Positions 1 to 64,000 of a stretch of 64,000 bases of DNA are shown here, piece by piece. How positions within the stretch are numbered: the stretch's first letter is position 1; the number at the start of each line of letters is the position of its first letter. Location of the stretch: NCBI RefSeq assembly GCF_055900595.2, contig NZ_CM148325.1. The stretch is one strand, 5' to 3'. Under the pieces are notes generated by a model that was given only the letters and a program-made list of their open reading frames with translations, was not told where the DNA came from and searched no databases. Both the position numbers and the translations under genes were made by a program.

Positions 1-183
1 CTCCATTCTCGAAAAATTCATACTCTCAGCGAAACCATCATCAATCACTCATCCAGGCGTTTATGGGAGCGTCGCCAATGGCTGCTAACAATGCCAGACT
101 TCCCCGTTGCCGAAATTCCACATACCACAAATGGTCACAGGGATTGGGTGTTGAAATGATCCGGATGAGCATGTATCTTTATA

Positions 184-201
184 GTTATGTTATAACATAA
201 C
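184..201. promoter_or_regulatory. Zur-box-like perfect palindrome GTTATGTTATAACATAAC upstream of ykgM
   Basis: 18-bp perfect inverted repeat 12 bp upstream of the ykgM start; ykgM-ykgO is a known Zur-repressed operon. Confidence 0.6.
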
Positions 202-212
202 AGGTAAAAATG

Positions 213-476
213 ATGAAACCCAATATCCATCCTGAGTATCGTACTGTGGTGTTCCATGACACCAGTGTTGATGAGTACTTTAAAATCGGCTCGACTATCA
301 AAACAGACCGTGAGATTGAGCTGGATGGCGTAACGTATCCGTACGTGACAATTGATGTCTCTTCGAAATCGCACCCGTTCTATACAGGGAAGCTGAGAAC
401 AGTGGCATCAGAAGGAAATGTTGCACGGTTCACCCAACGTTTTGGTCGTTTTGTTAGCACGAAAAAGGGGGCGTGA
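213..476 (+). CDS. ykgM: 50S ribosomal protein L31 type B (zinc-independent paralog)
   Basis: 87-aa translation [16 protein letters not shown]... matches YkgM/RpmE2; second in-frame ATG chosen. Confidence 0.9.
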
Positions 477-616
477 TGAAAGTCCTTAACTCTCTGCGTA
501 CCGCAAAAGAACGCCATCCAGACTGTCAGATTGTGAAGCGAAAAGGACGGCTGTATGTGATTTGTAAATCTAATCCACGTTTTAAGGCCGTTCAGGGGCG
601 TAAGAAAAAGCGTTGA
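476..616 (+). CDS. ykgO: 50S ribosomal protein L36 paralog
   Basis: 46-aa [34 protein letters not shown]..., ATGA overlap with ykgM stop. Confidence 0.85.
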
Positions 617-1134
617 TTCATAATTCGCCGGATTAACGATATTTGTCTGATTAATAATCAGACCGGATTAATGTTGGTGTGTTTATAACACCAACATTAA
701 TTTCCTGGGGATATATTCTTCCTGTTCATTTAAAGCCAACTGCCTGACGTTTCTCTCCGAATATTCCATTATATTAATGTTGATTTGTTGACCAGCTTCG
801 CCCCTGTATGCTGGTATCAACTCTCTTTTAGACTGAACAAGCCACTCCGCCCCCTCCCTTTGCGGAGCAGCCTGCATTTACACTCAAACTGTTAAGATGA
901 TAAATGTGGTAAATCTGTTGGTACTAACATAAAAACGTTTACGCCACAGGAACAGCCTGATCCACCAGTAACCCCATCGCCGACGTTCGAGTGCCAGTTA
1001 GAGTAACGCGCACAGATGACTGCACGCAGTGCCCTGTCAAAGAGGCCATCGTTCCTGTGACAGCTGGCAGCCTTCGTTTAACTTCACTTAATTTGGCTCT
1101 TGGGGGGCTTACCGAACAGGGTAATGACTCCAAC

Positions 1135-1638
1135 TTATTGATAGTGTTTTATGTTCAGATAATGCCCGATGACTTTGTCATGCAGCTCCACCGATTTTGA
1201 GAACGACAGCGACTTCCGTCCCAGCCGTGCCAGGTGCTGCCTCAGATTCAGGTTATGCCGCTCAATTCGCTGCGTATATCGCTTGCTGATTACGTGCAGC
1301 TTTCCCTTCAGGCGGGATTCATACAGCGGCCAGCCATCCGTCATCCATATCACCACGTCAAAGGGTGACAGCAGGCTCATAAGACGCCCCAGCGTCGCCA
1401 TAGTGCGTTCACCGAATACGTGCGCAACAACCGTCTTCCGGAGCCTGTCATACGCGTAAAACAGCCAGCGCTGGCGCGATTTAGCCCCGACATAGCCCCA
1501 CTGTTCGTCCATTTCCGCGCAGACGATGACGTCACTGCCCGGCTGTATGCGCGAGGTTACCGACTGCGGCCTGAGTTTTTTAAGTGACGTAAAATCGTGT
1601 TGAGGCCAACGCCCATAATGCGGGCAGTTGCCCGGCAT
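1135..1638 (-). CDS. insB: IS1 InsB frame (transposase made as InsAB' by frameshifting)
   Basis: 167-aa ORF overlapping insA 3' end in -1 frame, typical IS1 organisation. Confidence 0.85.
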
Positions 1639-1832
1639 CCAACGCCATTCATGGCCATATCAATGATTTTCTGGTGCGTACCGGGTTGAGAAGCGGTGTA
1701 AGTGAACTGCAGTTGCCATGTTTTACGGCAGTGAGAGCAGAGATAGCGCTGATGTCCGGCGGTGCTTTTGCCGTTACGCACCACCCCGTCAGTAGCTGAA
1801 CAGGAGGGACAGCTGATAGAAACAGAAGCCAC
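1557..1832 (-). CDS. insA: IS1 protein InsA
   Basis: 91-aa translation [37 protein letters not shown]... Confidence 0.9.
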
Positions 1833-1949
1833 TGGAGCACCTCAAAAACACCATCATACACTAAATCAGTAAGTTGGCAGCATCACCAAAACCTGCAAAA
1901 ACTCTTAGATCTTTTACAGAGCGAAGATGGATTCAGTAGCAATAAGAAG

Positions 1950-4949
1950 TTGATTGGCAAATTTCGTTTGTTACCGAAAAAATTAACCACAAAGAAAAAA
2001 CATGAATCCCAAAATGGACACGTCCACTTTTCTAATCCTAAACGAGCAGCCGACCATTTATTTAATAATTTTGATCTGATACCAGAGTTTCGTATTATTG
2101 GTGACTTCCCGGTTGATAGTCACATTATCTCTGCACTATGGATTAACATGGTCGGGCATAAATTTGATGCCAGCTTAGATAACTGTTGCTATGGCGCGCG
2201 GCTAAAGCGTATTCGTAATGATGAATTATTTAGCAATGAGCAGGATAATCCATTCCATATCAGTGCAGTGGGTTCTTTTAGCCCCTACTTCCAGCCCTAC
2301 CAAAAATGGCGTGGTGATGGCTTAAAAGCTATACGTGACGAGTTGGAAAAAGATCGTGACATTATCGCCGCCTCACTGGATTTAAAAAGTTACTATCATT
2401 TTATTGATCCACTGGCTATAACCTCTGATGATCTCTATAACACACTAAACATAAAACTGACTGAGGATGAAAAAGCGTTTACTGCACAGTTAGCAGTATT
2501 CTTAAAGCACTGGTCTGACGGCGCAGCGGCATTTGGAAAGAAAATAGCGTACAAAACACCTGTTATTAATGGTGGTCTGGTCATTGGATTAACAGCCAGT
2601 CGGATCATTTCAAATATATTGCTACACCATTGGGATAAATTAGTCATTGAAAAACTATCACCAATTCACTACGGTCGTTATGTCGATGATATGTTCCTTG
2701 TAATACGCGATACAGGGAAAATTACTAATAATCACGAATTTATGTTATTGCTGCAAGATAGGCTTGGCAATGATTGCGTTTATTTGAAAAACGAGCAAAA
2801 ACAAATATGGCAAATACAGCAGGGCGAGCATTTCCAGGGTAAGACCACCATCCAGTTACAATCCGATAAGCAAAAACTTTTCGTGCTTCAAGGGAGGGCT
2901 GGAATAGACCTGCTCGACAGTATCGAAAAGGAGATCTACGAGCTTTCTAGTGAACACCGCTTGATGCCTTCACCGGATCAACTGGAACACTCAACCGCAG
3001 CTAAAGTCCTTTCCGCTGCCGGTAGTGTAGGTGAAAATGCCGATACTCTGCGCCGTGCAGATGGATTAACCATTCGTCGTTTGGGCTGGTCACTGCAATT
3101 ACGCTACGTTGAAACACTGGCACGAGATCTGCCTCCAAGTGAATGGAAAGAACAGCGGGAAGAGTTTTATCAGTTTGCCTACAACCATATTCTTAGGGCT
3201 GATAATCTATTTGCACATTTTAGTTATCTGCCAAGGCTGCTTGGCTTTGCTATCAGTATGAATGAATGGCAGCACGCGGAAACAATTGTACTTAAAGCTT
3301 ACGAATCCATCAACCTGTTGGCATCGGTGATTACTTCAGGTAAGGAAGTGAATATAAATGGTTGCAAAACTCGAGCAGTAAATGATCTTTGGCGCTGTAT
3401 AAAAGGCACATTAAGCTGGCTATTTGTTGATGCAGCGACACGATATTACAGTCCTGACAGATTATTTCTTGATAAACGTTCAAAGAAAGAAGAGTGCCTT
3501 GCGGATACATTTTTTAATCATATTTCACAAAGTCTGACGAATCTAAAGGATTTACTGGATCTTCGCTTTGATTCAGCAGATTTTTATTTAAAAGCGCCAT
3601 TGGTAGCTCGAGCTGATTTAGCAAAGGAACCTTATAAACAGATCGTAAAGAGTCAGTCGGCAGAAAAACTTGTTAATCAGCGTGATAGTAAAAAAGAAGT
3701 TAAAATACTGAAATTAATGAGCGACTCATCGCTTATTGATATTGACGTTATTAAGCTATTTTTGAAATCAACCAAGAATACCCGACTGGAAAAAGTGGCT
3801 AAAGGAAATCGTAAGAACGAAAGTTACCTACCTTACATTTTCCCTACACGTCCTTTAACACCCGCTGAAATATCAGAACTGGCCCCCGAATGTGTTGGAT
3901 TACCCTCCACATCCGACAAAAAACCAGATGAGAGACCGTCCACCATTTGGGCAAAATATACTCAAGCATTACGCGGAGTATGGATCAAACCGACGTTGCT
4001 AGCATCGGAGCAGGACTCAGATGAAGCGACAAAAAAAGCTCGGCCTAAGAAATTCATTCATATTGGCACAGACAGGAAACATAAAGTTGTCGTTGCGCTA
4101 ACCAGCATTAAAACAGAGGAGGACGACTGGGCTAAAATGGCCTGCAATAAATCTAACTTGTCCCGTTCAAGGTACCAGCGGATTTCTGAACTGGTTAATG
4201 CAACATTGAAACTATCTCCTAAACCTGATTATGTTTTATTCCCTGAGCTTTCAATCCCGTTACGCTGGGTTAACAGTATTGCTGATCGTTTGAGTTCGGC
4301 GGGTATCAGTCTAATTGCGGGAACAGAATACCGCCACTTAGACGATAATCAACTGAAGAGTGAGGCCGTACTTGTCCTTTCAGATAACAGACTCGGCTAT
4401 CCAGCGAGTGTCAAAATATGGCAACCCAAGCTGGAACCCGCCGTAGGTGAAGATGAGGCATTATTTTCAACTTATGGTAAGTCTTGGGACTCGACACTTA
4501 ATGTTAAACAACGTAAGCCGGTATATATTCATCATGGCGTCAATTTTGGCGTTATGATTTGCTCTGAACTCCAGAATAGTAAAGCGAGGATCCGTTTTCA
4601 GGGCGCACTCGATGCATTAATGGTATTGAGCTGGAATAAAGATCTAGATACGTTTGCATCGTTGATTGAATCAGCAGCGCTGGATATTCATGCCTATACT
4701 ATTTTAGTGAATAACCGAAAATACGGCGATAGTCGCGTACGTTCCCCGGCAAAAGAACCCTTTATGCGTGATATTGCTCGTGTGAAGGGCGGTGATAATG
4801 ACTTTGTGGTCGCTGCAACGCTGGATATCGACTCGTTAAGGGCATTTCAGAGCAGGGCAAAACGCTGGCCTAAAGGCGGCGATAAATTCAAACCGTTACC
4901 TGAAGGATTCCAGTTGGCAAAGAACCGCAAAAAGCTACCGCCAAAATAA
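1950..4949 (+). CDS. Reverse transcriptase fused to C-terminal nitrilase/C-N hydrolase domain (DRT type 1 / UG1-like); 5' end probably truncated by IS1
   Basis: RT motif A ASLDLKSYYHFID and motif C RYVDDMFLV; C-terminal FPELS...GVMICSELQ (Glu and Cys of nitrilase triad); first start is TTG and frame stays open back to IS1 edge. Confidence 0.7.
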   Translation: MIGKFRLLPKKLTTKKKHESQNGHVHFSNPKRAADHLFNNFDLIPEFRIIGDFPVDSHIISALWINMVGHKFDASLDNCCYGARLKRIRNDELFSNEQDNPFHISAVGSFSPYFQPYQKWRGDGLKAIRDELEKDRDIIAASLDLKSYYHFIDPLAITSDDLYNTLNIKLTEDEKAFTAQLAVFLKHWSDGAAAFGKKIAYKTPVINGGLVIGLTASRIISNILLHHWDKLVIEKLSPIHYGRYVDDMFLVIRDTGKITNNHEFMLLLQDRLGNDCVYLKNEQKQIWQIQQGEHFQGKTTIQLQSDKQKLFVLQGRAGIDLLDSIEKEIYELSSEHRLMPSPDQLEHSTAAKVLSAAGSVGENADTLRRADGLTIRRLGWSLQLRYVETLARDLPPSEWKEQREEFYQFAYNHILRADNLFAHFSYLPRLLGFAISMNEWQHAETIVLKAYESINLLASVITSGKEVNINGCKTRAVNDLWRCIKGTLSWLFVDAATRYYSPDRLFLDKRSKKEECLADTFFNHISQSLTNLKDLLDLRFDSADFYLKAPLVARADLAKEPYKQIVKSQSAEKLVNQRDSKKEVKILKLMSDSSLIDIDVIKLFLKSTKNTRLEKVAKGNRKNESYLPYIFPTRPLTPAEISELAPECVGLPSTSDKKPDERPSTIWAKYTQALRGVWIKPTLLASEQDSDEATKKARPKKFIHIGTDRKHKVVVALTSIKTEEDDWAKMACNKSNLSRSRYQRISELVNATLKLSPKPDYVLFPELSIPLRWVNSIADRLSSAGISLIAGTEYRHLDDNQLKSEAVLVLSDNRLGYPASVKIWQPKLEPAVGEDEALFSTYGKSWDSTLNVKQRKPVYIHHGVNFGVMICSELQNSKARIRFQGALDALMVLSWNKDLDTFASLIESAALDIHAYTILVNNRKYGDSRVRSPAKEPFMRDIARVKGGDNDFVVAATLDIDSLRAFQSRAKRWPKGGDKFKPLPEGFQLAKNRKKLPPK

Positions 4950-5201
4950 GAAACTGATTTTCGCTATTAATAATCAGGGTATTTTTGCGTGAGATGTCGG
5001 TAAACATGATGTAGCTCTTGCCACTCATGACCAATCGCAGTATCTTTCTCCCGCGTCTGCAAAATCAGGCGTCGGGATTAGCCTCCTGAAGAAATCTTAT
5101 CGGCGACACATGACGCGCCAGCGTCTTTTTTTGTGTTGTTCGCACGGTTACACCTCAATGGTGGGCCGGGCGGGGGCGTCGCAAGACGCGCCAGTGTCCG
5201 A

Positions 5202-5295
5202 TAAGGCTGGTAAGGCTAACCCTGCCCGGTTCCACCACCCGCGAGATTAGCCTCTCCGGTGGTGGCTTGAACACCCACTTATCGGAGGTTGCCCT
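5202..5295 (+). promoter_or_regulatory. Conserved leader upstream of paralogous gene (second copy 51929-52022) with two mutually exclusive hairpins
   Basis: About 80 percent identity between the two leaders; stems GGCTAA/TTAGCC and CCACCACC/GGTGGTGG; one compensatory A-T to G-C change in copy 2. Confidence 0.35.
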
Positions 5296-5766
5296 ATGGC
5301 TACAATCCTCACCACTGACAGCGATTTACTCGATCTATTGACCGTCCCCTTCAATGCCACCACGGATTTCACTGTCCTTGCTGACTACTGCGCCCGCTTT
5401 GCCGAAACCCTGATTGAAACCGACGATCCCGCGCTACGACTGGCGCTCTGCGGGCGGCTTCACGCGGCTCTTGCGCTATTGCAACCCACACTACACGACC
5501 CCATCCCACCGCATCTTACCGAAAGCCTGACCGTGGATACCCTTCCCGCCACACCAGAGCACTTTATTTCCGAACCTGATTCCTTGTGCGAATACTGCCT
5601 CGCACTACTCCAGCTTCTGCTGGAACGTCCGGCGGAACCAAAAATGGAGCAAACCCTGACCGGGCTGCTGTGTGAGCTGGTCTGGTATTTCACGGAAGGA
5701 CTCAAAGCCCCGCGCTGGATGCGTACCGCCGACGGCGTAAAATTTATCAGCGAGGTGGCCGCATGA
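5296..5766 (+). CDS. Hypothetical acidic protein (paralog at 52023-52487)
   Basis: 156-aa ORF with GGAGG RBS 7 nt upstream; second diverged copy in window. Confidence 0.6.
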   Translation: MATILTTDSDLLDLLTVPFNATTDFTVLADYCARFAETLIETDDPALRLALCGRLHAALALLQPTLHDPIPPHLTESLTVDTLPATPEHFISEPDSLCEYCLALLQLLLERPAEPKMEQTLTGLLCELVWYFTEGLKAPRWMRTADGVKFISEVAA

Positions 5767-5903
5767 TGCAACAGGACTGGCATTCCGCCGACATTATTGC
5801 GGTGCTGAAAAAGCGGGGAACGCCTCTGGCGGCACAGAGAAAAACTCATTGCGGAAGCGCTGTAAATATCGCCAGAAATCATCTGGTCCTCAAGGTACTT
5901 TGA
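5763..5903 (+). pseudogene. Ner/Nlp-like DNA-binding protein, N-terminal remnant
   Basis: MMQQDWHSADIIAVLKKRGTPLAA resembles the Ner/Nlp N-terminus, then frame degenerates; overlaps integrase fragment. Confidence 0.35.
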
Positions 5904-6103
5904 TAGCAAAGGCAAGCTGGCTGGTTCAGTCCGGAGTCTCTCTTCTTGCACTTAAAGAGATGGGAGGATGGGAAACTCTCAAAAAGGTTCAGAGATACGC
6001 TCACCTTTCAGCCGGGCATCTCACCGAGCACGCAAGCAAAATCGGCACGATCATAAGTCGCAATGGCACAAATACGGCACAGGAGGAAGCGTGGTGTATT
6101 TAA
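5849..6103 (+). pseudogene. Tyrosine integrase C-terminal fragment
   Basis: LLALKEMGGWETLKKVQRYAHLS is a typical recombinase C-terminus with catalytic Tyr region; no N-terminal domains upstream. Confidence 0.6.
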
Positions 6104-6126
6104 ATATGGGGTAACTACTTGATTTA

Positions 6127-6145
6127 AATGGTGCGATAATAGGAA
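6127..6145. repeat. att core repeat: partial direct copy of thrW 3' end (matches 26845-26864)
   Basis: AATGGTGCGATAATAGGA vs AATGGTGCCGATAATAGGA at the tRNA 3' end, 18 of 19 identical. Confidence 0.6.
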
Positions 6146-6206
6146 CAATACACATAGGCGATAAGCTTTGTTTTTGTTGCCTTTTTTATTGTTCATTTTT
6201 TATAGA

Positions 6207-6227
6207 TACCCCCAAAAGTACCCCCAT
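6207..6227 (+). repeat. TACCCCCAAAAGTACCCCCAT motif near attR (copy also at 26714-26734 near attL/int promoter)
   Basis: 21-bp motif present once near each end of the element in the same orientation; possible integrase arm-type site. Confidence 0.4.
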
Positions 6228-6345
6228 ATCTTTTTCCGCCCCTGAAATTTGGTTGTTATTCATACAGCATATCAGGCGGTAACGCTCTCCCTTTAACCCA
6301 CTTATTGTATGATAGTGCTATCCCACAATAAGGAATCAGCCAGCC

Positions 6346-6705
6346 ATGAGAATGACCAGCCGTAAAAAAGAGATACTCAGTTATTTTGAGCCGGATAACC
6401 TAGAATGGGTGACAGGTGAGATTGGTGCGCCGCCGTTCGATGTGTCGGGCGTGGCCTACCTGCTTCATGGCATGGTGTCGTTCGATAAGCGCCACCAGCT
6501 CGAATCAACCCGGCGCACACTGGAAAGCATGGTTGCTGGTGGACTGCTTGAGCGGGTGACAGTGTATGAATCGCGTCAGGTACGGCGCGGCGGTGAGACT
6601 AACGCAACGGTCGTGCGCTACGGTTTACCCGGTCACTGCGCTGTTATGCGCGATACTGGCGGCGCTGATAACGCAATATCAGGCGAATACATGCGGGTCA
6701 GTTAA
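6346..6705 (+). CDS. Hypothetical protein
   Basis: 119-aa ORF, AAGGAA RBS 8 nt upstream; inverted repeat TTATTGT(N16)ACAATAA in promoter region. Confidence 0.5.
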   Translation: MRMTSRKKEILSYFEPDNLEWVTGEIGAPPFDVSGVAYLLHGMVSFDKRHQLESTRRTLESMVAGGLLERVTVYESRQVRRGGETNATVVRYGLPGHCAVMRDTGGADNAISGEYMRVS

Positions 6706-7240
6706 GAGCCTGCAATCTGTCGTTAATGTTGTTCAGGTCGTAAACCCGGCGTTCAATATCCAGCATCAGGAAATCGTGGATCTCGGCCTGTTCAGGATTA
6801 TCAGACTCTCTGGCCTGTAAGAGCAATTCATTGTAACCATGCAAACCACCCGAATTTTCCGCCGGGGTAGTGCCCTTCCCGCGCAAACAGCTAACAGGCT
6901 GGATACTGGTATCATGTGTTTGCTTCTCCAGCACAACAAGGCAATCCCACCAGTCGCCAAAGTCATACGTGTAAACCAGCTTGTCACCCTCATTCTGGAG
7001 CGCCGCCCATAGTGGCGTGATTGCCGCGTTACCCATGCTTTCATCCTCACCCCATACGCGATACTCGCTACCTGGATCACCTTTACGCCCTTTCTCGAAC
7101 ATATACAGGTGTTCGTCATTCCAGCCAAAAGCTAACTGGATCACGGCATGAAGTTTACTAAAGGGGATTTGCTCTGGAACCAGCACACGCCGCCATATTG
7201 GTGGTTTGCTGTCTCGGATGGTTATCTTTATCTGGTACAT
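6698..7240 (-). CDS. pRiA4b ORF-3-like family protein
   Basis: N-terminus MYQIKITIRDSKPPIWRRVLVPEQIPFSKLHAVIQLAFGWNDEHLYMF matches the characteristic start of this family. Confidence 0.6.
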   Translation of the reverse strand: MYQIKITIRDSKPPIWRRVLVPEQIPFSKLHAVIQLAFGWNDEHLYMFEKGRKGDPGSEYRVWGEDESMGNAAITPLWAALQNEGDKLVYTYDFGDWWDCLVVLEKQTHDTSIQPVSCLRGKGTTPAENSGGLHGYNELLLQARESDNPEQAEIHDFLMLDIERRVYDLNNINDRLQALN

Positions 7241-7283
7241 GCGTCGTGAACCAATAGTGTACGTTTAGGTGGGTATTTTTCTG

Positions 7284-7718
7284 CTACTGACCAGGATAGA
7301 GCTGATGTGCCGGGTCAAGCCAGACAATATGGAATACATTACCGATGAAAAATCCATGTATGCGACCATATTCATTGCGCGATATGGCAAATTGATAAGG
7401 TGTATAACTCTGAAACTGTTCATTCAAATGCTGAAATCCCTTAGGTTCAGATGTAGTTTGCCAATCAATCGGATGTGACTTCAACGAACCACCGCGATCG
7501 GTGGTGAACTCTCGTTCAGTCATAGTGGAAAGGTCTTTGAGGCGGTCTAACACCTTGCAAAAATAAACAGGATTCTGAGCGCTGAAAGTAAATTTCTCAT
7601 GCGCCGCATCGATATACCGAAAAGAAAAGTTGATGGTCGTTATGCCTGAACCTGTTCCCCCAGGCACTATTTTTGTTTGCGAGGGTGCAATCTTCGACGC
7701 CCTGATTCTTTTCGCCAT
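7284..7718 (-). CDS. Hypothetical 144-aa protein, candidate toxin/effector partner of Panacea-domain protein
   Basis: ORF starts 2 nt after the stop of the upstream Panacea gene; no recognisable motif. Confidence 0.5.
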   Translation of the reverse strand: MAKRIRASKIAPSQTKIVPGGTGSGITTINFSFRYIDAAHEKFTFSAQNPVYFCKVLDRLKDLSTMTEREFTTDRGGSLKSHPIDWQTTSEPKGFQHLNEQFQSYTPYQFAISRNEYGRIHGFFIGNVFHIVWLDPAHQLYPGQ

Positions 7719-7720
7719 AT

Positions 7721-8176
7721 TTAGGAAGCCATCGAACGATAAAACTCAGCCGTTACACTTTTATCAATAACATTCTTGCACGGCGCATCTGATGGAACCC
7801 CTTCACGGGCCTCCAGCCACGGCTTTTCTTGGTGCGTCATCTGCTCCAGCTCATAAGCTGTATAACCGCCAAATACCTCATAGATTTCCTTTAGATGCTT
7901 TGACACATTCGCAGGTAACTCAGGGCAGGCAATCTCTTCGTCTATTGAGCGCCATTTGTAATCTGCAAATCTGGTATACAAATCTCTGGCTACAGGGCCA
8001 TGTACCCATGCTTCAAACTTGTCAGCAACCAGTTCTTCGCCATCATTCAGCGCCATGAACCAAGCATCAGCATAGAACACCATTTTTTGCAGTTTCAGCG
8101 GCGTCATAACATCCCCATGCTCTTGAGCAAAGCAAAGCAGGTAATCCGCTACGCTGTTAAGGGTTGTAACTGCCAT
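7721..8176 (-). CDS. Panacea-domain protein (DUF4065, GepA/SocA-like antitoxin family)
   Basis: MTPLKLQKMVFYADAWFMAL...EAWVHGPV...YELEQMTHQEKPWLEAREG pattern; start moved to internal ATG at 8176 with AGGAG RBS. Confidence 0.75.
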   Translation of the reverse strand: MAVTTLNSVADYLLCFAQEHGDVMTPLKLQKMVFYADAWFMALNDGEELVADKFEAWVHGPVARDLYTRFADYKWRSIDEEIACPELPANVSKHLKEIYEVFGGYTAYELEQMTHQEKPWLEAREGVPSDAPCKNVIDKSVTAEFYRSMAS

Positions 8177-8497
8177 TATCCAATCTCCTGCCGTATGTTT
8201 TCGTCTATAACTGTCCACTACCGTTAATAATCGCATATAACCACGGGTATTGCCCATCGTAAAATGCCATTTAAAGATTCTGCGTGATGGCTCACCATCC
8301 ACCGCGCAAGATACCCGGTGCGTTTGGCTGATAATCCGCAATTTGGTTGAAACCGTCCTGGAAACCTCAAGTTTGGAAACCAGCGACTTGCATCGTAGCT
8401 TTGCCATTCGGCGGTCATAGTTACTGCTATATCCCTTTATTGGCGAGACCTGCGAGAGGTTTTGTTGTTCGAATATATAAAGGTGAATAAAGGTAAT

Positions 8498-8683
8498 CTA
8501 CCTGCGCGGCGCAGGCTTCTTCCACTGGTAGGCGGGTGATCGCATCATTTCGCGAAATTTGTCACGCCGGGCTATATTGGCATTAACTGAGCGTTCTATC
8601 TCCCGTTGATCTGCCGGGGTTAGCTGGTGGCCTTCGTGCTCCAGTTTGGCGGTGGTCAATAAAGCTATTTCGCGTGGTGTCAT
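8498..8683 (-). CDS. Small hypothetical protein
   Basis: 61-aa ORF, charged and helical-looking, no family recognised. Confidence 0.3.
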   Translation of the reverse strand: MTPREIALLTTAKLEHEGHQLTPADQREIERSVNANIARRDKFREMMRSPAYQWKKPAPRR

Positions 8684-8911
8684 ACGTCATACCCTCTGGA
8701 AGGATGAAACACGCCCGGATTAAATTTCATTTTTCGCGGGTATAAAAAAACGATGGGGCGGGCAGTCCCGGATAGTCAGGGCTGTAGAGATTTGACTACC
8801 CCCTCCCCACTGGATTCAGGTTACTGCTATTCCGTTAAGCGCTGCTTACGGGGATAGCTGCGTTGTGATTTTGACCATTCAGGTCGCCGCTATTTCCTCA
8901 CCGATTGGGTG

Positions 8912-8938
8912 CTACGCGCGCGCGTACTTGTCCCGAAA
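8912..8938 (+). repeat. CG-palindrome motif copy 1: TACGCGCGCGCGTA + CTTGTCCCGAAAT
   Basis: One of three direct copies (8912, 10305, 10591) of the same roughly 25-bp motif. Confidence 0.6.
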
Positions 8939-8980
8939 TACCAGAAACCGCCAGCCAGAGGATGATTTCCCTCTGGTGGT

Positions 8981-9262
8981 CTACCTTTGCCTCTTGCCGC
9001 CATTTAACCGGAAGGCGTTACCGTTCGGTTGCGCTATCCCCATGCGGTGTTGCGTTTCGGTAACAGCTTTATGCAGGTCGCCAAATTCCTCAACCTTCAC
9101 GGGCGGGCGCTTCACGTTCTCCAGACACGTTTCACGGCGGCGCTTTATCCATTCCCGATCATCGTCCTCGCTGCATAACAGCATGACTTCCATCCATCGT
9201 GCGGCAGCTCTCCGGTATAGCCCTTTTGACACCAGCTCTTCAGCTTTCCTGTCCCTTATCAT
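8981..9262 (-). CDS. PerC-like small transcriptional activator
   Basis: 93-aa ORF; AEELVSKGLYRRAAARWMEVM resembles the PerC family N-terminus as I recall it. Confidence 0.45.
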   Translation of the reverse strand: MIRDRKAEELVSKGLYRRAAARWMEVMLLCSEDDDREWIKRRRETCLENVKRPPVKVEEFGDLHKAVTETQHRMGIAQPNGNAFRLNGGKRQR

Positions 9263-9298
9263 TTCTGCCTCTCAGATTATATAGATAAGCAAAAAGGT

Positions 9299-9419
9299 GT
9301 TGGTTCAGTTGGTTCAGTTGGTTCAATTTGTAAAGATCGTTGTTTTTATTATGTTTTTTCTAAAATATTGAACCAACATCAACTCATTTTGAACCAACAC
9401 AGCCCAGCTCTGAACCAAC
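9299..9419. repeat. Iteron cluster A: 3 tandem GTTGGTTCA then 3 spaced TGAACCAAC (crr/ori-like)
   Basis: Exact 9-mers at 9299, 9308, 9317 and inverted copies at 9369, 9390, 9411. Confidence 0.8.
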
Positions 9420-9521
9420 AACACAGCGATAGCTTTGTGATTGGCCCGTTATTTTCTGGCTGATATTTGAGCGTATAACAGTGTTATACAGTGATATACT
9501 GTATGGATATTACTCACTGAT

Positions 9522-9977
9522 ATGGTCTTTGCAATGAGCAAATCTAATCTGGTCGCGTTCCGCATCCCATCTGAATTGCAGGATGAGTTTAATCGGTCTG
9601 TTCTCGCTTCTGGAGGGGATAAAACCTCCTGGCTTGTTGATGCGATTCGCATGAAGCTGGGACAGCCGGAAAAGTCTATTGATTCACGAATGTTTGGGCT
9701 GGTGGAGCGCATGGAAAAAGCTGCTGCGTCGCTTATTGCCGGAAAGCCGAACATCCCACCAAAGCCATATAACGAAACGGCAGTTATAAAGATCATTGCC
9801 GATACCATCCGACAGGGATTTGATAATGGGCGTGTGATAGCTGAACGGATCAATGAAGCAGGCTATCAAACAAAAGCTGGTAAAGCGTGGGATAAAGATA
9901 TTTACAGCGCGTGGAAGCGTCAGGGAAGCAATGCTGAAAAGTTAAAAGCGGTGATTGATTGTAAGGTCAGCGTATAA
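9522..9977 (+). CDS. Putative DNA-binding protein (ribbon-helix-helix-like N-terminus)
   Basis: 151-aa ORF; N-terminal VAFRIPSELQDEFNRS...WLVDAIRMKLG resembles RHH regulators. Confidence 0.5.
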   Translation: MVFAMSKSNLVAFRIPSELQDEFNRSVLASGGDKTSWLVDAIRMKLGQPEKSIDSRMFGLVERMEKAAASLIAGKPNIPPKPYNETAVIKIIADTIRQGFDNGRVIAERINEAGYQTKAGKAWDKDIYSAWKRQGSNAEKLKAVIDCKVSV

Positions 9978-10056
9978 ACATGAGTGCCCATTGGAAAGCT
10001 GCTTGGGCCAATACCTTTATACACCAGCAGGTGGTGACGATAGGTGAGGATCAGGA

Positions 10057-10278
10057 ATGAAAGGCAGAACGCCACACATTGAACATCAAGCCAACCACTT
10101 CTCGGATGTTCGCAATGAGATGATTGCCATTCGCGGTGATATGCACGGCTTGGAGCGTCGAATTATTGATAAGATTGATGAAAATAGAGATAAGGCCAGT
10201 GAAAATCAAAAGTGGATCATCGGCCTGTTGATTTTATCAATTCTTATCCCGCTACTTATCGCATTGGTCACAAAATGA
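10057..10278 (+). CDS. Small membrane protein, XhlA-like (C-terminal transmembrane helix)
   Basis: 73-aa ORF with charged N-terminal region and C-terminal WIIGLLILSILIPLLIALV helix. Confidence 0.4.
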   Translation: MKGRTPHIEHQANHFSDVRNEMIAIRGDMHGLERRIIDKIDENRDKASENQKWIIGLLILSILIPLLIALVTK

Positions 10279-10304
10279 ATATCCAATGTGTATGCTGTCG
10301 ATGC

Positions 10305-10329
10305 TACGCGCGCGTACTTGTCGCAAAAT
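10305..10329 (+). repeat. CG-palindrome motif copy 2: TACGCGCGCGTA + CTTGTCGCAAAAT
   Basis: Direct repeat of motif at 8912 and 10591. Confidence 0.6.
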
Positions 10330-10590
10330 ATCAGGCAAAGGCCAGATTCAGAACGTCGTGATAACCACCAGCACAACATGAGATGTCATGTAACGCGATT
10401 TATCACGTCAGATACATGTGATTGGTGTACCCGCATAAAACATTGTCATAGCGCGTCCTGTGCGCATATACGCCGATAATCAACACATCACCACCACTCT
10501 GTCTCATGTAGAGAACACTTTTATGGTATCCCCCGCCATCGTGTGCGTACTGGTCGGACGCAGTTGCAAAAAATTTTGCAACTGATACCC

Positions 10591-10615
10591 CTCGCGCGCG
10601 TACTTGTCTCGAAAT
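10591..10615 (+). repeat. CG-palindrome motif copy 3: CTCGCGCGCGTA + CTTGTCTCGAAAT, preceded by perfect hairpin 10561-10583
   Basis: Direct repeat; adjacent 11-bp-stem hairpin CAGTTGCAAAA/TTTTGCAACTG. Confidence 0.6.
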
Positions 10616-10822
10616 TGGTGTTTTGCTGTGGCAGTGATATCAGAAAAATCTTCCTGTTTCACATAAAGCGGATATGCGCGTACTGTAACGGCCCCATCAA
10701 CTGGGAGCGGATTTGAGCCCCGAATGTGTAGGCAATGTCACTTAACGTTTGTCGCATACCTTCCAGAAAAAGCGATTCATGAATAATAGGGGCATGAATG
10801 CCCGGCGTACCGGGCTTATTAG

Positions 10823-11521
10823 TTAATTTGGTGCTTTAGGGTCAACATTAAAAGTTATATCACCTTCTGTATTTTTCCCGGCATAGCTAGCGGCTATTCT
10901 CGCCAACCCTTTGTAATCAGCAATTCCATCAGACTGTTGCGAGACGACTGAGCTACCAACTTTCCATAACATATTAATCTGCCGATTATTGAGATAAGCC
11001 TTGGCATCAAACGACTGGAGTATCACCCCTGCGCCGTAGAACGTGTCCGTCACAGTTGTGTTATACGCGCCAGTAATTCCATAAGTAGGCGTATAAACTG
11101 TTGTTGCCGTTCCAGTGGTATTAGCTGTACCGTAGCCACCACCATAACTATTGAACGTGGTGTTCGAGTTTCCGTACGTTGTTGCTGAGCTCACACCAGT
11201 TTGCCCGTATATTGGGATGGTTACATTACGAGTATTTGAAATGGCCCCGCTTCTCAAAAAGTTCAAGAGAATTACCTGGTCAGCCAATTTTTCATCTTTA
11301 ACTTGTGTATATCCTTGGCTTGATAAACTGGCGGCTACTACCGTAGCTATTTGAGTGTATTCAATCTGTTTGGTGTTCCAAAGTTCTTGGCTTGCGGGGA
11401 TGATCAAGAACTTCTTACCGACAGATTGCCCGGAAGATAAAGCATTGACCGTTACTAACGGTTTTTGTACGCATCCAGCCAATAATGACAGGGATAATAT
11501 TAAAAGAAGATTTTTAATCAT
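10823..11521 (-). CDS. Lipoprotein (signal peptide with lipobox LLAGC)
   Basis: MIKNLLLILSLSLLAGCVQ... lipobox; Gly/Thr/Tyr-rich mature region. Confidence 0.7.
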   Translation of the reverse strand: MIKNLLLILSLSLLAGCVQKPLVTVNALSSGQSVGKKFLIIPASQELWNTKQIEYTQIATVVAASLSSQGYTQVKDEKLADQVILLNFLRSGAISNTRNVTIPIYGQTGVSSATTYGNSNTTFNSYGGGYGTANTTGTATTVYTPTYGITGAYNTTVTDTFYGAGVILQSFDAKAYLNNRQINMLWKVGSSVVSQQSDGIADYKGLARIAASYAGKNTEGDITFNVDPKAPN

Positions 11522-11671
11522 GATAATCTCACCTAAGAATTGCGTGGTTATAAATTATCATCACTGTAAGCGAATGTAAGCCACAGACTCGTAATGTGAT
11601 ATGGAATTTTGATAGTTGGCTCAATATCAGTATGCCGTCCTTGGCTATTATGGTTTTGTTAGTTAGAGCGT

Positions 11672-14398
11672 CTATTCCCATTCGCTAACATCTTTCATGC
11701 CACTGAGGGTAGCTACAATCCCGGCCCTTGTCAGTTTCACGAATTCTTCAGCCCCAACGGCATCACGAATTGCTTTCATGGCAATTTTATTGGCCGAAAA
11801 TCGTTTCTCTGCTGCGGCGATCGCTGCTGGTGATGCCCCTGCGCGCACTGCTTTTGTAGCTTCCTGAACGGCTTTCTCTATCGCATATCGACCACTTCTT
11901 GTCGCCCCAATCTTAGCCACAGCATTTCTTAGCGCGCCACCAGCAACCAAACCACTAATCGAACCAATTACACCACCGCCAAAGCCTCCAGCGATCGCAC
12001 CTGACTGTTGAACACCGTTCATAATCACGCCGACGATCTTTGGAAGGCCTGAATCGAGCGTTTTGAGAGCCTCAGTTGTTCTTCCCGTGCGCTCTACGTA
12101 TCGCTGCGGTCTGGTACTGGCTTTAGCGAGTACACCGAACTCTTTCATCATTCTACCGAGATCTGGCGCATGACGACTGATGGCGTTTACATTCTGCTGG
12201 GTCATGAGCTTGGCAAAATACTGGATACCTGACTCTTCACCGATTCCTCCCTTCTCTCCCTGCGCCACAGCATGCTGAAGAATAGATGCTATTGCAGGTT
12301 GGCGTTCTGCTTCCGGCAGCGCGGAGATAAGACGGTGAAAAGCTCCCGTTCCAGTGTTTGCGGATGCCTTAAGCGTATCGGCACCTTTTCTTACCATAGC
12401 GTCTGATGCGAGATCTCGACCAAAAACAGATTCGGCATTTTGTTTGGCGATAATGTAACTTTTAGAGAGATCGTTAGCTTTCTGCCATTCTGTGAGGAAG
12501 TTTCCTTTTTCAGCCATGATGCGCATGTCATCAGTGATAGCTCTGCGCATTTCTCCGGCAATCCGGGCGGCATTGGCCTTACCTGCCCGGGTGTTTGCTT
12601 GTTCAGCATCAGCAAACTTAGCACGCCATGCCTTCATCCCGTCGAAGGTTATGCCGCCACCTTGGTTGTTGGCAGCCTGAAACTGTTTCATCTCCGGGCT
12701 GAGTGGAACATTGGCTGCTTTTTCTGCTTGGACGACAGCCATTCCATTACTCATTTTCATCCTTTCGCGTGGCATCGTGCTTCGCAGTTCTGCCCATGCC
12801 ATATTCTCTGCTGTTTTCATATCACTGAGGCTCGCGATGATGCGCTCTTTAATTGCTGCGCTTTTTTCTGATGCGCTTCCAGACTCAGCACCGAAATCAG
12901 ACAACTGCTTATTCAACTTTGAGGATATTTCATTGAAGGCCGTAAGGTGAGCATCCTGAACATTCCCAGGAGTTGATGCCAGAACACCTTCTGCTTGGGC
13001 AATTCCACGACTACCTGAGCGCATTCCAGGCGTCAGGGTGTTGATATTAATACCAGTGATTTTCGCCGCCTTAGCGACATCATCTCTGACGTTTGATGCC
13101 TGCGATGCGATATGCTCTCGGCCTACGGCAGAACGCGCTGCTTTCGATACATCATTGGCGGTTTCCAGAGTATTTGCTGCCCCTAACACATGGCCTGATT
13201 GATTTGTATTACTCCGCAATACATCTCGCATTACGTCACTGGCTGTCTGTCCGCTCTTTATTAAAGCGCGTGCTCCTAGCGATCCTGCTAGGCCAATACC
13301 TGTCTCTTTTGCTAGGTCTTCTGGGCTGATCTGCCCGTTCTTTTGGGCGTTCACCAATGTACCTGGCAGGTTTTCTGCCAACATACTAGCCACCTTTGTG
13401 GCCGCACGTTCAGCACGTGGAGCGTTGGCAACTGAAGAAGCTGCGGTAGCTGCCTTTCCTGCACCTAATCCTGTAATAAGGTAAGGTGCTAGCTGCTCAC
13501 CAGCCTGCGCGTATGGATCTGTAGGTTGGTCTACTGGGCGAAAGACAGGTGATATGGGCGTGTATGTGCCATCACCCACACCAAGCTTCTGAGCTGCCCA
13601 TGCTCCGGCTGATTGCGCCGCATTGACTACCCCCACGCCTGCGTCCATTACATCAAACGGTATATTAGCAATCCCTCTGGCCATCTGCTCTGGCGCAGCT
13701 TTCAGTCCTGGCGAAAGATATTCCATCTCAGGATTAAGGTTAGACTTGGCTACTTGCTGCTGCGGTTCCCCGGCATTTTCATCGGCGAGAAACTGAGCTC
13801 TTTTCTGCTCCCATGAACTGGCTGTTGGTAGTCCTGCTTCTATGTTCTTAAATTGCTGACGTTTTGCTTCCCATGCAGAAATATCTCCCACCTGAGAGAT
13901 TTCTTTATCAAGCTCTGAGTAGTCAGGCTGCTGAAGATTGCGATGTTGACTGGTTTGTGCAAACTGCAAGATTTCACTGTCATCAGGGATTATTCCGGCA
14001 TCTGCAAATTTACTTACGTAATTAGCCGTTTCATCTGGCAGTGTAGATTTACCGTTTCTGACGGCATTAATACGAGCATAGCCAGAATTATACCCAGCCA
14101 ATGCCATACCTATATCACCAAATCGCTTCATTCCTTTATTGAGATGGTTTGCTGCGATATCCATTTGCTTTTCAAATGGCAGTGAGCGCGGATCTGTTCC
14201 ACGATAACCAGCATCACTCATTACTGAGGGCATCAGTTGAGCAAATCCTCTAGCTCCTTTCGGTGACTCGGCACTTCCGTTACCACTAGATTCATTGCCA
14301 ACTAATGTTTCCATCGTCCCTGATGGGAAACCATATTTTTCATCGAGATGACGGGAATAGGCTTTCTGTTTTTCTGTCAGTTGTGCCATCATTGCCAT
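11672..14398 (-). CDS. Phage internal virion/ejection protein with N-terminal lytic transglycosylase (SLT) domain
   Basis: 908 aa; SLT motifs ES(catalytic)...GARGFAQLMP...AGYNSGYAR near the N-terminus. Confidence 0.8.
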   Translation of the reverse strand: MAMMAQLTEKQKAYSRHLDEKYGFPSGTMETLVGNESSGNGSAESPKGARGFAQLMPSVMSDAGYRGTDPRSLPFEKQMDIAANHLNKGMKRFGDIGMALAGYNSGYARINAVRNGKSTLPDETANYVSKFADAGIIPDDSEILQFAQTSQHRNLQQPDYSELDKEISQVGDISAWEAKRQQFKNIEAGLPTASSWEQKRAQFLADENAGEPQQQVAKSNLNPEMEYLSPGLKAAPEQMARGIANIPFDVMDAGVGVVNAAQSAGAWAAQKLGVGDGTYTPISPVFRPVDQPTDPYAQAGEQLAPYLITGLGAGKAATAASSVANAPRAERAATKVASMLAENLPGTLVNAQKNGQISPEDLAKETGIGLAGSLGARALIKSGQTASDVMRDVLRSNTNQSGHVLGAANTLETANDVSKAARSAVGREHIASQASNVRDDVAKAAKITGININTLTPGMRSGSRGIAQAEGVLASTPGNVQDAHLTAFNEISSKLNKQLSDFGAESGSASEKSAAIKERIIASLSDMKTAENMAWAELRSTMPRERMKMSNGMAVVQAEKAANVPLSPEMKQFQAANNQGGGITFDGMKAWRAKFADAEQANTRAGKANAARIAGEMRRAITDDMRIMAEKGNFLTEWQKANDLSKSYIIAKQNAESVFGRDLASDAMVRKGADTLKASANTGTGAFHRLISALPEAERQPAIASILQHAVAQGEKGGIGEESGIQYFAKLMTQQNVNAISRHAPDLGRMMKEFGVLAKASTRPQRYVERTGRTTEALKTLDSGLPKIVGVIMNGVQQSGAIAGGFGGGVIGSISGLVAGGALRNAVAKIGATRSGRYAIEKAVQEATKAVRAGASPAAIAAAEKRFSANKIAMKAIRDAVGAEEFVKLTRAGIVATLSGMKDVSEWE

Positions 14399-15708
14399 CC
14401 CTTAAGTTTTGCCTGATAGTAACTTTCCGGCAGATAGCCATGTGCGGTCACATAATCCTTAACCAGTGAAGGATCCTGCAACAGCATTTTGGTATCAGTT
14501 TCTTCGTCCTTAGATTTGGTTACAGGAATACCGAGCCCGGCAATCTGTCGTTTCTGCATTCGAATAATTACGTCCTGCGCTTTATTCAACTCTCGCAAAA
14601 ATGCCTCATTGCTGGTTGCTGACTTAATGCCATTTTGAGATTGCATAAGGGCAGCCCTTTCCCCTTCGGTTGGGTTAGAGCCAAAAGTCCCTTTGAGGCT
14701 AGGCAGAATAACCTTTAGGTTGTATTCATCAGCTTTGGCGCGTAGGCTTCGTGTGTCTTCTGCTACATCAGGAAGGAATCCAAACCCCAGCGTCAGGGGG
14801 TTATAGTTCTGCGAGCGGGTAACGGCCGAAGGATGTTTCCCTACAATTCCCGCCAGTTCATGACCCACTTCAAGCGCAGAGTTCAAGGAGTCGATGTTAC
14901 CTGCAACAGTATTAATTTTATCGTTCATCTTCTCCACTTTCGCCTGCTGTATCTTGCTCAGTTCAGCATTGAGCTTGTCTCTCTCGATGTCATTTTGAGC
15001 ACGTCCAAGTCGTGCTTTCAGAACCATTTCTCTCGTGCGTAGTTGGTTATCGGATAGGACTTTGAACTGCTCCATATCGAGACGTCGATTACCCTGTTCC
15101 GCATTAACCTGAGCATTATATGCGGATGTATCTGCGTTCTGCTGTGCAATGCTCTGCCCTTGCTGCTTCTCTTGAACACTAAAGTAACTATTTGGATCAG
15201 CATGGAGGTGGATGAGGTCAGTGATTCTGTTGAATTCCTGTGGGTCATTCTGCCAAGACTGATAAACCTCTTCAGCAGGAAGACCAAATCGCTGTAATAC
15301 TGGATTTGCCTGCTGAATGGCCTTCTGCATGGTCAGTGGATCTCCAGTTTGTGACGCAAGACGCAGATTCATGGCAGCGTCAGCGGTCTGTCGATTTTGC
15401 TCAGCATCAATGAATCCCATCTGTTTTTGAGAATCAGCCATAAACTGGGGATACTGGGCCATTAACTTCTGCACGCCAACACGATCATTATTAGCTACCG
15501 CACTACCCAACCGTGCCTGATATTCTTTTAACTGCTGGGAAATTTGCGCCTGCTGATTAATCTCAGCAACGCCTCTTAGCCCCTGTAGCGCCATTAAACC
15601 TACGTTTGGCTGCTGCTGATACTGCACAGGCTGAGGAACGGAAGAACGAGGAGCATTATCATTTTGCGGTGCCATGCTAGGCAGCCCGCCAAGTTGCCAT
15701 GTCGCCAT
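14389..15708 (-). CDS. Phage internal virion/ejection protein (Gln-rich, coiled-coil)
   Basis: 439-aa ORF with start/stop overlap to neighbours in the same operon. Confidence 0.6.
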   Translation of the reverse strand: MATWQLGGLPSMAPQNDNAPRSSVPQPVQYQQQPNVGLMALQGLRGVAEINQQAQISQQLKEYQARLGSAVANNDRVGVQKLMAQYPQFMADSQKQMGFIDAEQNRQTADAAMNLRLASQTGDPLTMQKAIQQANPVLQRFGLPAEEVYQSWQNDPQEFNRITDLIHLHADPNSYFSVQEKQQGQSIAQQNADTSAYNAQVNAEQGNRRLDMEQFKVLSDNQLRTREMVLKARLGRAQNDIERDKLNAELSKIQQAKVEKMNDKINTVAGNIDSLNSALEVGHELAGIVGKHPSAVTRSQNYNPLTLGFGFLPDVAEDTRSLRAKADEYNLKVILPSLKGTFGSNPTEGERAALMQSQNGIKSATSNEAFLRELNKAQDVIIRMQKRQIAGLGIPVTKSKDEETDTKMLLQDPSLVKDYVTAHGYLPESYYQAKLKGWQ

Positions 15709-16385
15709 TAGAATCCAAGCCCCCCAACAAGACCAATAAGCCCACCACCAATAGCGCCGGCCGCAGTTCCTATTCCAGGAACAACGGAACCAAGTTGCGC
15801 ACCCGCTAAAGCGCCTGATGCTGCCCCACCAATACCACGCGCAAGACTGGATGGCTGCTGCGCCTGACCTGCACGAATAGCGCCAAGCCCCTGCAAGAGT
15901 TGTCCGGTATTATTGGCGTAGTTTTGCCCTGCCGTTGCCTGCCCTGATGCCGCATTCATCCCGACATTTAGCAGGTTTCCATAATTTTGCATTTGCCCAC
16001 TGAGCCAATTGTTATAAAGCATGGGCGCAATGGAAGATAACTGGTTACTGGTAGCTGTTGAGCCAAGCCCCCCGGTAGCTTCTGCTGAGACAAGGTTCTG
16101 ATAACGGGCCTGATCTGCCTGTGTTTTATATAAACCAGAACCAAAGAAATCATTCGCGGCTTTATTCTGCCCTTCCAGAGTCATCAGTCCTTGTAGTTGT
16201 TGTAAAGCAGGCAATCCGACTTCTGCATACGGCTTGAGATTATTCATCACCGTATTCCACTGCTCGCGCTGCAAATCAATTGCCTGCTGCTGGGCCTTCG
16301 CCTGAGCTTTAGAGGCACCACCATCACCGCCTTTTTCGTATACGGCACGATTGAGATGTTTATGAGCTATGTGGGTAATTAACAT
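15708..16385 (-). CDS. Phage internal virion/ejection protein with Gly-rich hydrophobic C-terminus
   Basis: 225-aa ORF, overlaps neighbours by 1 and 7 nt. Confidence 0.6.
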   Translation of the reverse strand: MLITHIAHKHLNRAVYEKGGDGGASKAQAKAQQQAIDLQREQWNTVMNNLKPYAEVGLPALQQLQGLMTLEGQNKAANDFFGSGLYKTQADQARYQNLVSAEATGGLGSTATSNQLSSIAPMLYNNWLSGQMQNYGNLLNVGMNAASGQATAGQNYANNTGQLLQGLGAIRAGQAQQPSSLARGIGGAASGALAGAQLGSVVPGIGTAAGAIGGGLIGLVGGLGF

Positions 16386-16840
16386 TCGCTGAATTCCTTA
16401 TATTGTTGCCGAGTTAACTGATAAAGCGTTACGCCGACGGGTTTACCACATCTGATATAAGCATCATCAAGGTGACCAACACGGGTAGCGCCAAGCAAAC
16501 GGATAATTGCCCGTCCGTATTTGGTGGTGTCAGGAACCATGGTAATGCTGTTAAGGAATGGTGAGTTTTCGAGAAGCCATTTGCAGAATAATCGATGCCC
16601 TTGCAGTGCATATTCACCACGGAATCCGGGGTCGTACACCGCATGGCATTCAACAACGCTATGCCAGAAGTTACGCACTTCATGAACGCCAGCCAGCACT
16701 AATCCTTCGTAGATGCCGAGATATACCGCATCAGGCTTGATGTAGTACGTGTGCCCCGGCTCAACAATATTTTCGGTATTGCCTGGCTCGTTAAGAAAGG
16801 CCTGTAATCGCACAGGGTTATCAATAAATTTTAGTTCCAT
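16379..16840 (-). CDS. Hypothetical phage protein, first gene of ejection-protein operon
   Basis: 153-aa ORF. Confidence 0.55.
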   Translation of the reverse strand: MELKFIDNPVRLQAFLNEPGNTENIVEPGHTYYIKPDAVYLGIYEGLVLAGVHEVRNFWHSVVECHAVYDPGFRGEYALQGHRLFCKWLLENSPFLNSITMVPDTTKYGRAIIRLLGATRVGHLDDAYIRCGKPVGVTLYQLTRQQYKEFSEC

Positions 16841-16856
16841 GCGATGCCATCCATTT

Positions 16857-17018
16857 TCACATACAGCCTGCCAGCGCCTTATCTATTAACCCTCGTGCAA
16901 TTTCATGCAGAGTTGGCGCTACTCCAATTCCTGATTTTTTACGCTGCTCTTCCTGAATTTTCTTTATCGCTTCCATTTGCTTCTCACTTATCAATACCGG
17001 CTTTACTGAAATAGCCAT
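16857..17018 (-). CDS. Small hypothetical protein (53 aa)
   Basis: Hand-translated ORF below the track length cutoff, AT-rich promoter upstream. Confidence 0.3.
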   Translation of the reverse strand: MAISVKPVLISEKQMEAIKKIQEEQRKKSGIGVAPTLHEIARGLIDKALAGCM

Positions 17019-17466
17019 AACGCCCCCTTAGAACTGTATAAAACAACAGTTATTATAGTTTCACAAATCGCAATATTCATCATCGTAATTGCAAAATATG
17101 AAACAAATAGCACAAAAAAATGCCACCGCTCAGTAGCTGGTGGCATCGTTCTGTGTGTCAGGTTTTGACAGGTTTTTTATGGACTCTAAAAACTATATTT
17201 ATGGTGTCGCATTACTCTTCACGGCAGGCGCTTTTCAGTTCTGCCCTTGCTTCTGGCTCCATTGGTAATTTGATTCGCGATCAGCTATGCGGATGGTTTG
17301 CTGAACAGGCATAACAACTTCTCAGAGGCTGTTTTTTGAACTACGAAAATTTCGTAGTGCTCACTTTCAAAAACGTCACGCCCTTGTACACAGGATTTTA
17401 CGAAAGTCTCGTAAAACACTCTCTGATGCCAGCCAGGTGTTGTGCGCATCAATTCAGTCACATTGT

Positions 17467-17577
17467 GTTGGTTCAAAATACCGTGTTGTTGGTTCAGTGT
17501 TGGTTCAATAAAAAGAATAAAATCCTTATAAAACAATACTCTTTACAAATTGAACCAACTGAACCAACTGAACCAAC
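17467..17577. repeat. Iteron cluster B: 3 spaced GTTGGTTCA then 3 tandem TGAACCAAC; inverted image of cluster A
   Basis: Reverse complement shares a 45-nt near-identical block with 9295-9340; lies just downstream of the primase gene. Confidence 0.8.
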
Positions 17578-17602
17578 ACCTTTTCTACGCACATGAAGAA
17601 GC

Positions 17603-20362
17603 TCATTCTTCAGATGAGTTATAATCTCCTGGCTGGTAATTGAGTACATAAACGTTTATTTGTCGTCCCTGAATACGTGGTGATTTTCTTTGGTATCCAC
17701 GACCGCTGTTTGGTGGGGTTAGCATCCCGGCTTTTTTCAACACTTCAGCAAACTGTTTTGCGTTGAAACCACATGCGATCTCCTTTTCAAATGTGGCCGG
17801 GAATGTGTAGAAAATCATTGGGCTTTCGTCATGTTCTCCACGCTGACGGTATCCGGCTAAATCTTTGATGGGCAAATCTGCCGGGCTGTATGGAAATGGT
17901 GCAAAACGGCTAAGCCCATAGGCATTAAGAAATGCCTCCGTTTGTTCAATAATCTGCTGATGTTCTTTGTTACCTGTGCCGAACTCGCGCAACCATGCGT
18001 TATAGCTGTGCTGTATCGCATCACGGCATGTCTGAGCATCCCAGCCTGTTACAACCTCGCCTAACAGCAATGCGGCCTCCAGAATGGCAAATCGCGCGGC
18101 TACACGGTGAACCTGCTCACCATAATCGGATGGGATCAGGCTTCTCCATCTGCTTTCGCAATCACGAACGGTTTTAATAGCCTGTTGCTGGTGGTCTGCC
18201 AGCCATTTAATCCACTCACGCCCGGACGCGCCGTGGTGATGCTGGTAAGCGTCTTTCAGTGCGTCTGCGTGCTGTTTTCCGTTCTGGTAATCGTGAAAGC
18301 GTACTGCTTTACTCAACGGAATATTCAGCAGTCGCACCAGTTGCCCGGCTTTGGTTTTTCGCCCGGAAGTAGCGATAAATGTTTCTAAATCCATTTCTCC
18401 GGTGCTGATTGCCACTGTACGCCAACGTTTTAGATCCCGGTTTCCACCATCTTTAGCGCCTTGCAGTTTCCCTACACCGTTAAATAACGCATAGGCAGAC
18501 TGTGAAACGCTGACAGGATCAGCGCCCTGACCAACTTCATCAAGCGGCATTAGTCCGTCATTGTGGGCGGCGGCCTCATTTGCCAGCCCCAGCGCGGTTC
18601 CGTACCACGTCAGCCGCAGTAAATCAGGGTTGCCGTATAAGCTGCTCGCCACGTTTGCCGTGGTGGTCTTACCTGCGCTCGACTGCTCATAGAAATGAAT
18701 GCCGAACCCGTCAGCGCCCACCAGCCCAATCAATGGCGCTGCCAGTGCTGCGCCGATCCCGGTCATCATTGAATAGTTACCAAAGGCCAGACGCGCCACG
18801 TTATCACGCCAGCTTTTCGCGCTCCCTGAGACGGTATATCCGGCTGCGGCTGAGCTTCTCCCGCTGAACAGCACAGGATTTTCAGGTGTTCCGATGATTT
18901 CCCCATCAGGCATGATGTACGCTCCGCATTGCCAGCCAGTGGCATGAGCAACACGCCACAATTCACGAGAGCCACTGCGTTGTAGCCAGTCTGCCAGTAT
19001 TGCTCTGAGGCTGCTTTTGGTCGTGACATTTACCCCACCAGCTTTAAGTGTGCGCCATCCTTCACGTTCACCAATATCAGCCAGTGGAATGGCAGCGGTT
19101 GTCGGCGTTTCAGAACCAAACGACAGCCAGCGAAGAATGAGATACTGGTCTTTATCGTCTCTGCCAGTACCGATAACGCTTAACGGAGAACATAACCAGC
19201 TTTCGTTATTGATGATTTCTCCACTCTGGCTGTCAGCTCTCGGAGATACCCAATAAATACCATCCTCGCGGCTTTCTATTCTTGGTTTCAGTGGGTCGGT
19301 ATCCATAACCTTAAAATCGCTTCCCTCAATGGTCTGTGGCTCCTGTTTCACGCCATTACCCTGTGGTTGGTACATTGACTTATTGAACGCTTCTGTGGCG
19401 CATTTAATGCCGTGTTTTTGGTGGTAATCATTCCAGTCTGCTTTGTGATCTGTCGGGGGTAATGCCACCCATCCAGAAACAGATAAAGCTGCTTTTTCTG
19501 CTGCTATTCTCCCCGTGTTTTGTCTTCCTTCGCTGTGGTCGTTATCCGCAGCAATGATGATTTGTGCTGAAGGATATTTATCCCGCAGTACCTGGGCGAC
19601 ATATAACAGGTTCCCGGCATCAATCGCCGCCACTGTCAGCGCCTCTGGACGAATTAAATGGGCAGATAATGCCGTTGCCAGCCCTTCTGCGATTAAGATG
19701 CTCTGTGTTGTTTCTGGTGCGTTTATGGCGTGATATGCCCCCCGCTTTGCTGAACCTGTCAGGAGTCTTTTTTCACCATGTGAGGTAATAGTCTGTGCTG
19801 CTGTGACTGCGCCGGATTTATCCACCAGCGCCAGCAACAGAGATCCATCGGGCAACACGGGGAATGTAAAATCACCTACCCCTTTCGCAACCAGATAATC
19901 AGATTTGCCGTTTACAGCCTTTCTGCGCATGTCATCAAACTGACGGGAAAACGTATCCCGTCTTTGTTGTTCGTCCTTCTCTGCCCTTTTCAGGCGCTCC
20001 TGTTCGCGTCGCTGGCGCTCGGTTTCCAGTTGTTCCCGTTTCTGGCTGGTGGCTTCTGGTGTTTCCGTTGTCCGGTAATCAATACCCAGAACATCAGCGG
20101 CAAGAAGCGCCGCCTCTGTTGTGTCGCAGTTATTTACGCGTTTAATTAAATCCAGCCCATCACCAGCGCCGCACTGATTACAGATGAAGCTACCGCGCCC
20201 GTTGTCATCGAACCGGAATCGATCTTTGCCCCCACATGCAGGGCAGGGAGCATGACGGCGCGGAGAGTCAGGGACATTTATGTTCAGGCAGCCCAGCACA
20301 TGAGGCCAGTTGTTTTCAGACGCACTGATAACCTGACGGATAAGATCAATGTTTCGCATCAC
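17603..20362 (-). CDS. P4 alpha-like DNA primase-helicase
   Basis: 919 aa; zinc-finger CPACGG...CNQCG, TOPRIM-like acidic core IIIAADNDH, Walker A SSAGKTT. Confidence 0.85.
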   Translation of the reverse strand: MMRNIDLIRQVISASENNWPHVLGCLNINVPDSPRRHAPCPACGGKDRFRFDDNGRGSFICNQCGAGDGLDLIKRVNNCDTTEAALLAADVLGIDYRTTETPEATSQKREQLETERQRREQERLKRAEKDEQQRRDTFSRQFDDMRRKAVNGKSDYLVAKGVGDFTFPVLPDGSLLLALVDKSGAVTAAQTITSHGEKRLLTGSAKRGAYHAINAPETTQSILIAEGLATALSAHLIRPEALTVAAIDAGNLLYVAQVLRDKYPSAQIIIAADNDHSEGRQNTGRIAAEKAALSVSGWVALPPTDHKADWNDYHQKHGIKCATEAFNKSMYQPQGNGVKQEPQTIEGSDFKVMDTDPLKPRIESREDGIYWVSPRADSQSGEIINNESWLCSPLSVIGTGRDDKDQYLILRWLSFGSETPTTAAIPLADIGEREGWRTLKAGGVNVTTKSSLRAILADWLQRSGSRELWRVAHATGWQCGAYIMPDGEIIGTPENPVLFSGRSSAAAGYTVSGSAKSWRDNVARLAFGNYSMMTGIGAALAAPLIGLVGADGFGIHFYEQSSAGKTTTANVASSLYGNPDLLRLTWYGTALGLANEAAAHNDGLMPLDEVGQGADPVSVSQSAYALFNGVGKLQGAKDGGNRDLKRWRTVAISTGEMDLETFIATSGRKTKAGQLVRLLNIPLSKAVRFHDYQNGKQHADALKDAYQHHHGASGREWIKWLADHQQQAIKTVRDCESRWRSLIPSDYGEQVHRVAARFAILEAALLLGEVVTGWDAQTCRDAIQHSYNAWLREFGTGNKEHQQIIEQTEAFLNAYGLSRFAPFPYSPADLPIKDLAGYRQRGEHDESPMIFYTFPATFEKEIACGFNAKQFAEVLKKAGMLTPPNSGRGYQRKSPRIQGRQINVYVLNYQPGDYNSSEE

Positions 20363-20717
20363 CGTACCCCACGTGGTCTATAGCGTTTGCGATATGGCTA
20401 ACCAGCATCTGCCACTTGGTTATTCCGTAATCAGTCAGCATGCCATCATTGTTTAGCCACATATCAAATTCAGCGGTTGTCGCAAGTTTCCACTTATCGC
20501 CGTGGGCAGTCCTCATTGCTGGGTACATGAATGCGCAAATCAGATCACAAACATCTGACGGCTTCAGAGATGTAGTAATGATGCGTCCCTCTGGCGTCTG
20601 AATTGCCATTTTCTCTTCACCAGTAGAATGAAGGTTATGAATCCACACAGCACCAGCAATCTTTGCCACCTGCTCTCCGATTGCGGAGCTAAGCGCCATT
20701 TCTGCATTTTCACGCAT
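20346..20717 (-). CDS. Hypothetical protein
   Basis: 123-aa ORF in operon with primase. Confidence 0.45.
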   Translation of the reverse strand: MRENAEMALSSAIGEQVAKIAGAVWIHNLHSTGEEKMAIQTPEGRIITTSLKPSDVCDLICAFMYPAMRTAHGDKWKLATTAEFDMWLNNDGMLTDYGITKWQMLVSHIANAIDHVGYGDAKH

Positions 20718-21051
20718 GAGAACCTCCCGCTACAGTTGCGCCCATGTCATTAACCATGCTTTGCCATATCTCACGCCCGACGTCAGTCAATCCGTCCTTA
20801 GTGACGCAACGATCAAGAAGCTCGATCCCCACGGTTTCCCACTGCGGGTAGAACACTTTCATGGCTGCCAGTGTGTAGCTATCGATCAGGCTGCGAACGC
20901 CTTTTACTCCATTGACGATTTCCACACGGACGGCCTCGCCGTCCGCATCAACCATGAAATAGTCCCCGCCGCTGGTGGAGGTAATGTGGTTATACAGTGC
21001 CGACGCATACTTATTTGCCAGCGCATTCAGTCGGAAATTTTTAGTAATCAT
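20710..21051 (-). CDS. Hypothetical protein
   Basis: 113-aa ORF, 8-nt overlap with downstream gene. Confidence 0.45.
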   Translation of the reverse strand: MITKNFRLNALANKYASALYNHITSTSGGDYFMVDADGEAVRVEIVNGVKGVRSLIDSYTLAAMKVFYPQWETVGIELLDRCVTKDGLTDVGREIWQSMVNDMGATVAGGSHA

Positions 21052-21061
21052 GGTTCCATCC

Positions 21062-21664
21062 TCAGTGCGTCACTGGTTCCGCTGGCATGCCGTTTTCATT
21101 CAGTTCAGCTATAAAGCTGTTGTGAAGTTCAGCAAGCGTTTCACGACCAAATGGAGTCAGTGCTCCTTGTTCCACATCCATCATGGCTCTGTAGAAAATG
21201 ATGGCGCGTTCTGTGCCAGACTCGATGCCAAAACGTTCTATCATCGCGCCCTCAATGTTGTTTGCCATAGCGAGGCGCTCTGCTACTGGATACAGCGGCA
21301 TGGCGACGATGCCGTTGGAATAAACAGCCACTTCGGAAGGGTTGCCAGTATCATCAATGATGCTGACAGTGCCGTTTTCCTCTCTCATTTCCAGCATGAA
21401 TACTGTTGCGATCAGCCATCTCCACATAATGACGTTATGCTGTGATGTGTAATCGAAATATCCCTGGTTGCCGCCATCGGCTATAGCGAGATGTATTGAC
21501 ATACCTTCATCTGGTTTATCGTCATAATCCCCGGCATCCAGACGATTTACGGCATCAATATATGAGACGGCCTCAACGCGTTCTGTCATGCCATCGTTGC
21601 TGCGGTACATGATGTTTACGCCGTCAGGCGTTGCTTCTGCATGGAAAGTTAAGAAATTATTCAT
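21062..21664 (-). CDS. Hypothetical protein
   Basis: Start moved to internal ATG (MNNFLTF...) giving ATG/TGA overlap with upstream ORF. Confidence 0.5.
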   Translation of the reverse strand: MNNFLTFHAEATPDGVNIMYRSNDGMTERVEAVSYIDAVNRLDAGDYDDKPDEGMSIHLAIADGGNQGYFDYTSQHNVIMWRWLIATVFMLEMREENGTVSIIDDTGNPSEVAVYSNGIVAMPLYPVAERLAMANNIEGAMIERFGIESGTERAIIFYRAMMDVEQGALTPFGRETLAELHNSFIAELNENGMPAEPVTH

Positions 21665-21878
21665 GTTTCGCCTCGCCTGAATGATTCTGTAACTCATATT
21701 TGCCCAACAATTCGTCTGCTTCCTGAATAGCTTCTGGTACGCCATTGAGCAGTGACATAACCGCGCCAATCATTAACTTGTCTCTGTTGCTGGGGCTGGC
21801 CCCTTCAAGCCAGAACCCTAAAACAGTCTGAACCTGTTCGATGCGACATTGTGCTTCAATGAGCTGGATGTTGGTCAT
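21657..21878 (-). CDS. Hypothetical protein
   Basis: 73-aa ORF, overlapping start/stop chain. Confidence 0.4.
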   Translation of the reverse strand: MTNIQLIEAQCRIEQVQTVLGFWLEGASPSNRDKLMIGAVMSLLNGVPEAIQEADELLGKYELQNHSGEAKHE

Positions 21879-22138
21879 TTCGCACTCTCCGCATCGATTA
21901 AACTGATATCTATCAGAGAGGTAACTTTTTGTAGCCAGCTAGTGATTACTGTCGCCTGTTCCCCTCCCACCGATGGAAGAATCTCATTCATCACATGAAG
22001 CAGACCTGTGCGCGCCCTGGTAAGCCGTTCAGTCGTGCGATCTGCAAGAGTGAATGTGTCTGGATATGGCTCTTCACGGCTCAGCAATGATTCAATTTCC
22101 AGCTCACACGGATGACGATAAATTAAGTTGATATTCAT
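21875..22138 (-). CDS. Hypothetical protein
   Basis: 87-aa ORF, overlapping start/stop chain. Confidence 0.4.
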   Translation of the reverse strand: MNINLIYRHPCELEIESLLSREEPYPDTFTLADRTTERLTRARTGLLHVMNEILPSVGGEQATVITSWLQKVTSLIDISLIDAESAK

Positions 22139-22386
22139 TTTTCACCACCAAGAATTACCAGCTCTGCACGAGCATCGTTAACCAAAGATGAGCACGCTTT
22201 AATCGCATCCACGACATCAGCAGCGTCCATTTCTTCAGCCGAAAGACTGACAGCAACCAGGACAGCCGCTGCTTGCTCGATTAATTGAAGTGCGGACGTA
22301 AGTCGAGGGGCATTAATTGAGTTATTCATTGGTTGCCCCCGTTTTTCCTGGCATTTCGCCACCTTCCAGCAGGAAATGAACGTCAC
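22135..22386 (-). CDS. Hypothetical protein
   Basis: 83-aa ORF; true start may be internal. Confidence 0.35.
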   Translation of the reverse strand: MTFISCWKVAKCQEKRGQPMNNSINAPRLTSALQLIEQAAAVLVAVSLSAEEMDAADVVDAIKACSSLVNDARAELVILGGEK

Positions 22387-22540
22387 GAACGGCGAGATCC
22401 AATATCGCGAGTAACGCCTTCAGTCTTTCGTCTCGTGAGGGAGAGTTGCTCACCAGAATGTCGTTAATCACTTCTGTCAGTGTGATGATCTGGCTTGTGC
22501 GTTCGAGGGGATCCATATGCACATCGTAGGTTTTAATCAT
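22322..22540 (-). CDS. Hypothetical small protein
   Basis: C-terminal 72 aa of the long 355-aa track ORF; GGAGGTG RBS before ATG at 22540. Confidence 0.35.
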   Translation of the reverse strand: MIKTYDVHMDPLERTSQIITLTEVINDILVSNSPSRDERLKALLAILDLAVRDVHFLLEGGEMPGKTGATNE

Positions 22541-22874
22541 GTGCCACCTCCATGCGGATACGACCAGCAAAAAAGCAGACGTGATCGCGCACCAGAGAAC
22601 GGCGAGCATCGCGTTCAGACTCGGCAGCAATATGATGAATTTTGGCGGTAATTGTCGGGCAATCGCGGCGAACTGCGGCGATAATCCAGATAAATTGCGG
22701 TTTTTGGGTAGGGGTAGTAGCCAGCATGTGGCAGCCTCCTTGTACTGGGAATTCTTCCCACCACCGGAGCTGCGAAACTCGCTGGTGGTGGACTGAACAG
22801 AGTTCGCAGTACCGGCGTACAAGGAAACCGGCCAGCCTTTCGGCTGCCCTGTCCAGCCCACCATAATTTTGCAA
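22533..22874 (-). CDS. Hypothetical protein
   Basis: 113-aa ORF with ATG/TGA overlap at 22533-22540. Confidence 0.35.
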   Translation of the reverse strand: MQNYGGLDRAAERLAGFLVRRYCELCSVHHQRVSQLRWWEEFPVQGGCHMLATTPTQKPQFIWIIAAVRRDCPTITAKIHHIAAESERDARRSLVRDHVCFFAGRIRMEVAHD

Positions 22875-23385
22875 GCGACGCGGATTATAACCACATCACT
22901 GAAAAAAGTGTGAGTCTGGCTAACGGCACAAAAAAAGACGCTCGGCGCGTCATGTGTCGCCTCGTACATTTCCGGGCTGCGAAACCCGGCACCCGTTTTA
23001 TGAGGTGCCTTATAACCATAAACCGTGTTGCCGCATAACGGCAAGCTCTTTTTTATGGACTCCGAAAACTCACTATTGGAAGAACCAGAAGCACAGTACA
23101 TCGCGCTCATTTCGTTAACGTCACGCGCGTGGACGAATGTTTTTGTGGAGTCACTACACGAGCGGAAGACATCATCTACGACCAGAAATTTTCTGGCGCA
23201 GCCGCTGACCTTCTCAAGGCTAATATCATCGCCCGAGATTTCTGGTATGGTTAAGGCATCCGTTCCGGCCACCAGCAAATGATAAACTTTGCTTGTATCT
23301 GCTGTATTAATGCCTGACTTTGCCGTCATATTTCTGGATTTTGGCGACATACCAGCCAGTGAAAATGTCTTCTTCTGGATGGGTA

Positions 23386-23565
23386 TCATTGGTTAACCTC
23401 CGCGAACTCCTTCATGAAACGCGCCAGCGGTTGTACGCATGGCGATTGATACCCGTCGCGATAAAACGTCACTCGGTTGTGAGACACGCTTTCGACAGTA
23501 ACGAGTGCTCCGTGGGCATCTTTGTAGCGTTTTTGAGGTTGTGGTGTTCCTGTCGGCTTAAACAT
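23386..23565 (-). CDS. Small hypothetical protein
   Basis: 59-aa ORF from internal ATG overlapping antirepressor stop. Confidence 0.35.
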   Translation of the reverse strand: MFKPTGTPQPQKRYKDAHGALVTVESVSHNRVTFYRDGYQSPCVQPLARFMKEFAEVNQ

Positions 23566-24391
23566 GGACCGCCTCCAGACGCTTGGCGAGCCAGCGTTGC
23601 GACAGGCGGGTGAGTTCTCCTTTACGCTGCTCATATTCCATGCCCATATCAATTAACGTGATATTGGTGCTTTCGAGATATGAGAGGTGCTCAAGCTGTT
23701 CTGCGTTCATATGGTCGCGAGGTTCGCCAGAATAGCCATTTATCCGCGCCCACTGTTTAGCAGTTAGCCCACCAAGAACGATACGAGAAATCATATTGCT
23801 CTCGTTTGTGTAGTGGTGTTGCTGCGTCGTTTTACCCATCTCGGCACGGGCCATATTCAGCGCATCGCACATTGGCTTAAAGTTGTTTGCGGCACTGATA
23901 CGGGCTTTTAGCTGGCGACGATAGCGGGCGGCGATTTCAGGCACGCTACGCTGTAATTCTTCCTCGCACTGGATGAAATAACGGCGGATAGCGCGCCCCT
24001 GATCATTGCGTTCGATCATTGCCAGTTCTTTCGCCATTCCGACACTTAACAGATAGTCTTTGCCGGGTCTGCCAGACTGCTTAATCTTGCTGTAAGCCGC
24101 GTCATTCGGGCTTTTCCCCAAATTTGGGGAAATTGTTTTATGGACTGAGTAATCGTGCCCAATGGTGAAGTCATATTCAGAGATGCGATCAGTGATCCAT
24201 GTAGAGAAGTCTTTTCCCACGCCCAACGCTTTGTGTAACGCTTTTGCGCTAACAATATTGGTTTCACGCCCACCGATATGACCAGGAATAACCGGGACAA
24301 TTGCGGCAAATTCATTACCGTTAATTGTGCCCAGAGAGGCGTTCAGATGAGGGGCAGCCTCAGAAATTAATCTGCTTTTTTCGATGTTCAT
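23558..24391 (-). CDS. Phage antirepressor-like protein
   Basis: 277 aa; KALHKALGVGKDFSTWITDRI...LLSVGMAKELAMIERNDQGRAIRRYFIQCEE resembles AntA/KilAC-type antirepressors. Confidence 0.5.
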   Translation of the reverse strand: MNIEKSRLISEAAPHLNASLGTINGNEFAAIVPVIPGHIGGRETNIVSAKALHKALGVGKDFSTWITDRISEYDFTIGHDYSVHKTISPNLGKSPNDAAYSKIKQSGRPGKDYLLSVGMAKELAMIERNDQGRAIRRYFIQCEEELQRSVPEIAARYRRQLKARISAANNFKPMCDALNMARAEMGKTTQQHHYTNESNMISRIVLGGLTAKQWARINGYSGEPRDHMNAEQLEHLSYLESTNITLIDMGMEYEQRKGELTRLSQRWLAKRLEAVHV

Positions 24392-24403
24392 TTTCAGTCT
24401 CCG

Positions 24404-24835
24404 TTAGGCGGCGTTAAACGCGTCCGGGTAGAGTTTCAGAATGTCGGCAATTTCCTGCTGAGAAAGTCCGTTGTGATCATTTATGTTCGCAAGATGGTTA
24501 ACATGAGTGATCACTTTCAGAACATCACCACGGCAGGAGAAACGGTAGCGAAGGTGTGTTCCGATACCATCAGGATTCTTTTCGTCGATACGCTCCAGAG
24601 TGATTCCAAGCTGGCGTTCTAACTCTGTTGCATAGTTACGACCAGAAGACAGACGGCAGTAGCGAAGAATGTCATTTTCTGTCCATCCCTCTATACCAGT
24701 ACGCAGCATATAGACTCTGGCACGATGCTTTTTCGGTGTGCGCTTTGGTGCTTGAAGGGATTTTGTAAGGGGCGTAACATCAGATACACGAATATCTGAA
24801 TTAGCCGCCTGTAATGGGCGGTTTTTCTTTTCCAT
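24404..24835 (-). CDS. Hypothetical protein
   Basis: 143-aa ORF between antirepressor and alpA. Confidence 0.45.
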   Translation of the reverse strand: MEKKNRPLQAANSDIRVSDVTPLTKSLQAPKRTPKKHRARVYMLRTGIEGWTENDILRYCRLSSGRNYATELERQLGITLERIDEKNPDGIGTHLRYRFSCRGDVLKVITHVNHLANINDHNGLSQQEIADILKLYPDAFNAA

Positions 24836-25038
24836 CAGGCCACCTCGTCTCTAGATTCTAATATACACTTCTCAATCCATTCATCTATTTCAGACTCAAC
24901 AAAAGCAATTGCCCGACTTCCAATTTTTACCTGTTTAGGGAACCTCCCCTGACTAATAAGACGATAAATCCATGCTTTGCTATAACCAGTTCGCCTTTGA
25001 ACTTCAGAGAGACGAATTAATGAATTGTAATTAGCCAT
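24835..25038 (-). CDS. alpA: AlpA-family transcriptional regulator / excisionase-like
   Basis: 67 aa; LIRLSEVQRRTGYSKAWIYRLISQGRFPKQVKIGSRAIAFVESEIDEWI is the AlpA HTH pattern. Confidence 0.8.
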   Translation of the reverse strand: MANYNSLIRLSEVQRRTGYSKAWIYRLISQGRFPKQVKIGSRAIAFVESEIDEWIEKCILESRDEVA

Positions 25039-25466
25039 TTATTAATATCCTGTACTAATGACGCAATAACCCCCTCCTGCAACGAATGGCGAGAGTTTTA
25101 TTTGCGTCAAATGTCGAATACGCCAAAGACCACAATATGAAAAACATATTGCGGTCTTTTATAAAAGATAGTCAGATTGTTTTGGTTTGTTTGCTCCACA
25201 AGGGTAGAGCTACCCTGCATTTCGGCAGGATCACGCTATTAGGCGTGACATCCAGTAGTTTTAAAGAACAATTGCGCTTTGTCAGCGCCAAAGCCTGTTA
25301 AAGAACATTCCGCTTTGTCAGCGACGTAGAAGGCTCAATACACCTTCGTTTATAAAAGAGCGATTGCCCTTCTCCAGGGCTAACTGTTAAATAGCAATCC
25401 TCTGTGAGTTTTTATCAATCTACTCCCCTATACTTTAGTAAACCTCTGTATACTTGTCCAGTTGTT

Positions 25467-26681
25467 TCATGCGTGTTTTTCAAACACCATATGCACCACA
25501 TTTCCGCCATGCTCGAGAGAATCCATATAGTCGGCATACCATTGAAGCATCTCCCGCCTTCCATCCAGATATTGCGCATGGTTGTATGTGCCACGAATTG
25601 AGTTCTTATCAACGTGAGCGAGCTGCGTTTCTATCCACGCGGTGTTATAGCCCTGCTCATGCAAAATCGTACTCATAGTGTGCCGGAACCCATGACCAGT
25701 TACACGTCCAGCGTAGCCAATGCGCTTAAACACTTGGTTTATGCTGGCCTCGCTCATTGTTTTCCTTGGATCATTGCGCCCGGGAAACATAAGAGGGTAA
25801 TTGCCTGTTATTTCTCTAATCTTCCCAATAAGCGAAAGAGCCTGCTCAGACAATGGCACAATATGAGGCCGCCGCATTTTCATACGTGAAGCGGGTATCT
25901 CCCAGATAGCCTTGTTGAAATCAATTTCATCCCATAATGCGCCACGTAGTTCGCCAGTCCGCAAGCCGGTGATAATCAGTAGACGAGCCGCCATAACAAC
26001 CAATGCGCTTCCTGAGTAACTGGACAATGCCTTGAAAAAATCAGGTAATTCTTTGGCTGTAAGGAAAGGGTAATGATTAGATTCATGGCCTTGCATCGCG
26101 CTAGTAAGGTCTGGTGCAGGGTTATACTCTGCGCGACCAGTGACTATTGCATAGCGGAAAACTTCCCCGCACCGTTGCCTCACTTTTTTGGCTTTTTCTG
26201 TAGCACCGCGCCCCTCGATGCGACGCAGCACATTCAGAAGTTCAAGTGGTTTGATTTCGGCGATGGGTTTTTTGCCAATGTAAGGGAACACATCTTTGTT
26301 GAAGGCTTCGAGGATGTCTGAAGCATAACCAGCAGACCATTTTTTTAATTTGCTGCTGTGCCACTCAAGGGCAATATCTTTGAAGGTGTTGTTTAACTGC
26401 GTTTCCCGGGCAATCTTTTCCTCTCGTTTCGCTTCCATCGGATCGATACCACCAGCGATACCTCTTTTCGCATCTTCACGTTTTGCCCGAGCATCGGCTA
26501 GAGTAACCTCAGGATAAACACCTAGTGCCAATAGCTTCTCTTTACCAGCTACACGATATTTAAGTCGCCAGTATTTACCTCCATTAGGTTTTACCAAGAG
26601 ATACAAACCGCCACCATCGGCCAGCTTGTAAGCCTTCTCTTTTGGCTTGGCTGTGTCTATTTGACGGGCATTGAGTTTCAC
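25467..26681 (-). CDS. P4-type tyrosine integrase
   Basis: 404 aa; MKLNARQIDTAKPKEK... N-terminus, C-terminal HGFRHT...H..Y catalytic region; adjacent to tRNA. Confidence 0.9.
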   Translation of the reverse strand: MKLNARQIDTAKPKEKAYKLADGGGLYLLVKPNGGKYWRLKYRVAGKEKLLALGVYPEVTLADARAKREDAKRGIAGGIDPMEAKREEKIARETQLNNTFKDIALEWHSSKLKKWSAGYASDILEAFNKDVFPYIGKKPIAEIKPLELLNVLRRIEGRGATEKAKKVRQRCGEVFRYAIVTGRAEYNPAPDLTSAMQGHESNHYPFLTAKELPDFFKALSSYSGSALVVMAARLLIITGLRTGELRGALWDEIDFNKAIWEIPASRMKMRRPHIVPLSEQALSLIGKIREITGNYPLMFPGRNDPRKTMSEASINQVFKRIGYAGRVTGHGFRHTMSTILHEQGYNTAWIETQLAHVDKNSIRGTYNHAQYLDGRREMLQWYADYMDSLEHGGNVVHMVFEKHA

Positions 26682-26713
26682 TTGGGGGTACCTCCACTAA
26701 ACCGAACAGCAAA

Positions 26714-26734
26714 TACCCCCATAAGTACCCCCAT
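26714..26734 (+). repeat. TACCCCCATAAGTACCCCCAT motif in int promoter/attL region
   Basis: Second copy of motif at 6207-6227. Confidence 0.4.
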
Positions 26735-26846
26735 CTGACCGTAGATTTTGAGGGACTTTAGTAGACGTCAAAAGACGAACGGGGCTTTAATACGCGGATT
26801 ATAAGGGGTTTTGAAAGACTTTAGTAGACTTGGGGAGATGTTTGAA

Positions 26847-26922
26847 TGGTGCCGATAATAGGAGTCGAACCTACGACCTTCGCATTACGAATGCGCTGCT
26901 CTACCAACTGAGCTATATCGGC
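26847..26922 (-). tRNA. thrW: tRNA-Thr (anticodon CGU)
   Basis: Reverse complement GCCGATATAGCTCAGTTGGTAGAGCAGCGCATTCGTAATGCG...TATCGGCACCA; anticodon loop TTCGTAA. Confidence 0.9.
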
Positions 26923-27036
26923 CCTGAAAGGACATGTTCACGAACGTGAATCACGGTGGACAAGGTTAAAACTAACCGGGCGATGCGTCAATGGCCTTGT
27001 GAATCAAATGGCTACTTTTGCATCACCCGGTTTTAT

Positions 27037-28290
27037 TTATGCACGAATGGTGTAATCACCAATGCCGATCCACTTGTAGGTGGTCAGAGCTTCCAGCCCC
27101 ATTGGGCCGCGCGCGTGGAGTTTTTGTGTGCTTACCGCAACTTCCGCCCCCAGACCAAACTGGCCGCCGTCGGTAAAACGCGTAGAGGCGTTAACGTAAA
27201 CAGCGGAGGAATCCACTTCGTTAACAAAACGCTGGGCGTTGCGCATATCGCGGGTCAGGATCGCATCGGAATGTTGCGTGCCGTGTTCACGAATATGGGC
27301 GATGGCATCGTCAAGATCGCTGACGATTTTAACGTTCAAGTCTAATGACAGGAACTCATCGTCATACTCTTCGGCTTTAACAGCCACCACCTTCGCTGGG
27401 CCTGCCTGCAACTGCGCCAGCGCAGTTGCGTCAGCGTGTAATGTCACGCCGCTTTCCGCCATTTGCTTGCTTAATGCGGGCAGGAAGCTATCTGCGATGT
27501 TTTTATTTACCAGCAACGTTTCTACCGTATTACACGTGCTCGGGCGCTGAGTTTTCGCGTTGACAATCACTTTCAATGCTTCAGCGATCTCTGCACTTTC
27601 ATCAACGTAAATATGGCATACGCCTATACCACCTGTGATTACCGGAATCGTCGACTGCTCGCGGCACAGTTTATGCAACCCAGCCCCGCCGCGTGGGATC
27701 AGCATGTCGATGTATTTATCCATACGCAGCATTTCACTGACCAGCGCACGGTCAGGATTATCAATCGCCTGCACGGCACCCGCCGGTAAGCCACAGGATT
27801 TCAGGGCGTCCTGAATCACCGCCACCGTTGCCGCGTTAGTGCGACACGTTTCTTTGCCGCCGCGCAGGATCACCGCGTTACCTGTTTTCAGGCACAGCGA
27901 AGCAACATCTACCGTCACGTTCGGGCGCGCTTCATAAATCACGCCAATCACCCCCAGCGGCACGCGACGGCGTTCCAGACGCAGGCCGCTGTCCAGCACC
28001 CCGCCATCAATTACCTGCCCCACTGGATCGGCGAGGTTACACACCTGGCGCACATCATCGGCAATGCTTTTCAGCCGTGCGGGCGTCAGTGCCAGGCGGT
28101 CAAGCATCGCTTCGCTAAGGCCATTGGCACGCGCGTCAGCAACATCCTGGGCGTTAGCATTGAGGATGCTTTCGCTTTGTGCTTCCAGTTCATCGGCGAT
28201 TTTTTCCAGCACGCGATTTTTTTCGCGGCTGGAGAGTTGCGCTAATTTATACGAGGCTTGCTTCGCGGCAATGCCCATTTGTTCCAGCAT
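27037..28290 (-). CDS. proA: Gamma-glutamyl phosphate reductase
   Basis: 417-aa translation matches ProA. Confidence 0.95.
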
Positions 28291-28301
28291 CGGCCTGCTC
28301 C

Positions 28302-29405
28302 TTAACGGGTAATCATATCATCACGGTGAACGGCAACCGGGCCGTATTCATATCCCAGTATTGCATCAATTTCTTGCGAGTGGTGTCCGGCAATACGGCG
28401 TAATGCATCGCTGTTGTAACGACTAACGCCGTGGGCGATATCGCGACCTTCGAGGTTGCAAATGCGGATGACTTCACCACGCGAGAAATTGCCAGTCACG
28501 CTTTTAATGCCTTTCGGCAACAGGGAGCTGCCGCGTTCAAGAATGGCGGCGGTTGCCCCTTCATCTACCGTGATTTCACCCGCAGGCGGCGCACCGAAAA
28601 TCCAACGTTTGCGGTTTTCAAGCGGAGTCGCCTGGGCATGGAACAGCGTACCGACGGAAATACCTTCCATCACATCACCAATGACACCCGGCTTACTGCC
28701 CGCGGCAATAATGGTGTCGATACCCGCACGGCAAGCCACGTCCGCGGCCTGCAATTTAGTGCTCATGCCGCCGGTTCCAAGACCTGAAACGCTGTCACCA
28801 GCAATCGCGCGCAGAGCGTCATCAATGCCGTACACATCTTTAATCAGTTCTGCCTGCGGATTGCTACGCGGATCAGCGGTATACAAACCTTTTTGATCGG
28901 TCAGCAACAACAGTTTATCGGCACCCGCCAGAATCGCCGCCAGCGCCGAAAGGTTATCGTTATCGCCGACTTTAATCTCTGCAGTAGCGACAGCATCGTT
29001 CTCATTGATTACCGGAACGATGTTGTTATCGAGCAGCGCACGCAAGGTGTCGCGGGCGTTCAGGAAGCGTTCACGGTCTTCCATATCAGCACGAGTTAGC
29101 AGCATCTGCCCGACGTGAATGCCATAAATCGAAAACAGCTGTTCCCACAGTTGAATCAGTCGACTCTGCCCTACCGCCGCCAGAAGTTGTTTCGAGGCAA
29201 TAGTCGCTGGCAGTTCCGGGTAACCCAGGTGCTCACGTCCGGCGGCAATCGCCCCCGACGTCACAATTACAATCCGATGCCCGGCGGCATGTAGCTGCGC
29301 GCACTGGCGAACAAGTTCAACGATATGGGCACGGTTCAGGCGGCGCGATCCGCCTGTTAGCACACTGGTGCCGAGTTTTACCACCAGCGTCTGGCTGTCA
29401 CTCAT
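28302..29405 (-). CDS. proB: Glutamate 5-kinase
   Basis: Start moved to [16 protein letters not shown] (367 aa). Confidence 0.95.
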
Positions 29406-29692
29406 GATTCTCTGCCATTCAATTTTAGGGAAAATGATATCAAACGAACGTTTTAGCAGGACTGTCGCCGGTTGCCAACCATCTGCAAGCAAAGCATGGC
29501 GTTTTGTTGCGCGGGATCAGCAAGCGTAGCGGCAGTTGTTTACGCTTTTATTACAGATTTAATAAATTACCACATTTTAAGAATATCATTAATCTGTAAT
29601 ATATCTTTAACAATCTCAGGTTAAAAACTTTCCTGTTTTCAACGGGACACTCCCGCTGAATATTCGCGCGTTAATTAAAATCAGGAATGAAA

Positions 29693-30748
29693 ATGAAAAA
29701 GAGCACTCTGGCATTAGTGGTGATGGGCATTGTGGCATCGGCATCCGTACAGGCCGCAGAAATATATAACAAAGACGGTAATAAACTGGATATCTATGGC
29801 AAAGTTAAAGCCATGCATTATATGAGCGATAATGACAGTAAAGATGGCGACCAAAGTTATATCCGTTTTGGTTTTAAAGGCGAAACACAAATTAACGATC
29901 AACTGACCGGTTATGGTCGCTGGGAAGCAGAGTTTGCCGGAAATAAAGCAGAGAGTGATACTGCTCAGCAAAAAACGCGTCTTGCCTTTGCCGGGTTGAA
30001 ATATAAAGATTTGGGTTCTTTCGACTATGGTCGTAACCTGGGGGCGCTGTATGACGTGGAAGCCTGGACCGATATGTTCCCGGAATTCGGCGGCGATTCC
30101 TCCGCGCAGACCGACAACTTTATGACCAAACGCGCCAGCGGACTGGCAACGTATCGGAACACCGACTTCTTCGGCGTTATCGATGGTCTGAACTTAACCC
30201 TGCAATATCAAGGAAAAAACGAAAACCGCGACGTTAAAAAGCAAAACGGTGATGGCTTCGGCACGTCATTGACATATGACTTTGGCGGCAGCGATTTTGC
30301 CATTAGTGGGGCCTATACCAACTCCGATCGCACCAACGAGCAGAACCTGCAAAGCCGTGGCACGGGCAAGCGTGCAGAAGCATGGGCAACAGGCCTGAAA
30401 TACGATGCCAATAATATTTACCTGGCAACTTTCTATTCTGAAACGCGTAAAATGACGCCAATCTCTGGCGGCTTTGCCAATAAGACGCAGAACTTTGAAG
30501 CAGTCGCTCAATACCAATTCGACTTTGGCCTGCGTCCATCGCTGGGTTATGTCTTATCGAAAGGGAAAGATATTGAGGGCATCGGTGATGAGGATCTGGT
30601 CAATTATATTGATGTCGGTGCTACATATTATTTCAACAAAAATATGTCAGCGTTTGTTGATTATAAAATCAACCAACTGGACAGCGATAACAAATTAAAT
30701 ATTAATAATGATGATATTGTCGCGGTTGGGATAACCTATCAGTTTTAA
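29693..30748 (+). CDS. phoE: Outer membrane phosphoporin PhoE
   Basis: [31 protein letters not shown]...; second in-frame ATG chosen. Confidence 0.95.
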
Positions 30749-30786
30749 TGGAGATTGCCGGATGCGGCGCATCCGGCACTTTTCAC

Positions 30787-31245
<459 letters not shown>

Positions 31246-32490
31246 TTAACACAATCGTTTTTCGATCCAGCTCGTGATTTCCTGAAGACCTTTGTCAAAA
31301 TTCCGATACACCGGATTAAACGGAATCTCTAACAATTTACCATCAGCAGATGATGAGGTGATTAAGCGTGAGTCCTCTTCCGGGCTGAACGGATCGTTCT
31401 TCCAGTAGCCTGATAACATTGGCGTTGGGCAGCGACGGCCCAGCAATCCTTGCACTTTTAATGAATAACGATTCAGTTCCACACGCAACGCTTCATCGGA
31501 AGCATCATGCATCCCCAAACGACTCGCCAGAACGTCAAGATACATTTCCGGCACCTGTTGCTGGCACTTAAAATCACTCAACAGGGTATGAACTACCGGA
31601 CCAAGACAGGCAACCGCTTTCAGACGCGGCGATTCAAGATATGCCAGACGCACAGCAACGTTAGAGCCAAAACGGAAACCAAAGGCCGCGACACGGGTGT
31701 GATCCACCCACGGGACGTTAGGCAGCGCCTTTAAGACGTGCTGATGCAACAGGCTGGAGTCCTGGGTGAGCTTCCATTTTGAAGAAAAGCCCACCGACGG
31801 CATATCAATAGTCAGCATCGCAATGCCGCGCGGGGCAAAATAACGTTCATACAGACTGTAATAATCCGTCTGCATCGCATCCAGACCACCACACATTAAT
31901 ACCGTCGGGAACGGGCCATCGCCTTTCGGCATATGCAAAAAGCCGGTGATGGGCGCACCGCCTGGTACGGTAAACTCCATCTGCCGCATCGTGCCCGGCA
32001 GACGTTGGGCGGCCTCTTCATAGGCACGGTTTGACAAAGCCTGCGCTTGCTCGGCCAGGTCATCCCCTTTCAGATGAGGATAGGCGGCAATGTTGTACAA
32101 CGTGGCCGCATGCAGCCAGTGACGACCACTGAGTTGTGGATCTTCTTCCGCACAAGCTTTTTGTTGCCACACCATCGCCTGGGTGGCCCATTCATAAATC
32201 CAGTTGCCGCCGCGGTAGCCAATCACCGTATCGTATAAATCATCGTCGGTACGTTCAGCATCGCTCATCACAATACGCGCCTGAACGTCGAGGATTTCAC
32301 GTGGGTCAATGCCGCGCCAGATCCACATCAGACGGTTTATCATGCGATACCAGTGGGGGATGGTTTTACCATCAAGGGCCGACTGCACAGGCGGTTGTGC
32401 GCCGTGATTAAAGCGGCGGACTAGCGTCGAGGTTTCAGGATGTTTAAAGCGGGGTTTGAACAGGGTTTCGCTCAGGTTTGCCTGTGTCAT
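31246..32490 (-). CDS. frsA: Esterase FrsA (fermentation/respiration switch protein)
   Basis: 414-aa translation [27 protein letters not shown]... Confidence 0.95.
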
Positions 32491-32581
32491 GGATGCAGCC
32501 TCCAGAATACTTACTGGAAACTATTGTAACCTGCCTGAAGTTAAAAAGAACAACGCCCGGCAGTGCCAGGCGTTGAAAAGA

Positions 32582-33040
32582 TTAGCGCCCGGAGATTGGC
32601 GGGACGAATACGACGCCCATATCCCACGGTTGTTCAATCCAGGTATCTTGTGGGATATCAACAACATAATCATCAACCAGCGGACGACCTGCCGGTTTAG
32701 CGAAGATGGTGACAAAGTGCGCTTTTGGATACATTTCACGAATCGCAACCGCAGTACCGCCGGTATCCACCAGATCATCAATAACGATGAAGCCTTCGCC
32801 ATCGCCTTCTGCGCGTTTCAGCACTTTAAGCTCGCGCTGGTTGTCGTGATCGTAGCTGGAAATACAAACGGTATCGACATGACGAATACCCAGTTCACGC
32901 GCCAGTAACGCACCCGGTACCAGACCGCCACGGCTTACGGCAATAATGCCTTTCCATTGTTCAGAAGGCATCAGTCGGCTTGCGAGTTTACGTGCATGGA
33001 TCTGCAACATGTCCCAGGTGACGATGTATTTTTCGCTCAT
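32582..33040 (-). CDS. gpt: Xanthine-guanine phosphoribosyltransferase
   Basis: 152-aa translation [23 protein letters not shown]... Confidence 0.95.
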
Positions 33041-33300
33041 GTGAAGTGTCCCAGCCTGTTTATCTACGGCTTAAAAAGTGTTCGAGGGGAAAATAGGTTG
33101 CGCGAGATTATAGAGATCTGACGCACTAAAAACCAGTATTTCACATGAGTCCGCGTCTTTTTACGCACAGCCTCTCCCTGACGCGGGATAAAGTGGTATT
33201 CTCAAACATATCTCGCAAGCCTGTCTTGTGTTGACAACATTTTCTGCTAACCCTGTGACCTGCAATACTGTTTTGCGGGTGATCGACAAGGAGACTTAAC

Positions 33301-34758
33301 GTGTCTGAACTGTCTCAATTATCTCCACAGCCGCTGTGGGATATTTTTGCCAAAATCTGTTCTATTCCTCACCCGTCCTATCATGAAGAGCAACTCGCTG
33401 AATACATTGTTGGTTGGGCAAAAGAGAAAGGTTTCCATGTCGAACGCGATCAGGTGGGTAATATCCTGATTCGTAAACCTGCTACCGCAGGTATGGAAAA
33501 TCGTAAACCAGTCGTCTTGCAGGCCCACCTCGATATGGTGCCGCAGAAAAATAACGATACCGTGCACGATTTCACTAAAGATCCTATCCAGCCTTATATT
33601 GATGGCGAATGGGTTAAAGCGCGCGGTACCACGCTGGGTGCGGATAACGGCATTGGTATGGCCTCTGCACTGGCGGTTCTGGCTGACGAAAACGTGGTTC
33701 ACGGCCCGCTGGAAGTGCTGCTAACCATGACCGAAGAAGCCGGTATGGACGGGGCGTTCGGCTTACAGAGCAACTGGTTGCAGGCTGACATTCTGATTAA
33801 CACCGACTCCGAAGAAGAAGGTGAAATCTACATGGGTTGTGCTGGGGGTATCGACTTCACCTCCAACCTGCATTTAGATCGTGAAGCGGTTCCAGCTGGT
33901 TTTGAAACCTTCAAGTTAACCTTAAAAGGTCTGAAAGGCGGTCACTCCGGCGGTGAAATCCACGTTGGCCTGGGTAATGCCAACAAACTGCTGGTGCGCT
34001 TCCTGGCGGGTCATGCGGAAGAGCTGGACCTGCGCCTTATCGATTTCAACGGTGGCACACTGCGTAACGCCATCCCGCGTGAAGCCTTTGCGACCATCGC
34101 TGTCGCAGCTGATAAAGTCGACGCCCTGAAAACGCTGGTGAATACCTATCAGGAGATCCTGAAAAACGAGCTGGCAGAGAAAGAGAAAAATCTGGCATTG
34201 CTGCTGGACTCTGTTGCGAACGATAAAGCTGCCCTGATTGCGAAATCTCGCGATACCTTTATTCGTCTGCTGAACGCCACCCCGAACGGTGTGATCCGCA
34301 ACTCCGACGTGGCAAAAGGCGTGGTTGAAACCTCACTGAACGTCGGTGTCGTGACCATGACCGACAACAACGTAGAAATTCACTGCCTGATCCGTTCTCT
34401 GATCGACAGCGGTAAAGACTACGTGGTGAGCATGCTGGATTCGCTGGGTAAACTGGCAGGCGCGAAAACCGAAGCGAAAGGCGCATATCCTGGCTGGCAG
34501 CCGGACGCTAACTCTCCGGTGATGCATCTGGTACGTGAAACCTATCAGCGTCTGTTCAACAAGACGCCGAACATCCAGATTATTCACGCGGGTCTGGAAT
34601 GTGGCCTGTTTAAAAAGCCGTATCCGGAAATGGACATGGTTTCTATCGGGCCAACCATCACCGGTCCACACTCTCCGGATGAGCAAGTTCACATCGAAAG
34701 CGTAGGCCATTACTGGACACTGCTGACAGAACTGCTGAAAGAAATTCCGGCGAAGTAA
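33301..34758 (+). CDS. pepD: Cytosol non-specific dipeptidase (aminoacyl-histidine dipeptidase)
   Basis: 485 aa, GTG start, MSELSQLSPQPLWDIFAKICSIPHPSYHEE... Confidence 0.95.
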   Translation: MSELSQLSPQPLWDIFAKICSIPHPSYHEEQLAEYIVGWAKEKGFHVERDQVGNILIRKPATAGMENRKPVVLQAHLDMVPQKNNDTVHDFTKDPIQPYIDGEWVKARGTTLGADNGIGMASALAVLADENVVHGPLEVLLTMTEEAGMDGAFGLQSNWLQADILINTDSEEEGEIYMGCAGGIDFTSNLHLDREAVPAGFETFKLTLKGLKGGHSGGEIHVGLGNANKLLVRFLAGHAEELDLRLIDFNGGTLRNAIPREAFATIAVAADKVDALKTLVNTYQEILKNELAEKEKNLALLLDSVANDKAALIAKSRDTFIRLLNATPNGVIRNSDVAKGVVETSLNVGVVTMTDNNVEIHCLIRSLIDSGKDYVVSMLDSLGKLAGAKTEAKGAYPGWQPDANSPVMHLVRETYQRLFNKTPNIQIIHAGLECGLFKKPYPEMDMVSIGPTITGPHSPDEQVHIESVGHYWTLLTELLKEIPAK

Positions 34759-34814
34759 TTTTTTGATTTGCTGCCGGATGGCGTTTGATCGCCTTCCGGC
34801 AGTTTCATCCTTTC

Positions 34815-35429
34815 TTATCCTTCGATAAAAGCCATCCCTGTAAACGTCCGTCGCGGGTTGCCACGTTCAATCTGGTGATGGAACATTCGCCGCTGCGATT
34901 TCAGCGCCGCGCTATTTTCCTGTTGCTGTTGCTCCAGCTTCCAGGCAATCAGCAATCGCGCCAGCCGTTTGTTGGCATGTTGGCTGCGCTCTGACTGAAC
35001 CTTCACGCTAATCCCGGATGCCAGATGCGTGGCGCGTACCGCCGAGTCGGTTTTATTGACATGTTGACCGCCCGGCCCCGACGAACGCAGCGTCTCATAA
35101 TGGATCGCATCGGATTGCTCCTGCTCATCTGCAGTAAAACGCCCAATGCCCAGAAACCAGTTTTTGCGCCCATGATGAGGGCGATACGGACTCGGACAAA
35201 TCCACTGGATAGTGCCACACCAGCTTTCGCTTAGTGCCCATGCGTTGTCGCCATCAAGTGAAACCAGCGCCGAACGCAGTGTGTCAGAGTAGCGACCCGT
35301 TTCTGTTTCCAGCACCGTTACCGCGACGTCTTGTCGGGCAGCTTCTTTAATCAGCCTGTCCAGTGCCTTTTTCACTGCGAGACAACATTCTTCCGGCCCC
35401 TGAGCTGAGGAGAGTTGTAGCAAGATCAT
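34815..35429 (-). CDS. prfH: Peptide chain release factor homolog PrfH (apparently intact)
   Basis: GGQ motif [10 protein letters not shown]; start MILLQL... overlaps upstream RtcB stop (ATGA). Confidence 0.85.
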
Positions 35430-36565
35430 CCTTTTTTCCCTCCACTGTTTTTGAGCGTCAGCACCGGACGCAGTCGCGCGACAGGAATAATTAAACCGGC
35501 CTGCACCAGACATTGCACCACACTTTCAGCCGATTTATAGGCTTGTGGCGCTTCTTCAAAGATGAGTTGTTTATCGCGACAAATTACCCGACTGCCAAGT
35601 TCAGTACGTGAGAGTTGCGTCGCCGTGTATTTCGCTGCCAGACGCCCTTTACACTCGGTGCGCCCCCATTTACGCCCTGCCCCATGCGCCAGTGAGTGAA
35701 GCGTTTTTTCGTTCGCAACAGGTTTAACCAGCCAGGAGTAATCACCGCGTGAACCGGGAATAATCACCAGACCGTTGTCATCCGGCGTAGCCCCTTTACG
35801 GTGTAACCATCCTTGTTGATCGCCGATTCGACATGCGCTAACAAAGTTATGCGCCACATCCAGAACCGAATTTCCGTTGGCCTTAACTTGTTGCATTATG
35901 CGCAAAGCGATCAGCTGGCGATTAATACGCGCAAACGCCAGCGCATCATCATGTTCCGCAATATAACTTAGCGCGTCGTCACTGCCTTCCGGCAAACCAT
36001 GATGCGAAAACGAGGCAATATGCCGCTGTAAAATAGACTGCCCTAAACCACGCGAGCCGCTATGGACCAGCAGTTGCAGATGCTGCGCATCCAGACCTGA
36101 CAGTGCAAACAGTTCCGCGTCGATGATTTGATCAATCTGTTGCAGTTCTGCAAAGTGGTTACCGCCACCGATAGAGCCAAGCGCGCAGCGCCACGGATGC
36201 TGTGCAAACGCTGACGGCAGGTTTTCCTCCAGCCAGCTTTCTTCAGCAACGTCATCCAGCGCAGATAATCGCTTTTCAAACTTATCGGCGTTGTATTTAC
36301 GCGCGAGAATATCTGTTTGCCATAGCGCCATACCGCAGCCGATATCATTGCCGACCAGTGCCGGGTAAAAACGGCCTACGGAGAAGAACGCTGCGCCAAT
36401 CGGATAGCCGCGTCCGGGGTGCAAATCTGGCATCCCCACTACGCGCTGCATGTTGGGTAAATTTGCCGTGGTGTGTAATTGTTGGATCGCTGAACTCTCG
36501 ATCCACAGGTCATCAGATGCGATGGTAAATACCGCATCGGATAAGGGACGAATATATTTGCCCAT
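35426..36565 (-). CDS. RtcB-family RNA ligase homolog (prfH partner)
   Basis: 379 aa; position immediately upstream of prfH; RtcB-like GGNHFAE region. Confidence 0.75.
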
Positions 36566-36810
36566 GTATCATTCCATTTATACTCGTCATACTTCAAGTT
36601 GCATGTACTGCGACTCGAATTATTTAGAGTATATAAATATAAAAATCAGGAAATGGCAGACGAATCCAGGGCAAGAAAAAAAGAATTAATCCTGGAAAGG
36701 TCTGCAAAGAGTCATTGATAAAGGATTTTTCATGATTTACCTCCTTGCAGTTTGTGGAATAAGAAAACGCGCACATATTAGGCGGGCGTTATTTTCATTG
36801 CAAGCTGGAT

Positions 36811-37263
36811 TTAATGTTGCGGTTTATATCGCATATGAAAATTAGTAAACCACGCTCCCCGGCATTCAACGCGTTGCTGCTTAACTGTCTGAAAACCATA
36901 ACGTTCAAAAAAGGGTTTTGCGGTTATGCTGGCGTCCACCGTAAGTTCGGATTCAGACTTAATCAAAGGTTTTAACAAAGCGCTGGCAACCCCACGGCGA
37001 GTATATTCAGGGTCAACAAATAACATATCGATATAATGTTCAATGCGGGAAATAAAACCAACCGGTTGTGCATTAATCACAGCAACTCGCACTTGTGATT
37101 TCGCGAGTTGCTCTTTCCAGCGAGATTCGTCAATCTGCGCCCAGGCGGCAATTTGTTGTGGTGAATAATGCTGACTGGCGGTCATCGTAACCGCTCTAAT
37201 GAAAATAGCGCATAGTTGCTGAAAATCGCAAGGCTGATAGTTTCTTATTTGTATGTTATTCAT
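36811..37263 (-). CDS. yafP: GNAT-family acetyltransferase YafP
   Basis: 150 aa, overlaps dinB stop; yafN-yafO not present between dinB and yafP. Confidence 0.85.
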
Positions 37264-38315
37264 AATCCCAGCACCAGTTGTCTTTCCATTTGCGGATCCA
37301 GCAACGTCACATGCAGCCCCACCAGCCGCACACCGCGCCCGCCACGGCGTTCATCCCAGGTTTTACGCGCAGTGGCGATCAAGTCAGCTTTATTCAGCCG
37401 CGGCCAGACGTGTTCCTGGGTGGTTTGCTGAAAATCGTCGAACTTTAATTTCACCCCCTGGCGGGCAATCAGTAAATCAGGTTTTACCTTTGCCAGACGA
37501 CGTTCAAGTTCCGGGTACAACCGCTCGATGATCGCTTCACATTCAGACCAGTGATGAATATCTTCCGCCATGGTGCGTTCTACACCGACGGATTTTCGCA
37601 ACCTTTCGCTGTTAACGTCGCGCTCGTCAATGCCCTGGCTACGCTCCCACAAAATGCGGCCAAATTTGCCAAAGCGTTTAAGCAACGTCACCAGATCACA
37701 CTTTTGTACATCGCCACAGGTTCGTAGCCCCATCGCTTCCAGTTTTGCCGCCGAGACTTTGCCGACACCGGGAATTTTTGCCAGCGGTAAGGTTTGCAGA
37801 AATGCCGGAACTTCTGCCGGCGTAATCACAAACTGACCGTTGGGTTTATTCATGTCTGAGGCGATTTTGGCGAGAAACTTGACCGGCGCAACGCCCGCAG
37901 ACGCCGTCAGTTGCAGCTCGTTGAAGATCGTCTGGCGGATTTCCTGAGCGATAAGGGTCGCAGAGCCGTGGCAATGGACACTATCGGTGACGTCGAGATA
38001 GGCTTCATCCAGTGACAGCGGCTCAATACGCGATGTGTAGCGAGAGAAGATTTCGCGGATATGATTTGACGCTTCTTTGTAGGCGTCAAAGCGCCCTGGA
38101 AGCAAGGTGAGATGCGGACACAGTTTGAGCGCCATGCCGGTTGGCATTGCGCTACGCACGCCAAATTTACGCGCGGGATAATTGGCGGTGCTGATCACCC
38201 CCCGGCGTTCGCGGCTGCCGCCAATAGCAATAGGGATATCGCGCAGGGCGGGATTGTCGCGCATCTCCACCGCGGCGAAAAAGCAGTCCATATCCACATG
38301 AATGATTTTACGCAT
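37260..38315 (-). CDS. dinB: DNA polymerase IV
   Basis: 351 aa [33 protein letters not shown]... Confidence 0.95.
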
Positions 38316-38385
38316 TGCTCACCTCTCAATACTGGTAAAGTATACAGTGATTTCAGAGTTTGAGAAAAGCGTAAAGATTCAGCAT

Positions 38386-39170
38386 TTAACGCGTTCGCTG
38401 CGAAAGCACCTGCTGCTTATCCAGCTTTTTCACCAGCGGCTGCACCACCTTATCCCCATGCTGACCAAAATATTGATACAACGTATCGGACGCGCTTTTG
38501 GTGAGCACCATAATCTCAATGCGCCGGTTACCCGCGCTTTGTGGGTTTTTGGCATCCAGCAGCATCTGGTCCGCCATCGCGCTTACCTGCATCACTTTAT
38601 CTTCCGGCATCCCGGCGTCTTCCAGCACCCGACGGGCCGAGAGCGCGCGGTCACCCGAAAGGTTCCAGTTGTTGTAGATATTGCTTTTATAGGCCATCGC
38701 ATCGGTATGCCCGGTAATAATAATTTTGTTGTCGAGCGAGTCGAATACCGGCGCGAGTTCCACCAGCAGCGTTTTAAAGAACGGCATAATCTTCGCGCTG
38801 CCGCGTTCAAACATATTGCGGTTCTGGTCATCTTTAATCAGCACGCGTAATCCCTGCGGGACAATCTCCATCTCCAGATTGGCTTCCATATGCGCATCGC
38901 GGGCGATGGTGTTGATACTGGTCGCCAGCTCGCCAAGCTCAGTGGCAGACTTCTTCTTCACTAGCGCCGTTTTCTCGTTGACGTCGCGGGCTTTTTTCTC
39001 CGTCTCTTCCGGCACCGCCACGGTGGCAGGTTTCGGCGGATGCGTCGGGCTGATTTTATTTAACGGCGACAGCCCGCCGCCATTGAAAATCGACTGCCCG
39101 TGCAGCGCGGCGATAATGCTTTCACGCTCAGATTTACTAACACTGTTGACAATCAACTTTATTGTCGTCA
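38386..39170 (-). pseudogene. lafU: Flag-2 MotB-like protein LafU, 5'-truncated remnant (approximate boundary)
   Basis: OmpA/MotB C-terminal domain ITGHTDAMAYKSNIYNNWNLSGDRALSARRVL...; N-terminal region overlaps lfhA fragment. Confidence 0.65.
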
Positions 39171-40855
39171 CCAAAGGGGCCGAGCGTATTTCCGAGGTTT
39201 CTGCCCGTTTTACCCTGGACGCGATGCCCGGCAAGCAGATGGCGATTGACGCCGATCTTAACGCCGGGTTGATCAACCAGGCGCAGGCGCAGACCCGCCG
39301 CAAAGATGTTGCCAGCGAGGCCGATTTCTACGGCGCGATGGACGGGGCATCGAAGTTTGTGCGCGGGGATGCCATCGCCGGGATGATGATTCTGGCGATC
39401 AACCTGATTGGCGGCGTTTGTATCGGGATCTTCAAATACAACCTGAGCGCCGATGCCGCCTTCCAGCAGTATGTGCTGATGACCATCGGTGACGGCCTGG
39501 TGGCGCAGATCCCTTCCCTGCTGCTCTCCACCGCGGCGGCGATTATCGTCACCCGCGTCAGCGACAACGGCGATATCGCCCATGATGTGCGCCACCAGCT
39601 GCTGGCAAGCCCGTCGGTGCTCTACACCGCCACCGGGATTATGTTCGTGCTGGCGGTGGTGCCGGGAATGCCGCACTTCCCGTTCCTGATGTTCAGCGCC
39701 TTGCTTGGCTTTACCGGCTGGCGAATGAGCAAACGCCCGCAGGCGGCGGAGGCGGAAGAGAAAAGCCTCGAAACGCTGACCCGCACAATCACTGAAACCA
39801 GCGAGCAACAGGTCAGTTGGGAAACCATTCCGCTGATCGAGCCCATCAGTTTAAGCCTCGGTTACAAACTGGTGGCGCTGGTGGATAAAGCGCAGGGCAA
39901 CCCGCTCACCCAGCGTATTCGCGGCGTGCGGCAGGTGATTTCCGACGGCAACGGCGTGCTGCTGCCGGAGATCCGCATTCGCGAAAACTTCCGCCTCAAG
40001 CCCAGTCAGTACGCCATTTTCATCAACGGCATTAAGGCCGATGAAGCGGATATTCCGGCGGATAAGCTGATGGCTCTGCCCTCCAGTGAAACCTACGGTG
40101 AGATTGACGGCGTGCTGGGGAACGACCCGGCGTACGGGATGCCGGTGACCTGGATCCAGCCTGCGCAGAAAGCGAAGGCGCTGAATATGGGGTATCAGGT
40201 GATCGACAGCGCCAGCGTAATTGCCACGCATGTGAATAAGATTGTGCGCAGCTATATTCCTGATTTGTTTAACTATGACGATATTACTCAGCTGCATAAC
40301 CGTTTGTCGTCGATGGCACCGCGCCTGGCGGAGGATTTGAGTGCGGCGCTGAATTACAGCCAGTTGCTGAAAGTGTACCGGGCACTGCTGACCGAAGGCG
40401 TTTCCCTGCGCGATATCGTCACCATCGCCACCGTGCTGGTCGCCAGTAGCACCGTCACCAAAGATCATATTCTGCTGGCGGCCGATGTGCGCCTGGCACT
40501 GCGGCGCAGCATTACCCATCCGTTCGTTCGCAAGCAGGAGCTGGCGGTGTATACGCTGAATAATGAACTGGAAAATCTGCTGACCAACGTGGTGAATCAG
40601 GCGCAACAGGGCGGCAAAGTGATGCTTGATAGCGTGCCAGTGGACCCGAATATGCTCAACCAGTTCCAGAGTACGATGCCGCAGGTAAAAGAGCAGATGA
40701 AAGCGGCGGGGAAAGACCCGGTGCTGCTGGTGCCGCCGCAGCTGCGCCCGTTGCTGGCGCGTTATGCGAAGTTGTTTGCGCCGGGGTTGCATGTGCTGTC
40801 GTATAACGAAGTGCCGGATGAGCTGGAGTTGAAGATAATGGGGGCGTTGATGTAG
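39171..40855 (+). pseudogene. lfhA: Flag-2 FlhA-like export protein LfhA, 5'-truncated remnant (approximate boundary)
   Basis: FlhA motif GAERISEVSARFTLDAMPGKQMAIDADL begins mid-ORF; no membrane N-terminus. Confidence 0.65.
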
Positions 40856-40857
40856 GT

Positions 40858-40990
<133 letters not shown>

Positions 40991-41000
40991 AACCTGCGCG

Positions 41001-42981
<1,981 letters not shown>

Positions 42982-43106
42982 AAATCGCGGAAGGGATGAA
43001 ACAACAGCGCCTGACGGCGCTGTGTCTGGCATGCCTGCAATCCGGGAGACTGGACCAGGAAAAAACTTGCAGGCCGTAACAGTATCTACTGTTAAAGCAC
43101 AGATTT

Positions 43107-43247
<141 letters not shown>

Positions 43248-43250
<3 letters not shown>

Positions 43251-43745
43251 TAAAATGATACGCTCTCCGGCACTAAAATCCGTTACGTCCCCCGCCCAAT
43301 CGATGGGATATAACCCTTTCGCGACATCACGATGGAACGTTGAGAATGGCCAATCACTTACCTGCTTTACCCAGCCATGTTTTACTGGATTTATATAAAT
43401 ATAATCAACATGATGGCGATAATCTTTGGTGTTGCGGATGGCATGCTCCCAAAAACGCGGTTGCCAGATATTTTTCAATCCGCAAACATGGGTGAATTGC
43501 TTTTTAATCTCCCGCCAGCGCGAGGAAAAATCATCATCGCTTTCGGGTAATGTCCAGATACAGTGCATATGCTCCGGCAAAACGACCCAGGCGTTAATTT
43601 CAAAAGGCCTGTCTCGCTTAACGTTAATAATGGCGTTACGGAGCATCTGTAACTGAGCGGTCAAAAGTTGGCTTCGACGATTCCGTAAATTTACCGTGAA
43701 AAACCATGTTCCCCCCTTTATATAAAAACGACGATATTCAGACAT
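43248..43745 (-). CDS. rayT: REP-associated tyrosine transposase
   Basis: 165 aa MSEYRRFYIKGGTWFFTVNLRNRRSQLL...; flanked by REP clusters. Confidence 0.9.
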
Positions 43746-43834
43746 AGCGACTCCTTTTTCTCAACGGTAAGAAGAAAAGGAAAAGTCGACAATGCGGGTG
43801 TGTTATATCGGGAAAGCGGCTCGCAAAATATTCG

Positions 43835-43926
43835 CAGACTCGTAGGCATGATAAGACGCGCCAGCGTCGCATCAGGCATCGGCGCATAACCGCCGGATGC
43901 GGCGTACACGCCTTATCCGCCCTACA
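43835..43926. repeat. REP cluster flanking rayT
   Basis: GTAGGCATGATAAGACGCGCCAGCGTCGCATCAGGC and CCGGATGCGGCGTACACGCCTTATCC units. Confidence 0.8.
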
Positions 43927-44680
43927 AAATCGTCTCTTCTGTCAAAATCCTGCGCGCGCCCAAAAAGTGATCCTGCCAGAAAGGTTCAGCTAACCGACTT
44001 ACCCGAATGGTTTCCCCGGTGCGCGGCGACTCGATAAACTGACCGTCTCCCAGATACACGCCCATATGGTCGGCAATCTCGCGGCTGTGAATATGGAAAA
44101 ACAGCAAATCTCCCCGGCGCAGGTCGTTATTTGCCACAATGGTTGCCCGACGGTAGTGATACATCTCATTGGCCGTGCGCGGGAGTTTCGCCTCGAGGAT
44201 CTTGTTGTAGGCATAAAAAACCAACCCGCTACAGTCGAAGCCTTGATCGGGTCGCGTGCCACCCCAGACGTATGGCTTGCCAAGCTGCTGCTCCAGACGG
44301 TGAATCGCCACTTCGGTGATATTATGCAGGTGGTTACTGCTGAGGAAATGATTGTTTTCCGCCAGCGCCTGCCAGCGTCTGTCACTCGCCTTGAGCGGCG
44401 CAGGAAACCATTCTGGATGCTGTTTTATCTGTTCGCGGTTGTGTTGCCGCAGTGCCCTTCTGCTTTCAGCATTGCCTTCCACAATATAGCTGGCCTGCTT
44501 TTTCAGATGAATTTGGTACTGTTTTAATAAACGCGCACGGTTTTGCATCCGCTGGCGGGCGGCGTAGCTGAAAGAGATATGTGATGTGGTGGCGCTGGCG
44601 AGTAAAGGGAGCAAAACGCATAACGAAAACACGCCTGGATGCAGAAATCTGCCGAGCAAGAACGAAGACATGAAGGACAT
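43922..44680 (-). CDS. yafL: NlpC/P60-family peptidase YafL
   Basis: Signal peptide plus Cys-containing DCSGLVFYAYNKIL motif. Confidence 0.85.
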   Translation of the reverse strand: MSFMSSFLLGRFLHPGVFSLCVLLPLLASATTSHISFSYAARQRMQNRARLLKQYQIHLKKQASYIVEGNAESRRALRQHNREQIKQHPEWFPAPLKASDRRWQALAENNHFLSSNHLHNITEVAIHRLEQQLGKPYVWGGTRPDQGFDCSGLVFYAYNKILEAKLPRTANEMYHYRRATIVANNDLRRGDLLFFHIHSREIADHMGVYLGDGQFIESPRTGETIRVSRLAEPFWQDHFLGARRILTEETIL

Positions 44681-44971
44681 AAACCGGCTGAATGAAGGTG
44701 AGAATTTTAAAAGACCGGAGGAGTAAACGGGATTATTAATTGCTTATTTGCATATTACTATTGAGGTTTCATAATCTTAGGAAATAAATGATACATGCGC
44801 TTTTCGGACTAATGAAAACTGCCCTTGTGCTAAATTTGTAAACCCTGCGCCGACAGGCTTGCGTAAAACTCTTTTGGTGATAATGTGAGCCTTCCAAATC
44901 CAGACTATTCCGATTTGGGATCCATTTTGCCGTCCTGGCGTGTGTAACCGTTTTATCAAGGAATAAGCAGT

Positions 44972-45712
44972 ATGCGTAAAATCGCATTAATTCTTGCGAT
45001 GTTGTTGATCCCGTGCGTTTCGTTTGCCGGTTTGCTGGGCAGCAGTAGCTCGACCACGCCAGTGAGCAAAGAGTATAAGCAGCAGTTGATGGGATCCCCT
45101 GTCTACATCCAGATCTTCAAGGAAGAACGTACGCTCGATCTCTACGTCAAAATGGGCGAGCAATATCAACTGCTCGACAGCTATAAAATCTGTAAATATT
45201 CCGGCGGCTTAGGGCCAAAACAGCGTCAGGGCGATTTCAAAAGCCCGGAAGGGTTTTATAGCGTCCAGCGTAATCAGTTAAAACCAGACAGCCGTTACTA
45301 CAAAGCGATTAATATTGGATTCCCCAATGCCTATGACCGTGCGCATGGTTATGAAGGGAAATACCTGATGATCCACGGCGATTGTGTTTCCATCGGCTGC
45401 TACGCGATGACCAATCAAGGTATTGATGAGATCTTCCAGTTCGTTACCGGCGCGCTGGTGTTTGGTCAGCCGAGTGTGCAGGTAAGTATTTATCCGTTCC
45501 GCATGACCGACGCCAACATGCAGCGCCATAAATATTCCAACTTTAAGGACTTCTGGGAGCAACTGAAGCCGGGCTACGACTACTTTGAACAGACCCGTAA
45601 GCCACCGACCGTTTCTGTGGTCAATGGCCGTTACGTCGTCAGCAAACCGTTGAGCCATGAAGTGGTGCAGCCACAGCTGGCATCAAACTACACGCTCCCC
45701 GAGGCAAAATAA
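44972..45712 (+). CDS. yafK: L,D-transpeptidase-family protein YafK
   Basis: 246 aa [20 protein letters not shown]...; [14 protein letters not shown] catalytic region. Confidence 0.9.
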
Positions 45713-46450
45713 GCGCCATTCGCCTGGCATAATCTTTTGCCAGGTTTCATTGCCCGTCAGCGGCTGTGTCGCAATCACCGTGACCACATCATTCGGTGTG
45801 GTCTGCGAGCTGAAGTCGATTTCCACATCCTGATCCAGCAACGTTGCCACGCCAAACGGCGCGCGGCGGGTGATCCAGTGCAGATTGGTCGAGCAATACG
45901 CCATTACATAGCGTCCGTCCGAAAGTAGCATGTTGAAAACGCCCTTCTGCCGCAGTTCATCCGCCAGTGAGGCGATATATTTAAACACTGCCGCCATGTT
46001 GCCCGGTGTGCGCGGGTAACGCTGCGTTAATTTATTCAGGAGCCAGCAGAAGGCTTTTTCGCTGTCGGTTTCGCCTACCGGGCGGAAGTTGCCAGTTTCC
46101 AGTGATTTGTAGCCCGTCAGTTGTCCGTTATGGGCATAAGTCCAGTTACGCCCCCATAACTCGCGGGTAAACGGATGAGTATTTTCCAGTGCCACCTCGC
46201 CCCGATTCGCCTGGCGAATATGAGCAATTACCGAGCAGGATTTGATTGGATAGTCCTGGACCAGTTTGGCGATAGGGGAATTAAAGCTGGGTTGCGGATC
46301 TTTAAATGTGCGACAGCCTTTACCTTCGTAAAAGGTAATGCCCCAGCCATCTTTATGTGGCCCGGTTCCACCACCACGCTGCACCAGACCGGTGAAACTA
46401 AAGCAGATATCGGTAGGGACGTTAGCGCTCATCCCGAGCAATTCGCACAT
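45683..46450 (-). CDS. yafJ: Class II glutamine amidotransferase YafJ
   Basis: Start set at MCELLGM (N-terminal Cys nucleophile), GGAGG RBS. Confidence 0.9.
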
Positions 46451-46510
46451 GGGTAACCTCCACAACAGCGAGGGCGCATGGCCCCCGGCGAAGATTGATT
46501 TAAGAATTTT

Positions 46511-46655
46511 CAGGTCGGATGCGGCGTGAACGCATTATTCGGCCTACGGTTCGGGTACAGATTTGTAGGCATGATAAGACGCATCAGCGTCGCATCAGGC
46601 ATCAGCGCACAAGTGCCGGATGCGGCGTAAACGCCTTATCCAGCCTACGCCAGAC
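46511..46655. repeat. REP cluster
   Basis: GGATGCGGCGTGAACGC and GCCGGATGCGGCGTAAACGCCTTATCC units. Confidence 0.8.
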
Positions 46656-47234
46656 TTACTTAACCATCTCTTTTTCAATTAACTGGATCAGGATATGGAT
46701 CACTTTAATGTGAATCTCCTGAATGCGGTCGGCATAACCAAAGTGTGGAACGCGAATTTCGATATCCGCCGTGCCAGCCATTTTGCCGCCGTCTTTACCG
46801 GTCAGGGTGATCACTTTCATCCCCTTCTCACGCGCCGCTGCGATCGCTTTGATCACGTTCGCAGAGTTACCGGAAGTGGAGATCCCCAGCAGTACATCGC
46901 CTTCGCGACCTACCGCTTCAACGTAACGGGAGAAAATATCGTTGAAACCAAAATCGTTACCGACGCAGGAAATATGACTAACGTCAGAAATGGCAATCGC
47001 CGGATAGCCCGGACGGTTTTCACGGTAGCGCCCCGTCAACTCTTCGGCAAAGTGCATGGCGTCGCAATGGGAACCGCCGTTGCCGCAGGAAAGCACTTTG
47101 CCACCGGCTTTAAAGCTGTCTGCTAACAGGACCGCCGCGCGCTGAATGGCGTGAATATTGGCGTCATCTTTTAAAAAGTTAGCCAGCGTTTCCGCCGCTT
47201 CGTTCAGTTCGTTACGAATAAGATCCTGGTACAT
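46656..47234 (-). CDS. gmhA: Phosphoheptose isomerase
   Basis: Start set at [21 protein letters not shown] (192 aa), GAAGGA RBS. Confidence 0.95.
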
Positions 47235-47473
47235 GAGGATATCCTTCAGCATAAATGTAATAGACAAAATGCAGTGTACCGGATACCGCCAAAAGCGAGA
47301 AGTACGGGCAGGTGCGATGACCAGGACTTTTTGACCTGAAGTGCGGATAAAAACAGCAACAATGTGAGCTTTGTTGTAATTATATTGTAAACACATTGCT
47401 AAATATTTTTACATCCACTACAACCATATCATCACAAGTGGTCAGACCTCCTACAAGTAAGGGGCTTTTCGTT

Positions 47474-49918
47474 ATGATGATTTTGAGTATTCTCGCTACG
47501 GTTGTCCTGCTCGGCGCGTTGTTCTATCACCGCGTGAGCTTATTTATCAGCAGTCTGATTTTGCTCGCCTGGACAGCCGCCCTCGGCGTCGCTGGTCTGT
47601 GGTCGGCGTGGGTACTGGTGCCTCTGGCCATTATCCTCGTACCGTTTAACTTTGCGCCTATGCGTAAGTCGATGATTTCTGCGCCGGTATTTCGTGGATT
47701 CCGTAAGGTGATGCCACCGATGTCACGCACTGAAAAAGAAGCGATTGATGCAGGCACTACCTGGTGGGAAGGCGACTTGTTCCAGGGTAAGCCGGACTGG
47801 AAAAAGCTGCATAACTATCCGCAGCCGCGCCTGACCGCAGAAGAGCAAGCGTTTCTCGACGGCCCGGTAGAAGAAGCCTGCCGGATGGCGAATGATTTCC
47901 AGATTACTCATGAGCTGGCGGATCTGCCGCCGGAGTTGTGGGCGTACCTTAAAGAGCATCGTTTCTTCGCGATGATTATCAAAAAAGAGTACGGCGGGCT
48001 GGAGTTCTCGGCTTATGCCCAGTCTCGTGTGCTGCAAAAACTCTCCGGCGTGAGCGGGATCCTGGCGATTACCGTCGGCGTGCCGAACTCATTAGGCCCG
48101 GGCGAGCTGCTGCAACATTACGGCACTGATGAGCAGAAAGATCACTATCTGCCGCGTCTGGCGCGTGGTCAGGAAATCCCTTGCTTTGCACTGACCAGCC
48201 CGGAAGCGGGTTCCGATGCGGGCGCTATCCCGGATACCGGGATTGTCTGCATGGGCGAGTGGCAGGGCCAGCAGGTGCTGGGGATGCGACTGACCTGGAA
48301 CAAACGCTACATTACGCTCGCGCCAATTGCGACCGTGCTTGGGCTGGCGTTTAAACTTTCCGACCCGGAAAAACTGCTGGGTGGCGCAGAAGATTTAGGC
48401 ATTACCTGTGCACTTATCCCGACCACCACGCCAGGCGTGGAAATTGGTCGTCGCCACTTCCCGCTGAACGTACCGTTCCAGAACGGACCGACGCGAGGTA
48501 AAGATGTCTTCGTACCGATCGACTACATTATCGGCGGACCAAAAATGGCCGGGCAAGGCTGGCGGATGCTGGTGGAGTGTCTCTCCGTGGGCCGCGGCAT
48601 CACCCTACCTTCCAACTCAACCGGCGGCGTGAAATCGGTAGCACTGGCAACGGGCGCGTATGCGCACATTCGCCGTCAGTTCAAAATCTCTATCGGTAAG
48701 ATGGAAGGGATTGAAGAGCCGCTGGCGCGTATTGCCGGTAATGCCTACGTGATGGATGCTGCGGCATCGCTGATTACCTACGGAATTATGCTCGGTGAAA
48801 AACCTGCCGTGCTGTCGGCTATCGTTAAGTATCATTGTACCCACCGTGGGCAGCAGTCGATTATTGATGCGATGGATATCACCGGGGGTAAAGGCATTAT
48901 GCTCGGTCAGAGCAACTTCCTGGCACGAGCTTACCAGGGCGCACCGATTGCCATCACCGTTGAAGGGGCCAACATTCTGACCCGCAGCATGATGATCTTC
49001 GGTCAGGGAGCGATTCGTTGCCATCCGTACGTGCTGGAAGAGATGGAAGCGGCGAAGAACAATGACGTTAACGCGTTCGATAAACTGCTGTTCAAACATA
49101 TTGGCCACGTCGGCAGTAACAAAGTTCGCAGCTTCTGGCTGGGCCTGACGCGCGGTTTAACCAGCAGCACACCAACCGGCGATGCCACTAAACGTTATTA
49201 TCAGCACCTGAACCGCCTGAGTGCCAACCTCGCCCTGCTTTCTGATGTCTCGATGGCTGTGCTGGGCGGCAGCCTGAAACGTCGTGAGCGTATCTCGGCA
49301 CGTCTGGGGGATATTTTAAGCCAGCTTTACCTCGCCTCTGCCGTTCTGAAGCGTTATGACGACGAAGGCCGTAATGAAGCCGATCTGCCGCTGGTGCACT
49401 GGGGCGTACAGGATGCGCTGTATCAGGCTGAACAGGCGATGGATGATTTACTGCAAAACTTCCCGAACCGCGTGGTTGCCGGGCTGCTGAATGTGGTGAT
49501 CTTCCCGACCGGACGTCATTATCTGGCACCGTCTGACAAGCTGGATCATAAGGTGGCGAAGATTTTACAAGTGCCGAACGCCACCCGTTCACGTATTGGT
49601 CGCGGTCAGTACCTGACCCCGAGCGAGCATAACCCGGTTGGTTTACTGGAAGAGGCGCTGGTGGATGTGATTGCCGCCGACCCAATTCATCAGCGGATCT
49701 GTAAAGAGCTGGGTAAAAACCTGCCGTTTACCCGTCTGGATGAACTGGCGCATAACGCGCTGGCGAAGGGGCTGATTGATAAAGATGAAGCCGCTATTCT
49801 TGTGAAAGCTGAAGAGAGTCGTCTGCGCAGTATTAACGTTGATGACTTTGATCCGGAAGAGCTGGCGACGAAGCCGGTAAAGTTGCCGGAGAAAGTGCGG
49901 AAAGTTGAAGCCGCATAA
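47474..49918 (+). CDS. fadE: Acyl-CoA dehydrogenase FadE
   Basis: Start set at [21 protein letters not shown] (814 aa). Confidence 0.95.
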
Positions 49919-49960
49919 TTGAATAACGGAGCCGAAAGGCTCCGTTTCTTTATCCGCTAA

Positions 49961-50434
49961 TTATTTAAAATTAAAGCCATCCGGATGATTTTCCAGGCTG
50001 CCGGTCAACGCCGCGAATAGCACCGTTTTACCATCAATCGAAAGCGCATCATTCACATTCAACCAGGTGAGTTTCTCTTGCGAGGTTTTCTCATCAATGG
50101 TCGAGAACAGCCCCGTCATCTGATTAGATTTCTCGGACCACATCACAGCGATACGTTGCGAGCCACAGTCATGCGGTTTGCACGCGCTCATCACCTGATA
50201 CGTCTCATCTCCCAATGTCACGGTTTGTGCGGGGGTATAAGTACCGCCTTTCATCACCCAGGCAGGCAGCTTATGCCCTTGCACCATCTGACTAAACGCA
50301 GCTTTGGTGGTTTCGCCCTTTGCAAGGCTGCTAATGGTTAAATCATCCTGCGCCATTGCACTGGTGGCGATGACCAGTGCGGCGACTGTCGTTATTGCCT
50401 TAAACATCATTCCTCCCGAGCTTATCCTGCCCAT
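49961..50434 (-). CDS. ivy: Inhibitor of vertebrate lysozyme
   Basis: 157 aa with signal peptide and CKPHDCG motif. Confidence 0.9.
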   Translation of the reverse strand: MGRISSGGMMFKAITTVAALVIATSAMAQDDLTISSLAKGETTKAAFSQMVQGHKLPAWVMKGGTYTPAQTVTLGDETYQVMSACKPHDCGSQRIAVMWSEKSNQMTGLFSTIDEKTSQEKLTWLNVNDALSIDGKTVLFAALTGSLENHPDGFNFK

Positions 50435-50587
50435 GTTATTAACCTCCTAAAGCCTGGCGATAACACGATAATTTGCAAATCAGATATTTCCAATATCAGC
50501 ATTTGTTATCAATTTATTCTGCGCTAAGGCAACTGCCTGATAAGGTGTTAGAGTTATAAAACCCTTCGCATAAAGGAGTTGTACACC

Positions 50588-51343
50588 GTGCCTGGTTTGA
50601 AGATTACGCTTTTACAGCAACCACTGGTGTGGATGGATGGTCCTGCCAACCTGCGTCATTTTGATCGTCAACTGGAAGGTATTACCGGGCGCGATGTGAT
50701 CGTTCTACCGGAGATGTTTACCAGCGGCTTTGCCATGGAAGCGGCAGCTTCGTCGCTAGCACAAGATGACGTAGTGAACTGGATGACAGCTAAAGCGCAG
50801 CAGTGCAATGCGCTGATTGCAGGCAGTGTTGCATTACAAACGGAGTCTGGTTCGGTTAACCGCTTTTTGCTGGTTGAGCCGGGCGGCACGGTACATTTTT
50901 ATGATAAGCGTCATCTGTTCCGAATGGCAGATGAGCATCTGCATTATAAAGCGGGCAATGCGCGAGTGATTGTGGAATGGCGCGGCTGGCGTATTTTGCC
51001 GCTGGTGTGCTACGACTTACGTTTTCCGGTGTGGTCGCGCAATCTCAACGATTATGACCTCGCCCTGTACGTTGCCAACTGGCCTGCTCCGCGCTCTCTG
51101 CACTGGCAGGCATTGCTGACAGCCCGCGCGATTGAGAATCAGGCGTATGTAGCGGGATGTAATCGCGTCGGCAGCGATGGCAACGGCTGCCATTATCGCG
51201 GTGACAGCCGGGTGATTAATCCACAGGGCGAGATTATCGCTACTGCCGACGCGCATCAGGCAACGCGCATTGATGCGGAGCTGTCGATGGCGGTGTTACG
51301 GGAATATAGAGAAAAGTTTCCGGCATGGCAGGATGCGGATTAG
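50588..51343 (+). CDS. yafV: Omega-amidase/C-N hydrolase YafV
   Basis: GTG start 9 nt after AAGGAG; LPEMF (Glu) and [11 protein letters not shown] (Cys) nitrilase-superfamily motifs. Confidence 0.9.
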
Positions 51344-51389
51344 TTTAGGTTGTGGTGAGTGGGGGTTGTGTTTAGGGCCGGGGAGAGTT

Positions 51390-51784
51390 GGGGTATGACT
51401 ACGAAAGCCCGCTCTCCTGCGACCACTTTTATCATAGGAGTGTGGAAGTGCTTTTCCATCAATCGCGATGACGTCTTTGTCATCTGAAGAATGACATTCA
51501 CGCATCCGGTTAATAAAGCATTCGTGAAATTTTGCAGGACTGATACATGATACAACTCTGGCAATAGTATCGTGAACAGGAATACCATTTTCAAAATCAC
51601 CATATTGCTTCAAAAAATCGAGATGAGTTTCCCCGAAATCCTCTATATATTCCCAACCTTCTGCTCCAGAAATAACGGCACAAATAGTCAACAGTAGAAT
51701 ATCCGATAATTTATGTTCCACTTTCCAGGCTTGTCTGTAATCGGGGATAATAGAAATATGTTCCATCAATTTTTTAAGTTCCAT
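51390..51784 (-). pseudogene. H-repeat-associated (ISAs1-family) transposase, N-terminal fragment (yafF-like)
   Basis: [45 protein letters not shown]... then frame degenerates after about 130 aa. Confidence 0.7.
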
Positions 51785-52022
51785 TTTGTTCTCCTTAATT
51801 ATGTAAGGAGTATTTGATCATGTATAAGCAATAAAAAACAGCTTCAGGTAATGAGGAATATCTCAATTTTTAAACATAAAATGCGAATTGTTTAGTACAA
51901 AAAAGCAGCGTTACGTGATCTTTCCCTGCTAAGGCCGGTAAGGCTAACCTCGTCTGGTTCCGCCACCCGTGAGATTAGCCTCTCCGTTGGCGGTATTAAA
52001 ATCACTTAGTGGAGGTTGCCTT

Positions 52023-52487
52023 ATGGCTACAATCCTCCCCCCTGATTATGATTTACTGTCCATTCCTTTCAGTTCTGCCACCGATTTAACTGACCTGGCC
52101 GATCACTGCGATCGTTTCGCTGAAACTCTTATAGAGTGTCACGATCCGGCGCTGAAAATGGCGCTATATGGGCGTCTTCGCGCCTGTCTCGCCATTCTGC
52201 ATCCCACGCTGAACGAGCCGATTCCGTCCCATCTGGTGGACAGCCTGACGCTTGATGATTTGCCGACGTCGTTTCCGCGCTTTGAACCAGATGCAGAACA
52301 GTTGTGTCAGTATTGCCTGACGTTGCTCCAGCTTCTGACGGAACGGGCGCAGGGATCGGAAACACAACAATCCCTTACTGGATTACTGTGCGAACTGGTC
52401 TGGTTCTTTGCAGCAAAACTGAAAGCACCACGCTGGCTGCATACTGCTGATGGCGTGGTCTTTATCGAAGATCTGATCGAACCATAA
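52023..52487 (+). CDS. Hypothetical acidic protein (paralog of 5296-5766)
   Basis: MATILPPDYDLLSIPFSSATDLTDLADHCDRFAETLIE... with GGAGG RBS and conserved leader. Confidence 0.6.
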   Translation: MATILPPDYDLLSIPFSSATDLTDLADHCDRFAETLIECHDPALKMALYGRLRACLAILHPTLNEPIPSHLVDSLTLDDLPTSFPRFEPDAEQLCQYCLTLLQLLTERAQGSETQQSLTGLLCELVWFFAAKLKAPRWLHTADGVVFIEDLIEP

Positions 52488-52653
52488 GATGGATATCCCC
52501 GGATTCTCGCCTGTAAGTGCAGGCAGAGATCCGGGAGAATACCCGCATACATTCAGCGCAAACATTCCTGCCAGACCATCCGCGCGCGGTTCCTCTGTCA
52601 GTCACAGTCCGCATCGTAGATAAACTGATGTTCCGTAGCTGATGTAATTAAAC

Positions 52654-53268
52654 TCATATATCCGTAAGTGATTTAAAATCAGCAACACGGGCAAATTCCT
52701 TTTTCGGTAGTACCAAAGACTCTAGTCGTGCTGATAGCAGTTCAACCATAAACTCTGCCCACCCTAAGTCAAATTCATCACAAAGAGGTCCACGACTTTC
52801 ATTTATAACTATTTTCCAATTACAATTTTTTTCTAATTTCCAGAATAAAACCTCTCCACTATCAGTTATACCAAACGGGAGAACACCATCTTCCGATGGA
52901 AAAAAATTGTATGGGAATTTTTCGCCATGAAGTTTGACCTCAGCAAGAGCCGAATTTATTTCCTTTGCTTGCTCGATTAAATTAATATATGGATTATCAA
53001 CAAACGGGCTAAAGATCCAAAGGAACCCATTTATTCGTCCTATCCCATATTCATCAATAAAGGATTTATAATCTTCTGGCAACAAAATACCTAGCCTAGA
53101 CTCTGCTTTCCGCCAGTCATTGACGCCATTATAATCGTCAATAAGGTTTTTATAATCATTAGACAATTGAATACCGAGTTCAGATTCTAACCGTCCCCAA
53201 TAAGTAGTTATTTTCTCATTAATAACTGCTGGTGGCGGAATTATTTTCTTTATCATATCAATAGACAT
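52654..53268 (-). CDS. SMI1/KNR4 (SUKH-1)-like orphan immunity protein
   Basis: Two LxxDYKxxIDxYxG-type repeats (LSNDYKNLIDDYNG, LPEDYKSFIDEYGIG); downstream of Rhs gene. Confidence 0.6.
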   Translation of the reverse strand: MSIDMIKKIIPPPAVINEKITTYWGRLESELGIQLSNDYKNLIDDYNGVNDWRKAESRLGILLPEDYKSFIDEYGIGRINGFLWIFSPFVDNPYINLIEQAKEINSALAEVKLHGEKFPYNFFPSEDGVLPFGITDSGEVLFWKLEKNCNWKIVINESRGPLCDEFDLGWAEFMVELLSARLESLVLPKKEFARVADFKSLTDI

Positions 53269-53313
53269 TGTCAGTTCCCTATTGGATTCAGTATAGAATC
53301 ATTAAGCACAGTT

Positions 53314-53511
53314 TCAATTTTCATAATCCAGAATTGGCTCATCTAATGCTTCTGAATAACGAAGAAGATTCTCTCGCAAATCTTCAAGGGATTCACCTCG
53401 CGGAGACACTGGTTTTTCACTATATCCACAAACCTTACCTGCTTCATTATAATATACCTCATAGATAGCAAGCTCCCCTTTAAATTGCATAACTCTATAA
53501 TTCCAAGTCAT
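53314..53511 (-). CDS. Small protein immediately downstream of Rhs C-terminal toxin domain, candidate cognate immunity
   Basis: 65-aa ORF starting 8 nt after the Rhs stop. Confidence 0.45.
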   Translation of the reverse strand: MTWNYRVMQFKGELAIYEVYYNEAGKVCGYSEKPVSPRGESLEDLRENLLRYSEALDEPILDYEN

Positions 53512-53519
53512 ATCTCCTC

Positions 53520-54383
53520 CTATTTTTTATGATAATCAACAATATCATGAATAATTATTTCATTTTCTGTTTCAGAATATAAAACTCTATCTCCCCCTCT
53601 TCCTTTACCACTTCCTGGTAAGTCGGCTGCTGATTTCCCTTTTAAATCACCATGTAAAGAATGCTGGTTTTTTCCTGACTCACCACGAGAAAGCATAATT
53701 TTAATAGCATCATAGGCTTCAGCTTGTTTTCCTTTGAGCGCATCCCCCTTCTTCGCCGCCAAATCCTCCTCTATGATGGTTTTCATTTGGGTAGGACATT
53801 TTTCACCTGCCAGCCCCCACGGGTCGCACCAACCCACCGGATTATGCACATAAGACTGCGTATCCAGCCCGCCGCTCAGTTTCAGCGGATCCTGGCTTAA
53901 ATACTGCCCCGTCCCGGCGTCGTAGTAGCGGTGTAAATTATACCACAGCCCGCTCTCCTCATCCTGCCACTGGCCCATGAAGCCCGCATCGCAGCTTTCA
54001 CGCTCACTGTCCGGCGAGTCGTTTGCAGCCAGCCCCCACAGGCTGCGGTGTTTCGTCCACACCTTCCGCCCGTTCGCGCAGTACATCTCCTGCGGCGCGC
54101 CGTCCGGGCCGGTCACTACCGGGTAAAAATAACTTCTGTCATCATTCGCCGCCCGGCTTTCCTTCGCCAGCAGTTCAAATCTGCCCCCGGTAGTGCCACT
54201 GCTCCCGTAGCGCCGGGCTGCCGTCTGCATAGCGTTTCTCACTTGTGGAAAGCGCCATCCCAAGCCACTGGTAGCGTACTTCGCTGATGGCGTGCGGGCT
54301 TCGTTTCCACGCTGCCCGGATAACGCAGCGTTTTGCCGTTCGTCTGCCAAAGGCGTCGTAGCTGTACTGCCACACTTCACCAT
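53520..54383 (-). CDS. Rhs C-terminal segment: end of core (PxxxxDPxGL) plus about 100-aa variable toxin domain; separated from core ORF by frameshift
   Basis: GLWYNLHRYYDAGTGQYLSQDPLKLSGGLDTQSYVHNPVGWCDPWGL then divergent C-terminus ending RVLYSETENEIIIHDIVDYHKK. Confidence 0.75.
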   Translation of the reverse strand: MVKCGSTATTPLADERQNAALSGQRGNEARTPSAKYATSGLGWRFPQVRNAMQTAARRYGSSGTTGGRFELLAKESRAANDDRSYFYPVVTGPDGAPQEMYCANGRKVWTKHRSLWGLAANDSPDSERESCDAGFMGQWQDEESGLWYNLHRYYDAGTGQYLSQDPLKLSGGLDTQSYVHNPVGWCDPWGLAGEKCPTQMKTIIEEDLAAKKGDALKGKQAEAYDAIKIMLSRGESGKNQHSLHGDLKGKSAADLPGSGKGRGGDRVLYSETENEIIIHDIVDYHKK

Positions 54384-57300
54384 CTGGTGTCTTTATCTCG
54401 CGCAGACGGTCGAAGTCATCCCAGCGGTAGCGCCACTCCTGCGGGCGAAAGCCGAGTTTTTGGTCGGTGCGCTTTGTCACCCTGCCGCAGGCGTCGTATC
54501 CGTAGCGGCTGTCACCGGCCTGGTTCACACATTCATTATTGTACTGGTGCTGCGACAGAATACCGTTTATCCGGCTTTCCGCTATCTGCTCATTGACCGT
54601 ATAGCGGTAGCGCTCTTCCTGTGCCGGACCACTGGCGTCCAGCCGCAGTACGCTGGTTATCTGGTCGCGGGCATCGTACTGGTAGCGCGTTTCCCGCTCC
54701 GTACGCGTTTTCGACCACACTTCATGCCCGGTCAGGCGGCCCGATTTATCCCACGCGTAACGGTGTTCGCCCAGCGGTCGCCACGATGCCACGCTCTGGT
54801 GGCTGCCTGCCAGCCGCTCTGCGCCCTGTTTTTGCCATGCCGTACGTCCGCAGGTGTCGTATCCCTGCTCCTGCATATAGACCGCATGGTTCAGCGGCGT
54901 CTGCGCCAGCCAGCTTTCCTCATCCTCCGGGCGGTAACGCCGATTTTTTTCAAGGCCCGCGGGGGAATGACTGAAGTCCATCCGGTGACCGTTGCTGCGG
55001 TAGCCCGTCAGAATGCCCGAAGCGTCGTATTCTCTCTGTGTTTCCCCGTCCGGCGTTGTGGTGCCAGTCAGCCTTCCGGCTTCGTCGTAACGGTACTCCG
55101 TGCGCTGGCCGTCCTGCTCTTCCGCCACCAGACGATGGCGTTCGTCCCACTCCAGTTTTACCTCACTGGTGAGCGTATAGCCTGCTTCACTGCCGTCGCT
55201 GCGCTCATACACCTGCGCACTCACCATCCGGTCATGGCGGTCGTACTGATAGCTGAGTTTCTGATGCTCGCCGCTGATGGTCGCCACCCGGCCATATTCA
55301 TCCCTCGCATAGCGCCATACGCTGCCGTCCGGGCGGTGTTTTTCTGCCAGCCGGCCCTGTTCATCACGGATATAGACGGTTCTGCGTCCCGACCAGTCCT
55401 CCTCCCCGGCCATCTGGCCCGCCGCATCGTAGTACAGCCGCCACTGCTGGTTGCCGCTGCGCGTAAGCTGCGTGAGCCTTGCGGCACCATCGTAGTCGCA
55501 AAGTATCCGCTGCCCGCCCGCGTCCTCCACTTCCCGCAGCAGGTCAAATGCCCCGTGGCGGTAGCGCGTGGTCTGGCCCATGGCCCCGGTGTGGAGAGTG
55601 ATTTTGCCTTCACCATCATAGCGGAAGGTTTCAGCGCCACCGTCGGCCCGGATTACTGCGCTCAGTTTCTCATGCGGGTTATCGGCACCGGGGCGGTACT
55701 GCCAGTTCACGCTGCGCCCTTCAGCATCCACCAGCCCCGTCAGCCGCAGCCAGCGGTCTTCCGTGTAATGGGTTGTGCGGCCTTCACCATCGGTATGGGA
55801 AAGCAGGCCACCGTGAGCGCTGTAGCTCCACTGTTCGTGGCTGCCGTCCGGGTACTGTATCTCCTTGAGCAGACCGTCTTCGGTATGACGGTACTGCCAG
55901 TTCTGCCCGTTCACCTCCCGGCGGATAAGATTCCCTTCGGCGTTATAATGGTACGCCGCCGTGGTGCGGTGGTCCTGGTATGCCGTAACCTGACCAAATT
56001 CATCCCACTGCCATTCACGTTTACGCCCGTTCTCGTCCGTTTCGCTCAGGATACGCCCGGCATAATCGCGTTTTATCTGAGTAATGCGCCCACCCGGCTG
56101 GCGAATACACAGCGGCTGGTCGTATTCGTTACGCTCCCATTCAGTGATACGCCCCAGCGGGTCACGCTGTTTTTTCAGCAGCCAGGACTCATCGAACCAC
56201 AGCGTGGTGGTGGCTCCGGTGGCATCGGTGTAATCGGTTCTGCGCTCCTCCGGGAAGTAGCGGAAGGTGTCGTTATACAGGCCTTCCTGTGTGCCTGTGG
56301 CAGTCACCCGGCCTTCATCGTCATAGCGCAGGTGGAAGTGCGTCGGGCCGTTGTCGCGCCAGGAACTCAGCCAGCCCTGTTCGGTATAGGTATAATGCAA
56401 CGCGCCATTAAAGCGGGTCTGCACATCGCTCAGTCGCTGTTCATCGCCGTGACTGATATAGTCATAGCGCACCAGCTCGCTGCCGTCTGACTCGTCGATC
56501 ACACGGAATATCTGCCCCTGCGGGCCACACATCACCCGCAGATTCAGGCCGCTGCTGTGGGTTACGTTTGTCAGTTGGCCGATGACGTTATAGGTGAAGC
56601 GAATTTCGTTGCGGTTGCGGTCTTTTATTGCCGTTAGCCGCAGGCGGCGTGCGCCGGGGGAGATGGGCGTAAAGATATAACCCAATTGTGAGTATTCGTC
56701 GAAGATAATAGCCCGCTCACGGTTTCCCAGGAGGCGATAGTGCGGGACAAGCAGGTTACGGCTACTGTATGGTGCCTGCTCCGTGGAGTAGGCCAGACAT
56801 AGCCCCTCAGCATCAAAGTAGGTGACGTTTTTCCCGTTGCAATCGAACTCCAGAAACTGCGACCAGTTACACAACCAGCGACTGCCCAGCAAACCACTAA
56901 CCGGATGTCGGCCTGTATAAGCACGTTTCAGCGTCAGCGGTAAAATATGCGGATAGTTGAAATCAGTTCGGTAATCCAGATATTCACCCGTTCCGGTATC
57001 CACCGGATCGCTGAACCCCTGACTGATACGCTCATTTGCGGCTCTGTTTAACTGCTTTGCTCCCCATAGAGCTGTTAACACTTCCAGACTTGATACAACA
57101 GATTGCTCCAGCACCGTCATATCGGCATTAATCGGCCCATACTGTCCGGTCGTCTTATCAGCCGTAATGGTTTTACATCCTTCCTGAATAACTGCCGAGC
57201 AGGTAATTTTATGGCCCTTACGCGCCAGCGGCAGGCTGTTGACGGAAATAATTTTGCTCCCTTCCACTATCTGTGGAGGAGGACTGCCCGGATCCTTACT

Positions 57301-57942
57301 ACATTCAACCGGATCAGTGACGCGAGCTACCGCTTTTCCTTCAAAAAAAACATTAGGAGAGCCTTCTACAATCTGTCCGGTTTCAGATGCCCAGCGGGAA
57401 CCAATTACCATCGCTGCGCCACCGACAAATCCACCAGCTAATCCCCCGGCCCCGGCAGCAACGGTGGCAGCCAGCACACCCAATGCCGCGCCCCCTGTAG
57501 CGACAACCAGAGCTCCCACTGCAATCCCTACAATAAGTCCACCGATTAACCCACCAATAGCACCCAGAAAGGAATTGTTATGAACAATGTGATGACCCAC
57601 ACACGCAGGTATATCTGTTGGGCCGGAAACTGCGTGATCTTTACCCCAGGTATCCATGAACCAGTCACCTGCTTTGGTGCCCAGCCATCCCCCCAGCATC
57701 CCGCCAACCAGTCCGGCAATCAAAGGGCCTCCAAATCCTGCAACAGCTTTGGCTATTCCGGCTGCACAGGTGTTTGCTGCTGCGGCTGCCAGTCCTACCT
57801 TTGCCGTTGCTCCCACCATACTGACAGCCATTATTCCAGTACTGGCAATATGTCCTGTGGTAGCAATACTCTCCACTGTTTCGGCATTACTGTCCCGTTG
57901 ATCCAGCTCCGCTAACTTCTCCTGCGCGCTTTTTTCCGTCAT
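54175..57942 (-). CDS. PAAR-Rhs protein, N-terminal and YD-repeat core (frameshifted relative to C-terminal segment)
   Basis: Gly-rich hydrophobic N-terminus, PAAR-like GSPNVFFEGKAVARVTDPVEC, many YD repeats (RYDDEGR, RYDGEGK, YRYDEAGRL). Confidence 0.85.
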   Translation of the reverse strand: MTEKSAQEKLAELDQRDSNAETVESIATTGHIASTGIMAVSMVGATAKVGLAAAAANTCAAGIAKAVAGFGGPLIAGLVGGMLGGWLGTKAGDWFMDTWGKDHAVSGPTDIPACVGHHIVHNNSFLGAIGGLIGGLIVGIAVGALVVATGGAALGVLAATVAAGAGGLAGGFVGGAAMVIGSRWASETGQIVEGSPNVFFEGKAVARVTDPVECSKDPGSPPPQIVEGSKIISVNSLPLARKGHKITCSAVIQEGCKTITADKTTGQYGPINADMTVLEQSVVSSLEVLTALWGAKQLNRAANERISQGFSDPVDTGTGEYLDYRTDFNYPHILPLTLKRAYTGRHPVSGLLGSRWLCNWSQFLEFDCNGKNVTYFDAEGLCLAYSTEQAPYSSRNLLVPHYRLLGNRERAIIFDEYSQLGYIFTPISPGARRLRLTAIKDRNRNEIRFTYNVIGQLTNVTHSSGLNLRVMCGPQGQIFRVIDESDGSELVRYDYISHGDEQRLSDVQTRFNGALHYTYTEQGWLSSWRDNGPTHFHLRYDDEGRVTATGTQEGLYNDTFRYFPEERRTDYTDATGATTTLWFDESWLLKKQRDPLGRITEWERNEYDQPLCIRQPGGRITQIKRDYAGRILSETDENGRKREWQWDEFGQVTAYQDHRTTAAYHYNAEGNLIRREVNGQNWQYRHTEDGLLKEIQYPDGSHEQWSYSAHGGLLSHTDGEGRTTHYTEDRWLRLTGLVDAEGRSVNWQYRPGADNPHEKLSAVIRADGGAETFRYDGEGKITLHTGAMGQTTRYRHGAFDLLREVEDAGGQRILCDYDGAARLTQLTRSGNQQWRLYYDAAGQMAGEEDWSGRRTVYIRDEQGRLAEKHRPDGSVWRYARDEYGRVATISGEHQKLSYQYDRHDRMVSAQVYERSDGSEAGYTLTSEVKLEWDERHRLVAEEQDGQRTEYRYDEAGRLTGTTTPDGETQREYDASGILTGYRSNGHRMDFSHSPAGLEKNRRYRPEDEESWLAQTPLNHAVYMQEQGYDTCGRTAWQKQGAERLAGSHQSVASWRPLGEHRYAWDKSGRLTGHEVWSKTRTERETRYQYDARDQITSVLRLDASGPAQEERYRYTVNEQIAESRINGILSQHQYNNECVNQAGDSRYGYDACGRVTKRTDQKLGFRPQEWRYRWDDFDRLREIKTPDGEVWQYSYDAFGRRTAKRCVIRAAWKRSPHAISEVRYQWLGMALSTSEKRYADGSPALREQWHYRGQI

Positions 57943-57972
57943 CTGTTCGTCCTTCCCGCTGAACTGGCTGGG

Positions 57973-58404
57973 TTATTTATCCTGTGGCATTCCAAAACAA
58001 AAATTCAATAATGCTCCCCGCATCGCTTTACGATCCTCCTCTGCCAGCGCCTGCGTTGAGGAATAGGTCAGCGTCAGTACTTGTCGCTCGTTCAGGATTA
58101 CCAGCAGCAACTGCTGTATCATCACCCCCTTGTTATCCCAGCTAAATTCCCAGTATTCCGCCGGGCGCTCCTGCACATGACAGCGTTCTTCTACGGTGAA
58201 CACCATTTTCGACAGTTCGGTACGGAATTTCTTTTTCTGCACCGCCAGATAGTCATCAAACTGCGCGCCTTCCGGCAATATTTCACGAGTGACAACTACA
58301 TTTGCTCCGGCAACCGCACTTAGTACTGGCGTCAGAATATTCATACTGCTGTCCTGCCAGTTTCCCGGCAGAGTGAAATGCCCTTCATTAATGAGATATT
58401 GCAT
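57973..58404 (-). CDS. DUF1795-like (Eag-family) T6SS effector chaperone
   Basis: 143-aa ORF in the canonical position between vgrG and the PAAR-Rhs gene. Confidence 0.6.
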   Translation of the reverse strand: MQYLINEGHFTLPGNWQDSSMNILTPVLSAVAGANVVVTREILPEGAQFDDYLAVQKKKFRTELSKMVFTVEERCHVQERPAEYWEFSWDNKGVMIQQLLLVILNERQVLTLTYSSTQALAEEDRKAMRGALLNFCFGMPQDK

Positions 58405-58436
58405 TGTTATTTTTCCCTGAAAATTAATGAAATGGA

Positions 58437-60656
58437 TTACTGTGGATTTAGCGCCAGATGGGTGGGTCCATCGAGGGTGATAGTGCCGTCTGAATTCATA
58501 ACAAGAGTGCTTTTTCCGACAGTCAACTTTATCTGCGTTGCTGCGGTAAGGTGTATCGCCCCGGTTTTTGACGTGATGGTGATATTCCCTTCTACCGTCT
58601 CCGTGCAGGTTCCCGTTTCTACCGTCACCTCGCGTTTACCCGTTTTCACCGTCAGAGACTGGTCGCCTTCCGTTACGGTAATATTCCGGTTGCCTTTGAT
58701 GGTTTCGGTATGCTTACCATCAACAAATTCCGTGCGGTCGATTTTTACCGTGGATGTTTCGTTATGAATGATGGTTTTCGTCCGATCTGCCTTTACCGTG
58801 TGTGTTTCGTTATTTTTCACGACGGTATTCAGATCTTTCTCCGCAAGAAACCTCACTTCTTCCGCCCCCGTTTTATCGTCAAAGCGCAGCATGTTTCCGT
58901 TGGTCGCCCCCCCCTGTAACGAGTGGCTGAATATCCCGCTCTGCGACGCCATGCCCGGTAGCCCCCACGGCGGCATGGTGTCCTGGTTGTAGGTGCGCCC
59001 CACGATAATCGGTAGATCCGGGTCGCCATTTTTGAAATCCACCAGCACTTCCTGGCCGATGCGCGGGATCTGGATCATGCCGAATCCTTTACCCGCCCAC
59101 GGATAGCTGACGCGGATCCAGCAGGAGCTGTTTTCGTCATTATTACCGTAACGATCCCAGCCAAACTGCACCTTCACCCGGCCATATTTATCCGTCCAGA
59201 TTTCCTGCCCTACCGGGCCGGTGACGATGGCGCTCTGCGGGCCTTTGGTGTGGGGTTTGCTCAGGGTTCGTTGTGGGCGGTAAACTTCGCGGGTGGGATG
59301 CAGTTCAAACGTGGTGACATAGGTAAAATGCTGATCCTGGCCGCTGTGCTGCGCGTTGTCCCGTAAAAACAGCGTGGTTTGTACCAACAGATATTCCTGA
59401 TTAATTTCTGCCGTCGGGTGATTCATCAACGTAAAGGTGTACCCGGTCATGAGGGTACGGATATGACCGGCCCCATGTGCCCGGCTGCCGGGGCTGCGCT
59501 GCGCTTCCATACGAATGCGCGTCAGCATCTCACCTTCGCCCGTAGTGAAGTAATCACCAGGCCATTCATAATGCTCATATTCAGCATGACCGGTATTACG
59601 CGGACTAGCCACGGTACTTTTAAGCAGCGAACGAGGCTTCATAAAATCAAAATCGTCCATCACCCACTTTCCAGTACGCAGTCTCTCACTGGCCGTAATG
59701 GTGTGGATAAATTCTTTGTCCAGTTTCAGCCCTTCCTGGTGCCACTCCACCAGTGGCGAGTCAGGGCACGCTTTATGACCATTGATGGCATCCGTCAGCA
59801 CCAGCGTATGGCAGTTCTCGCTGTGCTCAAACCACCAGTAGATTCCCCACTCCTGCATCAGGCGCTGGATGAAATCGAAGTCGGTTTCACCATACTGCAC
59901 CTGCCAGACGCGGGGTGGATAATTTTCCACCAGCCGCTTTTCCACCGGAAAGGAATATTCATCCAGTACTTCATCGAGAATATCCACCACGGTTTTGTTC
60001 TGGAACGCTTTGTAGTCGCTGGTATGGGTCAGCAGCTTCAGCCATGGCTCAATGCGTAATTCATACGTTACCGAACGGCCCTCATGGCCGACCACCCTCG
60101 CCGCCGTCACCAGCCCGCTGATATACCGTTTTCCGCCACCGTCCAGTTCGATACTGACGCACAGGTCTTTGCCTACCATGGGCTGAAGCGGCAGGTTGGC
60201 CGCGGGGGAAACGTATCCCAGGTTCAGGGCGTCCGGCGTTTTAAGCTGTACTGTGTAGGAAAACAGATTCCCAAGCCCTTCCGAACCATTCATGCCTGCG
60301 AACAGCAGCATCTGCGGCGGCACCGAACCACCACTTACTGTGACGTTATGCGCCCCCGGACCACCGGCTGCAAGCGACGCCGCCGCATCCTGAACTGCAC
60401 CAGCCATATCCGATATCCCTGCTGCTGCGGCGGCGGCTTGCGCAGCGGCTACTGCGGCTTTAACCAGACCTGACGGTTCCGGCAACGCACCAAACAGGTC
60501 CGCCACTGCCTGTTCTGCCATCTGCTCGGCGGCATCAGCTACATCGGTTGCGGCTGAACCTGTGCTCATACTGCCACTTTCGCCAGCTATTGGTGGTGTG
60601 GTGATGACGGGTCCACCGTTTCCAACTGGTTTATTACCCGTAGATACAAAACTCAT
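58437..60656 (-). CDS. vgrG: T6SS spike protein VgrG with about 110-aa Ala/Gly-rich N-terminal extension in frame
   Basis: gp27/gp5-like regions: [22 protein letters not shown]..., [46 protein letters not shown]. Confidence 0.9.
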
Positions 60657-60680
60657 GATATTTGCTCCTTTAATACCGGA

Positions 60681-61067
60681 TTAAAATCTAGCCCCTGGTG
60701 GCCAAAAAATATAAGTAATCACTCTCCATTGCCCGTCTTTATAATGAAACCAACATGTCAGATTCAAATCCCCCTGCAAATTCCAGAACATTTCCTTAAT
60801 AGGAACATTTTGAAATTCAGGATCTGTTATGCGATAAGTTTGATTCAAGCCGATATAATACTCACCAACAAATTTATATCGTGGCCTCACGAACTCATGA
60901 GCAGGCGGCCCATATTTCTTCATAAAAAAGATGTCATTACTTCCATCATGTATATCATTTTCTTCATAATATTTGGTGGATTGAGCAACTGCAGAAGGCG
61001 AGAAAACATTCACTGTAGTTATGTAAGTTATTGAAAGGAAAATCACTATAATACAGAAAAATTTCAT
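60681..61067 (-). CDS. Secreted protein (signal peptide), candidate immunity for metallopeptidase effector
   Basis: 128 aa MKFFCIIVIFLSITYITTVNVFSPSAVA...; conserved C-terminal half shared with 62776-63147. Confidence 0.55.
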   Translation of the reverse strand: MKFFCIIVIFLSITYITTVNVFSPSAVAQSTKYYEENDIHDGSNDIFFMKKYGPPAHEFVRPRYKFVGEYYIGLNQTYRITDPEFQNVPIKEMFWNLQGDLNLTCWFHYKDGQWRVITYIFWPPGARF

Positions 61068-61765
61068 TTGGTTACATTCAATAAAGTAAATTTAGTTTCA
61101 GGCATTATGACATTCAACGTTATAGTTGCGTTTTTAAGGTATCGTTCCCGAAGCTCCATTCCCACATTCATCAACCCACTAATATCTCCAACATACGGAG
61201 ACGAAGAATCATAATCATCATCTAAGTAACCAAGTACATGTCCGGCTTCATGAGGTATATTTACTTGCAACGTATTATTACAGTTAATACATTTCGCTAC
61301 TTTTTCCAGGTCCGCTGAATCAACATGAACCGTACTGTTTTTAAAATCAACATATGTTCTTAAATCAGCACCAGGCAAAACCTTTGTTGCAATAACCAAC
61401 CAGTCTTCATTCTGAGATGCAGAAATTATTCTTACATCAAAAGGCAAAGCTTTACCCTGAAATTTTTTAGCGAACTCAGATTCACCGGAAACAGAATAAG
61501 TTATTTTCCCATTCCATGCCTGCTGAACAGATAAATATATCGCTCGCATAAAAATAGCTTTTTCCCATATAATCCAGTCATCTGTAACGGTATTATCTTT
61601 ATACCACTCATACTTCCATCTTATCACAGCCGTAATCGAACCAGTATTTTGATTTAATAAATACGTCCTCCTACCATCCTTATGTATAATGATATCGCCA
61701 TCAATATTTGTTTTTTCATAGTATTCGGCCAGCAAACTATTCTCATCATATTTAAGCTTGGTCAT
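61064..61765 (-). CDS. Putative zinc metallopeptidase (HExxHxxGxxD), candidate T6SS cargo effector
   Basis: 233 aa with HEAGHVLGYLD motif; overlaps downstream gene by 4 nt; directly upstream of vgrG. Confidence 0.6.
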   Translation of the reverse strand: MTKLKYDENSLLAEYYEKTNIDGDIIIHKDGRRTYLLNQNTGSITAVIRWKYEWYKDNTVTDDWIIWEKAIFMRAIYLSVQQAWNGKITYSVSGESEFAKKFQGKALPFDVRIISASQNEDWLVIATKVLPGADLRTYVDFKNSTVHVDSADLEKVAKCINCNNTLQVNIPHEAGHVLGYLDDDYDSSSPYVGDISGLMNVGMELRERYLKNATITLNVIMPETKFTLLNVTK

Positions 61766-61831
61766 TTTACTCTCATTAAATACTAATTGTTTGTATCGAA
61801 AATATTATCTGGAAAAATATTATTTTATATA

Positions 61832-61977
61832 TTACGAGTATTGCCCCTTCAGCCGCAGCGCATCCACATACCGTCCTTCACTGCAGGGCAAGATTACGAA
61901 AGCCCGCCCCGCAAGGACTGACGCGAGGTAGTTTCTGTCCATGGCTGCTTTTATCATCTTACGTCTTAACCCTGCCT
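61832..61977 (-). pseudogene. H-repeat-associated (ISAs1-family) transposase 3' remnant fused in frame to truncated vgrG
   Basis: [24 protein letters not shown] matches the H-rpt protein C-terminus. Confidence 0.6.
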
Positions 61978-62419
61978 TGGTTTCGCCGTACTGCACCTGC
62001 CAGGCGCGGGGTGGATAATTTTCCACCAGCCGCTTTTCCACCGGAAAGGAATATTCATCCAGTACTTCATCGAGAATATCCACCACGGTTTTGTTCTGGA
62101 ACGCTTTGTAGTCGCTGGTATGGGTCAGCAGCTTCAGCCATGGCTCAATGCGTAATTCATACGTTACCGAACGGCCCTCATGGCCGACCACCCTCGCCGC
62201 CGTCACCAGCCCGCTGATATACCGTTTTCCGCCACCGTCCAGTTCGATACTGACGCACAGGTCTTTGCCTACCATGGGCTGAAGCGGCAGGTTGGCGGCG
62301 AGGGAGACATATCCGAGGTTCAGGGTGTCCGGGGTTTTAAGCTGTACTATGTAGGAAAACAGGTTTCCAAGCCCTTCCGAACCATTCATGCCTGCAAACA
62401 AAAGCAGCTGCGGCGGCAC
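61978..62419 (-). pseudogene. Truncated second copy of vgrG (first about 147 aa only)
   Basis: Near-identical to the N-terminal gp27-like region of the vgrG at 58437-60656 up to QVQYGET. Confidence 0.8.
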
Positions 62420-62430
62420 CGCACTACCAC

Positions 62431-62751
62431 TTACTGTGACGTTATGCCCCCCGGACCACCGGCAGCAAGCGACGCCGCCGCATCCTGAACTGCACCAGCC
62501 ATATCCGAGATCCCTGCTGCGGCGGCTGCGGCTTGCGCAGCAGCTACTGCGGCTTTAACCAGACCTGACGGTTCCGGCAACGCACCAAACAGGTCCGCCG
62601 CGGCCTGTTCTGCCATCTGCTCGGCTGCATCAGCTACATCGGTTGCGGCTGAACTGGCGCTTACAGCACTACTTTCTCCGGCTATCGGTGGCGTGGAGAT
62701 AGCTGGCCCACCGTTACTGCCAGATTTATTACCCGTAGATACAAAACTCAT
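62431..62751 (-). CDS. Ala/Gly-rich 106-aa ORF equivalent to the N-terminal extension of the intact vgrG, here separate because of a 1-nt indel
   Basis: [27 protein letters not shown]... about 85 percent identical to vgrG residues 1-105. Confidence 0.45.
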
Positions 62752-62775
62752 GATATTTATTCCTTTAATATCGGA

Positions 62776-63147
62776 TTAAAATTTTGCGCCCGGCGGCCAG
62801 AAAAAATAAGAAATAACCCGCCACTGTCCATCTTTATAATGAAAAAAACATGTCAGATTTAAATCCCCCCGCAAATGCCAAAACATTTCTTTGATGGGGA
62901 TATTTCTGAATTCAGGATTCGTTGAGCGATAGACATTTTCAATCTCTATATAATACTCACCGACTAATTTATAACGAGGCTTTATAAATTCATACGCTGG
63001 CTGACCATAGTTATTTAATAGAACATTCTCTTCAACTCCATTATACACACCACTCGCATTCAGATAAGCATACCCAGGAATATCAGACATGCTATTTTTC
63101 GCCCCACCCACTATCAAAAAAATAATCACAGCGTATATTAGTTTCAT
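62776..63147 (-). CDS. Secreted protein (signal peptide), paralog of candidate immunity at 60681-61067
   Basis: Conserved C-terminal half KPRYKLVGEYYI...PIKEMFWHLRGDLNLTCFFHYKDGQWRVISYFFWPPGAKF. Confidence 0.5.
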   Translation of the reverse strand: MKLIYAVIIFLIVGGAKNSMSDIPGYAYLNASGVYNGVEENVLLNNYGQPAYEFIKPRYKLVGEYYIEIENVYRSTNPEFRNIPIKEMFWHLRGDLNLTCFFHYKDGQWRVISYFFWPPGAKF

Positions 63148-63160
63148 TTTTTTACGCTTT

Positions 63161-63882
63161 TCACAAAAAATTAGAACCCGGAACCATTCTATTTAACCGC
63201 TCAATGACATTTCCCATATAACGAGAGCGCAGTTCCATACCAATATTCATTAACGCACTGGCATCCCCGGAGAATGGTGTAGTTGCTTTATCTGCATCAT
63301 CACTATAGTATTCATCGGTAAGATATCCAATAATATGCCCAAGCTCATGAGACAGCCCCATTTGCTTAGAGCAAACTTTTGATGAACCAAGACATTTAGC
63401 TGCTGCAACTATATCTTTAGAGTCAAGTTCAACGTATCGACTATTCCAGACAATGGAACTCTGACGAAAACTATTTGGATCATCATTATCAATTTTAAAC
63501 ACCACCACATCCCAATACCCATGACGATCAGTCTGAATTATTTCTATTGTGAAAGATAAATCCTTACCATTAAACTTACTGACAAACTCAGACTTCCCAG
63601 AAACGGATAAAAAAACCTTATTATTCCATGTTTGATTAATGACAAAAATAACTTTTCCATGAAAGGCTTTTTTTCCATATCTGTCCAATCAGTTTTTGCA
63701 TCCCATCTTTTTATCCAATTATATTTCCATCTCAGCAACAATGAGATTGCACCATTTTCACGGTCAATTCTTAAATCTCCCCAGGCATCATTGTCCCTGA
63801 TATATCGTTTATCCAGCATTAAGTCGTCATAAGCATCGTATGCCTGCTGAATAGCCTCATCATGAGAGTCACCCATGTTCAC
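63161..63882 (-). pseudogene. Paralog of metallopeptidase effector (HELGHIIGYLTDEY), split by a frameshift at a T7 run near 63668-63674
   Basis: Two overlapping ORFs (63544-63882 and 63161-63688) jointly align to 61064-61765. Confidence 0.6.
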
Positions 63883-64000
63883 CTCCTTATATTGCTATAT
63901 ATCCAATAAACCTGAAGATGCTTGCTTACCCACCAACGCAGACGGGACCAAGGGTAGCCTGAAGTCAACAGATAGCAATCAACTTGAAGTTCATGGGGAT

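Follow-up and report, generated by a model that had tools for sequence, protein, structure and literature searches.

The ykgM-ykgO gene pair of this Escherichia coli strain is preceded by a perfect palindrome and followed, at a short distance, by an IS1 element, which raises the question whether the palindrome is the Zur operator of a zinc-sparing operon and whether that operon is still intact. We addressed this question within a window of 64,000 nucleotides, by which we mean the whole stretch of DNA that was analysed. The sequence at positions 184-201 is the already known and well-studied Zur operator of ykgMO and constitutes neither a new member nor a variant; that zinc-loaded Zur shuts off ykgM-ykgO from this site is very probable on the evidence given below.

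The palindrome and the genes behind it

The 18-mer GTTATGTTATAACATAAC at 184-201 is its own reverse complement with 9 of 9 matching pairs, whereby the arms GTTATGTTA and TAACATAAC meet between positions 192 and 193, and 183/202 is the first pair to break the symmetry. An earlier note, made from the letters alone, had reported a perfect 18-bp palindrome 12 bp upstream of the ykgM start codon, and both parts of this description were reproduced: the A of the annotated ATG at 213 follows base 201 at a distance of 12 nt, with 11 bases in between. The start at ATG213 was taken from the RefSeq annotation of the identical sequence in near-identical genomes; an in-frame alternative ATG is present at 210, 8 nt from the palindrome. 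We annotated 184-201, with no strand assigned, as the core of the Zur operator on the basis of the palindrome, its identity to the K-12 sequence, the match to a published probe, and its conservation.

The gene that follows, ykgM (213-476, plus strand), encodes an 87-aa type B (zinc-free) ribosomal protein L31 (NCBIfam NF002462, 122.9 bits against a cut-off of 86), and ykgO (476-616, plus strand), whose start overlaps the ykgM stop codon, encodes a 46-aa type B ribosomal protein L36 (NCBIfam NF002021, 91 bits against a cut-off of 70). YkgM contains no cysteine and YkgO contains two, and both proteins are identical to those of K-12. The reading of the pair as an operon of a zinc-independent L31 paralog and its partner is thus borne out by the NCBIfam assignments, type B L31 followed by type B L36. 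Positions 1-1100 of the window are matched in 5063 of 5426 complete E. coli genomes, with ykgM, ykgO, and a convergent ykgL as annotated genes. The zur gene itself is not located within the 64-kb window; it is present in 5425 of the 5426 complete E. coli genomes.

The stretch directly behind the ykgO stop codon holds two inverted repeats, one at 644-662 (GTCTGATTA-A-TAATCAGAC) and one at 667-701 (perfect 14-nt arms ATTAATGTTGGTGT/ACACCAACATTAAT around a loop of 7 nt); both are situated in the 3' end of ykgL, which is convergent and frameshifted. These repeats could act as the terminator of the operon; a terminator scan found none at 644-701, and no T-run follows either repeat.

Taken by itself, the palindrome is statistically unremarkable, because 51 of 200 first-order Markov simulations of 64 kb with the same composition contained a perfect palindrome of at least 18 bp. 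An unrelated perfect palindrome of 20 bp (TTTCCCCAAATTTGGGGAAA), which is longer than the one at 184-201, is found at 24113-24132. A functionless chance palindrome would be in keeping with both of these facts, the first amounting to about one in four simulated windows, and its probability, which we regard as negligibly small, is weighed below together with the conservation data. Applied to a given 60-bp upstream region, the simulation rate would correspond to about 3 in 10,000. It is therefore position, motif match, and conservation that carry the case for an operator. Within the 64-kb window, a search for the 18-mer that tolerated up to 3 mismatches gave one occurrence, where 0.04 are expected, and a search that tolerated up to 2 mismatches to the published 20-mer pattern for Zur likewise gave one (0.13 expected); at these thresholds the window holds no second Zur-box-like site.

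Identity to the K-12 operator and fit to Zur motifs

The 18-mer is identical in E. coli K-12 MG1655, ST131, ETEC6334, a second E. coli, and E. albertii, whereby bases 177-183 differ among them. The comparison with K-12 could be made directly on the DNA used for binding studies: the gel-shift probe Cy5-L31P (Cy5-L31P-r) as given by Gilston et al. (2014, PLoS Biol, PMC4219657) in their supplement matches window positions 168-215 at 47 of its 48 native bases, and the sole difference is position 183, just outside the palindrome, which is A in this strain and G in K-12. In that work, L31p is the tightest among the four Zur operators of E. coli, with a Kd-app of 0.025e-18 M2, and also the most palindromic of the four; in vivo repression at L31p is 560-fold, and Zur protects about 30 bp at PL31p (PMC4219657). 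In a separate and independent study with a ykgM-lacZ reporter (Aseev et al., 2020, PMC7297116), derepression reached about 1000-fold when zur was mutated or when the zinc chelator TPEN was present. Zur binding, the 560- to 1000-fold repression, and the induction by zinc chelation are thus taken from the K-12 literature. Beyond the operator, this strain also resembles K-12 PL31p in the −35 and −10 candidates, the Shine-Dalgarno sequence, and the proteins. It differs from it in A183 and in an IS1 together with a 20.4-kb deletion, which begin 503 nt downstream of ykgO.

The Zur motif derived in the same study is the 18-bp RxxxYRxxR*YxxYRxxxY, to which two Zur dimers bind cooperatively, each reading RNNNYxxxRNNNY (PMC4219657). 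All 8 specified positions of the corresponding purine/pyrimidine skeleton RNNNYRNNRYNNYRNNNY (structure-based Zur box) fit the site, which scores 18/18 on the skeleton; this bare R/Y skeleton has no discriminating power, with 290 matches in the window against 274 expected. The IUPAC two-dimer pattern TGWNAYRWTATAWYRTNWCA scores 19/20 at 183-202, and the K-12 L31p operator reaches the same score. The palindrome can be read as two identical, overlapping GTTAT-N3-ATAAC elements with an offset of 5 bp, and the direct repeats GTTATGTTAT and ATAACATAAC within it arise because of this offset. Fitted to the one-dimer element of PMC4219657, the first element (184-196, no strand assigned) would be the site of Zur dimer 1 and the second (189-201, likewise unstranded), read with the same model, that of dimer 2. 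The operators of E. coli zinT, znuABC, and pliG share the RNNNYRNNRYNNYRNNNY skeleton, the central TATA, and the two Zur dimers (PMC4219657). All three fall short of the symmetry of the ykgM site (5 palindromic pairs of 9 for zinT and pliG, against 9 of 9), and the operators of znuC and pliG bind Zur more weakly (PMC4219657). Moreover, zinT, znuABC, and pliG are zinc-uptake, periplasmic zinc-trafficking, or lysozyme-inhibitor genes and not ribosomal paralogs.

The fit to older motif descriptions is less uniform. With the consensuses of Panina et al. (2003) that are cited in PMC2706843, the ykgM site has the TGTTATAACA core in common; its agreement with the 18-bp form of the Rhodobacter group, GATATGTTATAACATATC, extends to 16 of 18 positions. 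For the other forms quoted there, the score is 15/19 for the gamma-proteobacterial 19-mer AATGTTATAWTATAACATT and 17/23 for the 23-mer, and the E. coli ykgM site has even symmetry (9-0-9), whereas the quoted gamma-proteobacterial consensus is odd (9-1-9). The best 19-mer score of 15/19 is reached at 181-199 or 186-204, and no match to the literal 19-mer AATGTTATAWTATAACATT was obtained with up to 3 mismatches in the window. The comparison with the Zur consensus that the earlier note had proposed as a check therefore came out in two ways: the structure-based box (8/8) and the IUPAC pattern (19/20) agree with the site, but the gamma-proteobacterial 19-mer does so only at 15/19. This poor 19-mer match bears on the question of which motif description fits and not on whether Zur binds. 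The Zur-operator reading itself was upheld by the identity of the 18-mer to the K-12 operator, the probe match, and the IUPAC score. A comparable situation is found in Yersinia pestis, where the orthologous ykgM-rpmJ2 operon is also repressed by Zur (Li et al., 2009, BMC Microbiol, PMC2706843), and where the Zur box, defined by a DNase I footprint, overlaps the −10 element (PMC2706843). The Y. pestis box GATGTTACATTATAACATA aligns to window positions 181-199 and is identical in its right-hand 10 bases; unlike the E. coli site, it is a 19-bp 9-1-9 element at −34 to −16 from the start codon and not a perfect 9-0-9 palindrome.

A different regulator, for instance Fur or another Fur-family protein acting on AT-rich inverted repeats, is highly improbable as the one that uses this site. 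What speaks for such a regulator is that every Fur-family box is an AT-rich palindrome of comparable length: a Fur box is an AT-rich inverted repeat of about 19 bp at a promoter, bound by a dimeric or two-dimer Fur-family repressor. The sequence of the Fur box differs from that of the ykgM site, however, and the best match to the 19-bp Fur box GATAATGATAATCATTATC within positions 151-250 is 13/19 and lies off the site, at 209-227; thus, a Fur box was rejected. Furthermore, the 18-mer is identical to that in the probe that binds Zur at very low apparent Kd (PMC4219657), and ykgM is derepressed in zur mutants (PMC7297116), both of which argue for Zur.

Conservation, promoter context, and proposed mode of repression

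For the comparison across species, one genome per species was scanned, which gave 313 stretches encoding YkgM relatives, and the best 80 were kept. Together with the present site, these 80 other species, mostly Enterobacterales, make up 81 sites with 80 distinct sequences, which were aligned with the operator site as anchor and evaluated as bits of information per column. Each of the best 80 of the 313 stretches carries a site with 0-4 mismatches to the 18-mer, located 10-26 nt and mostly 12-14 nt before the start codon. In this set (best 80 of 313 plus this site), the 18 operator columns hold 1.59 bits per column, compared to 0.31 in the 60 columns upstream and 0.34 in the 12 columns downstream. 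The first 13 columns (GTTATGTTATAAC, 184-196) are the most conserved with 1.78 bits per column, and the right-hand end at 198-201 is the least conserved part of the operator (0.83-1.33 bits). Positions 180-183 in front of the site are T-rich and fairly conserved (0.9-1.4 bits). The functionless chance palindrome introduced above is refuted by this conservation: among the best 80 of the 313 stretches, 80 other species have the sequence in the same place ahead of ykgM, with flanks that are randomised. In addition, divergent E. coli that vary in the adjacent bases carry the 18-mer unchanged, and it is identical to an experimentally characterised operator.

The spacer between the predicted −10 element and the operator, at 177-183, is the most variable stretch among the E. 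coli strains, next to the invariant 18-mer. Its alleles at 177-183 are TTTATA in this strain, TTTATG in K-12, TTTACG in ST131, and CTTGCT in ETEC6334.

The pattern of changes within the arms also bears on a reading in which the palindrome works as a nucleic-acid structure, either as a hairpin in the ykgM 5' leader or as a DNA cruciform, for which the chance is very remote. The RNA could form a 7-bp stem with a 4-nt loop, but its predicted stability is low (−6.2 kcal/mol, z = −1.1) and is reached by 30 of 200 shuffled sequences. Among the 81 orthologous sites, the arms have changed on one side about 130 times and in a compensatory manner 3 times; for example, A187 is invariant, and its partner at 198 is changed in 29 sites. 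Since the changes are one-sided and almost never compensatory, it is the sequence that is conserved and not the pairing. This is in line with a site bound by a protein and speaks against a cruciform or an RNA structure. A transcription start within the left arm, as predicted below, would furthermore truncate the stem, and Rfam gave no match in 1-1200 at E values up to 1. An RNA hairpin was thus rejected on account of its weak, non-significant fold, the lack of covariation, and the lack of an Rfam match. The protein-binding reading, i.e., a Zur operator, can be specified further by its symmetry: over the 81 sites, the 9-0-9 register yields 7.38 of 9 pairs, compared to 6.25 of 9 for the 9-1-9 register centred on 190. 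The even two-dimer model hence describes the sampled ykgM operators, which are mostly from Enterobacterales, slightly better than the classical 9-1-9 consensus does.

A consensus scan of the plus strand yielded one sigma-70-like promoter, TTGAAA-17 nt-TATCTT, which ends 4 nt before the palindrome. The predicted −35 hexamer TTGAAA is located at 151-156 and the predicted −10 hexamer TATCTT, after the 17-nt spacer, at 174-179 (both plus strand). In the relatives (best 80 of the 313 stretches), the corresponding positions show a conserved TTG, with up to 1.6 bits, and a conserved TAnnnT, again with a spacer of 17 nt. From these promoter positions we infer a transcription start at about 185-188, which would fall inside the left arm of the operator; an experimental transcription start for E. 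coli ykgM was not found in the literature searched. A Shine-Dalgarno-like AGGTA lies at 202-206 on the plus strand, 6 nt before ATG213, and was read from the sequence; a purine-rich, GAGG-like block is conserved in the relatives. If the footprint size of PMC4219657 is centred on 192/193, the Zur footprint of about 30 bp would approximately cover 178-207 (no strand assigned), which takes in the conserved columns 180-183 and would reach from the 3' edge of the −10 element to about the Shine-Dalgarno sequence.

On these predicted positions, repression may be pictured as follows. Two Zur dimers would occupy the overlapping GTTAT-N3-ATAAC elements at 184-196 and 189-201, and bound Zn-Zur would exclude RNA polymerase or block open-complex formation, because the predicted transcription start is covered by the site, which starts 4 nt after the predicted −10 element; RNA polymerase is described as occluded in this way at the Y. 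pestis orthologue, where the Zur site overlaps the −10 element (PMC2706843). Under zinc shortage, Zur would lose its zinc and release the DNA, so that the operon would be transcribed. The cysteine-poor L31B and L36B would then replace the zinc-binding L31 and L36 in ribosomes.

The operon next to an IS1-associated deletion

The IS1 that had been noticed about 500 bp downstream does lie at this distance: it is 768 bp long, occupies 1120-1887 on the minus strand outside the operon, and, lying beyond ykgO and the remnant of the convergent ykgL, is separated by 503 nt from the ykgO stop codon, which ends at 616. Its boundaries are based on junction alignments with NZ_CP098223.1, the InsA/InsB ORFs, and the length and terminal sequences of the element. 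No 9-bp target-site duplication flanks this IS1, with ACCGAACAG on the left (junction 1119/1120) and AAAACCTGC on the right (junction 1887/1888). In the sister strain NZ_CP098223.1, which is the closest complete genome, the two junctions lie 20,360 bp apart. From the missing duplication and this gap it follows that the present strain has undergone an IS1-associated deletion; the genes lost include ecpR-ecpABCD(E) and an AbiEi/AbiEii toxin-antitoxin pair.

The IS1 event also took the first 148 bp of a gene for a 1069-aa protein, of which a remnant is left within 1888-4949, with an ORF at 1950-4949 on the plus strand. The full gene (L086:2853-6062) gave no Pfam match; PADLOC identified it as RT_UG5-nitrilase (E = 0, 1030 bits), a fusion of a defence-associated reverse transcriptase (DRT) with a nitrilase domain. 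This defence gene is probably inactivated in the present strain. Further downstream, about 20 kb at ~6000-26922, between an integrase-fragment region and tRNA-Thr(CGT) at 26847-26922, are absent from the sister strain, where the tRNA-Thr directly follows the integrase fragment. This segment encodes P22-like ejection proteins (gp7, an injectosome translocase, and an SLT-domain protein) as well as a DUF927/Toprim primase and a SocA/Panacea-domain protein, and looks like a prophage or satellite remnant at thrW.

It is conceivable, albeit quite unlikely, that the operator is intact and the zinc control of ykgMO is nevertheless quantitatively altered in this strain, either via A183 or by antisense read-through from IS1 through ykgL. 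A183 is the only strain-specific feature of the operator region in comparison to the K-12 probe and represents a minority allele, since an exact match (at least 99% identity) to the 48-mer of this strain occurs in only 23 of 4728 records, and most records carry the K-12-like G. In the same direction, insA/insB of the IS1 are encoded on the minus strand and point towards ykgO, and 20.4 kb of sequence have been replaced by the element. Position 183, however, is outside the 18 contact-skeleton positions and varies naturally between A, G, and T in those E. coli and relatives in which the operator is retained, and between ykgO and IS1 there are the hairpins at 644-662 and 667-701 plus 500 nt of sequence, both of which speak against such an effect. 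If the zinc switch were altered, this would make it a natural variant of Zur-ykgMO regulation.

The standard Zur control of an intact operon is the reading that we prefer, and none of the observations speaks against it. The claim that the operon is intact was confirmed, as the predicted promoter, the operator, and both genes are unchanged and IS1 touches neither the promoter nor the coding regions; the deletion ended short of ykgMO. From the identity to K-12 and the prevalence of zur, we infer with good reason that ykgMO is regulated by zinc and Zur in this strain as well. The finding is correct but ordinary and matters little beyond correct annotation: as far as can be judged from its unchanged operator, predicted promoter, and two genes, this E. 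coli strain would keep the standard zinc-sparing ribosomal switch.

Follow-up and report, generated by a model that had tools for sequence, protein, structure and literature searches.

The stretch of DNA analysed here (the window: 64,000 nucleotides of contig NZ_CM148325.1, RefSeq assembly GCF_055900595.2) carries a copy of IS1 between the backbone genes ykgM and ykgO on one side and the remnant of a defence island on the other. The question raised by this locus is how an insertion sequence without a target-site duplication came to form the junction. A first-pass annotation, made from the sequence alone, had pointed to IS1-mediated deletion or recombination rather than to simple insertion, a proposal that we assessed by comparison with related genomes.

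Positions 1120..1887 of the window, exactly the coordinates first proposed for the element, hold a complete 768-bp IS1 of the IS1A type on the minus strand, as judged by its inverted repeats, Pfam domains and identity to IS1A. It is bounded by GGTAATGACTCC at the start and GGCAGCATCACC at the end. The 23-bp terminal inverted repeats are imperfect (complementary at 18 of 23 positions), with IRR (1120-1142) at the left end, towards ykgL, and IRL (1865-1887) at the right end, towards the island. The minus strand encodes both insA (1557-1832, 91 aa; Pfam Zn_ribbon_InsA and HTH_Tnp_IS1) and insB' (1135-1638; Pfam DDE_Tnp_IS1, E=2e-78), so that transposase is read towards ykgL, and a simulated -1 frameshift at the A6C frameshift site (1575-1581, element coordinate 307) produced an uninterrupted InsAB' fusion of 232 aa. 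The element is 99.87% identical to a copy in GF60 and 99.6% identical to one in NCTC9008, both annotated as IS1A in RefSeq, and no other copy of IS1 occurs in the 64-kb window. Judged by its sequence, this is an ordinary, intact and coding-competent IS1 that is probably active.

The 9-bp flanks of the element, ACCGAACAG on the left (1111-1119) and AAAACCTGC on the right (1888-1896), are identical at one of nine positions, that is, there is no target-site duplication. With the boundaries moved by as much as 3 bp, no duplication of 8-10 bp came to light, and no word longer than 5 nt was common to both flanks within 25 bp of the IS1 ends, in agreement with the initial observation that the flanks do not form a direct repeat. 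IS1 target duplications are 8 or 9 bp long (PMC12428005), and missing duplications are mostly ascribed to adjacent deletion or to recombination between IS copies (PMC11708052). The missing duplication therefore concerns the history of this copy and not its identity as IS1.

Six complete genomes (E200086, E400634, E500002, E600003, AST85 and Z0117EC0005) matched both flanks at 100%, and in these genomes the flanks are collinear but lie 20,360 bp apart, the opposite of the contiguous flanks with a recoverable 9-bp duplication that would have spoken against the first-pass proposal. In E200086, position 4,008,811 is the last of the left flank and 4,029,172 the first of the right one; both order and orientation are those of the window, and 20,360 bp lie in between. 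The breakpoints coincide exactly with the IS1 termini: identity to E200086 ends at window position 1119 and restarts at 1888. At the corresponding empty sites of E200086, ACCGAACAG is followed directly by ATGACG on the left and ATTACTTG directly by AAAACCTGC on the right, with no homology between the two sequences. The left side (1-1119) matches E200086 at 1,118 of 1,119 positions, up to position 1212 of the E200086 locus (L004), in which ecpR starts at 1795; the right side differs at a single position over 4,247 bp, and the remainder of the window is 99.5-99.98% identical to E200086. When the 20,360-bp segment was searched across the 64-kb window, nothing matched. Two more distant genomes, 042 and FDAARGOS_1281, also have the undeleted arrangement, and because these distant genomes share that layout, the undeleted state is ancestral and the state of the window derived. 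The event appears to be recent, as the flanks are near-identical to those of the relatives and the truncated gene to the right of IS1 has acquired no further lesions.

The alignment to reference genomes that the first-pass annotation had called for thus defines the missing DNA as 20,360 bp running from the spacer before ecpR through nucleotide 148 of a reverse transcriptase (RT)-nitrilase gene. According to the E200086 sequence, this segment comprises, from left to right, 582 bp that make up the rest of the ykgL-ecpR spacer; the E. coli common pilus (ECP) operon ecpRABCDE; ykgJ and yagU; the periplasmic aldehyde oxidoreductase genes paoABCD; genes for an MFS transporter, an alpha/beta hydrolase and a LysR regulator; a ykgR-like fragment; an AbiEii and AbiEi pair (PADLOC E=3e-116 and 9e-79); and, from the UG5-large RT-nitrilase gene, the promoter and nt 1-148. 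Seventeen intact genes lie within it. Its loss would deprive the strain of the ECP pilus, of Pao aldehyde oxidoreductase and of AbiE. The ykgR fragment is a partial copy at the far end of the RT/AbiE island that is present in 042, E200086 and FDAARGOS_1281 (L001 9626-9694, L004 19188-19256); full-length ykgR normally lies just upstream of ykgM, and the partial copy hints at an older rearrangement of the region.

On the left, the backbone is preserved up to the IS1 terminus. It includes ykgM (213-476, plus strand) and ykgO (476-616, plus strand), which encode zinc-independent L31 and L36 paralogues and were assigned from their open reading frames and the RefSeq annotation of the 99.9%-identical E200086 stretch. 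The genes that follow ykgO had been thought absent from the window. This holds for the ecp cluster but not for ykgL, which is present at 651-877 (minus strand) as a pseudogene, frameshifted by the loss of a single base pair; the same gene is annotated in E200086 as 'ykgL, frameshifted'. The lesion is visible as a single-base gap in the alignment with the intact ykgL of EA7, and the nearest relatives are likewise frameshifted. Between ykgL and IS1, 242 of the 824 bp of the ykgL-ecpR spacer are retained (878..1119, no strand assigned), the last 9 bp being ACCGAACAG.

On the right, IS1 adjoins a UG5-large RT-nitrilase (DRT) gene that lacks its 5' end (1888..4949, plus strand; nt 149-3210 of a 1069-codon gene). 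Genes of this type are documented anti-phage systems (PMC9226505; bioRxiv 10.64898/2025.12.16.694600). The intact gene of 042, FDAARGOS_1281 and E200086 spans 3,210 nt and encodes 1069 aa, annotated in RefSeq as 'RNA-directed DNA polymerase' or as a hypothetical protein, and mapping to E200086 places window base 1888 at nucleotide 149 of that gene. The 999-aa remnant still matches the PADLOC profile RT_UG5-nitrilase (E=7.7e-288, 956 bits) and keeps both the YVDD RT motif and the nitrilase region (RTasNitrilase, E=1.7e-43), but it enters the profile only at position 79, whereas the 1069-aa E200086 allele aligns from profile position 9 and scores 1034 bits, ~79 bits higher. The window gene therefore does not span the full-length profile and is a truncated member of the UG5-large RT-nitrilase group. 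Because residues 1-70 contribute these 79 additional bits, the N-terminal extension represents conserved coding sequence, and IS1 has consequently cost the gene its promoter and 49 codons. In the remnant, the earliest in-frame codon that could serve as a start is a TTG at 1950; upstream of it there is no in-frame ATG, GTG or TTG, and the frame remains open back into IS1. A consensus scan of the sequence upstream of 1950, including the end of IS1, found no promoter-like site directed towards the truncated gene, the sole promoter-like match in the IS1 end facing inward, at the position and in the orientation expected for the insA promoter. The defence gene has probably been silenced and would now be a silent pseudogene. 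No transmembrane partner gene was seen downstream of it in the window.

The start of this gene is annotated inconsistently, as a 1069-aa product in RefSeq and a 999-aa product in Logan assemblies, and the profile favours the longer version. An exact look-up of the 999-aa protein returned 16 Logan contigs; in the five places listed, AbiEi or AbiEii lies upstream and there is no IS1. We therefore rejected these matches as a sign of other truncated loci, given their intact upstream context: the Prodigal-type calling used for Logan assemblies selects the internal TTG start even in intact loci (L016-L020). For the same reason, the 999-aa reading frame of the window will look intact to gene callers. 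Of 5,426 complete E. coli genomes, 260 (~5%) have the RT-nitrilase gene, in all cases with at least 99% identity. In strain WP9-S17-ESBL-11 (NZ_AP022287.1 4058589-4058736), the match to the RT gene ends after 148 nt (window 1888-2035), which suggests an independent disruption.

We searched for the two junctions by megablast, using 140-bp probes for both breakpoints and both IS1 orientations, in the 5,426 complete E. coli genomes, and with exact 33-35-mer scans of metagenome contigs. Neither junction was found in any of the genomes, in either IS1 orientation, nor in the metagenome contigs, and the junction in the window is thus strain-specific among available genomes. Two hits covering at least 80% of a probe proved to be IS1 copies at yrhA with chance flank similarity, and hits H1 and H2, which seemed to combine IS1 with the RT gene, were produced by the search tool joining an unrelated IS1 in phoE. 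A precursor, with IS1 and a duplication around it at one breakpoint (as for adjacent deletion) or at both (as for recombination), was likewise found neither in the 5,426 genomes, among which only six are close relatives, nor in the metagenome contigs.

IS1 was, by contrast with these exact sites, present at other positions of the ykgL-ecpR spacer in 27 genomes (of ~5,060 with the spacer among the 5,426 searched), at ~17 distinct positions, with 10 in the orientation seen in the window and 17 in the opposite one. The spacer (L004 971-1794 in E200086) is 824 bp long and AT-rich, its core having a G+C content of 27.8%. The ecp promoter region is bound by H-NS and IS1 transposition is H-NS-dependent, which might explain a preference of IS1 for this spacer. 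Near the RT breakpoint, no IS1 occurred in either orientation in the 260 genomes with the RT gene. At the rate seen in the spacer, ~1.4 insertions would be expected among these 260, and the attempt to date the two junctions by hot-spot frequency failed, as the RT gene is too rare for zero against ~1.4 to be informative.

The ten genomes with a spacer IS1 in the orientation of the window were inspected on the far side of the element. In seven of them ecpR is intact and the insertion is flanked by a duplication: 9 bp in PSJ-12 (GAACACCTG), HS30-1 (CAGTTTTTC) and 22AR0434 (AAATGCAAG), 8 bp in CFSAN029787, VL46 and MS20675, and 18 bp in GF60 (ATGAACACCCATAACCAT). The GF60 copy (L014 4113-4916) is a simple IS1A insertion upstream of ecpR whose 18-bp repeat differs from the usual 8-9 bp. 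The other three (EA7, SL124 and NCTC9008) lack a duplication, and the DNA beyond the element is unrelated. Across these seven and three genomes, a duplication in the spacer thus tracks simple insertion and its absence tracks rearrangement. EA7 and SL124 have the left junction in common and differ in their right-hand DNA, the 'one end fixed, other end variable' pattern of rearrangements from a resident IS1, and rearrangements radiating from a spacer-anchored IS1 have therefore occurred in other strains. With these control insertions carrying duplications and a collinear gap in the window, the view of the first-pass annotation that deletion or recombination, rather than simple insertion, shaped the locus is borne out.

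A single IS, no duplication, collinear flanks and ends that fall at the IS termini are, at the level of sequence, the signature of an IS-mediated deletion. The account towards which we lean, with moderate confidence, is a recent IS1-mediated deletion of 20,360 bp that arose as an adjacent deletion from an IS1 resident in the ykgL-ecpR spacer. IS1 would have inserted in the AT-rich spacer with a 9-bp duplication of ACCGAACAG, and its IRL end would then have undergone intramolecular replicative transposition to AAAACCTGC, 20 kb away in the UG5 RT-nitrilase gene. In the 'adjacent deletion' outcome, the chromosome would keep one IS1 joined to the new target, and a non-replicating circle comprising the intervening DNA and a second IS1 copy would be lost. 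We infer that transposition chemistry rather than RecA recombination was responsible and that the left junction is the older of the two, an order to which the hot-spot argument points weakly. Adjacent deletion from the spacer is favoured because it requires fewer events and because the spacer is a demonstrated IS1 target, a soft preference, as the present data fit either this route or recombination between two copies. The latter, which we regard as possible though distinctly less probable, would involve two independent IS1 insertions in the same orientation, with duplications of ACCGAACAG and AAAACCTGC and the RT-side site at codon 50 of the RT-nitrilase gene, followed by RecA-dependent recombination that excises 20 kb and leaves a hybrid IS1. 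Its product would be identical to that seen (one IS1, no duplication, collinear flanks), IS1 is multicopy in the lineage (each record of the closest relatives has 5-16 matching places, most of them probably IS1), and recombination between IS copies and adjacent deletion are the two usual explanations for a missing duplication (PMC11708052). It requires, however, two insertions and a recombination in place of one insertion and one transposition, no genome has an IS1 at or near the RT breakpoint in either orientation, and the six near-identical relatives are without IS1 at both sites.

That IS1 arrived and 20 kb were lost simultaneously, with neither junction pre-existing, seems to us improbable. 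Such insertion with deletion has been proposed for IS5 and IS481 (PMC11708052), and it would agree with the lack of either junction in any other genome or metagenome searched and with closest relatives that are IS1-free at both sites; but missing intermediates are weak evidence with only six close relatives, the mechanism is not established for IS1, and a classical adjacent deletion gives the same structure. If this one-step reading were true, in a spacer that acts as a strong IS1 target, the ecp pilus locus and the defence island next to it would be subject to repeated remodelling by IS1. More improbable still is an assembly artefact in which two IS1 copies around the 20-kb segment were collapsed into one and the segment dropped. 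A collapsed direct repeat would give exactly such a junction, yet the 64 kb of the window are unbroken across other repeat-prone sequence (fragments of IS3 and IS110, an Rhs gene and a second island). Such continuity suggests a finished assembly or one from long reads, to which a repeat of 768 bp poses no difficulty, and short-read assemblers break at IS copies rather than collapsing 20 kb. Assembly collapse, or relocation of the segment elsewhere, is possible and would show as IS1 followed by ATGACGTAC and as GGAATTACTTG followed by IS1. Inversion was rejected, the orientation of the right flank being preserved. A simple IS1 insertion whose 9-bp duplication later decayed by point mutation is conceivable in general terms alone and practically out of the question here: near-identical genomes have 20,360 bp between the flanks, the one on the right starts within a gene, and eight changes in 9 bp are not credible where the surroundings have accumulated ~1 substitution per several kb. 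Mapping of the breakpoints against E200086 refutes it.

The DNA to the right of the truncated gene is a degenerate thrW-associated island in which only a 203-bp fragment of the integrase is left, consistent with the first-pass annotation's description of a backbone joined to an island remnant. Based on the annotation of 042 and of 100%-identical E200086 DNA, it contains a hypothetical gene (5296-5766, plus strand, 156 aa), a small HTH gene (5763-5903, plus strand) and the integrase fragment (5912-6114, plus strand), and mapped coordinates place an imperfect copy of the thrW 3' end at 6122-6144 on the plus strand. A second integrative element of ~20.7 kb (6145-26840) is also located in thrW, where it forms a tandem array with the old RT island, and has imperfect repeats of the thrW 3' end at its borders (6122-6144 and 26841-26863). 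It encodes an intact integrase (25467-26681), a TOPRIM/DUF927 primase (17603-20362), a Panacea-domain protein (7721-8407) and a pRiA4b-ORF3 protein (6698-7240), as well as a lytic transglycosylase and DNA-ejection genes; it was found in 47 complete genomes and is absent from the nearest relatives of the window. Farther along, E200086 has ~2.3 kb of additional DNA at window position 41806/41807, which includes a group II intron (ltrA) within a remnant of IS3 and is missing from the window. Collinearity with E200086 stops at 52868, where that genome has only a truncated tssA adjoining tRNA-Asp. The window has a type VI secretion effector region at 52654-60656, with a SUKH-family immunity-like gene (52654-53268), a PAAR-Rhs protein (54175-57942) and VgrG (58437-60656).

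The changes in ECP, AbiE and the RT-nitrilase are relevant to adhesion and phage-sensitivity phenotypes. The element itself resembles IS1 of the IS1A/IS1R type from E. coli and Shigella in its 768 bp, its ~23-bp imperfect repeats, its insA and insB' genes and the -1 frameshift at A6C that yields a 232-aa InsAB', and differs from fresh insertions in lacking the 8-9-bp target duplication, which is missing because of the associated deletion. The truncated gene corresponds to the UG5-large RT-nitrilase systems (Mestre et al. 2022, PMC9226505; Sinorhizobium meliloti DRT11), with an end-to-end PADLOC match in the relatives. It has the YVDD motif, the C-terminal nitrilase region and a degenerate, integrase-associated island in common with these systems, and in the window its promoter and codons 1-49 are missing. 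Turlan and Chandler reportedly described replicative IS1 deletions in 1995 (cited in PMC12428005), and the classical deletions of the gal region promoted by IS1 are said to go back to Reif and Saedler in 1975. Like the classical adjacent deletions, the junction described here has a single IS, no duplication and collinear flanks, and the deletion starts exactly at the IS end and extends into the neighbouring DNA. In the classical cases, however, the starting insertion was known and the deletions were directly observed, whereas here the starting insertion is deduced and recombination between two copies is possible. The IS150 deletions of the E. coli long-term evolution experiment (PMC11708052) are also similar in having an IS at the centre of the deletion, sizes of up to tens of kb and no duplication, and differ in the IS family and in being dated within a known pedigree. 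The phenomenon is thus already known, IS1-associated deletions having been recognized since the 1970s, and the present locus is one more strain-specific example.

Follow-up and report, generated by a model that had tools for sequence, protein, structure and literature searches.

Genes at the ykgMO locus

The window (the whole stretch of DNA analysed here, 64,000 nucleotides) starts with the ykgM-ykgO operon of Escherichia coli, whose products are zinc-independent paralogues of the ribosomal proteins L31 and L36. The ykgM product matches the NCBIfam model NF002462 ('type B 50S ribosomal protein L31', E=4e-36) and the ykgO product the model NF002021 (E=3e-26), both exceeding the curated cut-off. 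A perfect Zur-box core (TGTTATAACATAACA) was located by pattern search at 188-202, upstream of ykgM. The coordinates of the genes, of the two palindromes downstream of ykgO (H1 and H2) and of further features of this region are collected in Table 1.

In genomes of the K-12 type a gene for a protein of 75 aa, ykgL, is annotated on the opposite strand; it converges on ykgO and its end lies 34 nt from the ykgO stop codon. The region had been treated as intergenic in the preliminary description, but the K-12 annotation assigns it to the 3' end of ykgL, and both palindromes fall within the last 17 codons of this gene (...RKINVGVINTPTLIRSDY*). The comparison with K-12 showed that the region is shared and differs by one nucleotide in the T-run just after H2 (TTTT in K-12, TTT in the window). 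It is through this 1-nt deletion at 701-703 that the ykgL frame is lost in the window, and in NZ_CP098223, where the DNA of this region is identical, ykgL is annotated as 'frameshifted'. The window allele is rare, as only 8-9 of about 5,060 matching records are at least 99% identical to it.

Table 1 Genes, secondary structures and transcript end at the ykgMO locus (positions in the window)
Feature	Position	Strand	Description	Basis
ykgM	213-476	+	type B L31 paralogue, first gene of the Zur-repressed ykgMO operon	ORF and RefSeq annotation of identical DNA
ykgO	476-616	+	type B L36 paralogue; stop codon TGA at 614-616	ORF and RefSeq annotation
ykgL	651-877	-	pseudogene in the window; 75-aa K-12 frame broken, 64-aa ORF at 683-877 left	ORF list and K-12 comparison
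H0	611-619/630-638	+ (RNA only)	9-bp helix including the ykgO stop codon	MFE and centroid folds of 610-720 (+)
H1	645-653/655-663	both	perfect 9-bp arms with 1-nt centre, GTCTGATTA-A-TAATCAGAC	repeat search and folding
H2	667-680/688-701	both	perfect 14-bp arms ATTAATGTTGGTGT / ACACCAACATTAAT, 7-nt loop; proposed shared terminator/3'-end hairpin	
Direct repeat	628-636 and 663-671	+	CCGGATTAA, brackets H1	repeat search
Weak U-tract	696-703	+ (ykgMO-sense RNA)	AUUAAUUU past the GC core; TTT at 701-703, TTTT in K-12	
Term-seq 3' end equivalent	665	-	ykgL-strand RNA ends ...ACACCAACAUUAAUCC-3'	measured in K-12, not this strain

Geometry and folding of the palindromes

The two palindromes reported after the ykgO stop codon were found again at 645-663 (GTCTGATTAATAATCAGAC) and 670-698 (AATGTTGGTGTGTTTATAACACCAACATT), beginning 29 and 54 nt past the stop. 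Both fold as RNA on both strands, so that their description as hairpin-capable holds. The second stem had been given as 11 bp; the repeat search extends the arms of H2 to a perfect 14 bp. A GC-containing core (673-680/688-695) is flanked in H2 by the self-complementary ATTAAT, and with G-C pairs at only 4 of its 14 positions the stem is AT-rich. Folding yields -18.7 kcal/mol on the + strand and -16.7 kcal/mol on the - strand, with z about -6, and none of 200 shuffles was as good. H2 is the sole perfect inverted repeat with arms of at least 12 bp and a loop of at most 10 nt in the 64-kb window, for which a Markov simulation predicts 0.02 repeats of at least 12 bp and 0.00 of at least 14 bp. H2 is not a chance feature.

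H1 forms an 8-bp stem with a 3-nt loop as RNA and folds with -8.1 and -8.7 kcal/mol on the two strands (z -3 to -3.7). A third helix, H0, occurs only in the ykgMO-sense RNA because it contains 2-3 G.U pairs. It is also present in the fold of the K-12 allele, and a shorter alternative helix is formed instead by the O157 allele. At two of the H0 pairs the E. coli alleles swap U.G for U-A and C-G for U.G, changes which remain paired on the + strand and would give C.A on the - strand. H0 is a tentative helix, and its left arm is coding.

The direct repeat that brackets H1 is degenerate in other alleles and probably reflects nothing but the arms of H0 (right) and H2 (left). A palindrome of REP-like appearance (TGCCGGATGCGGCGCATCCGGCA) is located elsewhere in the window, at 30756-30778.

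Conservation in Escherichia and in other genera

Of 5,426 complete E. coli genomes, about 5,056 (~93%) carry a 111-nt region comprising the palindromes as a single copy, with a median of 1 place per genome and a maximum of 2, and H2 is matched at one place in the window. A dispersed palindromic repeat or mobile element was rejected for the region on these grounds. Beyond E. coli, H2 is the best-conserved non-coding block downstream of ykgO. Its identity amounts to 71% in Escherichia albertii and 80% in the cryptic-clade genome L010, compared to 48-64% between the ykgO stop and H2 and 52-68% in the 60 nt past H2.

In E. coli, E. albertii and L010 alike, the hairpin forms in RNA of either strand. 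In E. albertii it has a 15-bp stem despite differences at 10 of the 35 positions, and the five changes within the stem break no pair (P ~0.012 under random substitution). At one pair the K-12-type alleles have U-A and the B2 and O157 alleles U.G; E. albertii has C-G there and L010 a broken A.G. A G-C pair of E. coli is A-U in E. albertii, and the G/A that closes the loop has given way to A-U in four cases (B2, O157, L010 and E. albertii). A covariation count over nine sequences, seven of them distinct, found 92% of the cells paired and two pairs with double changes. This number of double changes was reached in 96 of 500 shuffles, and with seven distinct sequences the covariation is not significant; it may be called suggestive of a conserved H2 helix, not a proof. 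Over the three helices, six of seven one-sided changes still allow a G.U pair in + strand RNA and would give C.A in that of the - strand (binomial P ~0.06), which hints that the ykgMO-sense RNA may be the selected form.

H1 is kept in E. coli with changes at its terminal pair, lost in E. albertii and re-formed with another right arm in L010. Judged by these alleles, H1 is specific to E. coli, and no role is assigned to it. A search of the E. coli collection with the sequences of L009 and L010 revealed no new alleles among the top matches.

For the comparison with other genera, 80 ykgM loci were taken from species-representative genomes with YkgM as query. Where ykgO is followed by intergenic space, a canonical GC-rich hairpin with 6-7 T is found 10-60 nt past the stop codon, for example in Salmonella, Serratia, Citrobacter freundii, Franconibacter and Mangrovibacter. 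At the remaining loci the sequence after the ykgO stop resembles the end of a converging gene, as judged by eye from the conserved downstream sequences. The corresponding site in Escherichia is occupied by H2, the tail of which is much weaker.

State of ykgL across lineages

According to a six-frame comparison the ykgL ORF is intact in K-12 and S51. It is frameshifted in FDAARGOS_1256 and MS20654, at two sites other than that of the window, shortened to 63 aa in O157, deprived of its ATG in STEC17-183 and altered by an insertion in L010; in B2 strains it is broken or altered as well. In E. albertii stop codons interrupt the sequence and the ORF is absent. The YkgL protein matched no family among the Pfam and NCBIfam models. 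H2, on the other hand, was found in every genome of this comparison, with intact and broken frames alike. As the hairpin remains even with the ykgL frame broken, shifted or lost, it is not explained by constraint on coding. As annotated, ykgL is probably not a normal protein-coding gene, because its frame decays across lineages and the stable K-12 transcript described below ends inside the CDS, the hairpin being conserved instead.

Terminator prediction

The stem-loop of an intrinsic terminator is usually GC-rich and has 5-14 bp and a loop of 3-8 nt, and H2 agrees with this in the lengths of its stem and loop, with only 4 G-C pairs. A U-tract of about 7-9 nt, mostly U and directly after the stem, is absent from H2. 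On the + strand five of the first eight nucleotides past the GC core are T. The statement that no T-run follows H2 is roughly right: the stem ends with a T, after which TT-CC comes in the window and TTT-CC in K-12. The T-run after H2 is absent from E. albertii and L010. The tail was scored by a U-tract score in the style of d'Aubenton-Carafa and TransTermHP, in an implementation of our own; H2 reaches 2.7-3.7, and the canonical terminators after ykgO in Salmonella and Serratia score 5.2-5.6.

A scan with a consensus terminator detected nothing at the palindromes, neither in the window nor in K-12, and the sole terminator-like match on the + strand of K-12 (2163-2178 of the K-12 locus L001, corresponding to about 862-877 of the window) is at chance level. 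The scan of positions 1-1300 against Rfam 15 with permissive E-values returned chance matches only (E >=1.2, 13-22 bits compared to gathering thresholds of 40-95).

Transcript ends and expression

In the Term-seq data of K-12 MG1655 (Adams et al. 2021, eLife; PMC7815308) a curated 3' end is listed at 312325 (+). It appears on two of the three growth-condition sheets, is classed as 'internal ykgL, antisense ykgO' and has a small peak of about 750-865 reads (PMC7815308). The sequence column of this list comprises 61 nt with the 3' end at position 51, which was checked on SgrS and other entries, and the coordinate was transferred to the window over 213 nt from the ykgL start via the K-12 locus L001 and the alignment A1. 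The equivalent position is 14 nt within the ykgL CDS as annotated; it lies 2 nt past the 14-bp stem of H2 and 8 nt past its GC core. Intrinsic terminators release the RNA 7-9 nt past the stem and independently of Rho; on the ykgL strand of K-12 these distances are 8 nt from the GC core and 2 nt from the full stem. With a Rho score of 0.91 ('No') the end is insensitive to the Rho inhibitor BCM, and its intrinsic-terminator score of 2.35 stays under the cut-off of 3.0 (PMC7815308). Downstream of it by about 140 nt, at 312466 (+) on the ykgL strand and antisense to ykgO/ykgM, a significant Rho-dependent region is reported (PMC7815308).

No 3' end of the ykgMO strand is listed at the locus in the same K-12 Term-seq data (PMC7815308), which is to be expected since Zur represses the operon in the media used. 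The ykgMO/ykgL locus has no entry in the TERMITe supplements, and no experiment on a ykgO terminator was found in the papers on Zur/L31p and rpmE autoregulation. A terminator is drawn after ykgO, untested there, by Aseev (2020), and a survey of 2025 lists ykgL-ykgO among the convergent 'excludons' of MG1655, i.e. pairs with overlapping transcription.

In RNA-seq of zinc-starved E. coli Nissle the most induced genes are ykgM, ykgO and ykgL, with log2FC values of 9.7, 9.5 and 9.3, respectively. The ykgL counts go up about 600-fold along with ykgMO and the read density drops about 5-fold from ykgO to ykgL (ratio 0.20), both in a data set whose strandedness is not stated. A ykgMO 3' UTR ending at H2 would overlap 0.23 of ykgL. 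The drop in density fits termination near H2 without proving it, and the rise of the ykgL counts together with ykgMO makes some read-through possible.

A proposed shared terminator and 3'-end hairpin

With moderate confidence we favour the view that the ykgMO and ykgL transcripts, which converge, share H2 as a bidirectional terminator of a weak, non-canonical type and as a 3'-end hairpin. H2 (667-701) would work as an RNA hairpin and not as a DNA site, and would sit where two transcription units overlap, that of the + strand being the Zur-repressed ykgM-ykgO operon and that of the - strand the ykgL transcript. Whichever side it came from, a polymerase would transcribe H2 and pause or terminate a few nucleotides later; the RNA set free would bear the 14-bp stem at its 3' end and may thereby be shielded from 3'-exonucleases. 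The ykgMO transcripts may extend to about 701-705 as an mRNA of some 0.5 kb, with H1 (645-663) and H0 (611-638) as additional stem-loops of their 3' UTR. H1 lies in this 3' UTR and beyond the mapped end of the ykgL-strand RNA. As the T-run is 1 nt shorter in the window, termination on the + strand should be slightly leakier than in K-12.

The hairpin itself, the conservation of its structure independently of the ykgL frame and the BCM-insensitive 3' end of the ykgL strand in K-12 are established. That ykgMO itself terminates at H2 is inferred. The preliminary description had offered a terminator as one possibility. This part stands for H2, the structure of which is conserved in Escherichia and which has a K-12 3' end 2 nt past its stem, with the qualification that this end belongs to the ykgL strand. 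As to its form, the terminator would be bidirectional, non-canonical and weak by sequence, and H1, not conserved outside E. coli, is assigned no function. A region neither conserved nor associated with termination would have spoken against any such role; conservation was found and a 3' end is mapped, but on the ykgL strand.

The nearest competitor is a reading in which H2 acts only after transcription. Polymerases would read through the hairpin and stop later, with Rho or otherwise, and 3'-to-5' exonucleases would then trim the RNA back to the stem, whose sole role would be that of a protector; the sharp 3' end would arise with no termination at H2. Exonucleolytic trimming back to a hairpin yields defined 3' ends of Rho-terminated transcripts. 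In favour of this reading are the Rho-dependent region at 312466 (+) on the ykgL strand (PMC7815308) and the distance of just 2 nt between the mapped end and the foot of the full stem. Dar and Sorek (2018; PMC6061677) deal with defined 3' ends of Rho-terminated transcripts that are associated with stem-loops. The hairpin is kept in E. albertii and L010 without a U-tract, coverage by DirectRNA-seq past the end is not below that before it (35 vs 95 reads), and the listing of ykgL-ykgO as an excludon fits as well. However, the 3' end itself is not Rho-dependent (0.91) and lies exactly 8 nt past the GC core, as is canonical when a hairpin drives release, and the E. coli + strand has a U-rich tail. 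The protector differs from the terminator solely in when the end is made. We consider it unlikely, though to be taken seriously.

Other explanations of the palindromes

If one or both palindromes were DNA operators, a second Zur site, an H-NS nucleation site or a site for EcpR would come into question. Both palindromes are perfect and AT-rich, and H1 with its 19 bp and odd centre has the size of an operator. H2 shares AATGTT...AACATT with what we take to be the flanks of the Zur box, and the neighbouring ecp region is under H-NS control. The Zur-box core TGTTAT-N3-ATAACA, allowing up to three mismatches, matches at 188-202 and 183-197 upstream of ykgM and nowhere in 640-705. While the true box at 188-202 is perfect, neither palindrome comes within three mismatches of the pattern, and a Zur box at H2 was rejected because the pattern finds the ykgM box and neither palindrome. 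The change of 10 of the 35 H2 positions in E. albertii with retention of pairing is the signature of a structure and not of a sequence-specific site. Likewise, the one-sided changes break the symmetry of the DNA but keep G.U pairing, and H1 is not conserved outside E. coli. The second possibility of the preliminary description, a protein-binding site, was thus not upheld, as there is no match to the Zur-box core and the substitutions keep base pairing instead of sequence. Operators are improbable.

The palindromes could also be without any function of their own and represent ykgL coding sequence or chance in AT-rich DNA. Their position inside the annotated ykgL CDS of K-12 would agree with this, as would the covariation that falls short of significance. 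A close inverted repeat of 14 bp is, however, expected about zero times per 64 kb, and in the window, O157, STEC17-183, E. albertii and B2 strains H2 persists in spite of a broken or absent ykgL. No Pfam or NCBIfam family includes YkgL, and the mapped RNA end lies 14 nt inside the CDS. We regard this explanation as quite improbable.

A more far-reaching idea concerns the ykgMO 3' UTR as a whole (about 85 nt, 617-703, with three stem-loops, the last being the conserved H2). It could be a stable RNA, produced solely when Zur repression is lifted, which serves as a 3' UTR-derived riboregulator specific to zinc starvation, or the antisense arm of a ykgMO/ykgL excludon silencing transcription that comes from the side of ykgL and ecp; both are highly speculative. 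The one-sided substitutions favour pairing of the ykgMO-sense RNA and the region is induced about 600-fold with ykgMO. The 3' UTR shows no Hfq-type U-tail, and neither a known target nor a match in the literature was found for it. We know of no zinc-responsive regulatory RNA in E. coli.

Finally, it is hardly credible that H1 and its flanks are the scar of a small mobile element or of a local duplication, with the 9-bp repeats as target-site duplication: CCGGATTAA does bracket a 26-bp segment holding H1, a 6-nt indel relative to L010 lies inside H1 and the end of an IS903B abuts the H1 spot in one strain, but the region is single-copy (median 1 place in E. coli genomes), other alleles carry the repeats in degenerate form, the arms of H0 and H2 account for them, and there is no likeness to the IS1 or IS903 ends that occur nearby.

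Significance for annotation

The importance of the proposed shared terminator and 3'-end hairpin is mostly one of annotation: it bears on where ykgMO ends, on the doubtful standing of ykgL and on the apparent induction of 'ykgL' by zinc starvation. The promoter of ykgMO is widely used as a Zur- or calprotectin-responsive biosensor, and the operon now gains a likely 3' boundary. The appearance of 'ykgL' as a top zinc-starvation-induced gene would most simply be due to the ykgMO 3' UTR or to read-through on the opposite strand. Should H2 prove to be a bidirectional terminator of the collision type, its partner, fully switchable by zinc, could make it a convenient natural test case for that model.

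Comparison with known systems

H2 is a previously undescribed but ordinary case of a known gene-boundary element, and four types of element invite comparison. REP and BIME sequences are similar to H2 in that it is palindromic, lies in a 3' UTR between convergent genes and could stabilise mRNA. They differ in that H2 is single-copy, AT-rich and without the GC-rich REP consensus. With the canonical ykgO terminators of Salmonella, Serratia and Citrobacter freundii H2 has its position and a stem-loop with a T-containing tail in common. Unlike them it has an AT-rich stem (4 G-C pairs in 14) and the tail AUUAAUUU(U)CC instead of 6-7 U.

Stem-loops defining the 3' ends of Rho-terminated transcripts have been dealt with by Dar and Sorek (2018; PMC6061677). 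H2 is like these stem-loops in having a sharp adjoining 3' end and a Rho-dependent region further downstream on the same strand, and unlike them in that the end at H2 itself was scored as not Rho-dependent.

In the favoured view H2 matches the class of the overlapping bidirectional terminators between convergent gene pairs. Such terminators were reportedly found in E. coli by Ju, Li and Liu in 2019 with SEnd-seq. For convergent E. coli pairs, bidirectional terminators have been described which depend on a stem-loop and are unlike both intrinsic and Rho terminators (Wang et al. 2022, preprint, 10.1101/2022.10.23.513370). At H2 one of the two 3' ends is measured and the partner ykgL is a dubious gene, in which respects it is unlike the described cases; moreover, as ykgMO is normally silent, collision-driven termination would rarely apply. 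A bidirectional terminator would give uniform 3' ends of the two transcripts, one on either side of the hairpin, and thereby overlapping termini; of these, the - strand end mapped in K-12 corresponds to position 665 of the window. Like these terminators H2 lies between converging units, ykgMO on the + and ykgL on the - strand, with the stem-loop in their overlap, and owing to its symmetry the hairpin forms in both transcripts. Its measured 3' end is, as in the described elements, insensitive to Rho and below the cut-off for intrinsic terminators.

The Zur operator upstream of ykgM

A pattern search revealed a perfect match to the core palindrome of the Zur box and a second copy with one mismatch (183-197) which overlaps the first. 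Both lie immediately 5' of ykgM, and the element (183-202) overlaps or follows a promoter-like site at 151-179. It is the Zur operator to be expected for the operon.

Features of the ykgMO/ykgL region and of further repeats; coordinates refer to the window unless a locus is named
Feature	Coordinates	Strand	Remarks
Zur-box core palindrome TGTTATAACATAACA	188-202		perfect core match; pattern search
9-bp direct repeat CCGGATTAA	628-636 and 663-671		flanks the small palindrome on both sides
ykgL pseudogene	651-877	(-)	1-nt deletion in T-run 701-703
IS1 copy	~1120-1900		InsA and InsB ORFs, both (-)
InsB ORF	1135-1638	(-)	
InsA ORF	1557-1832	(-)	
999-aa ORF	1950-4949	(+)	PADLOC RT_UG5-nitrilase match
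Inverted repeat CAGTTGCAAAAAATTTTGCAACTG	10561-10584		11-bp arms
Inverted repeat TGCCGGATGCGGCGCATCCGGCA	30756-30778		11-bp arms
Region of the IS903B end, strain MMC-J-0020	L006 (NZ_CM128549.1) 500-660		equivalent to window ~659

Repeats and insertion elements

The 9-bp direct repeat around the small palindrome downstream of ykgO is degenerate in other alleles. In all probability it merely results from the arms of the neighbouring helices and does not represent a target-site duplication; a looser repeat of 14 nt is also present (623-636/641-654). In the whole 64-kb window the next-longest perfect close inverted repeats after the large hairpin have arms of 11 bp, and one of them, TGCCGGATGCGGCGCATCCGGCA, looks REP-like.

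The match to the spacer usually found between ykgL and ecpR in other E. coli ends at 1119, and near 1121 the terminal repeat of IS1 was recognised by eye. Adjoining this element, in the place where ecpR normally comes after ykgL, is an ORF matching over its full length the PADLOC model RT_UG5-nitrilase (PDLC03780, E=8e-288), whereas a Pfam search of the same ORF gave no match. Its product combines a reverse transcriptase of the defence-associated kind with a nitrilase-like domain in one fusion protein. In strain MMC-J-0020 ykgMO and everything upstream are replaced by IS903B, the end of which falls inside the small palindrome; the large hairpin and the ykgL side are kept.

Transcription from the ykgL side and the status of ykgL

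In MG1655 a significant region of Rho-dependent termination was reported at 312466 (+), antisense to the ykgO/ykgM junction (Adams et al. 2021, PMC7815308), which corresponds to ~524 (-) in the window. Any transcription that arrives from the ykgL side and gets past the hairpin is thus apparently halted by Rho within ykgMO. In K-12 an RNA 3' end was mapped 14 nt inside the annotated ykgL CDS (Adams et al. 2021, PMC7815308). In the window ykgL is a pseudogene because the T-run that follows the large hairpin has lost one nucleotide. ORF comparison showed ykgL to be repeatedly frameshifted, truncated or devoid of a start codon across E. coli lineages, and in E. albertii the ORF is absent; ykgL may not be a genuine protein-coding gene.

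Follow-up and report, generated by a model that had tools for sequence, protein, structure and literature searches.

A reverse transcriptase (RT)-nitrilase gene at positions 1888-4949 of the window, the whole 64-kb stretch of DNA analysed here, is, with a probability that we put at roughly 86%, a recent pseudogene of the class 3 UG5-large family that was cut by an IS1-associated deletion and has most probably lost its defence function. Most likely the remnant is a dead gene of the ordinary kind, from a defence family that was already described and known. The preliminary description had offered an inactivated defence gene as one of two readings, and this is the better of them, given the lack of a credible promoter or start and the loss of a conserved segment of the RT fingers. 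The gene should accordingly be annotated as a UG5-large defence RT pseudogene that lacks its 5' end, and neither as an intact gene nor as DRT1.

Table 1. Features of the RT-nitrilase locus and its surroundings, in window coordinates
Feature	Position	Strand	Remarks
Complete IS1	1120-1887		768 bp, minus strand; insA/insB' face away from the RT gene
Sole candidate outward hybrid promoter	1874..1903	+	Read from sequence
Deletion junction	1887..1888		Window 1888 equals nt 149 of 3210 in the intact gene
5'-truncated UG5-large RT-nitrilase gene	1888..4949	+	Codon 50 (in part) through the stop of a 1069-codon gene
Mechanical ORF, 999 aa	1950..4949	+	First start-like codon, TTG, is Leu71 of the intact protein
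Remaining RT domain (fingers and palm)	1950..3020	+	Residues 71-~427
Alpha-helical region between RT and nitrilase	3078..4019	+	Residues ~447-760; AlphaFold2 secondary structure
Nitrilase-superfamily (C-N hydrolase) domain	4053..4946	+	Residues ~772-1069
isrK	5053-5131	+	Immunity region of the decayed integrative element carrying the RT gene
C4 antisense RNA	5154-5242	+	Immunity region of the same element
Degenerate 16-nt copy of the tRNA-Thr(cgt) 3' end	6129..6144	-	Old attachment-site end of the RT island

The element next to the gene is a full IS1, with a length of 768 bp, ~23-bp imperfect terminal inverted repeats (23 nt each, at 1120-1142 and 1865-1887) and the insA (1832..1557) and insB' (insB, 1638..1135) frames, both on the minus strand. 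As had been noted before, it abuts a long open RT-nitrilase frame without an ATG. Upstream of position 1950 this frame continues into IS1 without a stop as far as a TGA at 1797, with no ATG, GTG or TTG in frame between that TGA and the TTG at 1950; position 1888 itself is out of frame with 1950, the frame passing via 1887/1890, and codon 50 of the intact gene is cut by the junction. The DNA from 1888 to 4949 is 100% identical to the allele of E. coli E200086, with 0 amino-acid differences over residues 71-1069. Since the remaining 1020 codons contain no second lesion, decay is not advanced, and residual function would be possible judging from the sequence alone.

Simple insertion of IS1 generates a target-site duplication of 8-9 bp. 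Comparison of the left flank (ACCGAACAG) with the right flank (AAAACCTGC) revealed no such duplication at this IS1, indicating a product of deletion or recombination, and the genome of E200086 confirmed this: the flanks on both sides of IS1 are 99.9-100% identical to that genome and collinear with it, but lie 20,360 bp apart there, so that the window has lost 20,360 bp between its positions 1119 and 1888. By this alignment, the event was an adjacent deletion associated with IS1, 20,360 bp long and without target-site duplication. IS1 adjacent deletions leave one IS1 copy in place without direct repeats (PMC9330008), and the locus shares with those that arise by intramolecular replicative transposition the single complete IS1 at the junction, the absence of a target-site duplication and collinear flanks that are 20 kb apart in relatives (PMC9330008), with nothing unusual in this case. 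Two IS1 copies recombining with each other would yield an identical product, and the two routes are indistinguishable. The earlier proposal that IS1 removed the 5' end of the gene therefore stands as to the loss of that end, although the loss came about by a 20,360-bp deletion and not by a simple clipping insertion.

Inversion was ruled out, the flanks being collinear. A very improbable alternative is that no DNA was lost and that IS1-IS1 recombination or inversion carried the 5' end, along with the adjoining 20 kb, to another place in the genome, leaving a split gene; such recombination would likewise leave no target-site duplication, but the order and relative orientation of the flanks are those of E200086, as expected of a deletion and not of an inversion, and the missing segment was not found anywhere in the 64-kb window. 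The gene is disrupted in either case. The identical IS1 junction was absent from the 5426 complete E. coli genomes searched, and an exact-protein look-up matched solely contigs with an intact upstream region and the W10* nonsense allele, all without the IS1 junction.

From the RT gene, the deletion took the promoter region, the Shine-Dalgarno sequence, the ATG and codons 1-49 (the first 148 nt). It also took the neighbouring defence locus, the AbiEi/AbiEii toxin-antitoxin pair, together with genes for a LysR regulator, an MFS transporter and an alpha/beta hydrolase, paoABCD, yagU, ykgJ and ecpR-ecpE (the ecp pilus operon). A single IS1 event thus cost the genome two defence systems, AbiE and UG5, as well as the ECP pilus and aldehyde oxidoreductase operons, which is typical of IS-driven genome reduction and illustrates the fast turnover of defence islands.

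Intact alleles in other E. coli bore out the 5' truncation at the IS1 end and the loss of the native promoter and 5' end. About 260 of the 5426 complete genomes contain the same gene at at least 99% identity as a 1069-aa ORF, which starts at a good ATG preceded by a Shine-Dalgarno sequence (AGGA-N8-ATG); strains 042 and E200086 are among the carriers of this lineage. Full-length homologues begin ~70 residues before the equivalent of position 1950; a start at that very position, which the preliminary description had named as a refutation, is not what they show, and among 130 full-length, diverged homologues (31-64% identity) none starts at or after residue 50. The missing codons 1-49 and the absence of any homologue starting so late mark the window copy as a pseudogene of UG5-large and not an intact member of the family.

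The lost 49 residues hold the near-invariant motif AYRKAKxD. Conservation is at least 90% at A21, Y22, R23, K24, K26, E45 and L48 and at least 82% at A25 and D28. In the AlphaFold2 model residues 15-60 are predicted to form helices (pLDDT ~97), and codons 1-49 correspond to the first helix, which carries AYRKAKxD, all of the second and the beginning of the third. Alignment of the UG5-large and UG5-small proteins with known biochemistry, called DRT5L and DRT5S by Neville et al. (2026), likewise starts at profile positions 11-13. The N-terminal 146 aa, used as a single sequence, had only chance matches in the PDB (CorA, ATP synthase); at the profile level, positions 10-66 are similar to the N terminus of G2L4 RTs, a resemblance so weak that we keep it only as a lead.

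Profile comparisons placed the gene in UG5-large, a class 3 UG/Abi RT family. The best PADLOC match of the remnant was RT_UG5-nitrilase (PDLC03780; E = 7.7e-288, 956 bits), with the alignment beginning at profile position 79, and the intact protein outscored the remnant by 78 bits on the same model (1034 bits), its residues 1-1068 covering profile positions 9-901. A second PADLOC UG5-nitrilase model, which we take to represent the RT-nitrilase system with a transmembrane (TM) protein of Rousset et al., scored far lower (E = 2.2e-52 for the remnant and 4e-56 for the intact protein), and the RTasNitrilase model gave E = 1.7e-43 for the remnant. The E. coli protein is ~30-45% identical to most members of the family.

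The assignment to UG1/DRT type 1 in the preliminary description did not hold, and we regard it as extremely improbable. UG5 and UG1 are both class 3 UG/Abi RTs. Their overall architecture is alike, the closest relative in the PDB is the solved DRT1 structure, and nitrilase trees nest UG1 within the UG5 radiation (bioRxiv 10.64898/2025.12.16.694600). Drt1a, the next different family in PADLOC, does match the RT part (residues 81-339; ~90 bits, E = 2.6e-26), and Drt1a models match the nitrilase part (E = 9.6e-10). The UG5-nitrilase model, however, scores about tenfold more bits and covers the whole protein, whereas the DRT1 profile alignment is confined to the RT core and the nitrilase domain; moreover, the intact protein has 1069 aa as against ~1200-1300 aa for UG1 (PMC9226505).

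The fusion of an RT to a nitrilase domain, as first described, was confirmed by PADLOC, the family profile and Foldseek, and the motifs quoted for it, motif A (SLDLKSYYHFID), YVDD, FPELS and GVMICSELQ, are all present. The RT domain retains K80 (1977-1979), R118 and W134, the family-invariant D214 of motif A (2379-2381) and the YVDD of residues 314-317 (2679-2690); D214 and Y314-V315-D316-D317 are invariant or near-invariant in 104 homologues. The conserved residues E836 (4245-4247, invariant, within FPELS), K897 (4428-4430) and C941 (4560-4562, within GVMICSELQ) form the candidate nitrilase triad. The AlphaFold2 model (pLDDT 90.7, pTM 0.93) returned nitrilases and amidases at probability 1.00 in a Foldseek search with its C-terminal domain, and the presence of AbiA among the Foldseek matches supports the helical region. 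The family profile matched many solved RTs, and its alignment to the DRT1 structure 9yfd included both the RT and the nitrilase parts (E = 8e-31), placing C941 on C1116 of the DRT1 nitrilase. NCBIfam gave RT matches below threshold only, and neither RVT_1 nor CN_hydrolase of Pfam-A was significant in the remnant or the intact protein; because RVT_1 was found in 86 of the 104 homologues and the fold search confirmed the nitrilase fold, we did not take the Pfam result as a refutation.

Just past the palm lies a conserved Ser-Ser (SSExRxLP), with the invariant S404 at 2949-2951 and S403 before it. S404 falls within 1-2 residues of DRT1 S402 on ungapped extension, the HMM alignment itself stopping 8 residues earlier, and Ser403/Ser404 may play in UG5 the part of the priming serine of DRT1. 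S402 is stated as not conserved outside DRT1 (Neville et al. 2026, PMC13275509), and the equivalence of the priming sites is for that reason unproven. For the UG5 family, the alignments suggest two small points: the near-invariant AYRKAKxD, and an invariant Ser-Ser that appears to occupy the position of the DRT1 priming serine.

The intact E. coli gene resembles UG5-large, including 'DRT11' of Sinorhizobium meliloti RMO17 and DRT5L (Neville et al. 2026), in its YVDD RT, helical linker, fused C-terminal nitrilase, E-K-C triad and length of ~1000-1100 aa. UG5-large is also its best PADLOC model, which the intact protein covers end to end; DRT5L aligns with it from the N-terminal motif on. Like UG5-large, the E. 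coli gene is part of a mobile island with further defence genes (AbiE) next to it. The window copy differs from these systems in lacking codons 1-49 and all upstream signals. Among ORFs of at least 30 aa in 4900-6150 no hydrophobic 19-mer scored above 1.14 (Kyte-Doolittle), so that, like DRT11, the gene has no downstream transmembrane partner. Such a protein is optional in UG5-large (31 of 299 members), and DRT11 does without it. The system of Rousset et al. 2022 (Rst_RT-nitrilase-Tm), which shares the UG5-large type, a P2/P4-type mobile element and the E. coli host (PMC9226505; bioRxiv 10.64898/2025.12.16.694600), in contrast requires a downstream transmembrane protein, and none is encoded in the 4900-6150 interval. 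The DRT type 1 (UG1) system of Klebsiella pneumoniae (cryo-EM structure 9YFD) is likewise a class 3 RT-nitrilase fusion with a homologous RT core and nitrilase and has its Ser402 near the E. coli Ser-Ser, but by HMM score it belongs to another family, the E. coli protein is ~160 aa shorter, and the N-terminal and helical regions are unalignable at the sequence level.

By analogy with these systems, the intact gene would be a single-gene abortive-infection system, with RT, helical region and nitrilase in one polypeptide. The RT domain would prime on a hydroxyl side chain of its own and, by template-free synthesis, make short single-stranded DNA that would be left covalently attached; these DNA adducts may control oligomerisation of the nitrilase domains, which would act as the effector released upon phage infection. 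We infer this mechanism from DRT1, a distant relative to which the profile match spans the RT core and nitrilase domain only. Covalent, template-independent DNA is made by DRT1, DRT5S and DRT5L (PMC13275509), and a UG5-large RT-nitrilase alone protects S. meliloti, with both catalytic sites required (bioRxiv 10.64898/2025.12.16.694600). An Rfam search at an E-value threshold detected no ncRNA upstream of the intact gene, in agreement with the literature, which reports none for class 3 UG/Abi RTs. A literature search for protein accessions of the E. coli RT-nitrilase found no paper.

The other reading of the preliminary description, in which IS1 now drives the gene, is unlikely: insA and insB are transcribed in the opposite direction, the sole candidate promoter matches at 8 of 12 positions, and the TTG has no Shine-Dalgarno sequence before it. 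This candidate consists of a -35-like TTGGCA (1874-1879, inside the IS1 end), an 18-nt spacer and AAAACT (1898-1903), which matches at 3 of 6 positions as a -10 element, and it fell below the threshold of the promoter scan, which found no site reading from IS1 into the RT gene. The two plus-strand scan sites within the gene (1954-1983 and 2071-2098) are common to the intact allele and are ordinary AT-rich matches. TTG is able to initiate translation. At 1950, no Shine-Dalgarno sequence with proper spacing precedes it, and an AAGAAG directly touches it.

Expression of an active 999-aa RT-nitrilase, defending or deregulated, from the hybrid promoter and TTG 1950 would be favoured by a frame that is intact and identical to a functional-looking allele, by the retention of every catalytic residue and by the TTGGCA-N18-AAAACT crossing the junction, IS1 fusion promoters being documented (PMC9330008). 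We nevertheless consider it improbable, in view of the poor promoter and start and of a product that would be short of 70 residues, including the AYRKAKxD helix and N51, L52 and L55, an N terminus so short occurring in none of the 130 full-length natural homologues. That the shortened protein, without residues 1-70, is made in this way as a natural variant with changed behaviour is decidedly improbable; if it were, the nitrilase might be unchecked by DNA adducts or act as a dominant-negative subunit, and the conserved N-terminal helices would be dispensable or regulatory. We favour a pseudogene whose defence function is most probably lost, since whatever product was made would be missing a conserved stretch of the RT fingers. 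RT-dead DRT1 is monomeric, non-defensive and non-toxic (PMC13275509), a precedent that predicts an inert monomer if the RT failed, and we therefore expect a silent, harmless remnant.

Finally, the gene has suffered independent lesions in other lineages, namely the W10* nonsense codon and an ISKpn26 insertion, suggesting that it is often dispensable. In the window, it lies on a decayed integrative element whose immunity region and old attachment-site end can still be recognised downstream (Table 1), and the real thrW gene is located at 26847-26922.

Comparison with complete E. coli genomes revealed that the window copy of the RT-nitrilase gene is a pseudogene produced by an IS and belongs to a defence family already described. 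The 3062 bases at 1888-4949 were found at 99% identity or better in 260 of 5426 complete genomes, and at 100% identity in strain E200086, which carries the intact gene, and in five other genomes. The intact gene has 3210 nt (1069 codons), with AGGA eight bases ahead of its ATG, and its nt 149 is the first base retained in the window; therefore, 49 codons and one base have been lost. The TTG at 1950 is an internal codon, Leu71 of the intact protein. Because residues 71-1069 show no amino-acid difference between the window and the E200086 protein, the truncating event is recent. None of 130 full-length homologues (31-64% identity) starts at or after residue 50 (median start residue 1, latest 48), and thus none begins at the equivalent of 1950, so that the 5' truncation at the IS1 end put forward in the preliminary description stands and is proven.

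The truncated frame adjoins the insA-proximal end of a complete IS1. As described earlier, the long frame has TTG as its first start and is open up to IS1. It extends further 5', past the IS1 end, until it meets a stop, the TGA at 1797, and no in-frame ATG, GTG or TTG lies between this stop and 1950. The frame does stay open through 1888-1949, but position 1888 is itself out of frame with 1950, the IS1/gene junction dividing a codon.

Features at and near the RT-nitrilase remnant (window positions)
Feature	Position	Strand	Remarks
Complete IS1	1120-1887		768 bp; genes on minus strand
IS1 terminal inverted repeats	1120-1142 and 1865-1887		23 nt, imperfect
insA	1832..1557	minus	
insB	1638..1135	minus	
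Mechanical ORF	1950-4949	plus	999 aa, first codon TTG
isrK	5053-5131	plus	Rfam gathering-score match, 66.5 bits
C4 antisense RNA	5154-5242	plus	Rfam gathering-score match, 71.1 bits
Degenerate copy of thrW tRNA 3' end	6129-6144		16 nt
Element with integrase	6145-26922		about 20.7 kb
thrW, tRNA-Thr(cgt)	26847-26922		

The nine bases flanking IS1 on either side, ACCGAACAG and AAAACCTGC, are unlike each other, indicating that there is no target-site duplication. The left flank (1-1119; ykgM, ykgO, ykgL) is collinear with E200086 at 99.9% identity, and in that strain 20,360 bp separate the end of the left flank from the start of the right flank (23813-44172 of the sequence locating the deletion, L004; junction 1119/1888). 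The lost segment comprises the whole common-pilus operon (ecpR-ecpE), ykgJ, yagU and paoABCD; genes for an MFS transporter, an alpha/beta hydrolase and a LysR regulator; a ykgR fragment; an AbiEii/AbiEi toxin-antitoxin pair; and a 315-bp intergenic region together with nt 1-148 of the RT gene. None of this content was found anywhere in the 64-kb window. Both IS1 intramolecular transposition and IS1-IS1 recombination classically leave such a product, a lone IS1 lacking direct repeats at the junction of a deletion (PMC9330008). The IS1 junction occurred in none of the 5426 complete E. coli RefSeq genomes, and carriers of the gene (259-260 genomes) also have the 5' segment, which is present in 260.

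The suggestion that the remnant might now be driven from IS1 is unlikely. Since insA and insB lie on the minus strand, IS1 transcription is directed away from the remnant; a consensus promoter scan found no promoter-like site directed from IS1 into the RT gene, and the TTG at 1950 has no spaced Shine-Dalgarno, AAGAAG abutting the start codon. Together, these observations argue that the remnant is most probably silent. Two plus-strand promoter matches within the ORF occur in the intact allele too. Weak transcription may arise from an IS1/flank hybrid promoter, because IS1 fusion promoters are known (PMC9330008); the candidate drawn by eye pairs TTGGCA (1874-1879, in the IS1 end) with AAAACT across an 18-nt spacer, matching at 8 of 12 positions with a poor -10. 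No further ATG occurs in frame until codon 137, past the conserved K80, R118 and W134, and any translated product would be missing a conserved portion of the RT fingers.

The fusion of an RT to a C-terminal nitrilase was confirmed, and all quoted RT and nitrilase motifs were found in the window, but assignment to UG1/DRT1 did not hold. The best PADLOC model for the remnant was RT_UG5-nitrilase (PDLC03780; E = 7.7e-288, 956 bits; residues 2-998 against positions 79-901 of 907), and RTasNitrilase spanned residues 713-988 (E = 1.7e-43), whereas Drt1a reached only E = 2.6e-26, confined to the RT core. UG5-large and UG1/DRT1 both belong to class 3 of the UG/Abi RTs (Mestre et al., PMC9226505). Pfam-A gave no domain match, missing both RVT_1 and CN_hydrolase, so the domain calls were checked three other ways; the same gap explains why RefSeq names the intact gene (4853-8062 in loci L001-L003) unevenly as "hypothetical protein" or "RNA-directed DNA polymerase". 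Searching 1.84 billion representative proteins brought up 2016 relatives, of which 853 scored E = 1e-30 or lower. Within an aligned set of 104 full-length relatives, 86 individually matched RVT_1 and none matched CN_hydrolase at 1e-3. The profile of this alignment resembled the solved DRT1 structure 9YFD (E = 8e-31) over two blocks, one being the RT core and the other the nitrilase domain, and the catalytic Cys was aligned; the profile also matched the RTs of Drt3a, DRT2, retrons and group II introns. The intact protein was modelled with confidence by AlphaFold2 (mean pLDDT 90.7, pTM 0.93). For the C-terminal domain of this model, the Foldseek matches were amidases, nitrilases and carbamoylases (probability 1.00, target-normalised TM-score 0.55-0.69), and for the N-terminal two-thirds the match was the AbiA polymerase. 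Residues D214, Y314, V315, D316 and D317 of the RT and E836, K897 and C941 of the nitrilase are invariant or nearly so among the 104 relatives, and all are kept in the window copy. The protein is therefore a UG5-large RT-nitrilase fusion.

The lost N-terminal part probably matters to the UG5 family, judging from conservation and the model. It holds A21, Y22, R23, K24, A25, K26 and D28, conserved at 82-98%, plus E45 and L48, and helices are modelled at residues 15-32, 38-46 and 48-60 (pLDDT about 97). The PADLOC alignment of the intact protein begins at profile position 9 and scores 78 bits above the remnant; DRT5L and DRT5S, the UG5-large and UG5-small proteins that have been characterised biochemically, likewise align from positions 11-13. 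In a weak profile match, these helices with their AYRKAKxD motif (intact residues 15-60, wholly or partly missing from the window; positions 10-66 of profile A2) aligned with residues 7-63 in group II intron-like 4 RTs (9d5x, 9d4s), which suggests that they are equivalent to the N-terminal extension/RT0 region there.

DRT1 and both UG5 proteins carry out template-free DNA synthesis with the product covalently bound to protein, DRT1 being primed at Ser402 (Neville et al., PMC13275509). The DRT1 adducts lead to tetramer and filament assembly with the nitrilase held dormant; abortive infection requires both catalytic sites, and DRT1 with a dead RT is a monomer that confers neither defence nor toxicity (PMC13275509). 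In S. meliloti, a UG5-large RT-nitrilase protects by itself, with neither a transmembrane partner nor an ncRNA, and requires both domains (Sanchez-Nieto et al., bioRxiv 10.64898/2025.12.16.694600). The E. coli locus shares this minimal layout, with no transmembrane ORF found downstream of the RT-nitrilase gene and no Rfam RNA upstream of the intact gene. Carried over from these relatives, the mechanism of the intact E. coli protein would involve protein-attached, template-free DNA and control of the nitrilase. Ser403-Ser404 (window 2946-2951) is a candidate priming site for UG5: S404 is invariant in 104/104 UG5-large homologues in the motif SSExRxLP, the Ser-Ser motif is present in the purified UG5-large (RSSAFRLP) and UG5-small (NSSDFLLLP) proteins, and gapless extension of the HMM alignment places it within 1-2 residues of DRT1 S402. 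The remnant itself is identical to annotated genes in public genomes and known in kind; the AYRKAKxD motif and the invariant Ser-Ser near the DRT1 priming-serine position are mildly new, at the family level only.

The RT-nitrilase gene (41.7% G+C, against 49.6% for the window) lies within a small integrative element at thrW that has decayed. Gene order in intact genomes is AbiEii, AbiEi, RT-nitrilase, isrK and C4 antisense RNA, a 156-aa ORF, a helix-turn-helix gene, an integrase fragment and tRNA-Thr. The region of isrK and C4 antisense RNA, directly 3' of the RT gene, resembles a prophage or satellite immunity region. Because the degenerate thrW copy is followed by a further element extending to the real thrW, two elements lie in tandem at this site. 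The second, which matches a region of APEC E19025 at 99.8% identity, encodes a Panacea-domain protein, a pRiA4b ORF-3 family protein, a TOPRIM/DUF927 primase, DNA-ejection proteins and an integrase.

The gene is also broken elsewhere. Logan assemblies (L005-L009, ERR149282xx; e.g. L005 2791-3000) carry it with its upstream region intact and a TGG>TAG nonsense change at Trp10, an independent inactivation that led the gene caller to default to the TTG and report the identical 999-aa product. In E. coli WP9-S17-ESBL-11 (H96; NZ_AP022287.1 4058589-4061264), the gene is interrupted by the IS5-like ISKpn26, a third, independent lesion.

Follow-up and report, generated by a model that had tools for sequence, protein, structure and literature searches.

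The locus and its annotation

The window analysed here is a stretch of 64,000 nucleotides from contig NZ_CM148325.1 (NCBI RefSeq assembly GCF_055900595.2). It carries two paralogous genes for small proteins that are both acidic, as had been noted, with a pI of 4.4, and the stretches upstream of them (window 5202–5295, copy 1, and 51929–52022, copy 2) are identical at 76 of 95 aligned positions. The 80% identity given in a preliminary description of this DNA is thus reproduced, and the leader is indeed better conserved than what follows it (between the copies, identity falls to 65% in coding DNA and 59% at the protein level), since it is constrained by RNA structure and by RNA–RNA pairing. The neighbourhoods are also as first reported: a truncated Ner/SfsB-like ORF (5763–5903) and an integrase C-terminal remnant lie downstream of copy 1, and an ISAs1/H-repeat transposase remnant and Rhs genes border copy 2.

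An Rfam scan of the whole window at gathering thresholds returned isrK and C4 at 5053–5242, and both again on the minus strand at 22781–23008. The interval 5202–5295 is the 3′ third of a C4 RNA followed by the target sites a2 and b2 with the Shine–Dalgarno sequence, and not a self-contained leader; it splits a larger RNA in two and misses 5053–5201, where the IsrK/seqA-like element and the first two-thirds of the RNA gene are located. Three modules are present in the window, comprising two addresses among the complete ones and one orphan target (Table 1). RefSeq annotation of such stretches, which gives nothing or “ash family protein”, can be corrected to an RNA gene with its targets, the next gene being called “hypothetical”.

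Table 1. Positions of the features discussed, in window coordinates unless stated otherwise.
Feature	Position	Strand	Details
Promoter-like site TTGCCA-17-TATCTT	5018–5046	+	Predicted by consensus scan; precedes the IsrK/seqA element
IsrK / P4 seqA-like element	5053–5131	+	Rfam RF01394, 66.5 bits (gathering score 50)
Target a1	5078–5084	+	In hairpin loop, inside the IsrK/seqA-like element
Target b1	5096–5103	+	Inside the IsrK/seqA-like element
Intrinsic terminator	5112–5125 (stem)	+	Stem plus T run, after a1/b1 in the IsrK/seqA-like element; terminator scan
C4/CI-type antisense RNA gene	5154–5242	+	Rfam RF01695, 71.1 bits (gathering score 45), E = 7.5e-12
C4 basal stem	5159–5175 with 5220–5237	+	C4 fold
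C4 hairpin 1	5176–5189	+
C4 hairpin 2	5190–5211	+	Loop holds b′ (UCCGAUAAG, 5197–5205)
a′ AGGCUAA	5213–5219	+	Single-stranded in C4; complementary to a2
a2 hairpin	5232–5265	+	Outer stem CCACCACC (5232–5239) / GGUGGUGG (5258–5265); inner stem GAGA/UCUC
Target a2 UUAGCCU	5247–5253	+	In loop of the a2 hairpin; complementary to a′
Target b2 CUUAUCGGA	5278–5286	+	Overlaps Shine–Dalgarno GGAGG (5284–5288); complementary to b′ UCCGAUAAG
Acidic-protein gene, copy 1	5296–5766	+	ORF; 156 aa; first gene of the controlled operon
Shared first codons	5296–5316; 22707–22727 (−); phage P4 (L067) ~8343–8363 (−)
Truncated Ner/SfsB-like HTH gene fused to integrase C-terminal remnant	5763–5903; 5849–6103	+
Primase of P4-like element	17603–20362		919 aa
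Icd-like gene	22533–22727	−	NF033153, E = 3.6e-20; start codon 22725–22727
Copy 3, complete module of different specificity	22725–23008	−	Rfam C4 81.1 bits, isrK 69 bits
Copy 3 b2 GUACAAGGA	22737–22745	−
Copy 3 a2 UUCGCAG	22770–22776	−
Copy 3 C4	22781–22868	−
Copy 3 IsrK	22931–23008	−
AlpA-like gene of P4-like element	24835–25038
Integrase of P4-like element	25467–26681
ISAs1/ISEc1 (H-repeat) transposase remnant	51296–51929	−	NCBIfam transpos_ISAs1, E = 3.4e-32, profile positions 1–96 of 314
Copy 2, truncated module	51930–52022	+	3′ part of C4 only, then targets
Copy 2 C4 remainder	a′ 51941–51947; 3′ arm up to 51966	+
Copy 2 a2 hairpin	51960–51993	+	a2 51975–51981
Copy 2 b2 and Shine–Dalgarno	52005–52015	+
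Acidic-protein gene, copy 2	52023–52487	+	154 aa, 59% identical to copy 1

The RNA module of copy 1

Copy 1 belongs to the C4 and IsrK families. It matches the curated C4 covariance model in sequence and structure above the gathering score, and the upstream a1 and b1 sites, which lie within the isrK match, carry the same address; at a sister locus, c4-a1b1 (RF03163) is matched. The complete C4 sequence folds with z = −4.17, and its long basal stem enclosing two hairpins is backed by covariation in an alignment of 35 leaders (see below). By itself, the 94-nt stretch does not exceed shuffled sequence in folding stability (z = −0.43 in copy 1, −1.83 in copy 2). Copy 1 is an ordinary, nicely preserved member of a long-known system that a curated Rfam model finds. 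The promoter-like site upstream of IsrK, of which the −10-like GTATCTT is kept at the 5′ edge of the 35-leader alignment, is presumed to be the start of the leader transcript.

Downstream of C4, the complements of a′ and b′ are found as a2 and b2. The latter overlaps the ribosome-binding site of the first gene: its last three letters are the GGA of GGAGG, and that motif stands 7 nt ahead of the start codon (ATG, 5296). Calculated duplex energies are −14.2 kcal/mol (b′/b2) and −9.3 kcal/mol for the cognate pairs of copy 1, and −4.2 kcal/mol or weaker for heterologous pairs.

Two mutually exclusive hairpins had been proposed for the leader. The alternative pairing is genuine, in that 5232–5237 pairs either with 5159–5164 in the C4 basal stem or with 5260–5265 in the outer stem of the a2 hairpin, and since the 3′ arm of C4 is also the 5′ arm of the a2 hairpin, the two structures exclude each other. 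However, comparative data back only one hairpin inside the interval; its competitor is the C4 basal stem, the 5′ arm of which (5159–5175) lies outside 5202–5295 and is deleted in copy 2. One position shows three-way covariation, with U/C in the 5′ arm, A/G in the shared arm and U/C downstream. The compensatory change described for the longer stem is real (A5234–U5263 in copy 1, G51962–C51991 in copy 2), and the same stem in copy 2 also has a disruptive change that had escaped notice, from C–G to C·U at 51966/51987. Overlap of the 3′ half of the C4 P1 stem with the 5′ half of a downstream hairpin is frequent in this family (Weinberg 2010; PMC2864571 supplement). A terminator scan detected no terminator-like site at the a2 hairpin (5232–5275), and the Shine–Dalgarno sequence lies outside it. 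We infer that this hairpin presents a2 in its loop for a kissing contact with a′, and it may also make target accessibility depend on how the primary transcript folds or is processed.

Covariation across related loci

A scan of one genome per species gave 58 acidic-protein loci, about 35 of which carry the whole 270-nt leader directly upstream; these 35 leaders form the alignment on which the pair counts are based. Covariation over further homologs had been suggested as a check of the preliminary description, its absence counting against a structured leader; the result was the opposite, as covariation is very strong. RNAalifold independently yielded the IsrK hairpins and the C4 fold from this alignment. 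The three C4 helices are paired in 99.7–100% of cells, with compensatory changes at 15 of 27 pairs. Pairing reaches 99.2% for a′/a2 and 95.7% for b′/b2 (12 of 16 pairs compensatory overall, 6 of 9 for b′/b2), and 100% for a1/a′ and 94.8% for b1/b′, with six compensatory pairs each. For the C4 helices, a′/a2 and b′/b2 together, 98.8% of cells are paired and double changes occur in 27 of 43 pairs; none of 500 shuffles paired C4 and targets as well, and slid partners were only 32–46% paired. The outer and inner stems of the a2 hairpin are paired in 94.2% of cells (6 of 12 pairs compensatory). Covariation thus establishes the C4 fold and all four intermolecular pairings.

The addresses themselves vary: nine types of a and 15 of b occur in 24 combinations among the 35 loci, and they change together in all three places. 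G–U pairs are frequent on one strand only (at single positions in, for example, 34 of 35, 26 of 35 and 17 of 18 sequences), which fits an RNA read from the plus strand. In a wider set of 122 distinct modules, including 80 viral contigs, the median complementarity of cognate sites is 7, 7, 8 and 9 nt for a1, a2, b1 and b2, compared with 4–5 nt for non-cognate sites, and b2 ends in the GGA(G) of the Shine–Dalgarno sequence in almost all modules. Among 118 modules, 99% place a2 in a hairpin loop; the stem has at least 6 bp, and its 5′ arm is the 3′ end of C4.

Alternative explanations

The preliminary description saw in the conserved stretch a mobile module with a cis-regulatory RNA or DNA element. 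Regulation at the RNA level and the mobile module stand; the cis-acting leader does not. A purely cis-acting switch, in which two exclusive hairpins of the 5′ UTR would set termination or sequestration against expression of the acidic gene without any RNA acting in trans, could draw on the alternative, covarying pairings of the C4 3′ arm with their three-way position, and on the proposal that C4 might sometimes act in cis (Weinberg 2010; PMC2864571 supplement). We nevertheless consider it improbable, as the 94-nt stretch alone shows no excess stability over shuffled sequence, the a2 hairpin has neither a terminator-like site nor the Shine–Dalgarno sequence, and such a switch leaves unexplained both the three-way covariation of a1/a′/a2 and b1/b′/b2 over 120–190 nt and the match to a family whose P1, P7 and P4 members are proven to repress in trans. 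A cis switch is at best an additional layer on the antisense mechanism.

The same conservation could in principle reflect coding constraint on a small protein, namely the “Ash family” ORF that PGAP calls in some genomes, to which window ORF 5110–5250 corresponds. For E. coli 042, RefSeq does list an “ash family protein” where the homologous stretch lies, and some database ORFs are N-terminally extended through it with PF10554, but single-nucleotide indels are common in the alignment (10 of 35 sequences have a gap at column 217, and 17 of 35 at column 249) and, because they would shift the frame, the PF10554 reading frame is not conserved. Substitutions are paired so as to keep helices rather than codons, and P4 immunity is assigned to the RNA in the literature (PMC4825925; PMC3632133), so that a protein product is a very improbable explanation. 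Equally improbable is a DNA-level site, either for recombination or attachment or as an origin of replication or transfer, with the repeats serving as protein-binding sites or cruciforms. That the copies sit near integrases, whole or remnant, at tRNA hot spots would suit such a site; the one-strand G–U pairs, which would be mismatches in DNA or on the other strand, would not, nor would the fixed orientation of the module and its fixed distance to the start codon, or the occurrence of the same module form in lambdoid phages far from any att site.

A proposed mechanism and its precedents

We therefore favor an antisense RNA, and put the probability at about 0.88 that the stretch is part of a C4/CI-type immunity module as found in P1 and P7 (c4-icd-ant) and in P4 (seqA-CI-seqC). 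Transcription, processing and repression at the copy 1 locus we infer by analogy with these elements. The transcript would start at about position 5050, and the IsrK/seqA-like element, with a1, b1 and the intrinsic terminator, would be transcribed first. Read-through past the terminator would lead into the C4 RNA (5154–5242), which would be excised, as in P1 and P4, to give a stable product of about 80 nt, with RNase P making its 5′ end. On the same or on sister transcripts, a′ (AGGCUAA) and the loop sequence b′ (UCCGAUAAG) would then pair upstream with a1 and b1, and downstream with a2 in its hairpin loop and with b2. Pairing at b2 would cover the GGA of the Shine–Dalgarno sequence and block translation of the acidic gene, and the genes behind it would be silenced through polarity or premature termination. 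Secondary sources give Rho-dependent polarity for P1 and premature termination for P4. The 7 nt of a and 9 nt of b would together form an address, each element being immune only to itself. The a1b1/a2b2 logic for P1 and P4 was reportedly published between 1990 and 1995.

That IsrK corresponds to seqA and C4 to the CI RNA, with a′, b′, a1b1 and a2b2 and one site over the ribosome-binding site, is documented (PMC3632133; PMC4825925; PMC2864571 supplement). Processing of C4 by RNase P is described in PMC3378863, which cites Hartmann 1995, and a stable processed RNA of about 77–80 nt is known for P1, P7 and P4 (PMC3378863; PMC4825925). Because the short, terminated IsrK RNA of Salmonella can act positively in trans (PMC4825925), the a1/b1 element may be a decoy or activator besides a target.

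Among the closest precedents is phage P4 (seqA, CI RNA with seqB, seqC), where the two Rfam families follow each other as in copy 1 and a1/a′/a2 and b1/b′/b2 are arranged alike; it also has an a2 hairpin on the 3′ arm of the RNA and a b2 fused to GGAGG, as well as a first ORF that starts MAT(T)L(T). The address sequences differ: P4 has a1 GUGAGAA, a′ UUCUCAC and a2 GUGAGAA, and b1 UUCACAGG, b′ CCUGUGAA and b2 UUCACAGGAGG, followed by the ATG. The first gene of P4 encodes a small Icd-like protein, with epsilon and the alpha primase next, whereas the acidic-protein islands have a 156-aa four-helix protein first, and in intact ones a Ner-like HTH gene, an EFASI RNA and an Integrase_1-type recombinase gene follow, unlike in P4.

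The immI region of P1 and P7 (c4-icd-ant1/ant2), judged from published descriptions, is alike in several respects: the operon leader is processed into the antisense RNA that represses this operon; a2 and b2 are the partners of a′ and b′; the ribosome-binding site of the first gene is covered by b2; and a1/b1 lie upstream as competing sites (PMC2864571 supplement; PMC8546580). In P1 this RNA controls genes for a cell-division inhibitor and an antirepressor, in contrast to the acidic protein of copy 1. Salmonella Gifsy-1 (isrK-orf45-anrP with STnc1160) shares read-through of the IsrK terminator, a stable processed RNA, the operon organization and control of the first ribosome-binding site by RNA pairing (PMC4825925), but its short IsrK RNA is described as a trans activator on the long isoform (PMC4825925), and the downstream products are an antirepressor and, indirectly, the AntQ antiterminator. 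We found the module in 187 phage records, mostly Stx phages, ahead of antirepressor genes.

Copy 2 is a target-only relic

The two copies had been described as paralogs, but they are not equivalent: the RNA module is complete in copy 1 and truncated in copy 2. The minus-strand ORF adjoining copy 2 is the N-terminal third of an ISAs1 transposase. ISAs1/ISEc1 homology occurs in more than 5,000 E. coli genomes and breaks off at query position ~229–233 (window 51928–51932), a junction common to only 18 genomes. Homology of copy 2 to copy 1 starts abruptly at ~51926–51930 (by alignment; nhmmer matches begin at query position 159). What remains is a′, the a2 hairpin, b2 with the Shine–Dalgarno sequence and the gene; promoter, IsrK, hairpin 1, b′ and the basal-stem 5′ arm are missing. 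As an Rfam scan of copy 2 gave no C4 match even at E ≤ 10, the C4 part is a fragment only. Copy 2 is a relic left by ISAs1/H-repeat insertion or deletion, and it sits in the aspV hot spot, adjoining yafV and Rhs genes.

The a2 of copy 2 is identical to that of copy 1, and its b2 differs at 2 of 9 positions, which leaves 7 Watson–Crick pairs, 1 G–U pair and 1 mismatch with the b′ of copy 1 and gives a duplex of −7.8 kcal/mol, as against −14.2 kcal/mol for the copy 1 cognate. Judged from these sequences, control of copy 2 in trans by the copy 1 RNA is possible but uncertain, since copy 2 has no cognate C4, its b2 has changed and the duplex is weaker. The copy 3 RNA is clearly heterologous on copy 2 targets (−4.9 kcal/mol or weaker).

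Copy 3 in a P4-like element

The third module, absent from the preliminary description, is complete and lies ahead of an Icd-like gene. Its cognate duplexes have energies of −14.9 and −10.5 kcal/mol, and its pairing with copy 1 targets is −4.2 kcal/mol or weaker. The window would thus be a compact natural example of how addresses of 7 + 9 nt keep co-resident mobile elements from cross-talk. A 40-nt insert with TTATAAT is present between IsrK and C4 of copy 3 and could be a second promoter for its C4. The surrounding element (17603–26922, minus strand) is apparently intact and lies at tRNA-Thr (thrW, 26850–26922); it is labeled P4-like on account of its integrase, AlpA-like, Icd-like and primase genes, and also has several small ORFs.

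The acidic protein and the islands that carry it

The acidic protein is modeled as a four-helix bundle with a short C-terminal β-hairpin (AlphaFold2 mean pLDDT 90.7). It has no match in Pfam, NCBIfam, PHROGs or PADLOC, its profile found nothing below E = 0.1 among PDB sequences, and structure matches were generic helical bundles without an informative fold. About 630 homologous clusters occur in Enterobacterales, and a profile search of 1.84 billion representatives returned only a small acidic-protein family of 232 members. Three longer matches were considered as fusions and rejected; they are ORF calls that read through neighboring C4 RNA genes. Two long database ORFs, P0222 and P0236, run from one C4 region across the acidic domain into another C4 region and on into the beginning of a further gene (MTTTPTPSHP...), which suggests that some genomes may carry tandem C4 modules, before and after the acidic gene.

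Unrelated first-gene families behind C4 modules have their first codons, MAT(T/I/V)(P/L)T, in common: the acidic family, two Icd-like families and a 46-member phage family, and P4 too. The module therefore reaches a few codons into the ORF, with the recombination joint inside the gene. The acidic gene holds the slot that Icd or antirepressor genes occupy behind other C4 modules, and by this analogy the acidic protein may be the first effector released once immunity is lifted.

At copy 1 the rest of the operon is deleted and, with the operon truncated, the switch may control nothing useful now. In intact relatives, the core order is acidic protein, Ner-like HTH, a gap of ~0.9 kb, Integrase_1 recombinase, P4-type integrase and tRNA. 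A Ner/SfsB-like HTH_35 protein is encoded immediately downstream of the acidic gene in 29 of 49 loci; an Integrase_1-type tyrosine recombinase is present in 20 of 49, and a P4-type integrase, on the opposite strand, in 22 of 49. The cargo upstream of the module is variable and includes AbiE, RT_UG5-nitrilase, DUF4747, AAA proteins and PAAR/Rhs toxins; the module marks the regulatory end of a recurrent type of defence/toxin island. No primase or Icd gene lies within 6 kb of the acidic-protein module in the 58 loci searched, so these islands do not count as P4-like satellites as usually understood. Nor do they match ROD21-like (EARL) islands, the core of which is a pilin, a MobA/TraD pair and an RDF, not a C4 module.

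The island type headed by the module and the function of its first gene are so far undescribed, and this first controlled gene holds some discovery potential. A tentative reading, which we regard as rather unlikely as it stands, is that the C4/IsrK switch was taken over by undescribed, tRNA-integrated Enterobacterales islands of ~10 kb that are primase-less, phage-responsive satellites or mobilizable elements with the acidic protein as first effector. If so, the acidic protein could trigger excision or mobilization, acting as an antirepressor-like or anti-host factor.

Other structured RNAs were also detected. One intact sister island (L063) was scanned for EFASI and STAXI; an EFASI RNA (RF02957, 100 bits) lies at 9389–9517 (plus strand), in the gene-free gap between the Ner-like and Integrase_1 genes, and STAXI was not detected in that island. 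EFASI is a bioinformatically defined motif upstream of integrases, and STAXI is its usual partner. In the rayT–lafU region of the window, the isrC sRNA is matched over its full length (RF01387, 145 bits) at 42387–42509 on the minus strand, with three naRNA4 (REP-derived) matches nearby (43110–46645, minus strand). In K-12, isrC presumably belongs to the CP4-44/flu locus, and the copy in the window lies away from there.

Follow-up and report, generated by a model that had tools for sequence, protein, structure and literature searches.

Elements integrated at thrW and their relatives

The tRNA gene thrW is a recognised integration hotspot (PMC7545054). Lambdoid phages such as SfX, HK542, mEp213, mEp043 and HK75, the phages SfI, SfII, SfIV and SfV, and P22-like prophages use integrases whose attachment core is the 3' end of thrW. 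In E. coli K-12, the ptwF/CP4-6 region occupies the same site, and the end of the same int gene (~54 bp) survives there together with the att copy ptwF. At tRNA genes, integrase remnants and att copies, ptwF of K-12 being an example, are a textbook result of genome decay. The genomic island GI-thrW of E. coli ST131 (strain EC958) is also located at this site and encodes M.EcoMIII (PMC4659465). Two further systems have to be considered here. These are the Ner/Nlp (SfsB) family of small winged helix-turn-helix (HTH) repressors (HTH_35, PF13693; PHROG 769) and the P4-like satellites and islands with antisense-RNA immunity of the C4/CI type.

The locus described here belongs to a 64-kb stretch of DNA (contig NZ_CM148325.1, assembly GCF_055900595.2), which is referred to below as the window (Table 1). 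In it, a Ner-like gene runs into the 3' end of the int gene of a phage, which is followed by an att copy of the thrW type. The Ner remnant matches the family profile in both of its pieces; compared with the family, it has lost the HTH core, is shifted in frame, contains a TAA codon and ends in integrase sequence instead of its own C-terminus. The integrase remnant shares the attachment core with the thrW phages and differs from their integrases in its short length, its frameshift and an incomplete catalytic set. The junction of the two is real and represents ordinary genome decay, and the region 5763-6114 as a whole is probably a non-functional deletion scar of single origin. Each element named in the original prediction was recovered, and none of them is a chance match.

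As regards GI-thrW, the window differs in cargo, having a DRT (RT_UG5-nitrilase) gene cut by IS1 and not a restriction-modification (R-M) system. The ST131-type locus, composed of type I R-M, ash, the acidic gene, the scar and thrW, is most likely the island published as GI-thrW (PMC4659465). In the accessible parts of the literature on thrW, on defence and on hotspots, which provide only island catalogues and ST131 papers, the Ner-integrase junction is not described.

Table 1. Features of the older island, the scar and the neighbouring DNA in the window
Feature	Position	Strand	Basis or remark
c4-a1b1 targets	5040-5092	+	Rfam, 41.5 bits, below gathering score 46.7
isrK	5053-5131	+	Rfam, 66.5 bits, gathering score 50
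C4 antisense RNA	5154-5242	+	Rfam, 71.1 bits, gathering score 45
Acidic-protein gene, intact, 156 aa, pI 4.4	5296-5766	+	ORF list
Ner/Nlp-like (Pfam HTH_35) pseudogene	5763-5910	+	Nearly full length
Ner part 1, codons 1-23/24, frame of ATG 5763	5763-5831	+	HTH_35 profile positions 1-20; tblastn
Site of 65-bp internal deletion in Ner-like gene	5822-5839	+	Alignments, tblastn
Ner part 2, residues ~48-72, second frame, 72 bp	5839-5910	+	HTH_35 positions 42-68; alignments
Ner-to-integrase junction, GGCAA	5911-5915	+	Alignments to intact Ner and int genes
3' end of thrW-specific lambdoid phage integrase, 204 bp	5911-6114	+	Non-functional
Degenerate att copy, 16 bp (one C missing) of the 17-bp thrW 3' end	6129-6144	+	Exact and fuzzy search
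Later-arrived composite DNA between both att copies, 20.7 kb	6145-26846	.	Pfam
P22-type ejection genes	11672-16840	-	Pfam
P4-like satellite primase	17603-20362	-	Pfam
P4-like satellite Ash	22322-23389	-	Pfam
Second C4/isrK pair	22781-23008		Rfam
P4-like satellite AntA	23558-24391	-	Pfam
Intact P4-type integrase of satellite	25467-26681	-	Pfam
thrW, tRNA-Thr, anticodon CGT (CGU)	26847-26922	-	ARAGORN, Rfam tRNA
Second att copy, 3' 17 bp of thrW	26847-26863	-	Exact and fuzzy search

Immunity region and acidic-protein gene

A P4/P1-type antisense-RNA immunity region (5040-5242, plus strand) lies directly upstream of the acidic-protein gene; in other genomes, PGAP calls small 'ash family' ORFs at this RNA region. 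A bona fide P4-like satellite carrying the same RNAs is located 17 kb away in the window. Unlike such satellites, the remains of the older island, consisting of IS1, RT_UG5-nitrilase, the acidic gene and the Ner remnant, possess neither a P4 primase nor an Ash-domain protein, psu/delta/sid or a P4-type integrase. The younger element of the window has the P4 hallmarks primase, Ash, AntA and P4-type integrase.

The TGA of the acidic gene (5764-5766) and the ATG of the Ner-like gene (5763-5765) overlap as ATGA, as had been predicted, and intact homologues of the pair retain the same 4-bp overlap. Homologues of the acidic protein with 59-92% identity, the E. whittamii protein (L011) showing 92%, are encoded ahead of a Ner-like gene in Escherichia islands, where the latter gene is missing only in L012. 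The dN/dS ratio of the acidic gene between haplotypes is ~0.1. The protein belongs to no family in Pfam, NCBIfam, PHROG or PADLOC, and it was not found in 50,697 phage records, with the exception of one 1.5-kb fragment. AlphaFold2 predicts a helical bundle (pLDDT 82, pTM 0.76), for which a Foldseek search of the PDB returned only generic four-helix bundles, none of them at E<=0.001. The yagN-ykgV pair of K-12 CP4-6, having a 4-bp overlap and an HTH second gene, was rejected as a counterpart of the acidic/Ner pair, there being no similarity.

The Ner-like pseudogene

The first part of the Ner-like gene, translated in frame 1, reads MMQQDWHSADIIAVLKKRGTPLAA. Compared with an intact homologue of 84 aa, it shows 70% identity to residues 1-23, and its own score against HTH_35 (E=2.6e-5, 24.5 bits) is just below the cut-off of 25. 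The second part, in frame 2, is translated as EKLIAEAL*ISPEIIWSSRYFDSKG; the asterisk marks the nonsense codon TAA (5863-5865), which replaces the GAA of intact genes. Joined together, the two pieces match HTH_35 (PF13693) with E=2.3e-13 and 50.3 bits, the cut-off being 25. What separates them is a 65-bp deletion. It takes out Ner residues ~24-47, which form the HTH core, and causes a +1 frameshift. Its exact breakpoint is ambiguous within the short repeat TGGCGGC/TGGCCGC. Four intact homologues (L004, L008 and L011 by alignment, L009 by tblastn) reveal the deletion as a gap of 65 columns. At the C-terminus, only the last 11-13 codons are missing, and integrase sequence stands in their place.

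Thus, the HTH_35 match starting at 5763 confirms the Ner/Nlp-like N-terminus of about 24 codons that was originally proposed. The idea of a 24-codon stub has to be modified, however: the N-terminal codons are there, but the gene is nearly complete and bears two further independent lesions. The remnant retains no uninterrupted ORF of ~75-92 aa that would hold the HTH core. Owing to the deletion of this core, the frame shift, the TAA codon and the loss of the C-terminus, DNA binding or repressor activity would not be expected from such a sequence.

Intact Ner homologues of 82-84 aa follow an acidic homologue in tRNA-Asn islands (L004, L008, L009) and in E. whittamii (L011). An intact homologue falls into PHROG 769 'transcriptional repressor' with E=7e-33; against the SfsB model it gives E=4e-33 and 113 bits, while the equivalog cut-off is 150. 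Since they stay below this cut-off, the intact homologues are to be regarded as island-borne paralogues and not as sfsB. Among 5426 E. coli genomes, no intact copy of the Ner allele of the scar was found at >80% DNA identity. With the E. whittamii gene as query, the close matches in E. coli break off where the 65 bp have been lost; intact copies show an identity of <=78% and occupy other sites.

The integrase fragment and its junction with the Ner remnant

The integrase fragment (int') stems from a thrW-specific lambdoid tyrosine integrase of 384 aa, of which it covers residues 318-384. It is encoded in the third frame as ASWLVQSGV...QRYAHL..., the frame 3 translation reading ...ASWLVQSGVSLLALKEMGGWETLKKVQRYAHLSAGHLTEHASKIG.... 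At the protein level, it shows 93% identity to residues 318-376 of the intact integrase of a thrW prophage (L006; BLASTP E=6e-36), and its DNA is ~91% identical to int of SfX/HK542/mEp213 over 218 bp, i.e. 204 bp plus spacer (E=3e-81). The Pfam Phage_integrase profile (PF00589) is matched at positions 137-170 of 172 (E=8.7e-5); the score of 22.8 bits is lower than the cut-off of 27.1 because only the tail of the profile is present. The profile match and the identity to the L006 integrase agree with the earlier assignment to the C-terminal catalytic region of a tyrosine integrase. Tested against profiles, both fragments of the fusion were thus matched, the one by HTH_35 and the other by Phage_integrase.

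The fragment begins just past HDLRHTW, the HxxR motif and residues 1-317 being absent. It keeps W337 and the region of the catalytic Tyr346, four of the six catalytic residues being gone, and it is accompanied neither by xis nor by an N-terminal or core-binding domain. In the window, a 1-bp deletion between 6087 and 6088 leads to a frameshift stop at 6101-6103. The repeated block, which includes AA, starts at 6127, so that the reading ends 23 bp before the att repeat, in line with the original prediction. The ancestral TAA of the integrase (6112-6114) is separated from the tRNA-derived core by 14 bp. Exactly this spacing is seen in L006, where a P22-like prophage at thrW has an intact 384-aa integrase ending 14 bp before thrW, with anti-RecBCD, Eag, Ea22-like and xis-like genes as neighbours. 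In phages SfI and HK542, int ends directly against the annotated attP. PGAP labels the int fragment 'integrase, frameshifted, missing N-terminus' and flags both pieces of the scar as pseudogenes in most genomes. Both the Ner remnant and the int remnant are unable to work.

The point at which the two remnants meet was placed by alignment to intact int and Ner-like genes, as were the 65-bp deletion, the TAA codon and the 1-bp deletion. BLAST matches to intact integrases begin at query positions 212-216, i.e. at 5911-5915 of the window. A Ner start running into integrase sequence in another frame was correctly recognised at the outset, both parts being present, but the junction lies at 5911-5915 and not near 5835-5849. 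The first Ner piece is separated from the integrase piece by the 72 bp of second-frame Ner sequence (5839-5910). The junction sequence GGCAA is common to intact Ner 3' ends (GGGCAAC in L004 and L008) and to the integrase gene (GGGCAAGC). It is probably a 5-bp microhomology, as judged from these homologues, although the closest intact Ner homologue (L011) reads GGAAAT at this spot.

Copies of the attachment site and the later insert

The att copy next to int' has the sequence TGGTG-CGATAATAGGA, and the 64-kb window holds two att copies only, this one and that of thrW. A left-hand att copy of the older island was not found at <=3 errors, either in the window or among the loci retrieved. Its right-hand copy is the degenerate one in the window and thrW itself in L001, L005 and L007. 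Consequently, the older island is not bounded by direct repeats of the tRNA 3' end, only the right copy being present, and the integration of this island at thrW by its own means is putative because the left copy was not found.

In many genomes (L001, L005, L007, L030, L033), an intact thrW follows immediately upon the scar, and the 20.7-kb insert of the window is absent there. The DNA between the two att copies of the window is hence a later arrival. Directly after the att copy of the scar, this insert contains a P22-type prophage remnant.

Distribution, single origin and mosaic flanks

The 161 bp across the junction (5800-5960) were found as a single copy in 802 of 5426 complete E. coli genomes, or ~15%, and in 548 of these 802 the identity over the query was >=99%. 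In all ten loci compared, the junction, the 65-bp deletion and the TAA codon are present in common, which indicates that the scar arose once. Being single-copy and usually abutting thrW directly, it can be considered one old, inherited scar. In many genomes, scar and thrW are followed by proA, while the upstream cargo varies. This cargo consists of AbiE and a 1069-aa reverse transcriptase-nitrilase in L001 and L005, of a type I R-M system in L002, L007, L032 and L033, and of the IS1-cut DRT gene in the window. Besides the scar-bearing genomes, ~1,900 further records, K-12 included, contain only the last ~50 bp of int (~54 bp in K-12) and the att copy.

The core of the scar (5752-5917) shows 0-3 differences per 166 positions across the ten loci, whereas its flanks differ by 8-35%. 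The left flank falls into discrete haplotypes; across its 256-bp C4 RNA region, <=45 positions differ, and within the acidic gene <=36. In the right flank, which is int', the number reaches ~70 per 200 bp. All pairings of left and right haplotypes are represented. The 'B' allele of int' has the original HK542-like sequence from 5911 to ~5955 and is then 97.7% identical to int of SfI/SfII/SfIV/SfV, and the 'C' allele has a short SfI-like patch within HK542-like sequence. An independent origin of the junction in the strains whose int' differs from 5918 onwards was considered and rejected, since positions 5911 to ~5955 are still HK542-like in them.

The simplest reading is that the flanks have recombined with homologous donors, i.e. 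with related islands on the left and with incoming thrW phages on the right. The scar is unique and has no donor, so that the core stays clonal while the flanks are exchanged. In this way, it can be explained without selection that a pseudogene seems better conserved than the sequences beside it. Furthermore, the int' alleles being recombinants with SfI/II/IV/V-type or HK542-type int, thrW phages must have adjoined the scar repeatedly.

The near-invariance of the core could also be taken as a sign that the remnant has been kept for a function, be it as a 46-aa Ner peptide, as a read-through RNA antisense to thrW, or as P'-arm Int sites that modulate integration. The 46-aa ORF of the Ner N-terminus is annotated by PGAP as a 'helix-turn-helix domain-containing protein' (WP_001424131.1). 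As the int stop lies only 14 bp from the core, any P'-arm sites must fall inside the 204 bp retained. However, recombination accounts for the low diversity of the core, the flanks having donors and the scar none. In one widespread lineage, codon 6 of the 46-aa ORF has changed from TGG to TGA, and a TAG is found inside int' in the same lineage. Moreover, int' is freely overwritten, frameshifted or interrupted, and K-12 along with many others manages with 54 bp. Retention for a function is therefore extremely improbable, and nothing suggests that the scar has one.

Origin of the junction: one element or two

The original prediction attributed the fusion to an internal deletion in an older integrated element. 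A deletion scar in older DNA at thrW is indeed observed, but the assumption of a single element does not hold well, the two halves differing in element type. In five intact Escherichia relatives, the acidic gene is accompanied by Ner (except in L012), sometimes by HigA, and by a 294-aa Integrase_1-family gene. In four of them (L004, L008, L011, L012), a P4-type integrase comes after the Integrase_1 gene; in L009, the sole P4-type integrase lies upstream, next to tRNA-Asn, and the orientation of the acidic/Ner module relative to the integrase differs from that in the other four. A lambdoid integrase was found in none of the five. The 294-aa Integrase_1 protein (PF12835) was rejected as a parent of the int fragment, belonging to a different family (BLASTP E=0.11). 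The fragment instead comes from the thrW-integrating lambdoid phages, in which the thrW 3' end serves as attP.

Because the relatives of the module lack a lambdoid int and the acidic protein is nearly absent from phages, a deletion across two elements is favoured; it most likely spanned an island and a prophage in tandem. The tandem configuration required here is exemplified in the window itself by the P22-type remnant beside the att copy. The undeleted tandem state was not found among the 5426 complete E. coli genomes. Since no close intact Ner copy was found in these genomes either, the deleted content has been reconstructed from tRNA-Asn islands that are 60-80% identical.

The course of events may have been as follows. 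An island at thrW would have contained, in order, variable cargo, the C4/isrK immunity region, the 156-aa acidic gene and the gene of the Ner-like repressor. Between this island and thrW, a lambdoid phage specific for thrW, with an integrase of the SfX/HK542/P22-like group, would later have inserted itself. An illegitimate deletion, with its ends within the 5-bp GGCAA of the Ner 3' end and of integrase codon ~318, would then have removed the last 11-13 Ner codons, the tRNA-proximal end of the island (by analogy HigA, the Integrase_1-family gene and the P4-type integrase), the intervening att copy and the whole prophage except for the last 204 bp of int. Additionally, the Ner remnant lost the 65 bp of its HTH core and gained the TAA. 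Having neither an integrase nor a left att copy, the island would have become immobilised beside thrW, to be passed on as part of the chromosome. To the right of it, the integration of new elements at thrW continues, as in the window.

In the alternative closer to the original prediction, a single older element carried both the Ner module and a lambdoid-type integrase and suffered an internal deletion between them. The module and int' do lie on the same strand, in the order of a leftward early operon running into int, and C4/isrK-type regions are also known from lambdoid prophages, beside Rha or Icd-like genes. No att copy is left between the halves, and the undeleted state has not been found. 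Against this stand the intact Escherichia relatives, all of which have Integrase_1 and P4-type enzymes in place of a lambdoid integrase, as well as the phage records, where the acidic protein is absent apart from the fragment mentioned above. The upstream cargo (DRT with AbiE, or type I R-M) likewise resembles that of integrase-borne islands and not the early regions of prophages. On this evidence, a single-element origin is unlikely.

It has also been considered that the junction was formed by insertion, the island having joined a pre-existing int remnant at thrW from the left through illegitimate recombination or homologous replacement. A bare int remnant is common, given the ~1,900 records with only the end of int, and the flanks of the scar have demonstrably been exchanged by recombination. 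Nevertheless, new site-specific integrations land between the older DNA and thrW, as in the window and in K-12 CP4-6, so that greater age would be expected of the DNA left of int'. In addition, the K-12 remnant of ~54 bp is shorter than the 204 bp present here; it cannot have been the recipient and is explained more simply by a further or separate deletion. An insertion is accordingly much less probable still than a deletion within one element. The deletion across two tandem elements thus remains the preferred explanation.

Significance for the thrW hotspot

The immobilised block, comprising the C4 region, the acidic gene, the Ner scar and int' with its attL-type flank, might conceivably provide two fixed homology anchors at thrW, although this is rather doubtful. 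If so, related islands would recombine in the C4/acidic region and swap DRT with AbiE for type I R-M. On the other side, int' would recombine with int of an adjacent thrW phage, deleting the phage precisely and leaving a mosaic int'. The scar, while passive, would thereby drive the turnover of defence cassettes and purge thrW prophages.

The scar involves no new mechanism; its value lies chiefly in correct annotation and in tracing what has happened at the thrW hotspot. Neither the 46-aa 'helix-turn-helix domain-containing protein' nor the 'integrase' called at this locus in RefSeq genomes is a gene; they are the halves of one dead junction. As a convenient marker of single origin, shared by ~15% of the complete E. 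coli genomes, the scar divides an old, immobilised island with defence cargo from later integrations at thrW. The contrast between its nearly invariant core and its mosaic flanks illustrates that such islands are remodelled by homologous recombination and not by their own lost integrases.

The orphan acidic protein and its neighbours

The acidic protein encoded at window 5296-5766 (156 aa, pI 4.4) is a member of an orphan family found solely in islands of Enterobacteriaceae, at 18 loci among 100,044 species genomes. Pfam, NCBIfam, PHROG and PADLOC gave no match to the protein. The gene has a dN/dS of about 0.1. AlphaFold2 models its product as a helical bundle (pLDDT 82), for which the PDB offers no informative neighbour. 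In Escherichia islands the gene is partnered by a Ner-like gene; for most homologues outside Escherichia, tblastn detected no Ner-like gene beside them. In Escherichia whittamii (L011:10001-20350), a P4-type integrase has a copy of the acidic/Ner/Integrase_1 module on either side, the two copies being inverted relative to each other. No tRNA gene was detected by ARAGORN in this 20-kb locus.

The window contains two separate antisense-RNA immunity regions of the P4/P1 type, each with isrK and C4 (table). The first lies upstream of the orphan acidic gene in the old island, and the second is located within the younger P4-like satellite, adjoined by an Ash-domain protein. Matches to isrC (145 bits) and naRNA4 were also observed far from the scar, all exceeding the Rfam gathering score.

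In the old island, an IS1 copy has severed the promoter and the first ~49 codons from the reverse transcriptase-nitrilase gene. The intact 1069-aa gene is present in another scar-bearing E. coli locus (L001:2491-5700), where AbiEi/AbiEii adjoin; similarity of this locus to the window begins at 1888, with none to its left.

Features in the window
Feature	Position	Strand	Details
IS1 copy	1119-1890		99% identity to K-12 IS1B
Reverse transcriptase-nitrilase defence gene, 5'-truncated	1888-4949		PADLOC RT_UG5-nitrilase, E=8e-288
First immunity region	5040-5242	+	isrK, C4, c4-a1b1 targets
144-aa ORF	7284-7718	-	Downstream of SocA/Panacea ORF; no Pfam match
SocA/Panacea-domain antitoxin-like ORF	7721-8407	-	Left end of later insert
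P22-type ejection genes	11672-16840		DUF2824/gp14-like, gp7, gp20-like translocase, SLT-domain gp16-like
Satellite primase-helicase	17603-20362	-
Second immunity region	22781-23008	-	isrK, C4
Satellite P4-type integrase	25467-26681
isrC (1), naRNA4 (CssrE) (3)	42387-42509, 43110-43181, 43845-43922, 46568-46645	all -	Rfam

Composite structure of the later insert

The later insert (6145-26846) is a composite, in which P22-type ejection genes abut a P4-like satellite that also has Ash and AntA. The absence of an att copy between the two parts (16840-17603) suggests that this boundary is another scar left by fusion between elements. Immediately downstream of the satellite primase gene (17440-17580) lies a cluster of short repeats that run in both orientations, copies of GTTGGTTCA coming first and tandem copies of GAACCAAC after; these resemble iterons and may represent the replication origin of the satellite. 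The SocA/Panacea-domain and 144-aa ORFs may form a toxin-antitoxin pair.

Integrase remnant in other strains

In E. coli K-12 (L010:6604-7085), only the last ~54 bp of the integrase and the att copy (ptwF) are left, located between the yagP pseudogene and CP4-6 intF; the 54-bp piece carries no annotation in the record. The counterparts of the window's integrase remnant int' (5911-6114) in three other scar-bearing loci (L005:5213-5416, L002:6622-6825 and L007:5213-5416) are all recombinant mosaics. In window numbering, L005 and L002 are of the SfI/II/IV/V type from ~5956 on; in L007, a short patch at 5980-5998 is SfI-like. Such mosaicism implies that int' has recombined repeatedly with incoming thrW phages.
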